From: Methylomonas lenta
Lineage (GTDB): Bacteria; Pseudomonadota; Gammaproteobacteria; Methylococcales; Methylomonadaceae
Length of the DNA: 28,530 bases
Assembly (NCBI RefSeq): GCF_001644015.1
Contig: NZ_LUUI01000119.1
Span: 1-28,530 of the forward strand
Direction of reading: 5' to 3'
The translations under genes were made by a program, and so were the position numbers. The notes under the pieces were generated by a model. That model ran no database searches and was not told the origin of the DNA. It was given only the letters and a program-made list of their open reading frames with translations. Shown here in pieces: positions 1 through 28,530 of this stretch (within the stretch, counting starts at the first letter, position 1; each line of letters opens with the position of its first letter).

Positions 1-2185
1 CAATATACGTGTCACTGATATGGTAGTAAGCAATGCCACCATATCCGCCGTAACGGATATGACTCTCTGATAGCAGATTATTTTCATACAGATTCCATTG
101 CGTACCGTCTGCCGCCGCGCGTTTTGTGTCACCCCAATAACGTGGCAGTTGAAATTGATTGTACGCATTAATTGTCGTACAGATAGCGGCTTCCAGTTTC
201 TCCGTAGTGACTTGGCGTTGATTGACGAACGACACTTGACGCGCACTGACATCGGCAATGTTTTTGGCAATTTGCGTCGGCCCCAATCCGGTGCCATAGG
301 CGAACACCGTCAGAATCTTGCGCCGGTCTTCCTCCTGCAACTTACCTTGGTGGCCACTCAACGGGCCAAAATGCTTGCCCCACCCAATCCATTTCATGGT
401 ATCGGCAAGCACATCCAGCAACGAAAGGCCCATGCCATCGAGTATGCGCCTTAATGCGTCATCCAACTGCTTGAATCCAGGTGGTGTCTCTTTTTTCTCT
501 TGCCGACACAGCTTCGGCCTGCCATCAACGATCTTGAAATAAGGATTGTCCTGATAGGTCTTATCAGCCTGCTGTGCCGCCTCTGTCAGCAGGATGCGAA
601 TATGCTTGATAAATGCCGCACTCTCGACGGGTAAACCTACTTTCTCGCCATAATCCGCGCGTGTACGTTCGCATTCCTCCATCGGCACCAGTTCGTTCCG
701 GTGGTCTGAATACGCATCGCTGTCGATCACGCAAAGGTCGCCCGATTTCAGTTCCCTAACCATTTGCAAACAGACGCATGCCTCGAACTGGCGGCGGTTG
801 ATTCGGGTCGGAACGGCATCGCGTTTGACCTCGCCCGTCACCAACTTCCACCATTTTTCGGGAATCCAGACCAGATCGTCGGTTGTCAATGCTATCTTGC
901 CTTTGCTCTTGAATGCTAGCCACTCGCTTTGCTTTTGGCAGTTCTCCAACATAAAAGCCAATGACCGTTCAAAACTGGCATCCTGACTGGTGGACTCTAG
1001 TTTTAATTTGTTCAATATCCGTAGCATCTCCGCCCGCCGTGGCTTAAAGAACTTCCAGACAAAACGGAACTCGTTCTTCCCACCGTATTCCGCATGCAAG
1101 CGCGAGAATTCGCACAAATCAGGGCGAGCCGTCACCGCTTGGCGAACCCCTTTCAATTGTTCGTCAGCAGATTGGGTGGAGTTTAAGAGCGTTTCCAGCA
1201 TTGCAAACCGGCGCAAAATCTCATCGGTCTTTTCTTGGTTGTCCTCCAGATATTTTTCAAGGGCTTCTTCGGCGCGGTGTAACGCTTTCTTCATCTGCCT
1301 GCAAAAAATATTGCAGAGATCATCGATCACTATTGCCAGACGTTGTCGAATCAAGGCCAAGGCAACGGCGTAGCGTTTGGCGGCAGCCATATCCACCATG
1401 CTGGCGGCATCGAGACTGTTGCCTTCCAGCGCCCATTGTTTGATTTTGACGACCGGTATGGTTTTTAACAGATCTGCGTGGCAAGCTAACTTGATCAGTC
1501 GGTCATAGCGTTCGATCAAATCGCGCATGCCGTCTATCGTCGGTTTGGCGGCATCTTGCTTAATATCGTTCCAAGGACTCACGCGGCGCGGATCATCACC
1601 CACGACGAAGAGCTTGTCGAGAAAAGTCCGGCCAGCATCTCCAAGTGCATCGTGAATTTGCGTGTGCAGCGCCTGATTCGTTGCAATCCGCTCGACGCGA
1701 GCTTCTCGCAGCATGGTATCGAATGCCGGCAACTCGTAACGATGACGCACCAAGGTTTCGATACCGATATTGATAATATCAATGACATCTTCCTTGGTCA
1801 GCGCCGCTTCGGCAAAAGTGTGTCGCATCAGCGCCTTGCCATCGTCGCTGAAGGGTTTGACCGCCAAAAACTCCCGCACTGCCGACAAGTGTTTGCGTCT
1901 GGCCTGGGAGACATCGTACTGCCGCAAATTCTCCCGATCATAGGGTTCGCCCATGCTGGAGGAGACATGTTCGGCAATGGCATTCGGTACTTGCTCGGAG
2001 GTTACAAAATAGCCCAGCCGTTGATAGGTTTTTAATAGTAGGGCAAATCCTAATCGCGTGGTGTTTGAGCGAGTGGCGCTATCGCAACATGCCAGCTCGA
2101 CATCAGTCACCGTGTAGAAACGTTCCAATTCCGATTGGGCAAGCCGGCTTTTGAATCGGGGATAGGCGGTATCGCTGGGTTGCAA
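1..2185 (-). CDS. tnpA: Tn3-family DDE transposase TnpA, 5' portion (about 728 codons; 3' end lies beyond the left window edge)
   Basis: Hand translation of the minus strand (codon phase ending at nt 2) was spot-checked at both ends. No stop was seen from about 2185 to the edge, and all competing frames hold only short ORFs. The N-terminus reads ...AQSELERFYTVTDVELACCDSATRSNTTRLGFALLLKTYQRLGYF (DUF4158-type). The edge reads ...AADGTQWNLYENNLLSESHIRYGGYGGIAYYHISDTYI (Tn3-family DDE core). It is missing from the ORF track because there is no stop in the window and no in-frame ATG. TTG at 2185 is the nearest candidate start, so the start is uncertain. Confidence 0.8.
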   Translation of the reverse strand, partial: MQPSDTAYPRFKSRLAQSELERFYTVTDVELACCDSATRSNTTRLGFALLLKTYQRLGYFVTSEQVPNAIAEHVSSSMGEPYDRENLRQYDVSQARRKHLSAVREFLAVKPFSDDGKALMRHTFAEAALTKEDVIDIINIGIETLVRHRYELPAFDTMLREARVERIATNQALHTQIHDALGDAGRTFLDKLFVVGDDPRRVSPWNDIKQDAAKPTIDGMRDLIERYDRLIKLACHADLLKTIPVVKIKQWALEGNSLDAASMVDMAAAKRYAVALALIRQRLAIVIDDLCNIFCRQMKKALHRAEEALEKYLEDNQEKTDEILRRFAMLETLLNSTQSADEQLKGVRQAVTARPDLCEFSRLHAEYGGKNEFRFVWKFFKPRRAEMLRILNKLKLESTSQDASFERSLAFMLENCQKQSEWLAFKSKGKIALTTDDLVWIPEKWWKLVTGEVKRDAVPTRINRRQFEACVCLQMVRELKSGDLCVIDSDAYSDHRNELVPMEECERTRADYGEKVGLPVESAAFIKHIRILLTEAAQQADKTYQDNPYFKIVDGRPKLCRQEKKETPPGFKQLDDALRRILDGMGLSLLDVLADTMKWIGWGKHFGPLSGHQGKLQEEDRRKILTVFAYGTGLGPTQIAKNIADVSARQVSFVNQRQVTTEKLEAAICTTINAYNQFQLPRYWGDTKRAAADGTQWNLYENNLLSESHIRYGGYGGIAYYHISDTYI

Positions 2186-2351
2186 TTTTAAAAACCGAAA
2201 AGTGATCGAGCACAAGAAAAACGTCCGTTTATCTTGTACGCTAAAAATCGCCCAAACCAGGCAGTAAAACCACAAGAAAACCCATTGAGAAAATCAACGC
2301 AACATTGTACCCTCATCCTTATCTTTTTTTGTACTGTAAAGTATTGCAAAT
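2186..2351. promoter_or_regulatory. res: Divergent tnpA-tnpR intergenic region, presumed res site and promoters
   Basis: Its position between divergent tnpA and tnpR is where res lies in Tn3-type elements. It contains a repeated TTGTAC motif (about 2233, 2305, 2328). Subsites were not resolved. Confidence 0.35.
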
Positions 2352-2996
2352 ATGTTAGTCGGTTATGTCCGTGTTTCAAAAAATGATGGTAGCCAGACAC
2401 TAGCCCCACAGCATGACGCTTTGGCCGATGCTGGTGTTGAGCCAAGTCGGATTTACGAAGACTTGGCATCAGGTCGTAAGGATGACAGGCCGGGATTGAA
2501 TGCTTGCCTCAAGGCCCTCCAACCGGGCAATACCCTGGTGGTATGGAAACTGGACAGGCTTGGCCGGGATTTAAAACATTTAGTAACTACGGTTGATGAT
2601 CTTCGCAACCGTAACATTGGGTTAAAAGTTTTGGCCGGTGCAGGGGCACAAATCGACACAACCACTTCCAACGGGAGATTATTCTTTGGAATTTTTGCGG
2701 CCTTGGCGGAATTCGAGCGGGAACTGATTGCCGAACGCACCCATGCCGGACTTGCGGCGGCAAGGGCAAGAGGCCGCAAAGGCGGACGACCACGCAAGAT
2801 GGATCGGGCTACGTTGATGATGGCGATGTCCGCTATGTCAGACCAAAAATCGAATGCGATAGATGTTGCCAAACGACTTGGGATCACGACCACGACGCTT
2901 TATGCCTATGTCAACGGTGACGGATCGGTGAAGGTGGCAGGGCAAGCCGTTCTTAACCAAGACAGCGATGAGCTGAAAAACCCTCCCAAAAAATAA
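2352..2996 (+). CDS. tnpR: Serine recombinase / resolvase TnpR (214 aa)
   Basis: N-terminus MLVGYVRVSKNDGSQ has the catalytic Ser motif. It also has [27 protein letters not shown] and a C-terminal HTH (VAKRLGITTTTLY). It is divergent from tnpA. Confidence 0.9.
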   Translation: MLVGYVRVSKNDGSQTLAPQHDALADAGVEPSRIYEDLASGRKDDRPGLNACLKALQPGNTLVVWKLDRLGRDLKHLVTTVDDLRNRNIGLKVLAGAGAQIDTTTSNGRLFFGIFAALAEFERELIAERTHAGLAAARARGRKGGRPRKMDRATLMMAMSAMSDQKSNAIDVAKRLGITTTTLYAYVNGDGSVKVAGQAVLNQDSDELKNPPKK

Positions 2997-3051
2997 GCCA
3001 ATGGGTACTGTGAAAAAGTAATAAGCACTCTGAAAGGAGTTTTTAAATTCT

Positions 3052-3987
3052 TTACCGAAAAAACATCACATAACTCGCTTGCAAAGTAATCATCAAACCA
3101 TCGAGCAATGCGATGAAGGCGAAACCCTTTTTCGTAGCGCGCGGAGAAATCCATTGCGCAAGAAATGGCCCCAGCCGTCCGCCCCAGAGTACGCCGAGCA
3201 TGGTGAATGCCGCCATATCCCAGGGTACGCCGCCGTAATAGAAGGCATGAATAGACGCCAGCAGCAGGGAATTTAACGACAGCAACACCACGCCCAGTCC
3301 GATCGCCCGGTTAGCGTTAAGGCCGTAGGCGAGCATGCAAAAGGCGGCGATGATTTCGCCCTCGCCAATTGCAACCCAACCGGTAATCATGCCGCCTATA
3401 AAAGAAACCAAAATAATGGGGAGGCTGGCGCTTGCCGGAAGCTCAATCAATCCGCCTTTTCGATCCAGCGTGATCAGCGTCAGCAAGCCCGTTATGAACG
3501 CAATGGGGCCAAACAGCCCTTTGACCAGCATCGGCTGCGGGTGGATCAAGAATGTGGACATCATCGTCCCGATAATAAGCGCAGGCACGGTCCATTTCAA
3601 AAGCGGTAACGGCACTTCGCCGCGCCGCAGCCAACCGGATGCGCCGCTGGTCATGCCGACGGCTTGCGTGACGAACGCGAGTTTCAAGGCGCTGACGGGA
3701 TCTACTTGGTAAGCGAACATCAGCACAGGGATAAAAACAATGCCGCCCCCAATCGCGGTAGCGTTGCCGATGAATGCACCAAACACACCGACGATGACCA
3801 GCGGCCAATTACTGGCGGCAAGCCCGATTGGGTCTGGAAATACAGTCACGTAACCGGCAATCCAGATCAGGGTGAATACAAAAAGCCAAGGCGTAAGATA
3901 CGCAAAGCTTTTTGCCGATGAACGGTTTTCTGGCTTAACCACAGGGGCGGAATAACGGGAGAACTGCTGTTTTTGATAGCTTCTCAT
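3052..3987 (-). CDS. TauE/SafE (TSUP) family membrane permease (311 aa)
   Basis: Polytopic hydrophobic protein with the Gly-rich motifs GNATAIGGGIVFIPVLM and GMITGWVAIGEGEII, typical of the sulfite-exporter TauE/SafE family. Confidence 0.7.
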   Translation of the reverse strand: MRSYQKQQFSRYSAPVVKPENRSSAKSFAYLTPWLFVFTLIWIAGYVTVFPDPIGLAASNWPLVIVGVFGAFIGNATAIGGGIVFIPVLMFAYQVDPVSALKLAFVTQAVGMTSGASGWLRRGEVPLPLLKWTVPALIIGTMMSTFLIHPQPMLVKGLFGPIAFITGLLTLITLDRKGGLIELPASASLPIILVSFIGGMITGWVAIGEGEIIAAFCMLAYGLNANRAIGLGVVLLSLNSLLLASIHAFYYGGVPWDMAAFTMLGVLWGGRLGPFLAQWISPRATKKGFAFIALLDGLMITLQASYVMFFR

Positions 3988-3999
3988 AAGCGGGACTCG

Positions 4000-4356
4000 T
4001 TAAGTATTTTGATTATTTTTTATTTGTTGCAGTCGGATGATGAGCGCATTAAAAACAGTTTTTGAGCAATGAGCTAATTCGGAGCTTTTCTGCTTGAGAA
4101 ATTCCCACATTAATTGATTAATACTGGGCTTGTTTTCAGAAGCACAAACCGCTTCAGTGCTTGAATAGGTCGAAACGCAATAAGGTACTAAATAGGTCAG
4201 GGTAATTTTGATGAATTCCTTTATCGATAATCCATTGCTGAGTATTACATCACCGTGATTGATCAACATCAGAATTGAACCAACGACCAGTGCAACCTTG
4301 AGCGCGCGGGTCAGAATATTTGTTTGCAAGGCGATTTTAAGCCATTCATTTATCAT
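4000..4356 (-). CDS. Small membrane protein resembling the NrtS family (nitrate/nitrite transporter NrtS-like), 118 aa
   Basis: The motifs ALVVGSILMLINHGD and LTYLVPYCVSTYSS recall NrtS-family proteins. This is recalled similarity only, with no search run. Confidence 0.4.
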   Translation of the reverse strand: MINEWLKIALQTNILTRALKVALVVGSILMLINHGDVILSNGLSIKEFIKITLTYLVPYCVSTYSSTEAVCASENKPSINQLMWEFLKQKSSELAHCSKTVFNALIIRLQQIKNNQNT

Positions 4357-4466
4357 ACTGTGTCATCCTTACCCAGTTAATGTGTGATAAACACATCAAG
4401 AGTGGGTGTTTAATAGTTAAAATCTGATTGTTAAGATTTGTGTGTTTATAGAGTGATTGCGGATGA

Positions 4467-5591
4467 TTAGATGACAGCCTGCCAAAGCAGCCGTATCCCG
4501 ACCGCGAACAAGAACAGCGCAAATATCCTTTTTAGGTTCTCGGTTGGCAACTTATGTGCGAGTTGCGCCCCCATTGGGGCGAATACCCGGCTACTGGTTA
4601 CGATACAGAGAAACGCCGGCACATAGAGATAACCCAGGCTCCAGCCAGGAAGACCGGCGTTGCCCCAGCCCAGGATGATGTAGCCGAGAGAACCGACGAT
4701 AGCGATGGATAATCCACAGGCGCTGGAAACGGCCACGGCTTGGCGCAAGGGAAACTGACGCTTGACCAGGAAAGGGACGATGATGACCCCGATGCCGGCA
4801 CCCAGGAGGGTACAAAGTACGCCGGTAATGCTGCCTGCACCGACAAGGTTTCGGTCGCCAGGCGGCTGGTCAGGATCGAGCGCTGGCGAGTAGGGTTTGA
4901 TCATCTGAAAAGCTACCCATAACGGAAAGAAGGCGAACAGCGTTTTAAAAAGATCGGTCGGCAGGCTGTCCGCGACAACTGAACCCAACAGAGAACCAAC
5001 CAAGACACTTGGCACCAGTTGCTTCACGACCGGCCAGTCAACCGCACCGAGAAGATGGTAAGACTGAAGGGAGGCGGCTGAGGTGATAATGATGGTGGCT
5101 AGTGAAGTCGCCACGGCCATCAGCATGACCAAGTCCGGCGCAATCCCCTGAGCCGAAAAAAGCCATACCAGGAACGGGACAATGATAATGCCACCGCCGA
5201 TGCCGAACAGTCCGGAAAGCAGGCCCGCAACGCTTCCCAAAAGCAGATAGTAAATACTTGGCAAGCCGACCATCGCCAGCGTGATTGTCGCAGTAACCCA
5301 GAACAGTGTCTTATACAGACGCTCGCTTTTAGGCTCTGGGCCAGTCTCGCCAGATTCGTCGGTCTGAACGGATGACTGATAAAGCTTGCTATGGGCAAAT
5401 ACGAGACAATTAACCGCTGTGAAATTAAAGATCGGGCTCAGGAAGTGCAACACCGACAGGTGGCTGATGGCTGCGCTGCCAAAACCGGCCGCCATCAACG
5501 CCAATGGTGTCGTGTTATAAAGGGAAGCCCAATCGCGACCGTGGTATCGCCAGAGATCAACGAGTCCGACTCCGAATTTCACTTGTAACAT
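4467..5591 (-). CDS. TauE/SafE (TSUP) family membrane permease with about 100-aa N-terminal membrane extension (374 aa)
   Basis: Motifs GLLSGLFGIGGGIIIVPFLV and GAGIGVIIVPFLV. SD AAGGAAA lies 6 nt before the ATG at 5591. The gene sits about 100 nt downstream of promoter copy A. Confidence 0.7.
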   Translation of the reverse strand: MLQVKFGVGLVDLWRYHGRDWASLYNTTPLALMAAGFGSAAISHLSVLHFLSPIFNFTAVNCLVFAHSKLYQSSVQTDESGETGPEPKSERLYKTLFWVTATITLAMVGLPSIYYLLLGSVAGLLSGLFGIGGGIIIVPFLVWLFSAQGIAPDLVMLMAVATSLATIIITSAASLQSYHLLGAVDWPVVKQLVPSVLVGSLLGSVVADSLPTDLFKTLFAFFPLWVAFQMIKPYSPALDPDQPPGDRNLVGAGSITGVLCTLLGAGIGVIIVPFLVKRQFPLRQAVAVSSACGLSIAIVGSLGYIILGWGNAGLPGWSLGYLYVPAFLCIVTSSRVFAPMGAQLAHKLPTENLKRIFALFLFAVGIRLLWQAVI

Positions 5592-5687
5592 GGTGTTTTC
5601 CTTATAAAAAAGCAGTCGATAAGGTCATTTCTAATGGGAAACAAACTAATCGACAGCCAAGTTATACCCCCTAAAAGCACGATTGAA

Positions 5688-5719
5688 ATAATAAATGCCG
5701 TACTTAAGAACAGAGTCAA
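5688..5719 (-). promoter_or_regulatory. MerR-type promoter/operator copy A (-35 TTGACT, 20-nt spacer with dyad GTnCTTAAGnAC, -10 TATTAT)
   Basis: Minus strand reads tgCTTGACTCTGTTCTTAAGTACGGCATTTATTATttc. It shares the 14-nt core CTTGACTCTGTTCT with copies at 6245-6276 and 11774-11805. An over-long spacer carrying a dyad is the hallmark of MerR-family activated promoters. Confidence 0.5.
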
Positions 5720-5766
5720 GCAGAAAACTAAAAAAGCTGCGTTTTTATGATATTGGGCAACAGGGC

Positions 5767-6030
5767 CTATTTTTCGTCGGATGAAGACTCCAGGTGTTTT
5801 CTTTTTTCATCCAGTTGTTTTCGTTTTTCTTCTTTTTCTCCTTCATCCAAAAGCCCAAAATCTTCTTCAAAAAGATTAAAACGAAAGCCTATAAACTTAA
5901 GTACGACAAAGGCAATGAGAAAGCCAATAACCGGATAAAAGAATAATTGCGTACCCCAAGGTATGTCGTGCGGGTCTTTCAGGTCAATGCGTAAAATTTT
6001 AGTAAAAACAAAAAACATAAAATCTGTCAT
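5767..6030 (-). CDS. Hypothetical small membrane protein with Glu/Lys-rich C-terminal tail (87 aa from ATG 6030; the track ORF starts at TTG 6060)
   Basis: SD AGGTGG lies 7 nt before ATG 6030. There is one clear TM segment (LFFYPVIGFLIAFVVLKFIGF) and then a charged tail, EEDFGLLDEGEKEEKRKQLDEKRK. No family was recognised. Confidence 0.4.
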   Translation of the reverse strand: MTDFMFFVFTKILRIDLKDPHDIPWGTQLFFYPVIGFLIAFVVLKFIGFRFNLFEEDFGLLDEGEKEEKRKQLDEKRKHLESSSDEK

Positions 6031-6162
6031 TTTATTCCACCTAAAATAGGTTATGAACAACAGTCGCTGATTAAGGTTTAGCCCATGTTGAATTAATCAA
6101 TATGAATGGCTAAATGCATCGCTCAGTCAGAATCCCCAGTGAGATATAAACGCATTTGTTGC

Positions 6163-6210
6163 CGAATAAAAAGAGCCGATTGTTTTTCCTTTTCAGGAAA
6201 AACAATCGGC
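6163..6210 (-). terminator. Rho-independent terminator (16-bp perfect stem, 4-nt loop, T-run on minus strand)
   Basis: 6175-6190 GCCGATTGTTTTTCCT pairs with 6195-6210 AGGAAAAACAATCGGC. On the minus strand the stem is followed by CTCTTTTTATT. Confidence 0.65.
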
Positions 6211-6244
6211 CGGCCACTATGAAGAAATTCAAAGCTCGGTTGAG

Positions 6245-6276
6245 ATCATAAATGACGTACCTTAGAACAGAGTCAA
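6245..6276 (-). promoter_or_regulatory. MerR-type promoter/operator copy B (-35 TTGACT, 20-nt spacer, -10 TATGAT)
   Basis: Minus strand reads cgCTTGACTCTGTTCTAAGGTACGTCATTTATGATctc. It lies between the COG0523 gene stop (6302) and the terminator at 6163-6210. Confidence 0.45.
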
Positions 6277-6301
6277 GCGGAAAATTAACAAAAAGGGTCT
6301 A

Positions 6302-7315
6302 TTAAACCGAGTCCGAACAGCTGTTTGCAATACATTGGTTTAACTCCATCGAAATATCTTGCCGGCTATTTTGTCTGGCGATTATTTCAATCCGGCTGTT
6401 TGCTGAAGGTTTACACGGAACGATAGTCATGACCCCGTCAGCTACATTAAAAATGAACCAACCTTTATCAGTCGCAAAAACCGCTTTTATTCTTTCCGCC
6501 TCCAGTTGGTTTAATAATCGCGTGATGCGTACATAATCAAAGCGACTGTATTCCGGAAATGCAGTGCCAAAACTCCGGTAACCGTCCGCCGCATTTTGCA
6601 GCGGCGAATTCGCTAACGCGCTCTTACGGGACATTCGCCCATTATCCTCATCAATTTGGATCGATCCGGCTTGATGGGCGTTGGGAAAAGAGGCTTGCCT
6701 TTCCGGATTTCTTGTTACGTCCAGCCAAGCAACATCCAGTTGTCCTTGAACGGTTTGAGCAACTACCGCTTTACGGGGACGGCTGCCATCGGCCCAGCGC
6801 TCGAACAACTGAGTCGCTGCCTTGTCGGCTAAATCCATTTTATTGGCGGCCAGCACATCGGATAAGGCGATTTGATCGACAAAGTTTTCATGCGACATGT
6901 AGCGGCTATCGCTTAGCTTTCTCGGGTCAACCAGACAAATACTGGCGCGCACATCCAGCACGGTCCGAAAATACCCGCCGGCAAGCATGTCCAGCACCCG
7001 CTTTGGATGGCCTAAGCCTGTCGGTTCAATAAGCAAACGATCCGGTTTGACTTCCGTTAGCAAACGATTAACGGCAACCTGAAAAGGCAGCCCCACCGCG
7101 CAGCACAGACAACCTCCGGCCACTTCCCTGACACTTGCGCCCGAAGCCGCGAAGATGGCGCCGTCAATGCCGACTTGTCCAAACTCGTTGACCAAGACCG
7201 CCCATTTTTCGTCAGCCGGTTTTTGTTTAAGCAGATTAAGAATGGCCGTGGTTTTACCAACGCCGAGAAACCCCATGACCATATTGGTTGGAATATTGGC
7301 AAACTTTCGGAACAT
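6302..7315 (-). CDS. COG0523 / CobW-family G3E GTPase metallochaperone (337 aa)
   Basis: P-loop GFLGVGKTT, metal-binding GGCLCC (CxCC) motif, EPTGLGHP, and NKMDL (NKxD). Confidence 0.85.
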   Translation of the reverse strand: MFRKFANIPTNMVMGFLGVGKTTAILNLLKQKPADEKWAVLVNEFGQVGIDGAIFAASGASVREVAGGCLCCAVGLPFQVAVNRLLTEVKPDRLLIEPTGLGHPKRVLDMLAGGYFRTVLDVRASICLVDPRKLSDSRYMSHENFVDQIALSDVLAANKMDLADKAATQLFERWADGSRPRKAVVAQTVQGQLDVAWLDVTRNPERQASFPNAHQAGSIQIDEDNGRMSRKSALANSPLQNAADGYRSFGTAFPEYSRFDYVRITRLLNQLEAERIKAVFATDKGWFIFNVADGVMTIVPCKPSANSRIEIIARQNSRQDISMELNQCIANSCSDSV

Positions 7316-7360
7316 TTGGACTTAATCCATAGAGGTATAAAGCTGTAGTGTAGAAACGCT

Positions 7361-7666
7361 CTACAGTTTGATTTTATTAAACGCCAACAGTGCCGCCGTT
7401 AACGACATCAGGAATATCGCCGAAAAAGCCATGACAGCGGTTACCGTATCTGCTGAAAGCAAACTACCCAAAGCTGTCCCGGAAAACAGCATGACCCAAA
7501 AAGCAATATGACAAGGGCAGGCAAGCAGTGCTAAAGACGCAAAACACCAACCGGCTAAACGCCTTCTCGGTGACAGGGGGTGGTCGGAATCGTGTTGTGC
7601 TAAAGAAATTGCACAAGGCTTGCTATCGCACTCGGATAAGTGGCCTATTTTTGAATTTGTTTTCAT
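7361..7666 (-). CDS. merE: MerE-like small membrane mercury transporter (101 aa)
   Basis: Two TM segments, the first carrying LLACPCHIAFW, which matches the MerE LTCPCHLPIL Cys pair. It sits inside the mer cluster. The N-terminal extension is atypical. Confidence 0.5.
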   Translation of the reverse strand: MKTNSKIGHLSECDSKPCAISLAQHDSDHPLSPRRRLAGWCFASLALLACPCHIAFWVMLFSGTALGSLLSADTVTAVMAFSAIFLMSLTAALLAFNKIKL

Positions 7667-7690
7667 TACTCCTTCTTTCTTTGTTTCAAT

Positions 7691-8068
7691 TCATTTACCA
7701 CAACAGCCCATATTTTCACCAAAAACACCGGCATAATCTGTTTGCCACGCTAACCGCGCAATGAAATAGTGCGGATCTTTATTGAAGACATCCAGACAAT
7801 GAGGGCAGCGACAAAATGCAACCGGTTTGCCGTTAAAATCCATTATCACGGTGGCATTAACCGGTTTTTCCGCCAAACAAACAGGACACACTGTCAAACC
7901 GGCTGTTTCGGTCAAACATGATTCAGGGTCGGTTATGAATAACTCCAGACACCCCTTGCAACAAAACCAGTATTGCTTCCCCGCATGGTTATGTTGAACA
8001 GCTTTTTGATTAGTGATACCTAATCTGACTAATGAACATCCACAAGCCGGGCAAATGGGGGTTTCCAT
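7691..8068 (-). CDS. Cys-rich protein with two TRASH/YHS-like metal-binding modules and a C-terminal GCCGK (125 aa)
   Basis: CPACG...YWFCCKGCLELFITDP and CPVCL...VAFCRCPHCLDVFNKDP follow the CxxC...CxxxC...DP pattern of TRASH/YHS domains. A vicinal Cys pair sits at the C-terminus. Confidence 0.5.
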   Translation of the reverse strand: METPICPACGCSLVRLGITNQKAVQHNHAGKQYWFCCKGCLELFITDPESCLTETAGLTVCPVCLAEKPVNATVIMDFNGKPVAFCRCPHCLDVFNKDPHYFIARLAWQTDYAGVFGENMGCCGK

Positions 8069-8074
8069 CGTTTG

Positions 8075-8500
8075 TTACCGGTCTTCCGTCTTGCACTCGT
8101 CATCCGCACAAACCGGACTGTTGCGTCCGATCATAAAATCCCAGACATTGGCGGCGATAAAAAGCGCAAGCCCTATATAGACCAGACTAACGGCGACCGG
8201 CAATATTCCCGTCACGGTAAACCCTAAGCCGAGGGTACTGACCAATGCGCCGATGCCGCCAATCCAGAACGCGAGCATCGCTTCCTCCGAGAGTGCTGCA
8301 TGTTTCCTCGCGGAACGATAAAGCGTCCATACATTTAAAGCGACGAACCCTATAAACATCGGCAACAAAAAAGCATCGTTTATCAGAAAGCCAAGCCCGA
8401 CGGCAGCCACGGCGCTGAGCACCACAGTGACGCCAAGACAGCAGGCCGCAGCAACTACGGCACCGAACAAACCGCCATATTGACTTAATTTTTCATTCAT
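8075..8500 (-). CDS. merC: Mercury transporter MerC (141 aa from ATG 8500; the track ORF starts at TTG 8515)
   Basis: The motifs AAACCLG, GLGFL, LLPMF and LVYIGLALFIAANVWDF parallel MerC (GLGFL, LLPMFAG, LLYVGLALMVGVSVWDF). SD GGAG lies 8 nt before ATG 8500. Confidence 0.7.
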   Translation of the reverse strand: MNEKLSQYGGLFGAVVAAACCLGVTVVLSAVAAVGLGFLINDAFLLPMFIGFVALNVWTLYRSARKHAALSEEAMLAFWIGGIGALVSTLGLGFTVTGILPVAVSLVYIGLALFIAANVWDFMIGRNSPVCADDECKTEDR

Positions 8501-8523
8501 TTTAATGCTCCACAATATTTTGC

Positions 8524-10597
<2,074 letters not shown>

Positions 10598-10695
10598 TTA
10601 TATCAAAAAGATAGCATAGAAACGCAAGTAAAAACGGCCATAACAGAAAGCCCACTAGCTTAAATACAGTTTCAATATCCATAATGGTCTTCGAT

Positions 10696-10953
10696 TTAAC
10701 AACAACGTGTTGAAACTGAACATTCATCTGATTCGGCCTTTTTGTTATCAACCTCTTTAACCTGATAACCTTTTTGTACAATGTGTTCAAGCAGTGATTC
10801 AAGACGGGTTTCACCGGTAACCGCCAGGATGCCGATACCTTCCGGGTACGAAACTTTAATCTCAACACCCTCAAGCGCATTGAGTTTTTTCTCGATACCA
10901 TCAGCACAGCTTGGACAGGTCATACCGCCAATTTTTAATTTTGTAGTCCACAT
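10696..10953 (-). CDS. Standalone HMA-domain protein, a duplicated NmerA module (85 aa) ending in CC
   Basis: [39 protein letters not shown] is nearly identical to the MerA N-terminus. SD AAGGAA precedes the ATG. It arises from a direct duplication with a 392-bp offset. Confidence 0.75.
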   Translation of the reverse strand: MWTTKLKIGGMTCPSCADGIEKKLNALEGVEIKVSYPEGIGILAVTGETRLESLLEHIVQKGYQVKEVDNKKAESDECSVSTRCC

Positions 10954-10967
10954 AATGATTCCTTGAA

Positions 10968-11294
10968 TTACTTTGGCTGATGAACAGTCGCCGGGTAACC
11001 GGCATTAGTAGTCGCTTTAATCAAAGCTTCTATGCTGGTTTTTTGCGGATCAAACGTGACATCTGCCATTTTAGTATCCCCATCGACATTTACCTTTTGT
11101 ACACCATCGACACCCTGCAAAGCCTTTTTAATGGTGATTTTACACATCGCACAGGTCATGTTCTGCATAGCTAATGTGACGGATTGGCTGCTTTGCTTTT
11201 GCACAGAAACAGTTGCCTCGGCATGGGCTGTCTGCATTAATAAAGATGCGGCCAACAAGCTCAACGTTAAACATACGGTTTTAATAGTCATCAT
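10968..11294 (-). CDS. merP: Periplasmic mercury-binding protein MerP (108 aa)
   Basis: Signal peptide ...LLMQTAHA, then an HMA fold with MTCAMC. Confidence 0.9.
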   Translation of the reverse strand: MMTIKTVCLTLSLLAASLLMQTAHAEATVSVQKQSSQSVTLAMQNMTCAMCKITIKKALQGVDGVQKVNVDGDTKMADVTFDPQKTSIEALIKATTNAGYPATVHQPK

Positions 11295-11302
11295 TATTCT
11301 CC

Positions 11303-11680
11303 TTAATCCATAAAAAACGGGGCATACCAGGGAAATGTCAACAGCAGCAAGATCAACGCCGAGCCAATCCAGAAGATCATCCGTTGCTTGTGCTTGACTT
11401 CGGGTAATGCACAGGCCTCGCCCTCTTCACAGCTATCCGGTATCAAATAGAGTTTGCGATACCCCAAACCAATAAAAATCAGGGTTACAATAATAAAATA
11501 AGGCCTGACCGTTTCCATTGAAGTGAAGGCGCTCATCCAAGCGCCGCCAATCCCTAAGGAAATAAGCAGCAAAGGGCCGACACAGCAGACCGATGCGCCA
11601 ATGGCCGCTAACACGGCGCCAATGCCTAGCCAGGATGGGTCTTCTGTGGGTGGTGTTTCATGTTCTGTAGTCATAAGCAT
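11303..11680 (-). CDS. merT: Mercury transporter MerT (125 aa)
   Basis: First TM has the vicinal pair SVCCVGPLLL. The cytoplasmic loop has the pair CEEGEAC. The topology and length are those of MerT. Confidence 0.9.
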   Translation of the reverse strand: MLMTTEHETPPTEDPSWLGIGAVLAAIGASVCCVGPLLLISLGIGGAWMSAFTSMETVRPYFIIVTLIFIGLGYRKLYLIPDSCEEGEACALPEVKHKQRMIFWIGSALILLLLTFPWYAPFFMD

Positions 11681-11773
11681 TTTCCTAAATAAAAACCAAG
11701 CGTCTGATAACCTGCATCCAGCGAGGGCATAAGATGAATGCGGAGAATGTCAGATTTTGAAAGTTCGGATAAG

Positions 11774-11805
11774 AGTCTAAACCCTGTACTACAGAACAGA
11801 GTCAA
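11774..11805 (-). promoter_or_regulatory. PmerT-like MerR operator/promoter copy C (-35 TTGACT, 20-nt spacer with dyad CTGTTCT-GT-AGTACAG, -10 TAGACT)
   Basis: Minus strand reads cgCTTGACTCTGTTCTGTAGTACAGGGTTTAGACTctt. It lies about 95 nt upstream of the merT ATG and directly after the merR stop codon. Confidence 0.6.
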
Positions 11806-11817
11806 GCGGAATTTACA

Positions 11818-12246
11818 TTATTTTTGTGGGTGTAGAGACGCAATGTTTTGCGTCTCTACGTTATTCGAAAGCGCATCGATGAGGGAACAATGTTCTGCAG
11901 AAGAATCACTCTGGCAGCGTTTCACCAGCGCATCCAATACACTGCGAAGCGCCGTTAAATCCTGTATTTGTGCATCGATTTGCCGACATTTCTGTTCGGC
12001 AATTTTTCTCACATCGGCGCAATGGTCGTCATCAAGCGATAACAGCTGGGCAATTTCTTTTAAGGTAAAACCCGCTTGTTGAGCACGTTTGATAAACCGG
12101 ATTCTGGTGATGGCATGGGCTGGATAGTGCCGAAAACCGGTACCGGGTTTACCGGGTTCATCCAGCATACCGATGCGCTGGTAATAACGGATGGTTTCAA
12201 CAGTGACTTCGGCTTGTTTGGCTAGATTGCCAATCGTAAGTTTCAT
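11818..12246 (-). CDS. merR: Hg(II)-responsive transcriptional regulator MerR (142 aa)
   Basis: HTH LTIGNLAKQAEVTVETIRYYQRIGML, the coiled-coil dimerisation helix, and Cys residues in DDDHCADV and RCQSDSSAEHCSLI that correspond to the MerR Hg-ligand cysteines. Confidence 0.9.
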   Translation of the reverse strand: MKLTIGNLAKQAEVTVETIRYYQRIGMLDEPGKPGTGFRHYPAHAITRIRFIKRAQQAGFTLKEIAQLLSLDDDHCADVRKIAEQKCRQIDAQIQDLTALRSVLDALVKRCQSDSSAEHCSLIDALSNNVETQNIASLHPQK

Positions 12247-12614
12247 CTTTGCACCAGCATGTGTGTTTCAGAAAGCGACTAATGATGTGATGCGCGGTTG
12301 ATGGGTCCGATGCAAAACGCACTGCCTGATTTGCATCCAGCATAGCGGTTCACAAGCCACATCAAGAGCGGGAACGTATCGAATATAGTCTATATGAATG
12401 TCTTCTTTTCAGCCAATTGTGCATAGTTACGAAGGTATAGTGAAGAAATGGGTTTTGTCTTGAACGATTTCAGCATGAAACTTTATGACTTATGCACAGG
12501 GACACTTAATCCAGTGTCTCTGATTTGATGTTACTCATTTACGAAGGAATCCTTACGGTCACCCATTTAGGCCGTTTCCACATCCACGCCCTCCTTCGTT
12601 GATGGTTTGCTTAT

Positions 12615-12807
12615 TTCGCTGTGAACCTTTCGCCTGCACATACGGTAGACCAGCCGGGACATATTGCAAGGGAAGGCTACGCCCGAAATCCTCACCCGTT
12701 CGCACTCGCCATGCGAGTTTGCGCTGCGGCTTCCGGTTTCGCCCTTGCAATATGCCTATCCGTCCGGTCCTCGTGACGTGCAACTACGGCGAAAGGCACT
12801 CAGCGAA
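12615..12807. other. Nested inverted-repeat structure (candidate structured RNA or DNA cruciform), function unknown
   Basis: Concentric pairings: 12626-12634 CCTTTCGCC with 12788-12796 GGCGAAAGG; 12635-12639 TGCAC with 12778-12782 GTGCA; 12661-12672 ATATTGCAAGGG with 12742-12753 CCCTTGCAATAT. The apical hairpin pairs 12704-12708 ACTCG with 12714-12718 CGAGT. The strand is undetermined. Confidence 0.3.
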
Positions 12808-13008
12808 GCAATGTTATCAACACTAAAGGAGGACACCGATATGGTTCACAAACTACAAAATCAAAAGCCGGCTCAAGCATCTTGCAACGCAATGTGTGAG
12901 GCGGAGCATAGAAACTAGATAAGGGCGTCTCTATATTTGGTGACAACTATCTAACCTGGTCCTGCTGGATCTGTCGCCAAGTCGCCCAACACTTGAAAGG
13001 AGTATCCC

Positions 13009-13191
13009 ATGCAATACCTTGATGATCTGATCGTGGCATTAGCGACGTACATTCTACGGGGTGTTCTCGCGGCCGGCACTGGGGCTGTTTATGTACAGTT
13101 TTTGGCGCTGTTGTTTTTAGCTTCCATGGTTGGCACTGTGTCTTTCTCGGTGTTGCTGGTGGCGGCGTTTAATGTCTTATCTGGAGCGTAA
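13009..13191 (+). CDS. Hypothetical small membrane protein (60 aa)
   Basis: SD AAAGGAG lies 7 nt before the ATG. There are two hydrophobic segments. No family was recognised. Confidence 0.35.
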   Translation: MQYLDDLIVALATYILRGVLAAGTGAVYVQFLALLFLASMVGTVSFSVLLVAAFNVLSGA

Positions 13192-13199
13192 CGTAACGT

Positions 13200-13604
13200 A
13201 TGAATCAGAAAAACAAACATATTACAGAATTGATGGAGCTGGCCGGCCAGGCTAAACCGTTGATCGAGGCGTTAGCGTCGGAAATGACGGTCATTACAAC
13301 GCGCATGGCCGCCCTGGAAGCGCTGGGGTTGATTTATGCCTCTGAATACTGGCGGAAGGATAGCGACGGTCAGCCAAAGTATTTCTATTTACTGTACCCG
13401 CTTAGGCAAGGCGAGCCAAGGCGACGCGATTATATTGGTTGCGATCCAACTCGGATAGAGGCGGCTAGACAAGGCCTTACGAGGGCTAAAGAGTATGACG
13501 CGCTGGCGGTTGAGCTTGATTGTCTTGAAGGTCGGGCGCGTAGCGGGTTGTTCGGTATGAAAGACGCCTTGCGGCATCTTTCTAATAAAAATTACCGACA
13601 ATAA
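13200..13604 (+). CDS. Hypothetical protein (134 aa)
   Basis: Complete ORF 8 nt after the preceding ORF, with a helical N-terminus and a KYFYLLYPLRQGEPRRRDYIG segment. No family was recognised. Confidence 0.4.
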   Translation: MNQKNKHITELMELAGQAKPLIEALASEMTVITTRMAALEALGLIYASEYWRKDSDGQPKYFYLLYPLRQGEPRRRDYIGCDPTRIEAARQGLTRAKEYDALAVELDCLEGRARSGLFGMKDALRHLSNKNYRQ

Positions 13605-13716
13605 TGAATAATGCTTGTAGTAATGTAATAATAATAGTAATATTACTACTACAATTATTATTTGGTACCACACACCGCAAGGCGGTCTTCCAGGGGAATT
13701 AAAATGGCCTTAAATC

Positions 13717-13754
13717 GGGGTTTGAAGTCCAACGGTACGAAAACGTACGTTAGC
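13717..13754 (+). repeat. Tn3-type 38-bp terminal inverted repeat (tnpA-proximal end)
   Basis: GGGGTTTGAAGTCCAACGGTACGAAAACGTACGTTAGC compared with the Tn3 IR GGGGTCTGACGCTCAGTGGAACGAAAACTCACGTTAAG (recalled). It lies 33 nt from the tnpA stop. Confidence 0.85.
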
Positions 13755-13786
13755 GTCTAGCTTAATTCTATTTTCAGCAAAGACCA

Positions 13787-16700
13787 CTAAGGAAGGATGA
13801 TATTATTTTTTGATGACTGGTTTAGCGGCCTGAGTTGCCCCATCATGATTTGCTCTGCCAGTGTAAATGAGTAGTGCCCTAGCACATTGATATGTCCATG
13901 CAGCAAAGGCGATAGCCTTTTTTCATCTTCTTCTCTAATTTCTTGTGGCTGTTGCCGCAAATGATCCAGCGCTGCTTGCATATATAGGGTGTTCCATAAT
14001 ACGACGGCATTGGTTACCAATCCAAGCGCTCCCAGTTGATCTTCCTGCCCTTCGCGGTAGCGCTTGCGAATTTCTCCCCGTTGTCCATGGCAAATGACGC
14101 GAGCAACCGCATGCCGTCCTTCCCCCCGGTTTAGCTGTGTTAATATCCGCCGGCGGTAATCTTCATCGTCAATATAATTCAGCAGATACAAAGTCTTGTT
14201 GATGCGCCCCGCGTCGATGATGGCTTTAGTCAGACTGGATGGCCGATCACTTTTCAAAAGTGAACGGATAAGCTCTGATGCCTGTATGGTCCCCAGTTTA
14301 AGCGACCCGGCTATCCTCAGCATATCATCCCAGTGCTGTTCTATCCGGCGAGTATTGACAGAACCTCTGGCCAGATCATTGAGCACGCCATAATCCGCAT
14401 GTTTATCGATTCGCCAAAAAACCGCTTCACCGGCATCGGCCAAGCGCGGTGAAAATTGATAGCCAAGCAGCCAGAATAATCCAAACACTAAATCACTGGC
14501 TCCAGCGGTATCCGTCATAATTTCCGTTGGATTCAAGCCGGTCTGTTGCTCTAACAGTCCTTCCAAAACAAAGATAGAATCTCTCAATGTCCCAGGAACG
14601 ACGATGCCGTGGAACCCTGAAAATTGATCCGATAAAAAGTTATACCAAGTAATGCCCTTAGGGAAGTATTTCCTATTTGGCCCGGCATTAATCGTACGCA
14701 CAGGCGTCACCAATCGCATTCCGTCGGCAGAAGCCACTTCACCACCACCCCATTTTTTAGCCAAAGCGAGGGTTGATTGATGATCGACCAATCGGGCATT
14801 GGCCCGAACAAGCGTTTCTGCCCGCAGGTAGTTTTGCTTAACCCAATTCAGGCGATGGCGAGTCAGCGCCGGAATGTGGTGCTTGATTAAGGGTTCCAGT
14901 CCAATATTACAGGCTTCGGCCATGAGTACCGCACAAATACTGACCGATAAATCATTGGCACGAGCATTGGCTTCGCTTACATGCGTAAATTCATCGGCAA
15001 AGCCAGTATGAGTATGGATTTCCAATAGTAACTCGGTAAGATCCACTTTTGGCAATAATCCGGTCACCTGCTCATTGAGCCGAATGAGGCTGGGCGGCTC
15101 ATCCAGTTTATCCAGGTTGGTGATGGTTAAAGCCGGTTGCTTGCCGGAATTGTCAATCTTGACGGCTGCATTATCTGCAAAGTTGGCGGCAACTTGTTTA
15201 TAAGTGGCATCCAGTTGCTGTGTTAAGTTAGTAATTGCCTCATCGGGTTGTACCGGCTGTCCAATCGAGCGACAAACCTGGATTCGGTTTGCTTGCCAAT
15301 TAGCACCTTGCAGCAATTTTGCCCTGGGATCGCCCCAACGATCACTATTTTCAACATAGATATCGCGCCTTCGCAAGGCATCTTGTAATTTGTCGAGAAA
15401 ACACAGTGTGTATCCCCGTTTAGTGACTCGCCCGTCTTTATCAAAAATCAATCGCTTCCACGGAGCGGAAATAATATTCATGGGCGGCTTATCCAAAGTA
15501 TGTTTGCGTGATGTACCAGAAGCGGCAAGATAATTGAATGCAGAAAGCGTCGTTTCCCCGGCGGGCGCGGCCTTGAAAGTAATGTCATTGAGTAGTCGCG
15601 GTAAAAACCGGCAAACCCGACCATACTGCTCAATCAACTCATCATGAAATTTATCGTCATAGGGGCGGGCCAAATCCTGAACGATGGCAATCGATTCGGC
15701 TAATCTCTCTTTAGTGATCTGGGTAAAAATGACATCGCGTAACTGGCCGTCTTGTGTTTCTTCATTCAAAATCAGTGTACAGACATCCGCTAATGTCAGC
15801 GCAGATTTATCCAAATCTTTCAGTGTCCGTAACCGATTTTTCTGACCCATTCTTTTGGCATTACCCGCAATCTCGGTTATGAGTTGATCGAGTACATCCA
15901 AGGCATCATCCAGGGCAATGGTTTCAAAGGCCTTCACAAAAGCCACCAGGATTGCCGTACGCTTGTCCTCTGGCATTCTGGCTATTTTAGGTACCGTGAT
16001 AACACCCGCATGGCGGGCGAGGTTCTTCAATCGAACCGGTGGTATATGGGAAAAATCGATTTCTTGCATACCCAACGCCTTTAATTCAAGATAGCGTTCA
16101 ACGGATGCATTAAAGGCTGGCCCGCTGATGGTTACCGGGCCTTTCTGATAACGATCAAAAGCCGATGATCGTGTGCCTTCTGGCACTTTGAGTAAAGTTT
16201 CCAGTTTGGCTTTTTGCTCAAGTGTTGGTAAAACCGCTAATCGCCGCCACAATCGGTTAACCGCTCTTTCCCTGATTTCGGAAATCAGCCGTGATAAAGT
16301 CGTAGCACCAGGTAGCAGCACCTTGTTTTGATTCAGCCAGGCAGTAGCAAAGTCGAACATTAAGCCGGGTCTTTCGTTGCTGATCCAGGCACGGGTATAA
16401 AGTAACCGGCTAAGACGGAATGCCCAAGGTGGTTCGGTAAATTCGCGGTAGCCATATTGTTCGCGGATAAGCGCGGTGTGTTCGCGTTTAGTGGTATCCC
16501 TTTGGGCGTAATCCGCCAAAATAGCCACATCTCCAATCGAAAGCTGTCCGGCCACAAAGGCTTGGACGTTGGCTGGCACCAACGTTAGATCGGAAAGGAA
16601 GCATCCTAAAAACCTGACGGAAGTTAATTGCAGCGCAAAGCCAAGTCTATTTTGATCGCCACGGCGATTTAAAATGAATGTCAGGTCTGCTTCGTCAAGG

Positions 16701-16792
16701 TGAAAGTACCTTGCCAGTTGGATTTCATCTGGATCACCGGCAAATTGACCGTACTGAGCCTTCTGTTCTGCGGTTAAAAAATCGACGGCCAT
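13787..16792 (-). CDS. tnpA: Tn3-family transposase TnpA (1001 aa), close to Tn3 TnpA
   Basis: MAVDFLTAEQKAQYGQFAGDPDEIQLARYFHLDEAD..., GGGEVASADGMR, LNYIDDEDYRRRILTQLNRGE. It is collinear with Tn3 TnpA over its full length. Confidence 0.97.
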   Translation of the reverse strand: MAVDFLTAEQKAQYGQFAGDPDEIQLARYFHLDEADLTFILNRRGDQNRLGFALQLTSVRFLGCFLSDLTLVPANVQAFVAGQLSIGDVAILADYAQRDTTKREHTALIREQYGYREFTEPPWAFRLSRLLYTRAWISNERPGLMFDFATAWLNQNKVLLPGATTLSRLISEIRERAVNRLWRRLAVLPTLEQKAKLETLLKVPEGTRSSAFDRYQKGPVTISGPAFNASVERYLELKALGMQEIDFSHIPPVRLKNLARHAGVITVPKIARMPEDKRTAILVAFVKAFETIALDDALDVLDQLITEIAGNAKRMGQKNRLRTLKDLDKSALTLADVCTLILNEETQDGQLRDVIFTQITKERLAESIAIVQDLARPYDDKFHDELIEQYGRVCRFLPRLLNDITFKAAPAGETTLSAFNYLAASGTSRKHTLDKPPMNIISAPWKRLIFDKDGRVTKRGYTLCFLDKLQDALRRRDIYVENSDRWGDPRAKLLQGANWQANRIQVCRSIGQPVQPDEAITNLTQQLDATYKQVAANFADNAAVKIDNSGKQPALTITNLDKLDEPPSLIRLNEQVTGLLPKVDLTELLLEIHTHTGFADEFTHVSEANARANDLSVSICAVLMAEACNIGLEPLIKHHIPALTRHRLNWVKQNYLRAETLVRANARLVDHQSTLALAKKWGGGEVASADGMRLVTPVRTINAGPNRKYFPKGITWYNFLSDQFSGFHGIVVPGTLRDSIFVLEGLLEQQTGLNPTEIMTDTAGASDLVFGLFWLLGYQFSPRLADAGEAVFWRIDKHADYGVLNDLARGSVNTRRIEQHWDDMLRIAGSLKLGTIQASELIRSLLKSDRPSSLTKAIIDAGRINKTLYLLNYIDDEDYRRRILTQLNRGEGRHAVARVICHGQRGEIRKRYREGQEDQLGALGLVTNAVVLWNTLYMQAALDHLRQQPQEIREEDEKRLSPLLHGHINVLGHYSFTLAEQIMMGQLRPLNQSSKNNIILP

Positions 16793-16842
16793 CCATTTGC
16801 TCCAGACCAGAGGTAAAATCGAATTAAATATAAAGCTGTAGG

Positions 16843-16956
16843 TGTCTACAATATTATAAGATTGTGGACAGGGTAATTCATATGAAATAAACTGTCTATA
16901 AAATCGTTTTTCACATACTTAATAGACAATCCGTCCATTAATCGACTTAGGAGACA
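16843..16956. promoter_or_regulatory. res: res site of the Tn3-like element (subsites I-III)
   Basis: Site I, 16843-16870, TGTCTACAATATTATAAGATTGTGGACA: a 28-bp imperfect palindrome with a central TTATAA, as at the Tn3 crossover. Site II, 16893-16928: TGTCTAT-N22-ATAGACA. Site III ends at GAGACA 16951-16956, just before the tnpR ATG. Confidence 0.6.
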
Positions 16957-16963
16957 GTTTTAA

Positions 16964-17377
<414 letters not shown>

Positions 17378-17392
17378 TAGCAATAGCTAATG

Positions 17393-20300
17393 TTAAAGGT
17401 CGCTACCTTCTTCCACAGACTTACGCCAGAAATCAGGATCGTTATATCGTGCCGCCAACGCATCGATGTCAACCTTGGCGTTTTCTTCCGTAAATTCAAA
17501 CTTACCGATCAGATTCACATTTTGCCAGGCGACGGGCGACGTGCCTTTGATGATCTCGATAGCATCCTGGTCGCCGGTCGCCAGTTTTTGCTCATACACC
17601 CGCGACAAGATTAGCGTGTTGTAGTGGATGATGGCGTTGGCAATAAGCCGGGAACAATCGTTCCAGATTTGCTGCTCCGCTTCGGTTTTTACCCGGAATT
17701 TGCCGGCATTGACATAGGAAATGGCTCGTCGCATGCGATGATACGCCTCGCCGCGATTAAGCGCCTTTTGGATGCGCTGCCTGAGTATCGGGTCATCGAT
17801 GAAATCAAGGATATGAAGTGACCGATAAATATTGTCCAATTCCCATAGCGCCTTCTTGGTCTGGTTCTGCCGCTTATAACTGGCGAGCTTACGCACGATG
17901 GTTGCTTGAGTCACATCTTTTTGTGCAAGCGAAGCCAGAATGCGCTGGATATTCGGCCACTCCTTGCATATTAAGGTATCAAAGACCTTACGCGATGGCT
18001 TAAACAAGGCATCGCCATAACGGCTTGGGTGCTGGAACCCAACCAGGCTATCGATCTTTTTATGCAGGTCACGATAACGTGGCGAAAATTGGTAGCCGAA
18101 GACGCGCAAGATAAAGAAATTCACTTGATTGGTGCCATGCGTGTCCGTCGAATGCCTTTCCGGCTTGATCTCCGTTGTATTGTTGTACAGGATGTCGAAC
18201 ACGAAATGTGATTCGTGTTCGTGCGCACCGATAATTTTGGCATTAATCGGGACATGATTCATGGCCAAGGTAATGGAGTTTACGCCTTTCTTTAGCGCGA
18301 AAAACTTGCTGGAGTGTCGGGCATTGATCGTGTCGATCTGCGTGACTATATGCTGGCCGTCACTGCTAGAATGCTTCTGGTGGTGGATGTCGTACGCTTG
18401 GAAAACGGGTAACGCAGCCGTAGCGTTGGAAATGACGTCATTCGCTGCATGCAGCGTTTCCGCCCGCAGGAAATTGCGCGCCGTCGTCAGCAACGCAGAA
18501 TGACTAAGCCCTGAGACTTCCGCCATTTTCCATAAACCCATATTGGTACCCATGGCAACGATACAGGCCAGGATCAGTTTCGGATCGGCATCTTGTTTAA
18601 CGTAGCGTTCCAAAACGTGGGCAAATGATTTCAAGAATCCTGTTCTTTCAGCGACAAACCAAAGCAGGTCGGCCACGCCGATACTTGGCAATTGAGCATA
18701 GAAAGGACTGTTGGTTGGCTCTTCCTCGGAGGGATAAACCAACGTCCAGCGAAGCTTGTCCCCGCTACCGGTGATTTTGATATGTTTATTGTCGCCGCTT
18801 TCAATGCGCTGGTTCACTGATTTGTACTTGGCTTCCAGTTCCCGCTTGAGCGCGGCTAACGTATCCTGGATTGGTGTCAACAGAATCGGTGCGCCGATTT
18901 CTTGCAATATCGCGTCTCTATCCTTATTCCAGCGCTCGGTGTTGATCAGGTCGTCATCAAAGCTGCGAAATTCATTACTGTCCCGAACAAATACGTCACA
19001 GGCTTCAAGCGCCTTCCGTAGCTCGCGGTATACCAGGAACTCATAGCGATCAACCTCCAGGGTTTTCTTTTTTTGTTCTTCCGTCCGGGTATATAAATAC
19101 CGTTGCAAATTCTTTGCGATGATTCCGGTCGGGAAGTTGGCCGGGTTCATTTGTCGTGGTGTCTTGCCCTGGCGCAGCAGCTCCTGTAGAAACAAAATGG
19201 ATTCCAACAGTGGTTCATCCGACACCAGGCAGACGAAATCGAGGTTGCAGAACAAATGTCGTAAATTGAGCTTGAATTTGTGACGTAGCGTGCCGTAATA
19301 CGACCATTCAAAAGCGGTTTTATCGAATTCGATGTTACGCATAAAACCGGATACGACTGGAAAGCTCTCAATGTTGAGTAGCTCGAAAGCCTTTTCCTTG
19401 ATGGCCGCAAACGGTGTTTCGTCAGGGATGGAATTGTCGATGAACAGTTCCAGAACTTGGCCTGCCGCCTGTAGATTCGCGCCAGCCTCGTTGATGGCTT
19501 GCTGCATGGCCTCGTCGGCGGCAAGTTTGGCTTGTTTCTCGTATTGGCCAATGAGACAAATCAGGGCTTCGATCAAATTATCGTTGATTTGCCGAAAGCG
19601 ATGAAAGGCGAAGCACAGCAAATACAGGCGTGTCGTGGGTTCCGCCATGCGCCGCAGCTTGTAGACGGAGTAGAACGGAACCAATGATGCATAGTATTTT
19701 ATACTCTCATTGGACAGGCCGGCAGTACCCAGAAAGCTTTGCCCGAATTCATACAGCGGCTGAAAAAATTTGCGGCGGTCAACCTCCTGGCGTAACTCGC
19801 GGTAACTGAAATCCTTAGGCTCGTGTTTGAGTAGGCTGATGCGATACATGCCTTCCTCGGACTCAAGCAAGGCTTCGAGCTGCTTGTCGACATCCGGCGT
19901 CATGGCTTTTTTCAGTAAGTCCGTAATCCGCCGACGTTCACCAGTCACTACTCGGCTCACCATGTCCTGTAGATAAGTGTAGCCAGGAGCAATTAGGCGT
20001 TGGTTAGTAAGGTATTGTAAGGTTTCGCGTAGGATGTAAATCGGCTGTGTCGACAGCATGGCGACGCGCTGCGCTTTCTGTTCCAGTGCCGCCTTGGCTG
20101 TGCTGTCACATAGGCGGGAGTCGAATAACTGGAGGATAAGCTGCTGTTGTTCGAGCCGGGTCGGCTTGGAAAGGGTTTTGATCTTATCTAATGCCTGATC
20201 AGGGAAATACCGCTGGAGAATATAGTGTAGATCGTCGAGCACGGCCTCCCGCCCGTAAACAAAGAACTGTTGCTTGGCCTTGAAATACCCGATTTGAAGG

Positions 20301-20470
20301 ATTAAATGGACGGCCGATGAGCGGGTATGAATGGCATCGACGGCTTTCTGTTCAACCGCGCTTAAATCGAAGAAGAGACAACGGTCATCGTCGCTGAAAC
20401 AAGGCAACCCGTAAAGATCATCGATTTCACTTTTCGTCAGGATAGACAGGCGACGCGAATTGACACTCAT
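17393..20470 (-). CDS. tnpA: Tn3-family transposase TnpA (1025 aa)
   Basis: The N-terminal DUF4158-like region reads LTKSEIDDLYGLPCFSDDDRCLFFDLS. The C-terminal DDE_Tnp_Tn3 motifs are SSSDGQH..., STDTHGTNQVNF, and ILDFIDDPILRQRIQKALNRGEAYH. The gene ends 15 nt from the IR. Confidence 0.95.
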   Translation of the reverse strand: MSVNSRRLSILTKSEIDDLYGLPCFSDDDRCLFFDLSAVEQKAVDAIHTRSSAVHLILQIGYFKAKQQFFVYGREAVLDDLHYILQRYFPDQALDKIKTLSKPTRLEQQQLILQLFDSRLCDSTAKAALEQKAQRVAMLSTQPIYILRETLQYLTNQRLIAPGYTYLQDMVSRVVTGERRRITDLLKKAMTPDVDKQLEALLESEEGMYRISLLKHEPKDFSYRELRQEVDRRKFFQPLYEFGQSFLGTAGLSNESIKYYASLVPFYSVYKLRRMAEPTTRLYLLCFAFHRFRQINDNLIEALICLIGQYEKQAKLAADEAMQQAINEAGANLQAAGQVLELFIDNSIPDETPFAAIKEKAFELLNIESFPVVSGFMRNIEFDKTAFEWSYYGTLRHKFKLNLRHLFCNLDFVCLVSDEPLLESILFLQELLRQGKTPRQMNPANFPTGIIAKNLQRYLYTRTEEQKKKTLEVDRYEFLVYRELRKALEACDVFVRDSNEFRSFDDDLINTERWNKDRDAILQEIGAPILLTPIQDTLAALKRELEAKYKSVNQRIESGDNKHIKITGSGDKLRWTLVYPSEEEPTNSPFYAQLPSIGVADLLWFVAERTGFLKSFAHVLERYVKQDADPKLILACIVAMGTNMGLWKMAEVSGLSHSALLTTARNFLRAETLHAANDVISNATAALPVFQAYDIHHQKHSSSDGQHIVTQIDTINARHSSKFFALKKGVNSITLAMNHVPINAKIIGAHEHESHFVFDILYNNTTEIKPERHSTDTHGTNQVNFFILRVFGYQFSPRYRDLHKKIDSLVGFQHPSRYGDALFKPSRKVFDTLICKEWPNIQRILASLAQKDVTQATIVRKLASYKRQNQTKKALWELDNIYRSLHILDFIDDPILRQRIQKALNRGEAYHRMRRAISYVNAGKFRVKTEAEQQIWNDCSRLIANAIIHYNTLILSRVYEQKLATGDQDAIEIIKGTSPVAWQNVNLIGKFEFTEENAKVDIDALAARYNDPDFWRKSVEEGSDL

Positions 20471-20488
20471 GCGGCACCGCTTTTCGGC

Positions 20489-20621
20489 GAGTGCAGAAAG
20501 TACACTTTTTGCACTCTGCGTTCACTCATCCTTTCCAATTTCAATTCCTTTCATTTTGAGTGCAGAAACCTTTGCCAAAATCATAATGCATTTAACTGTG
20601 CAATGTGTTAACTTTTTGCAC
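20489..20621. promoter_or_regulatory. res: res region of the nested transposon (three GTGCA/TGCAC dyads)
   Basis: 20489-20516 is GAGTGCA-N14-TGCACTC, a 28-bp dyad of site I type. 20558-20592 is GAGTGCAGAAA...AATGCAT. 20598-20621 is GTGCA-N14-TGCAC, abutting the tnpR ATG. Confidence 0.5.
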
Positions 20622-20622
20622 T

Positions 20623-21228
20623 ATGCAAACCAATACTACCTCTACCACTACGCCATTCCATCGAGTCGGTTATGCCCGAGTCAGCAGTATCGGCCAAAAT
20701 CTGGATTCTCAAATTGATGCGCTGCAAAAAGCGGGGTGCCGCAAAATATTTTCCGACAAGATGACCGGTTCGCATATGGATCGTCCCGGCTGGGATCAGC
20801 TTTTAGAATATGCTCGCCCAGGCGATACCTTGGTCGTCAGCGAATTAAGCCGAATGACGCGCTCTTTGATGGATTTACTGACAACGGCAAAGGTGCTGGA
20901 ACAGCGGCAAATTAACTTAGTGTCACTGCGTGAAAATATCGACACCACCACGGCTACTGGCCGTTGTTTCTTGTCAATGATGGGCGCTATTCACCAAATG
21001 GAGAGGGAGCTACGCTCTGAGCGGGCGGCAGCAGGACGCTCATCCGCTAAAGCGCGTGGCAAAACGGGTGGAAGACCTAAAACTGACCCTGCAAAATTGG
21101 AGAATGCCAGAATATTATACGAAAACTCAGACAAAACCGCCGCCGAGGTTTGTGAGATTGCCGGAGTTGGGAGAAGGAAATTCTTTTCCCACATCGCAGC
21201 AAAACGAAATGATTCTGGTAAAACTTAA
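20623..21228 (+). CDS. tnpR: Serine recombinase / resolvase (201 aa from ATG 20623; the track start is GTG 20605)
   Basis: RVGYARVSSIGQNLDSQ has the catalytic Ser. It also has VVSELSRMTRS, SAKARGKTGGRPK and a C-terminal HTH. It is divergent from tnpA. Confidence 0.9.
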   Translation: MQTNTTSTTTPFHRVGYARVSSIGQNLDSQIDALQKAGCRKIFSDKMTGSHMDRPGWDQLLEYARPGDTLVVSELSRMTRSLMDLLTTAKVLEQRQINLVSLRENIDTTTATGRCFLSMMGAIHQMERELRSERAAAGRSSAKARGKTGGRPKTDPAKLENARILYENSDKTAAEVCEIAGVGRRKFFSHIAAKRNDSGKT

Positions 21229-21236
21229 AACATCAA

Positions 21237-21674
21237 ATGAGCTACATAACTTGGTTTACAGAACATGGAAATAAACATAAAGCTATAGTTGAAAAATTAC
21301 AAGCTAAAGGTTTAAGTAAAGAAAATATTGTCGATTATTTTGACTTCGATAATATGGTGAAATCTGAATCTGACTTTTGCGAACTTTACGCTGACAGGAA
21401 AAAATGCCACGATGTGGAGAATCTAAACTGTTATCTTTGTGCATGTCCATTATTTCGATTCAATTCTAATGGCATAGAAAAAATCGACGATAAAACTGCT
21501 TTCAGTTACTGTGAAGTAAACTCAAAATTTGGGCATCAGGGTGTTTTTAGAGATGAAATTCATCAAGACTGTTCACAGTGTACCGTTCCTCATAGCAAAA
21601 AATATGTTTTGAGGAATTACGACAATTGGTTTTCGGTCATGGCAAGCTGTGATGTATCAATTATTACTAATTGA
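21237..21674 (+). CDS. Cysteine-rich protein (145 aa), resembling the 'cysteine-rich small domain' zinc-finger-like family
   Basis: CHDVENLNCYLCACPLFRF...SYCEV...HQDCSQCTVPH follows the pattern C-x7-C-x2-C-x-CP...DCxxCxxPH. The family assignment is from memory only. Confidence 0.45.
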   Translation: MSYITWFTEHGNKHKAIVEKLQAKGLSKENIVDYFDFDNMVKSESDFCELYADRKKCHDVENLNCYLCACPLFRFNSNGIEKIDDKTAFSYCEVNSKFGHQGVFRDEIHQDCSQCTVPHSKKYVLRNYDNWFSVMASCDVSIITN

Positions 21675-21693
21675 CGGGCTAAGGGAAATAAGT

Positions 21694-22044
21694 ATGAATC
21701 TTCTGGAAAAGTCAGACGAAGAAATTTTCAATGAGATAACCCCCATCATGGATAATATGATGGAAGGTTCCACTGAAATTAATCATGCTAAGCATACTCG
21801 TGACTTTACAGATAGGATGAAAGCCATTGTCACCCCGGAAAATCTTCAAATCATGTGTAAGGACTACCAGGCAAGGTGGGGTTTATTTGGTAAGCGAGAG
21901 TTTGTCGCCCTGTTTAGACGTAAGCATTCGATAGCAGTGGTCTGGAAACAATATTGCTCCAATTCGACAGATGAGCATGTTGCCGAGGCGGTGTTCGTCG
22001 AACATGATAATCGTTTGCTGATAGATCATGCTATGGTCTATTAA
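21694..22044 (+). CDS. Hypothetical protein (116 aa from ATG 21694 with SD AAGGGA; the track ORF starts at 21649)
   Basis: Complete ORF between the Cys-rich gene and the methyltransferase gene, on the same strand. No family was recognised. Confidence 0.4.
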   Translation: MNLLEKSDEEIFNEITPIMDNMMEGSTEINHAKHTRDFTDRMKAIVTPENLQIMCKDYQARWGLFGKREFVALFRRKHSIAVVWKQYCSNSTDEHVAEAVFVEHDNRLLIDHAMVY

Positions 22045-22074
22045 ATTTATAACAATACGGTTTCAGAGTGGCTT

Positions 22075-22561
22075 GTGAGTTTAATGGTTATTGCCGGAAC
22101 TGAAGGGTATACCGAGAGCGCCGATTCTCTAATCGCACGGTACGAGAGAGTTTCGTTTGCCGAGAAATACGAGTCTGTCTTTCACTTGATGCCAGAAAAG
22201 ACAAGCGATGTTTTGGACATCGGTGCGGGCACAGAAGCCGATGCTGCTTGGTTCGCGGCGGCGGGACTCGGGTGCTCGCCGTTGAGCCAACGGATCGCCT
22301 TCGAGATTCTGCGAAAGCGATTCACCCATCGCCGCTGATCGAGTGGGTTGCCGATAGCCTTCCCTATCTACGAAAGCTAATTTCCCTTGGACAAAGCTTT
22401 GACCTTGTACTCTTGACTGCGGCATGGATGCACCTAACCCGGCAAGAACGTCAGAAAGCAATGCCCAACGTCGCCGCATTGCTCAAAGTAGATGGAGTTC
22501 TGCTTATGTCGCTTCGGCATGGGCCTGTTCCAGAAAATCGGAGAATGTTCCATGTATCAGT
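22075..22561 (+). pseudogene. Class I SAM-dependent methyltransferase, 5' part; frameshifted near 22266-22268 and interrupted at 22561 by the 5-kb element
   Basis: SAM motif VLDIGAGTEADAAWFAAAG in frame A, then RVLAVEPTD...FDLVLLTAAWMHL...LLMSLRHGPVPENRRMFHVS in frame B (ORFs 22075..22338 and 22248..22613). The reading frame resumes at 27581 (VDYTILLAEREGLRNTLSIEVQSAQ*). Confidence 0.85.
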
Positions 22562-22660
22562 TGCATATTCCACACCAAACCAGCCACCCATTCCGATTGA
22601 AATCCGCCACTGATTCTGATTCAAACCCGGCCATCAATTCCGACACGATTACGCCAGAAG
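22562..22660 (+). repeat. Left-end array of four 23-24-bp putative transposase-binding repeats
   Basis: The units start at 22562, 22590, 22613 and 22637: TGCATATTCCACACCAAACCAGCCACCC / ATTCCGATTGAAATCCGCCACTG / ATTCTGATTCAAACCCGGCCATCA / ATTCCGACACGATTACGCCAGAAG. The consensus is ATTCCGAT-n4-AAAYCCGCCA. Confidence 0.8.
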
Positions 22661-22893
22661 TGAATGTTGGCTGTTGTGAAGGCTAACTGGTGCTGTCGAC
22701 CCTTTCCCGCCATACACCTTTCTCCAAAGCGGCCGAATGCCCAAGTATTGTTTTTTGGGTTTCGCTTCTACAAAGCAGCCTTTCGTGGTCTCCGGCAGCC
22801 GGCCATCACCGGAAACTCGGGTCGGTAGGATGAGTATCTGGTCAAAGCCTTTCTCAGTGCATGGCAAAACACATCCGTCCGGATTGCGAGGAA

Positions 22894-22921
22894 ATATACG
22901 AAACGTATATAATTCGTATAT
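22894..22921 (+). promoter_or_regulatory. Operator-like repeats upstream of the ParD-like gene
   Basis: ATATACG-aaa-CGTATAT-aatt-CGTATAT combines an inverted and a direct repeat of a 7-mer. It lies 22-49 nt before the ATG at 22943. Confidence 0.35.
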
Positions 22922-22942
22922 GTTTCATATGCGAGGTCGCTG

Positions 22943-23197
22943 ATGGGTATTGTAAAAATTTCGGAACAGATGCACGAGAACCTGCGCGTGGCGGGGAACG
23001 CGCTAAGCAGATCAATCAATGCCCAGGCCGAACACTGGATGCGAGTCGGCATGTTGACCGAGCTACACCCAGAGCTGGACTATAGGGAAATCTGCCAACT
23101 TTTGATACGGGCTGAACTGGCGGGAGGACTAGACATCGCCGGCGCAGTAACAGGACAACTTGGCAAGACCGATACATTCACGGCCGAAAAACACTGA
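22943..23197 (+). CDS. ParD-like (ribbon-helix-helix type) antitoxin-family protein (84 aa)
   Basis: MGIVKISEQMHENLRVAGNALSRSINAQAEHWMRVG matches the remembered signature of the ParD_like family. Its stop overlaps the map start (TGATG). Confidence 0.55.
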   Translation: MGIVKISEQMHENLRVAGNALSRSINAQAEHWMRVGMLTELHPELDYREICQLLIRAELAGGLDIAGAVTGQLGKTDTFTAEKH

Positions 23198-23988
23198 TGG
23201 CCCACGGCGTTTCCATCAAGTCGGTTGAGGAGCTCGAAATGACGCGCCGGGCCGGACGACTCGCCGCTGAGGTTCTCAGCATGGTTGAGGCATACGTGGC
23301 GCCCGGCGTGAGCACAGAGACGCTCGACCAAATCTGCCACGAGCACATCGTGAATGTCCAGGGCGCCATTCCAGCCAACGTCGGGTATCACGGGTATCCC
23401 AAGACTATTCTTACCTCCGTCAACCAGGTGGTTTGTCACGGCATTCCCTCAGCCGACAAGATTCTGAAGAAGGGCGACATCATCAACATTGATGTCGCCG
23501 TCATCAAGGATGGCTGGTTCGGCGACACCAGTCGCATGTACTTTGTCGGCGTCCCCAGTGTGTTGGCTCGGCGCTTGGTGGAGACGACATACGAAGCATT
23601 GCTGGCCGGAATCCGGCAGGTTAAGCCGGGAGCCACTCTTGGCGATATTGGCCACGCAATCCAGTCGGTTGCTCAACGAGAACATTTCAGCGTAGTACGC
23701 GAATACTGCGGACACGGCATTGGGCAGGTCTACCACGATGAACCTAAAGTGCTTCACTACGGACGGCGCGGGGAAGGGCTCAAACTGGAGCCGGGGATGG
23801 TATTCACCATTGAGCCGATGCTCAATGCAGGCAAACGCGAAACCAAGGAATTGCCTGACGGATGGACAGTCGTGACAAAGGACAGGTCGCTATCCGCCCA
23901 GTGGGAGCACATGGTGGCGGTAACGCCTTCCGGGTATGAAGTGCTTACCCCTTGGACGGGCGCCACAGTTTCATACGCAGCGGTTTGA
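23197..23988 (+). CDS. map: Type I methionine aminopeptidase (263 aa)
   Basis: All five metal ligands are in conserved contexts: NIDV, GDTSRM, CGHGIG, FTIEPM and SAQWEHMVAVT. It is collinear with E. coli Map. Confidence 0.95.
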   Translation: MAHGVSIKSVEELEMTRRAGRLAAEVLSMVEAYVAPGVSTETLDQICHEHIVNVQGAIPANVGYHGYPKTILTSVNQVVCHGIPSADKILKKGDIINIDVAVIKDGWFGDTSRMYFVGVPSVLARRLVETTYEALLAGIRQVKPGATLGDIGHAIQSVAQREHFSVVREYCGHGIGQVYHDEPKVLHYGRRGEGLKLEPGMVFTIEPMLNAGKRETKELPDGWTVVTKDRSLSAQWEHMVAVTPSGYEVLTPWTGATVSYAAV

Positions 23989-24382
23989 CACTCAACCAGG
24001 GTGTGGTTTGGCTTTAGGCAGTTGTTCCTTGTGGGCTGGCAACCACGGTTTCAAGTCTTGCATTGCTCAACTTGCAGCCACAATTGAATGTCCGCATCCG
24101 CTGCGATACTGGCCCTACAGAATACTGAGTTGAATGTCGCTTGAGGTCGTCGGCGACCGTCTTCTCTTCAGACTCATCGCCGGAAAGCGGTCAATAAAAT
24201 TCCGATTCCCGAAAGCGGCCAGTCGTCACTGAGTGCAGCCGACCCGTTGCAGACATTCGGATATGAATTTAAACTTCCCAATAGCGGTCATTGGCAAAGT
24301 AGCACTATCGATTCATTATGCCGGCCTTGCCTAGTGTTCTTCATTGTACGCCGGGTTTTTAGCATAGGTGTATTATGAGATG

Positions 24383-24877
24383 TCAGTCTTCCATCTGTTC
24401 TAATTCTTCAGCAAATTCGTTTATTTCATTTGCAATTGATTCCATTTTTTCAATCATGCTTCTTCTTACTTCTGGTCCTTGGCCCTCTATCTTTATTTTA
24501 AAAATTTCAATTTGTGCTTGCATTGAGGCTGTTTTTATCTGCCCTATATTTATACTATTTGCATATTCTTGAGCTTTAACTTGGGCGTTCAACTCTGCTC
24601 TTGATGCTTTCATTTCATCCCTTTGCAGTTTAAGTTCTTTACGTTGTAGATAGATTGTGTAAATGATACCTGCAAATGCTAAACCGCTAAATAATGCGTT
24701 TATAGAGCCGAAAAGGTCGCCGAATTGGCCGCGTGATGGCCAATCAGGTAAGTTATTGAATACACTCCACCACATTATCCCCCAAAGAATAATAGCCCCA
24801 ACAACTAACCATATTAGCAATGAAATGCTTTCTTCTTTATTTTGATTTTCCGACATGTTTTTTCCTTTTTTAGACAT
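24383..24877 (-). CDS. 2-TM membrane protein with C-terminal coiled coil (164 aa; alternative ATG at 24856 has SD AAGGA), reminiscent of putAbiC-type abortive-infection proteins
   Basis: TM1 is ISLLIWLVVGAIILWGIMWWSVF. The motif GQFGDLFGSINALFSGLAFAGIIYTIYLQRKELKLQRDEM follows, and then heptad-rich sequence. It lies 107 nt downstream of thsB on the same strand. Confidence 0.45.
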   Translation of the reverse strand: MSKKGKNMSENQNKEESISLLIWLVVGAIILWGIMWWSVFNNLPDWPSRGQFGDLFGSINALFSGLAFAGIIYTIYLQRKELKLQRDEMKASRAELNAQVKAQEYANSINIGQIKTASMQAQIEIFKIKIEGQGPEVRRSMIEKMESIANEINEFAEELEQMED

Positions 24878-24984
24878 GTTGAGGTACGAACCCCAACACT
24901 TTCTGGTTCCGATCTGTTAGGCTTCCTTGCGTGAGCTCAATCTACTGCACTAAAGCTGGTAGGAGGATTACCCGCTGAATTGAG

Positions 24985-25587
24985 CTACCGCCCGGCCAGA
25001 TCTGCGGCTAATTCTATCCATCCGGCTATGTTTTTTCGTCCGTCTTGGGCTATGAAATCGTAACGTTCACAGTGCTTCGAAAGCGTGACCACCTGCTTGC
25101 TTGTCGGAGCATCGAACCACAGGTCGCTTTCAGGAATAGGGCGCGTGTAGTCGCTGTACTTTACCCATTTATCCCCGTTCTTCTCGGCGAAGTAAATTCC
25201 GTTTTCTGTTTTGTACAACCCGATGCAAGTAAGCGGGTCCACTCCTTTGGTACAGGTTTTACCATCCTTATTTTCAACTTTGTTAATGTCTACGGTCAGT
25301 AACCCGTTCCCCTTCAACACACTTTGGACAATTTCATACCTAACCCAACGCCTAGCCGACGTCTCGGCACCAGCGAGTATGCAAGTGACTGAAGTATTCT
25401 TTAGTCCATTTCTAAGGAAAGTTTTAAGATTATCTTCGCTTTCTTTCTTGGAAGCCTCGAAGACGCTACTGTCGAAAAAGCCGTCGGTAAACAGCCCTTC
25501 AGGTTTCACAACTCCACAGTTTCGTACGTTCCAAACTCTCCAATTGTCTGGTGTATAGTGAAACGAGAAAAAAGTTCTTCTAGCCAT
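24985..25587 (-). CDS. thsB: Thoeris ThsB, TIR-like (DUF1863-type) domain protein (200 aa)
   Basis: MARRTFFSFHY...VRN...NTSVTCILAGAETSARRWVRYEI parallels Bacillus ThsB (MAKRVFFSFHY...NTSVTCVLIGSQTFNRRWVRYEI). It lies directly downstream of thsA. Confidence 0.85.
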   Translation of the reverse strand: MARRTFFSFHYTPDNWRVWNVRNCGVVKPEGLFTDGFFDSSVFEASKKESEDNLKTFLRNGLKNTSVTCILAGAETSARRWVRYEIVQSVLKGNGLLTVDINKVENKDGKTCTKGVDPLTCIGLYKTENGIYFAEKNGDKWVKYSDYTRPIPESDLWFDAPTSKQVVTLSKHCERYDFIAQDGRKNIAGWIELAADLAGR

Positions 25588-25648
25588 TTGGTATGTTCCT
25601 TATTAAAAAAAGTAAAAATGTAAGGGTGAAATTGATCAAGTGATCGCC

Positions 25649-27079
25649 TTATTTGTTCAGCTTCTTGATGAGCTGTACTAGTTTTTGAACTAACTCGGCG
25701 TTGGGTGTTGTCGGGTTCGACAATTCTGCTACGAGAGGTTCGACCCATTTGATGCCCTTATAGTGCTTATCGGGGGCGTCTATGACCGTCTCATATATTG
25801 TCTTCGAGGCATAACCGGTAGCTCCAACTGGGATCACGACTACTCCTTTCTGTACAGCGATTTCGAACTCCCTAATGACACCGTTTGCCTCGACTACCTC
25901 ACCGTCAACAAGTTTGTTGCCAAAAACGAAAATAGCTATGCCAGCCAGCGAGATCATTCGCTGTCTATACTCTTCCCATAGCTGCTGCAAGTCTTGAGAA
26001 CTGCTCGCAAATTGTGGGAAAGGGCGCATCACGAGCTGGTCCTCGGATAATTTTTCAGGATTTGAGTAAATTGCCTCAAGCGCACCGTTTATAACCGCGC
26101 TCCCGATACCCCATCCAAAACCGTTTACGACTCTGAAACCTTCACGTACAAGGCCAGCGGTCAATGTATGAACAAAAGTTTGGCCTTCCTGTCTAGACAA
26201 GTTACCAAACTCCTCAGCGCTTCCTGAAATAAACACAGTTTTCTTCCGAAAACGTGTTTCGATTTCTTTTAGGATACAGGGAATTTCTACGTAATCATCT
26301 ATGAGCAGCGTCTGGATTCCAAAGCGTTTGAGGTCGTCTACCCGGAGTTCTTGTTTGCGCTGCTTGTACTTCGTGACTTCATCGTCATCTCCGATCTGTA
26401 CTATCTCTCGTCGCAAGAAGCAGTAGTGCTGTCGCATCGGTTGGTTGACGTAAAGTCTACTAAGAACATAATCCAGGTTCGGATCTGTAAAGCTAAAACC
26501 AATGAAAAGAAAAGTTTTCGCGACGAGATCCCCGCTTAGAGCTGTTACGAACGGAGAGTGCGTCTGATAATATCGTTCATATTGTTGCTTATAGATTACA
26601 GCTTCATTTGCGACTGTGACATCGCCATGCATTTTGTAGACAACTGCGTCCCGTTTCGGACGAGTCGTATTCAATTGGCTAACACTATGCTTGATATCGG
26701 CCACTTTATAGGCACGTTTCAAGGCATCTTCAATTAGGCTGTCATAATTCGTAGTCCAGTATGTTCCGATAGGTAAGCGTGAAAGTATTTCATGGGTTTC
26801 CGATGGCTCTGCCTGTTCGGAAAATTCCTGTAGTATCTTTTTCGCGAGTCCTGCGCTGCTTTTCCGTTCGTTCACATGGAACTGGGTCAATGAAATCAGG
26901 TCGTGTTCATTTTCAACTTTAAGCCCCAATTCGTCTGCGATGTCCCTGAGCAGTTCGGGCCAATCTACATAGCCGCAACTCTTGGACATTCCGGCACCAG
27001 CGAAAACTGCTACATTGTTTTCTTCTAAGTCTTTGACAAAATCTTTGATAAAAGCTTCGATCTCTCGGCTAAAAGTCAT
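25649..27079 (-). CDS. thsA: Thoeris ThsA, N-terminal SIR2 NADase plus C-terminal SLOG signal-binding domain (476 aa)
   Basis: FAGAGMS, YWTTNYDSLIE, DAVVYKMHGD and FLFIGFSFTDPNLDYVLSR form the SIR2 part. TVFISGSAEEF...VVNGFGWGIGSAVINGALE...VIPVGATGYA is the SLOG Rossmann-like part. It is collinear with B. cereus MSX-D12 ThsA as recalled. Confidence 0.9.
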   Translation of the reverse strand: MTFSREIEAFIKDFVKDLEENNVAVFAGAGMSKSCGYVDWPELLRDIADELGLKVENEHDLISLTQFHVNERKSSAGLAKKILQEFSEQAEPSETHEILSRLPIGTYWTTNYDSLIEDALKRAYKVADIKHSVSQLNTTRPKRDAVVYKMHGDVTVANEAVIYKQQYERYYQTHSPFVTALSGDLVAKTFLFIGFSFTDPNLDYVLSRLYVNQPMRQHYCFLRREIVQIGDDDEVTKYKQRKQELRVDDLKRFGIQTLLIDDYVEIPCILKEIETRFRKKTVFISGSAEEFGNLSRQEGQTFVHTLTAGLVREGFRVVNGFGWGIGSAVINGALEAIYSNPEKLSEDQLVMRPFPQFASSSQDLQQLWEEYRQRMISLAGIAIFVFGNKLVDGEVVEANGVIREFEIAVQKGVVVIPVGATGYASKTIYETVIDAPDKHYKGIKWVEPLVAELSNPTTPNAELVQKLVQLIKKLNK

Positions 27080-27502
27080 ATGGATTGATTTTTTAAAAAA
27101 TTAATATGGATTAATGAATCGAGTTTGTATCACCTAAAAAGATGCTGCTCGAATTATTTGATTTTATACCGCTAAATGCTACGACTAAAATTTAAATGCA
27201 TGTGAGCATTCGCTTAATGGCTTCAATATGTAAGGTGCAACAAGTACCTGGTGGAATCTGCGGAATCCAGCGCGTAGGTTGGGCTGACGCAGAAAACCCA
27301 ACGGGAATCGGAACCGAAAAGTGTTGGTTTTCATTCTGTCATATTCATCACCATAAAGCGGCCATTCGTGACAGGCAGAAATTGGCCGGATCGAGCCAAA
27401 GAGGACGCAAGGTTGCTTGCCGAAAAGCGGTCATTCGCTGAACTTAGGGATGGAAAATTTCGCCGGCGCCCTCAACGGCCGGTTATGGCCGGTCGGCGCC
27501 AC

Positions 27503-27573
27503 TGGCGGGTTTCGATTGGAATTCCTGGCGGGTTTGACATCGGAATCGGTGGCGGATTTCATTGGAATACGCA
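27503..27573 (-). repeat. Right-end array of three 22-24-bp putative transposase-binding repeats (inverted relative to the left array)
   Basis: The plus strand reads TGGCGGGTTTCGATTGGAATTCC (27503-27525), TGGCGGGTTTGACATCGGAATCGG (27526-27549) and TGGCGGATTTCATTGGAATACGCA (27550-27573, the terminus). Confidence 0.8.
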
Positions 27574-27656
27574 TATCAGTCGACTATACAATCCTGCTTG
27601 CCGAACGGGAAGGTCTGCGCAACACTCTAAGCATCGAAGTACAGTCTGCCCAGTAA
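27574..27656 (+). pseudogene. Methyltransferase 3' fragment (includes the right TSD copy at 27574-27580)
   Basis: Joining ...TTC CAT GTA TCA GT (22561) to C GAC TAT ACA... (27581) gives FHVSVDYTILLAEREGLRNTLSIEVQSAQ*. Confidence 0.85.
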
Positions 27657-27757
27657 TCAATCGCCAAGCCGGTGTAACGTGGTCATGGCTTGCCTTCAGC
27701 AAAAGTTACGCCTAGCCCTTCATTAAGGTGATTGACGATCTCTATAAGTGTTCTCTG

Positions 27758-27793
27758 ATTTTTACCTTTTCGAGGGGATGGGCAAAAATAGCC
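27758..27793 (-). repeat. Right terminal IR of the nested Tn3-family transposon
   Basis: Exact reverse complement of 17342-17377, followed by the TSD copy AACGT at 27794-27798. Confidence 0.93.
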
Positions 27794-27978
27794 AACGTAC
27801 TAATGAAGGCCGCATCGAGGCCAAGGCCAAGGGAGTGAAGTTTGGTCGCAAACGCACTATCGATACCGAAAAACTAAGGACATTACGTAAGAATGGTCTA
27901 GGCGCTACCGATATTGCCAAGCAAATGGGCATTGGGCGGTCAACCGTTTACAAATTGCTGAATGAAACGGATGAGTGA
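27794..27978 (+). pseudogene. tnpR: Tn3-type resolvase tnpR, 3' fragment (HTH domain)
   Basis: [59 protein letters not shown] continues the fragment at 16967-17341. Compare Tn3 TnpR ...[23 protein letters not shown].... Confidence 0.9.
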
Positions 27979-28304
27979 GGGTAATCTTGAGACTTACATT
28001 GTTGCGTAGGAATACTTTGGCGGCTACCCACTTTACAACATCAAATCAGCCTCATTTATAAACATGAAAATAAAATAATCTATAATTGCATTAATGTTCA
28101 ACAGCTTATAAAAATTATTATCGACGTTTTTAAAATCGATATTTCCTCTGTAAGACGATTATAGCAAGGCTTTCAGGGGTGTCGCGGGACAAACCGTTCT
28201 TTTGGTGAATTAACCCCTTTTCGCATGTGATTGCCGTTATTCTCAATTAACGCTAACGGTGATCGGCAATATTTGCCTCTGATGCCTAACGCACCGCCTC
28301 CAGT

Positions 28305-28342
28305 GGTTAACGTACGATTTTTCCGAATTCTATACTTCCCCC
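28305..28342 (-). repeat. Tn3-family 38-bp IR, of the Tn501/Tn1721 sequence type, facing left
   Basis: The reverse complement GGGGGAAGTATAGAATTCGGAAAAATCGTACGTTAACC resembles the remembered Tn501/Tn1721 IR GGGGGAACCGCAGAATTCGGAAAAAATCGTACGCTAAG. Against the IR at 13717 it shares only the GGGG end, GAAGT and GAAAA..CGTACGTTA. Confidence 0.55.
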
Positions 28343-28530
28343 TAAAAGGCCAAGGCATTTATGCCTATGTCACATTAAATCATGGTGTAAAAGGCACTGA
28401 TGAATTGAAACAGGCACTTGCCGATTTACGATGGTTAAGGTTGTTGGGCATGTTTTTCATGGCGTGCTCAAGACCTAATCAAGCCATCGAGCTGATGGTC
28501 TTGCGGAAACGGGTCAGCGCCAGCACGAAA

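Follow-up and report, generated by a model that had tools for sequence, protein, structure and literature searches.

A 5,012-bp element (22562-27573) that interrupts a methyltransferase gene in the 28.5-kb window, that is, the whole stretch of DNA that was analysed, is probably a non-autonomous mobile insertion cassette of the IS21 family that is mobilised in trans by IstA and IstB. It is flanked by a 7-bp target-site duplication, its multi-repeat ends are homologous to those of istAB elements, and its cargo includes a Thoeris defence system.

Insertion site and cargo

The interrupted gene is plasmid-borne and encodes a class I SAM-dependent methyltransferase, the 5' part of which lies at 22075-22561 and the 3' part at 27581-27656, both on the plus strand. 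Direct copies of TATCAGT bracket the insert and can be read in the sequence at 22555-22561 and 27574-27580. When 22000-22561 was joined to 27581-27800, the junction aligned without gaps and with 95% DNA identity to an intact methyltransferase gene on the Methylomonas sp. LL1 plasmid NZ_CP064652.1. This gene is the empty site, in which TATCGGT is present once. The rejoined methyltransferase also aligns across the junction at the protein level, to an intact homologue of 204 aa. The original prediction, which had proposed the in silico join, had placed the interruption at 22561 and the resumption at 27581 and had noted the 7-bp repeat around the 5,012 bp, all of which these alignments corroborate. 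The 7-bp target duplication and the empty site thus support the element as a genuine transposition product. The window copy of the methyltransferase gene additionally contains two further frameshifts that are independent of the insertion; a 1-bp frameshift was located in the 5' part near 22268.

Five real ORFs are found within the element. On the plus strand, a ParD-like ribbon-helix-helix protein of 84 aa (22943-23197; Pfam ParD_like, E 4.5e-31) is followed by a paralogue of type I methionine aminopeptidase (Map) of 263 aa (23197-23988; Pfam Peptidase_M24, E 3.3e-52), and the pair shows 85% identity to a Polaromonas plasmid. The minus strand encodes a predicted membrane protein of 164 aa with two transmembrane segments (24383-24877), for which no Pfam family match was found and whose gene adjoins thsB and is co-linear with ThsB on metagenome contigs. 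It also encodes the TIR-like ThsB (24985-25587; Pfam ThsB_TIR, E 6.8e-22; PADLOC ThsB1, E 1.6e-54) and ThsA (25649-27079; Pfam SIR2_2 and STALD; PADLOC ThsA1, E 2.2e-202), which is full length, as residues 3-476 are covered by the 478-position ThsA1 model. Judged by its domains, this ThsA (SIR2 and SLOG) adjoining a TIR-domain ThsB represents a complete type I Thoeris system with a predicted anti-phage function. Pfam and PADLOC thereby agree with the cargo that had been named earlier (ParD-like/Map, a 2-TM protein, and Thoeris).

The absence of transposase, ATPase, and recombinase genes from the element, likewise claimed before, holds for the Pfam assignments of the five ORFs, and searches with IstA and IstB (tblastn and blastx, six frames) detected no similarity inside the element even at E ≤5. 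istAB genes are absent throughout the window. An autonomous IS21 member encodes IstA with HTH and DDE domains and the AAA+ protein IstB, neither of which is present here, and the element is thus classified from its sequence as a derivative.

Terminal repeats and assignment to the IS21 family

The element starts with TGCATATTCCA and ends with TGGAATACGCA, giving TG...CA termini with an inverted match of 10/11. The left terminal inverted repeat (22562-22659, plus strand) consists of TGCATATTCC and four units of the form ATTCC-N-AAAYC-GCCA that begin at 22567, 22590, 22613, and 22637 (spacings of 23, 23, and 24 bp). The right terminal inverted repeat (27492-27573, minus strand) consists of TGCGTATTCC and three units that begin at 27568, 27546, and 27522 (spacings of 22 and 24 bp). 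The combined pattern of terminus and first unit matches only at these two ends in the window, with 0.00 matches expected from 100 shuffles. The multi-repeat TG/CA ends, four units left and three right in inverted orientation, are therefore as originally described, with a spacing of 22-24 bp.

An end-pattern search yielded 98 genome stretches (genome_contigs loci L004-L101), of which 51 were found by tblastn to contain IstA and/or IstB, and this end architecture brackets istA/istB in dozens of genomes. Among 39 metagenome loci, tblastn located IstA/IstB in 6. Wherever a transposase was detected near related ends, it was IstA (rve and Mu-transpos_C_2) accompanied by IstB (IstB_IS21), in searches that used IstA and IstB as queries; PGAP annotation places the transposase genes beside related ends in the IS21 family. 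Target-site duplications of this family measure 4-8 bp according to ISfinder. Complete canonical copies of 2.5-2.9 kb have duplications of 5-6 bp, and ISPpu7 combines the same end design with a 6-bp duplication. The terminal repeats of IS21 lie 23 bp apart, two repeats are needed per end together with a terminal 3' CA, transposition depends on IstB, and the duplication of IS5376 is 5 bp (PMC10122671).

The nearest autonomous relative is a 7,066-bp istAB element of metagenomic origin (L125, L135, and L147), copies of which are 100% identical with differing flanks (L125 and L135). It encodes IstA (rve and Mu-transpos_C_2) and IstB (IstB_IS21), and its IstA has 98% identity to the IstA on a plasmid of Methylomonas sp. 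DH-1; a 20.7-kb version of the element occurs in Methylomonas sp. DH-1, M. koyamae, and M. aurea. For the 7,066-bp element, each of the two left flanks agrees with one of six right flanks over a stretch of exactly 7 nt, which implies that it makes 7-bp duplications. In alignments of 82 nt, the left end of the window element shows 83% identity to the istB-adjacent end of this relative (40/41 in the outermost 41 nt) and the right end 80% identity to its counterpart, the istA-distal end; only these outer 82 nt per end are shared. Of the items that had been suggested earlier as search targets, an empty site and an istAB-encoding autonomous relative were found; no further copy of precisely this 5,012-bp element turned up elsewhere.

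With TG...CA termini, at least two repeats per end about 23 bp apart, a short duplication, and ends homologous to those flanking istA and istB, the element has the features of an IS21 derivative. Among the five candidate families of the original prediction, sequence comparison assigns it to IS21 because IstA/IstB adjoin related ends, the repeat spacing fits the 23 bp of IS21, and the closest istAB element duplicates 7 bp. The leaning toward Tn552-like elements is not upheld, as IstA/IstB were detected beside related ends in the IstA/IstB queries, and where no named family had seemed assignable, the family is now IS21 and the element type a mobile insertion cassette. It is highly improbable that the element is of the Tn552, Tn7, Tn5053, or Mu type and owes its movement to a transposase of the TnsB/TniA/p480 type together with an ATPase of the TnsC/TniB type. 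TG/CA termini and arrays of binding sites of about 20 bp are also typical of such elements, and IstA has a Mu-transposase C-terminal domain, so the architectures are related; moreover, a TniA fragment and TniB adjoin the empty site on the LL1 plasmid. However, this remnant falls beyond the part of LL1 that aligns and nothing in the window corresponds to it, related ends with a transposase adjoin IstA/IstB (in loci queried with IstA/IstB) that PGAP assigns to IS21, and the duplication is 7 bp here versus 5 bp for Tn7, Tn5053, and Mu.

A transposase-less lineage and its probable mobilisation in trans

Inside the terminal repeats, further conserved segments were recognised. The left sub-terminal module (22637-22741, plus strand; CGAyAyGATTACGCCAG..TGAATG..TCGACCC, then CTCCAAAGCGGCC) was aligned across 17 transposase-less elements with differing cargo and is missing from the autonomous element, where the istB terminator occupies its position; a conserved fold was looked for in this module and none was found. 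The right sub-terminal module (27331-27491, plus strand) is conserved as well, contains the AGCGGYCATTCG motif twice (at 27357 and at 27426), and recurs as 83-88% identical stretches in L008 and three Methylococcales plasmids; it gave no Rfam matches and no covariation. Its motifs are repeated in the non-coding segment that separates the two cargo blocks inside the element (24168-24300, plus strand), which resembles the right module weakly and has copies of AGCGGYCAKTSG at 24214 and 24283, 69 bp apart.

In L008/L129, L064, L074, L093/L141, L131, L126, L120, L151, and others, the same left-end module accompanies unrelated cargo. Neither IstA nor IstB was detected by tblastn in these transposase-less relatives, whose interiors were available over as much as 13 kb. 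Their cargo, both defence-related and metabolic, includes GmrSD with a WYL regulator, ABC-3C, PycTM, methanol methyltransferase genes, and efflux pumps, in no case together with istAB. One member, L120 (5,890 bp), is complete, has a duplication of 5 bp, and lacks istAB. By the sequence of its ends, the window element belongs to a broader set of such hitch-hiking cassettes found in methane-oxidising bacteria.

We consider it rather unlikely that the element decayed in situ, i.e., that an autonomous, passenger-carrying IS21 transposon resembling the 7,066-bp element or its 20.7-kb DH-1 version inserted, never moved without its own transposase, and later lost istA and istB by deletion or cargo replacement, leaving a dead relic. 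Passenger genes do occur between one end and istA in autonomous relatives, cargo replacement between fixed ends clearly takes place in the lineage, and the window element is known from a single copy. Nevertheless, no traces of istA or istB remain, and the left module common to the 17 transposase-less elements, found where the autonomous element has its istB terminator, indicates descent from a lineage that was already transposase-less. This lineage, moreover, sits at many sites, with one member complete with its own duplication.

As a mobile insertion cassette, the element consists of passenger genes, with no transposase gene among them, between IS-type inverted repeats, and it was inserted as a unit with a 7-bp duplication of the parent-IS type. 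It would have kept only the two terminal inverted repeats of its parent, with predicted IstA-type binding units of about 20 bp spaced 22-24 bp apart and ending in 5'-TG/CA-3', between which ParD-like and Map, the membrane protein, and the Thoeris proteins ThsB and ThsA would travel as passengers. The IstA transposase and the AAA+ helper IstB would be supplied by an autonomous relative present in that cell, for which the 7,066-bp istAB family of Methylomonas plasmids and metagenomes is a candidate. IstA would bind the outer units at both ends, synapse the ends, and cleave at the 3' CA, and the cassette would then integrate through a 7-bp staggered cut into the methyltransferase gene, presumably part of a Tn3-family transposon carried by a plasmid of the Methylomonas type. 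The defence cargo makes mobilisation in trans the most economical reading. As no second copy was found, we infer mobilisation of the transposase-less form from one insertion, and both the action of IstA/IstB in trans and the identity of the supplying element are put forward on the strength of end homology. Further points speak against the trans model: istAB is missing from the window, the right end is just 80% identical to that of the candidate helper, and related canonical copies and L120 have duplications of 5-6 bp and 5 bp, respectively, versus 7 bp here. Since the conserved sub-terminal modules of the lineage are missing from the known autonomous element, the true cognate helper may be unsampled.

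At one chromosomal locus, at least five different interiors are found within the same ends and the same duplication. This observation, together with the short motif that recurs at cargo boundaries, could favour recombination instead of transposition, either as cargo exchange between pre-existing ends or through a recombinase acting on the repeated AGCGGYCATTCG motifs. For the window element we regard this as quite improbable: the LL1 empty site is without any ends, so the ends arrived by insertion with duplication; the element encodes no recombinase; and the motif is only marginally enriched in the window (5 observed against an expected 1.06, a count that 2 of 100 shuffles attained). Recombination would thus account for the assembly of the cargo, but not for its arrival at the methyltransferase site. 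A bolder, and unlikely, extension of the cassette model is that the conserved IS21-type ends, the sub-terminal module, and the AGCGGYCATTCG junction motif form cargo-swapping landing pads of a methanotroph cassette platform, which would exchange largely defence systems in an integron-like manner, without an integrase of its own, by riding on IstA/IstB. If true, it would explain the unrelated interiors at that locus as well as the two cargo blocks of the window element, each followed by the junction motif.

Significance and comparison with known systems

The routes by which defence systems pass between genomes are under active study, and the documented vehicles are mostly prophages, satellites, integrative elements, Tn7-like transposons, and integrons. 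A complete Thoeris system packaged between IS21-type ends alone, with a known empty site, offers a clean and directly testable case. If IstA/IstB mobilise such cassettes in trans, very common ISs would serve as helpers for multi-gene cargo without a transposase signature, which annotation pipelines based on transposase genes would miss. The element also offers mini-IS21 substrates of natural origin for the structural studies recently made of IstA/IstB.

The 7,066-bp element resembles the window element in its homologous ends, 7-bp duplications, Methylococcales setting, and carriage of passenger genes (an FlhE-like protein and HTH regulators; in the DH-1 version, among others, a type I secretion system and a giant Ca-binding protein). 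It differs in being autonomous, encoding IstA and IstB, and in lacking the GATTACGCCAG...TCGACCC module. The IS21-family ISs IS21, IS5376, IS1491, ISPpu7, and ISPsy14 share TG...CA termini, multi-repeat ends of about 23 bp spacing, a short duplication, and end homology. Unlike them, the window element lacks istA and istB and has 5 kb of unrelated passengers and extra conserved sub-terminal modules; the IstA proteins of the named ISs are only about 50% identical to that of the nearest autonomous relative. Tn552, Tn7, Tn5053, and Mu also combine transposase-binding repeat arrays at TG/CA ends with a DDE transposase and an AAA+ regulator, but these belong to other transposase families, none of which was found beside ends of the window type in the IstA/IstB queries.

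MIC231 of Bacillus cereus is reportedly a mobile insertion cassette with passengers instead of a transposase gene. Such cassettes are defined by IS-type inverted repeats around passenger genes and are thought to be moved in trans, another example being the qnrS2 mic of Aeromonas plasmids (PMC4444841). The window element is like both in that passengers replace the transposase gene between IS inverted repeats. Whereas the parents of MIC231 and the qnrS2 mic are ISs that have one transposase and simple inverted repeats, the window element has the multi-site ends and would depend on the two-protein machinery of IS21, and it carries a multi-gene defence system and a second module. IS21-family machinery has furthermore been linked to a passenger in several contexts in the IS21-associated blaOXA-1054 module (PMC13139386); unlike the window element, that module has kept istA and istB, is thus not transposase-less, and carries a resistance gene.

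An insertion in a plasmid-borne methyltransferase gene

Positions 22562-27573 of the window represent a discrete insertion of 5,012 bp that starts with TGCATATTCCA, ends with TGGAATACGCA, and is bracketed by the direct repeat TATCAGT (22555-22561 and 27574-27580). When the element and one TATCAGT were excised in silico, the flanks matched plasmid NZ_CP064652.1 of Methylomonas sp. LL1 gap-free at the junction (95% identity). Here, the counterpart is an unbroken class I SAM-dependent methyltransferase gene with a single TATCGGT at the site, and the rejoined reading frame aligns through the junction with an intact 204-aa methyltransferase protein. The original prediction of a methyltransferase gene that is split by an insert between two 7-bp repeats and resumes behind it is thus confirmed. 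Relative to the LL1 homologue, the window's copy contains two more frameshifts (1-bp indels at ~22268 and ~27650), so that the interrupted gene is either a pseudogene on three counts or these indels are sequencing errors.

The window and LL1 have the same gene order (Tn3-family transposase, resolvase, two small ORFs, methyltransferase). The target is therefore among the passengers of a Tn3-family transposon that resides on a plasmid of Methylomonas type. Positions 1-21228 and 27748-27978 of the window are a mosaic of mobile DNA comprising merA (8891-10582, minus strand) as part of a mer operon, whose small flanking ORFs are read as mer genes, two Tn3-family transposase genes (13787-16792 and 17393-20470), and several resolvase genes. 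A C-terminal resolvase fragment falls in a stretch that has 100% identity to a Nitrosomonas plasmid.

Terminal repeats and assignment to the IS21 family

As predicted, both termini carry repeat arrays in inverted orientation. The unit ATTCC-N-AAAYC-GCCA occurs four times at the left end (starts 22567, 22590, 22613, and 22637) and three times at the right end (starts 27568, 27546, and 27522, minus strand), with a unit-to-unit spacing of 22-24 bp at both ends. The fourth left unit is a variant (GATTACGCCAG), for which the consensus among relatives is CGAyAyGATTACGCCAG. A pattern of terminus plus first unit matches the window only twice, at the ends of the element, and was found in none of 100 shuffles.

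A blastn search of plasmids with the terminal 130-140 nt of the element matched a plasmid of Methylomonas sp. DH-1. The left end resembles the sequence directly downstream of the annotated istB (82% over 82 nt), and the right end resembles a second DH-1 end 18 kb upstream of istA. This DH-1 structure spans 20.7 kb including istAB; as it has no flanking duplication, it was rejected as a simple insertion and used solely for its istAB and end sequences. A degenerate pattern (terminus plus one unit) retrieved 98 stretches of many phyla from a species-representative genome collection, and IstA and/or IstB were identified by tblastn in 51 of these loci. Complete canonical copies measure 2.5-2.9 kb and are flanked by duplications of 5 or 6 bp. 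The same terminal design, with a 6-bp duplication, is seen in ISPpu7, a named member of the IS21 family with ~50% IstA identity. A published study of IS5376 reports that IS21 terminal repeats are direct repeats spaced 23 bp and that IstA requires two complete repeats as well as the terminal 3' CA (PMC10122671). Judged by end homology, repeat spacing, and the istAB neighbours of related ends, the window element is assigned to the IS21 family. Tn552, Tn7, Tn5053, and Mu were dropped because the transposition proteins identified beside related ends, in searches with IstA and IstB, are IstA/IstB only. The earlier suggestion of Tn552-like elements as the nearest family is not supported, and the element can no longer be regarded as unassignable to a named family.

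The closest autonomous relative is a 7,066-bp element, which was found in 3 of the 39 loci obtained by a metagenome scan with a narrower end pattern (numbered L125, L135, and L147 among the retrieved genome and metagenome loci). The copies in L125 (7227-14292, reverse-complement orientation) and L135 (175-7240) are 100% identical and differ in their flanks. Between its ends, the element has, in this order, an FlhE-like gene, four small ORFs (HTH regulators among them), istA (rve and Mu-transpos_C_2 domains), and istB (IstB_IS21 domain), with istA-istB at L135 4776-7084; IstA shares 98% identity with the DH-1 protein. The contigs join flanks of different insertions, yet each of the two left flanks has exactly 7 nt (GCCAAAC and CGGATAG) in common with one right flank out of six. 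As the chance of one such match in 12 comparisons was estimated at ~7e-4, the duplications generated by this element are 7 bp long, as in the window element. The two have only the outer 82 nt per end in common (83% and 80%), where 40 of the outermost 41 nt at the left end are identical. In Methylomonas sp. DH-1, M. koyamae, and M. aurea, the end of the 7,066-bp element lies beside a type I secretion system and a giant Ca-binding protein. Window positions 1-760 share 86% identity with a section of contig L124, where an end of this element is located as well.

Cargo genes and a transposase-less lineage

The family-supported ORFs of the window element encode a ParD-like protein, a type I methionine aminopeptidase (Map), ThsB (TIR-like), and ThsA (SIR2 and SLOG domains). 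ThsA is full-length (PADLOC ThsA1 match with E 2.2e-202, residues 3-476), and the gene of a 164-aa membrane protein adjoins thsB. The element's genes include no transposase, ATPase, or recombinase, and six-frame searches for IstA/IstB, which included the non-coding parts, returned nothing even at E ≤5, in agreement with the predicted absence of such genes. The ParD-like/Map pair (window 22943-23988) is a conserved two-gene module, with 85% identity to a copy on a plasmid of Polaromonas naphthalenivorans and 79% to one on an Ideonella plasmid; PADLOC gave no match, and the pair may serve in addiction or defence. Predicted promoters and terminators showed no excess over shuffle expectation.

The left end runs into a sub-terminal module (CGAyAyGATTACGCCAG, followed by TGAATG, GCTTTTGGA, and TCGACCC) that is common to 17 other elements and missing from the autonomous element, which has the istB terminator at that position. 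These relatives have unrelated cargo, which includes methanol:corrinoid methyltransferase genes (MtaB, B12-binding protein, and RACo in L008/L129), an M78 peptidase with a PycTM-like effector (L064), an efflux system (L074), WD40 and TPR proteins (L093/L141), ABC-3C components (L131), an autotransporter (L126), and a WYL regulator, GmrSD, and an FtsK-gamma/tubulin-like protein (L120). IstA/IstB were found in none of these loci, of which up to 13 kb of interior was available. L120 contains a complete element without istAB (1484-7373; 5,890 bp) with both ends and a 5-bp duplication. The window element is thus one member of a set of Methylococcales cargo cassettes derived from IS21.

At a chromosomal locus close to genes for DUF1614 and a P-type ATPase, one flank and one 94-nt end module adjoin at least five unrelated interiors (L120, L123, L137, L118, and L150, which equals L151). 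Both ends are visible in L120 and in L151 (356-1485), with an identical 5-bp duplication. This arrangement suggests that cargo may have been swapped between fixed ends. Recombination may explain how cargo was assembled, but it would leave unexplained how the ends of the window element arrived at a site that is empty in LL1.

The right sub-terminal module (window 27331-27491, 160 nt) recurs with 83-88% identity in L008 and, on three Methylococcales plasmids (hosts Methylotuvimicrobium alcaliphilum and Methylomonas), between genes. The conserved module measures ~125-160 nt and has counterparts at L008 4639-4756, L109 4001-4161, and L110 4001-4110. An RNA explanation for the conserved non-coding modules was dropped because they had no Rfam match at E ≤1 and neither a consensus fold nor compensatory change or covariation was found. 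The motif AGCGGYCAKTSG has four non-coding copies in the element (window 24214, 24283, 27357, and 27426), forming two pairs with members 69 bp apart, one between the ParD/Map and Thoeris blocks and the other in the right module. It also occurs at the cargo boundary of L150 (3742) and L151 (454) and is absent from ~100 kb of other Methylomonas plasmid loci; a reading of these copies as junction modules is a lead only. AGCGGYCATTCG, only marginally enriched in the window, was ruled out as a general host REP sequence by its absence from ~100 kb of Methylomonas plasmid loci.

A 1,612-bp structure at L134 4435-6046 (identical to L144 2251-3862) has both IS21-type ends and a single 467-aa ORF; it shows no flanking duplication, and the ORF has no family match. 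On Methylomonas plasmids, several ends of this IS21 lineage (L113 15001-15035, L114 15001-15082, and L002 2254) are only a few hundred bp away from genes for resolvases or Tn3-family transposases, which may reflect a target preference or just the crowding of mobile DNA.

Probable mobilisation in trans and comparison with known systems

Terminal-sequence blastn and pattern scans delivered autonomous relatives with IstA/IstB and no exact second copy, and the exact cassette was not found at another site in plasmid, genome, metagenome, and viral searches. Plasmid megablast matches were limited to the flanks and the ParD/Map pair, and exact-protein look-ups of ThsA and Map gave no match. ThsB look-ups led to short contigs (L102-L108) that are 99.3% identical to window 24330-26744 only, a block comprising the 3' part of thsA, thsB, and the membrane protein gene, with divergence exactly at 26744 and 24330 and thsA cut to 366 aa. 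One side of the block is apparently another multi-repeat IS end (TGTCAACAGC..., with TGACCCACC repeated), and the opposite side is taken to be the start of an IS256-like transposase. Viral contigs contained no element-type ends, and none of their ThsA relatives exceeds 70% identity.

According to the IS5376 study, IstA acts as a tetramer on two ends, IstB is essential, and DNA with nothing but the ends serves as a substrate in vitro (PMC10122671). In the best reading, which we consider probable, IstA/IstB from a co-resident autonomous relative would move the istAB-less cassette in trans. The main rival, decay in situ of a formerly autonomous element, is in line with the failure to find the exact cassette at a second site, but no istAB remnant was found, and the element has the end module of a lineage that was already transposase-less. 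Of the predicted non-autonomous cassette mobilised in trans, the insertion and the lack of istAB are established, with mobilisation in trans as the favoured explanation.

The principle will hardly surprise specialists; the worth of the window element lies in a clean example with a defined candidate helper and a cargo-diverse lineage. No description of transposase-less IS21-type cassettes, with or without defence cargo, was found in the searchable literature. IS21-family elements that carry passenger genes together with their own istAB have been reported (PMC13139386). Mobile insertion cassettes are an established class of non-autonomous IS derivatives with passenger genes (PMC4444841), and it is this class that the window element resembles in both respects.

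Follow-up and report, generated by a model that had tools for sequence, protein, structure and literature searches.

Type I Thoeris systems are well characterized, and both the roles of the catalytic residues of ThsA and its contacts with the 3'cADPR ligand have been described (bioRxiv 10.1101/2022.05.07.491051). ThsB is also known as cargo of transposons: it is found among the cargo of 61 Tn7-like elements in a survey that also noted nesting of Tn3-family elements (Benler et al. 2021, PMC8649781). Transposase-less cassettes are known as a class as well. The concept of mobile insertion cassettes (MICs), exemplified by the IS231-derived MIC231 of Bacillus cereus, is cited in PMC3281130, where IS21-family elements with direct repeats of 7–8 bp are also tabulated.

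Here, we analysed a stretch of 28,530 nucleotides of Methylomonas lenta DNA (contig NZ_LUUI01000119.1; hereafter, the window). A preliminary description had placed a type I Thoeris operon in a small non-autonomous element, nested inside two Tn3-family transposons and adjacent to a mercury-resistance (mer) cluster. We conclude that the locus is very probably a canonical, intact two-gene type I Thoeris system, located inside an IS21-type cassette that is in turn nested in two Tn3-family transposons. The Thoeris genes are ordinary, and this nested arrangement is the sole unusual feature of the locus.

The thsA-thsB operon

The thsA gene (positions 25649-27079, minus strand) encodes a SIR2-SLOG NADase effector of 476 aa, assigned from Pfam, PADLOC and PDB matches. 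The Pfam SIR2_2 profile matches aa 106-232 (E-value 1.1e-27) and the STALD (SLOG) profile matches aa 265-473 (3.2e-77; profile positions 1-210 of 211), in agreement with the two domains originally assigned to this protein. The four SIR2 motifs listed with that assignment (FAGAGMS, TTNYD, KMHGD and FSFTDPNLDY) are all found in the translation. The PADLOC ThsA1 profile matches over the full length (2.2e-202). Among solved structures, ThsA is 62 per cent identical over 473 aa to a ThsA from Escherichia coli (PDB 8WC0, E = 6e-202; organism according to PMC12700824) and 47 per cent identical, in a full-length alignment, to B. cereus ThsA (BcThsA; PDB 6LHX, 4e-141). The family is very large, with >5,000 relatives at E<=1e-100. 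The exact ThsA sequence had no recorded entry, probably owing to a difference in the annotated start codon.

By residue mapping, the catalytic pair N112/H152 of BcThsA is kept as N111/H151, and seven of the eight residues of the 3'cADPR pocket are conserved. Specifically, G286, S287, Q356, R372, K389, G400 and E404 in the SLOG domain correspond to G289, S290, Q359, R371, K388, G399 and E403 of BcThsA. The single change in the pocket replaces L326 of BcThsA with W323, and E. coli ThsA also carries a tryptophan here.

The thsB gene (positions 24985-25587, minus strand) lies 61 bp downstream of thsA on the same strand and encodes a TIR-like protein of 200 aa, the presumptive sensor and signal synthase, which is identical to WP_066984322.1 of M. 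lenta. It matches Pfam ThsB_TIR (6.8e-22), PADLOC ThsB1 (1.6e-54) and PDB entries 6LHY/9B7D (5e-33 over aa 1-191), with an identity to the characterized BcThsB of only 38 per cent. Both parts of the TIR signature given in the preliminary description, FFSFHY and RRWVRYEI, are present, and E85 within the latter is the conserved catalytic glutamate. The type I Thoeris assignment made there therefore holds, as the SIR2, SLOG and TIR families all yield strong matches in Pfam and PADLOC, both proteins match solved structures over their full lengths, and the catalytic Asn/His pair and TIR Glu that had been singled out are conserved.

By homology with the characterized Bacillus systems, ThsB would sense infection and, through its catalytic E85, would make 3'cADPR, a cyclic ADP-ribose isomer, from NAD+. 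[quoted passage not shown] For the M. lenta operon, protection against phage, production of 3'cADPR and loss of NAD+ are in this sense predictions.

The IS21-type cassette and the transposons around it

The operon belongs to a transposase-less cassette of 5,012 bp with IS21-family termini (positions 22562-27573, unstranded), which resembles a MIC and carries a parD-like/map gene pair, a gene for a 164-aa protein, thsB and thsA. The ends of the cassette read TGCATATTCC.../...GGAATACGCA. It is flanked by a 7-bp target-site duplication, TATCAGT (left copy at positions 22555-22561, right copy at 27574-27580), delimited by comparison with an empty site in the Methylomonas LL1 plasmid NZ_CP064652. 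In that plasmid, a Tn3-family element of 95.7 per cent identity carries the target sequence once, as TATCGGT, compared to two copies in the window.

Both ends of the cassette have TG...CA termini, start with TGC(A/G)TATTCC and contain about three repeats of approximately 22 bp. The IRR-type terminus (positions 22562-22645, plus strand; motif scan), with its ~3 subterminal repeats (ATTCCnnnnnAAAnCCGCCA), is 82 per cent identical over 82 bp to the istB-adjacent end of an IS21 element on a Methylomonas DH-1 plasmid. The IRL-type terminus (positions 27492-27573, minus strand), located on the upstream side of thsA and containing three subterminal repeats, matches the istA-upstream end of a complete IS21-family element on the A. 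caldus SM-1 megaplasmid (1505-4071 of the compared segment, with an 8-bp target-site duplication). The other end of the DH-1 element was not found, and the complete A. caldus element was used as the IS21 reference in its place. Termini of this type adjoin istA or istB, whole or in part, in four independent records; plasmids of Serratia and Rhizobium have matching ends beside fragments of ist genes. No istA or istB remnant was detected within positions 22562-27573 in tblastn searches with two IstA/IstB pairs, in agreement with the inventory of open reading frames. The thsA-thsB pair occupies the position and orientation that istA-istB has in an intact IS21 element (IRL, then genes, then IRR). 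The small element of the preliminary description is specifically a cassette derived from the IS21 family.

A scan of genome and metagenome contigs for the terminus pattern returned related ends in five genomes and two metagenome contigs, all with other or unidentifiable content and none with the cargo seen here. Several genomes of Methylomonas, Methylobacter and Nitrosomonas have related IS21-type ends that lack istAB.

The cassette also carries a pair of genes with overlapping stop and start codons (positions 22943-23988, plus strand), encoding a ParD-like protein (84 aa; Pfam ParD_like, 4.5e-31) and a type I methionine aminopeptidase, Map (263 aa; Peptidase_M24, 3.3e-52). The pair is also found in Polaromonas and Ideonella plasmids (85 and 79 per cent identical, respectively). 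A defence role for these genes and for the cargo reading frames of the surrounding transposon was considered and dropped, as PADLOC returned no match.

The cassette is inserted in a Tn3-family transposon of 10,452 bp (Tn#2, the inner transposon; positions 17342-27793), which was identified from its inverted repeats, target-site duplication, Pfam matches and an empty site. Its inverted repeats of 39 nt (39-40; positions 17342-17380 and 27755-27793) match at 98 per cent, and its 5-bp target-site duplication is AACGT (positions 17337-17341 and 27794-27798). It encodes a transposase, tnpA (positions 17393-20470, minus strand; DDE_Tnp_Tn3, 4e-125, and DUF4158), and a serine resolvase, tnpR (positions 20605-21228, plus strand; Resolvase, 6e-42), with a 29-nt direct repeat (20491/20598) in the intergenic region between them, and is apparently autonomous.

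The inner transposon interrupts the resolvase gene of an outer Tn3-family transposon (Tn#1; positions 13717-28530), whose left inverted repeat (GGGGTTTGAAGTCC...) begins at position 13717 and which runs past the end of the window. The outer tnpA (positions 13787-16792, minus strand) was identified by Pfam, and the outer tnpR (plus strand) is split into positions 16967-17341 and ~27799-27978. The outer transposon is 100 per cent identical to sequence on the conjugative Nitrosomonas sh817 plasmid (NZ_CP133084), where the site of the inner transposon is empty. When the inner transposon and one copy of its duplication were removed in silico, the identical 184-aa resolvase was restored. In the sh817 record, the inverted partner repeat lies at 18080-18118, which gives an outer element of ~17.1 kb with efflux cargo. 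The nesting of a small element in two Tn3-family transposons, as previously proposed, is borne out by inverted-repeat boundaries and by two empty-site comparisons. For a third Tn3-family element at the left end of the window, no right inverted repeat was found in the window.

The mer cluster (positions 7361-12246, minus strand; Pfam), consisting of merR, merT, merP, merA, a second MerR-like gene, a merC-like gene, a YHS gene and a merE-like gene, is located outside the cassette and both transposons, approximately 1.5 kb to the left of the outer left inverted repeat. The preliminary description was correct that the cluster is nearby, but the joint transfer of phage defence and mercury resistance that it proposed would therefore operate at the level of the replicon only.

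Possible mobility of the cassette and maintenance of the operon

The Thoeris genes could travel with the inner transposon, with the outer transposon or with the replicon, and the cassette could move by itself if a related IS21 element provides IstA and IstB in trans. It is also possible, although we give it less than even weight, that the cassette never moved as a unit and is a decayed insertion sequence rather than a mobilizable cassette. In that scenario, an intact IS21-family element would have entered the inner transposon and created the 7-bp duplication, istAB would have been lost later, and the parD-like/map and Thoeris modules would have been gained by recombination. The mosaic composition of the cargo is consistent with such a history: the parD-like/map part, with its homology to Polaromonas and Ideonella plasmids, has a GC content of 55.7 per cent versus 43.3 per cent in the Thoeris part, and there are separate homology boundaries at positions 24330 and 27123. 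Additionally, scans of plasmids, genomes and metagenomes did not reveal a second cassette with this cargo, although such an absence would not disprove mobility, and neither the LL1 plasmid region nor one further record contained a clear second cassette when their open reading frames and repeats were inspected. The Thoeris module is also bracketed by direct-repeat units of its own; these AAAGCGGYCA motifs had been considered as inverted ends around the module and proved to be direct repeats. In the M. alcaliphilum plasmid, their arrangement has no consistent relation to genes. A repeat unit occupies positions 27331-27493 of the window. On the other side, each end of the cassette has kept its terminal sequence in full, together with about three subterminal repeats. 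Trans-mobilization would require these features, whereas a decaying element would be expected to lose them.

A broader reading, in which IS21-family ends mark an unrecognized class of trans-mobilizable cassettes on methanotroph and nitrifier plasmids, is speculative and in our view unlikely. Under that reading, the defence operon would have replaced istA-istB in the same orientation, with transcription perhaps starting from what was once the istA leader, and the direct-repeat units on either side of the Thoeris genes could be traces of another, novel mechanism of cassette exchange. If the reading is true, Thoeris could hop among Tn3-family transposons and conjugative plasmids by means of resident IstAB.

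We consider it improbable that the operon has fallen silent or is decaying, with its role in host defence lost. A simple promoter and terminator scan with a narrow consensus returned nothing on the minus strand upstream of thsA, a sigma-70-like promoter included, and its counts were not above those of shuffled sequences. A structured RNA in this region was considered and dropped, as Rfam returned no match and the fold z-scores ranged from -0.15 to -1.0. In metagenome copies of 99.3 per cent identity, thsA is cut at approximately codon 113 by another IS-like end; therefore, the Thoeris module is not always maintained. The narrowness of the promoter consensus limits the first of these points, however, and the M. 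lenta genes themselves argue against decay: both reading frames are intact and full-length, the catalytic residues and all but one of the pocket residues are kept, and thsB is preceded by a ribosome-binding site (AAGGAA, read from the sequence) 8 nt before its ATG. Moreover, the dN/dS values relative to the operon of Candidatus Methylobacter oryzae are 0.10 for thsA and 0.15 for thsB.

The 164-aa gene (positions 24383-24877, minus strand; 157 aa if translated from the second ATG) shares its strand with thsB, lies 107 bp downstream of it and encodes a protein with two predicted transmembrane helices and a coiled coil that has no match in Pfam, PADLOC or NCBIfam. All 14 contigs with the exact ThsB (metagenome contigs of approximately 99 per cent identity) contain both genes. 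The closest thsAB locus (93 per cent ThsA identity), however, does not contain the 164-aa gene, and its nucleotide homology ends at position 24978; the next-closest ThsA (83 per cent) is accompanied by two TIR genes but by no protein of this type; and 694 homologs of the 164-aa protein are found in unrelated contexts from which Thoeris is absent. A three-gene Thoeris variant, with this protein as an additional effector or regulator, is thus very improbable despite the gene's strand, proximity and co-occurrence with thsB and despite two hydrophobic helices that, in our own reading of the sequence, are reminiscent of the membrane effectors of other systems, as the genomic context of the homologs and the closest thsAB loci speak against the third gene as a Thoeris component and PADLOC does not recognize it. 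The 164-aa protein is probably a hitch-hiker.

Comparison with known systems

The two-gene Thoeris system in its nested cassette leaves the general understanding of Thoeris and of transposon cargo unchanged. It does provide a clean, well-delimited case of a signalling-type abortive-infection system located three mobile-element levels deep. Because the outer transposon is 100 per cent identical on a conjugative Nitrosomonas plasmid, the locus also illustrates in concrete terms a way in which defence genes can be passed between methane- and ammonia-oxidizing bacteria in water and wastewater communities.

The type I Thoeris system of B. cereus MSX-D12 (6LHX/8BTO and 6LHY) has the same order of a SIR2-SLOG ThsA and a TIR ThsB and shares the catalytic N/H and E residues and seven of the eight pocket residues with the M. 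lenta operon. The two systems differ in sequence (47 per cent identity for ThsA and 38 per cent for ThsB, with the L326 to W323 change) and in setting, as B. cereus is a Firmicute, whereas the host here is a gammaproteobacterial methanotroph and the vehicle consists of nested transposable elements. E. coli ThsA (8WC0) is the closest solved relative and shares the tryptophan at the adenine-stacking position; DNA of the Thoeris region had no match among 5,426 complete E. coli genomes.

The closest operon, from Candidatus Methylobacter oryzae (RYFG02000091.1), encodes ThsA and ThsB that are 93 and 87 per cent identical, respectively, to those of M. lenta, and its 90 per cent nucleotide identity covers exactly thsA and thsB (positions 24978-27123). 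In contrast to the M. lenta locus, its setting looks chromosomal, with toxin-antitoxin modules around it, and IS21 ends, Tn3 elements and the 164-aa gene are all missing.

MICs and the cassette described here are alike in having passenger genes between IS-type inverted-repeat ends, no transposase and a target-site duplication, whereas the M. lenta cassette is distinguished by IS21-family ends, multiple subterminal repeats and defence cargo. With the Tn7-like transposons, the locus has defence cargo in common, but it is carried by an IS21-type cassette within Tn3-family transposons rather than by a Tn7-like element.

Thoeris genes and their neighbour

Two minus-strand genes, thsA (25649–27079; 476 aa, a SIR2-SLOG ThsA) and thsB (24985–25587; 200 aa, a ThsB TIR protein), are separated by 61 bp, with the smaller gene, thsB, downstream. 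A preliminary description, made from the sequence alone, had proposed a Thoeris system here. Its coordinates match both ORFs exactly, all the motifs that it quoted occur in the two translations, and the HMM check that it suggested (SIR2_2, SLOG, and TIR-like families) returns strong Pfam and PADLOC matches for both proteins. Specifically, the 476-aa protein matches SIR2_2 (1.1e-27, aa 106–232), the full profile of the SLOG family STALD (3.2e-77, aa 265–473), and, across the whole model, PADLOC ThsA1 (2.2e-202). Its entire length aligns to the solved ThsA 8WC0 (E = 6e-202, 62 per cent identity), which is E. coli ThsA (PMC12700824), and to B. cereus ThsA 6LHX (4e-141, 47 per cent). The 200-aa protein matches Pfam ThsB_TIR (6.8e-22) and PADLOC ThsB1 (1.6e-54), and its residues 1–191 align to B. 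cereus ThsB (6LHY/9B7D; 5e-33, 38 per cent identity). WP_066984322.1 (Methylomonas lenta) is the exact ThsB sequence, which already carries the UniRef label Thoeris ThsB TIR-like protein.

Key residues were mapped from literature positions in B. cereus ThsA, where N112 and H152 are catalytic and G289, S290, L326, Q359, R371, K388, G399, and E403 contact 3'cADPR (10.1101/2022.05.07.491051). N111 and H151 are the counterparts of the catalytic pair, and G289, S290, Q359, R371, K388, G399, and E403 (B. cereus numbering) are kept. The remaining contact, L326, is replaced by W323, the same substitution as in E. coli ThsA, and a Trp at this position is compatible with adenine stacking. In ThsB, E85 within RRWVRYEI is conserved. 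Because of the domain architecture and the conserved key residues of both proteins, we assign the locus to type I Thoeris, with a predicted SIR2-SLOG effector. Type II Thoeris, of which a Macro/TM effector is the mark, is ruled out by this effector type. By analogy with established Thoeris biology, ThsB would make 3'cADPR upon infection, which would bind the SLOG pocket of ThsA and switch on the SIR2 NADase, and the ensuing NAD+ depletion would result in abortive infection.

ThsA belongs to a very large family (>5,000 proteins at E ≤ 1e-100). In the nearest relative, Ca. Methylobacter oryzae (ThsA identity of 93 per cent), nucleotide homology covers exactly thsA and thsB (window 24978–27123, 90 per cent), and the operon there is set among toxin–antitoxin genes. 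Values of dN/dS relative to that operon (0.10 for thsA and 0.15 for thsB) indicate purifying selection on both genes. The second-nearest ThsA (83 per cent) is partnered by two different TIR genes, which is usual Thoeris variability. Metagenome contigs L002–L008 are homologous to window 24330–26744 at 99.3 per cent; another IS-like end (TGTCAACAGCAACCC...) cuts their thsA at about codon 113, just past the catalytic Asn, and the other side of that junction is abutted by an IS256-like transposase start. The Thoeris module is therefore undergoing disruption and shuffling by ISs in natural populations.

Downstream of thsB lies orf164 (24383–24877, minus strand), encoding 164 aa with two hydrophobic segments (helices) and a coiled-coil-like tail. 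It travels with thsB in all near-identical metagenome contigs. We nevertheless treat it as a neighbour, not a component, of Thoeris, since it is missing from the closest thsAB loci, has no defence-HMM match in PADLOC, and has homologues elsewhere: about 700 small membrane proteins of an uncharacterised family with no Pfam domain, found in unrelated contexts, some adjoining toxin–antitoxin or integrase genes.

A cassette with IS21-type ends

In this region, three insertion junctions can be read directly, together with duplications and empty sites. Window 22562–27573 is an insertion relative to a Tn3-family transposon on the Methylomonas sp. LL1 plasmid NZ_CP064652 (L001): window 17412–22561 matches L001 924–6062 at 95.7 per cent, and window 27574–27796 matches L001 6056–6279 at 93.3 per cent. 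The 7-bp direct repeat TATCAGT borders this 5,012-bp cassette on both sides, and the LL1 empty site holds a single copy (GTATCGGTCGAC). The insertion splits a SAM-dependent methyltransferase gene (22084–22561 plus 27581–27715) that is intact on the LL1 plasmid; the window copy, which is also frameshifted, is a pseudogene.

The cassette termini (TGCATATTCC... and ...GGAATACGCA) carry about three ~22-bp repeats per end, of the form ATTCCnnnnnAAAnCCGCCA. The left end is 82 per cent identical over 82 bp to the istB-side end of an IS21-family element on a Methylomonas DH-1 plasmid, and for the right end the match is the terminus immediately upstream of istA in a complete IS21-family element (L022 1505–4071) on the A. 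caldus SM-1 megaplasmid. The ends of that complete element begin TGCGTATTCC, with the same repeat architecture, and it has an 8-bp duplication, TTGCTTAT; similar ends lie next to istA/istB fragments on Serratia and Rhizobium plasmids. Duplications of 7–8 bp are tabulated for IS21-family elements (PMC3281130). Given these matching ends, repeats, and duplication length, we identify the cassette ends, by comparison, as IS21-family termini. The cassette contains no detectable trace of istA or istB and so is a mobile-insertion-cassette-like structure of IS21 type that lacks a transposase, in agreement with the small non-autonomous element described previously. The genes thsA-thsB-orf164 run from the IRL-type (istA-side) to the IRR-type (istB-side) end, placed and oriented as istA-istB are in an intact IS21.

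The cargo is a mosaic: the Thoeris-plus-orf164 block has 43.3 per cent GC, versus 55.7 per cent for a pair of genes (22943–23988, overlapping by ATGA) encoding a ParD-like antitoxin and a type I methionine aminopeptidase. This odd antitoxin-like/Map module has no PADLOC match and is kept on Polaromonas naphthalenivorans (85 per cent nucleotide identity) and Ideonella (79 per cent) plasmids. Two direct copies of a ~130–160-bp unit (about 24180–24330 and about 27331–27493) bracket the Thoeris-plus-orf164 block. Each contains two AAAGCGGYCAKTSG motifs 69 nt apart (4 matches observed versus 0.11 expected, for a pattern chosen post hoc). The right copy is 83–88 per cent identical to intergenic sequences present in 2–3 copies on methanotroph plasmids (Methylotuvimicrobium, Methylomonas), and a 41-bp piece of the unit sits just upstream of an orf164 homologue in unrelated contigs. 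The unit matches no Rfam family and its RNA fold is not unusual; a recombination site, an iteron, and a regulatory region are candidate roles.

An IS21-type terminus followed by the inner sequence of the left end (GATTACGYCAGWAGTGAATG...) recurs on the LL1 plasmid (L020/L023, 53013) and in L024, L025, L026, and L028, that is, in Methylomonas, Methylobacter, and Nitrosomonas genomes, with no istAB adjacent. In LL1 (L020) such an end is within a few hundred bp of a serine recombinase gene, and so is a related IS21-type end in M. koyamae (L011). These ends may be remnants or sibling cassettes.

Enclosing transposons and the mer cluster

The cassette lies within Tn#2 (17342–27793; 10,452 bp), a Tn3-family transposon that encodes an intact transposase of 1,025 aa and a resolvase and has 39–40-nt terminal IRs at 98 per cent identity and a flanking 5-bp duplication, AACGT. 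Tn#2 has inserted into the resolvase gene of another Tn3-family transposon, Tn#1, whose uninterrupted form on the conjugative Nitrosomonas sp. sh817 plasmid NZ_CP133084.1 is 100 per cent identical to window 13717–17341 and 27794–28530. Removing Tn#2 and one duplication copy in silico restores the sh817 184-aa resolvase exactly. Nesting within two Tn3-family transposons, as first described, is correct, both insertions having duplications and empty sites. The left IR of Tn#1 begins at 13717 (GGGGTTTGAAGTCC...), and its inverted partner is 17.1 kb away in sh817, past efflux-gene cargo, so Tn#1 continues past the right edge of the window. The complete identity implies that Tn#1 moved very recently between bacterial classes (Gammaproteobacteria for Methylomonas lenta and Betaproteobacteria for sh817).

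The mer cluster (7361–12246) lies outside the cassette, Tn#2, and Tn#1; the resolvase of a third, partial Tn3-family element is on one side of it and the IR of Tn#1 on the other. The proposed co-transfer of mer and Thoeris would therefore occur at the level of the replicon, not inside one transposon. The third element (window 1–2996; minus-strand transposase ORF running off the window, resolvase 2352–2996) shares ~87 per cent identity with elements carried by plasmids of Methylobacter YRD-M1 and Methylomonas DH-1. Its right IR was not found in the window, and the TauE/cobW/mer genes are its candidate cargo.

A 62-nt sequence (minus strand CTTGACTCTGTTCT..GTAC.., by eye like a mer operator/promoter) occurs at 5674–5735, 6231–6292, and 11760–11821, upstream of merT, a MerT-TauE fusion gene (4467–5591), and a gene for a cobW-like GTPase (6302–7315), which suggests three MerR-controlled operons. 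A 238-nt direct duplication (10331–10568 and 10723–10960; 84 per cent identity) spans the merA 5' end (HMA domain) and the merP–merA interval.

Mobility and comparison with known systems

Tn#2 and Tn#1 each have an intact tnpA, and Thoeris could move with either of them or with the host replicon; because the Tn#1 resolvase is disrupted, cointegrate resolution in the case of Tn#1 would need another recombinase. Given IstA/IstB in trans, the cassette itself is possibly a moving unit. Terminus-pattern scans of genome and metagenome contigs found no second copy, and an origin in situ, with istAB replaced after an IS21 insertion, accounts for the same structure.

The mechanism of type I Thoeris is well characterised. 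A study that lists ThsB as cargo in 61 Tn7-like transposons also notes nested Tn3-family elements (PMC8649781), and cassettes that have IS ends but no transposase form a known class (PMC3281130). Our literature search found no publication on this locus or on an IS21-type cassette with Thoeris. Since Thoeris, ThsB as transposon cargo, and transposase-less cassettes are all already known, the locus belongs to known kinds: it is a well-delimited annotation whose vehicle is mildly interesting and which would not surprise a specialist.
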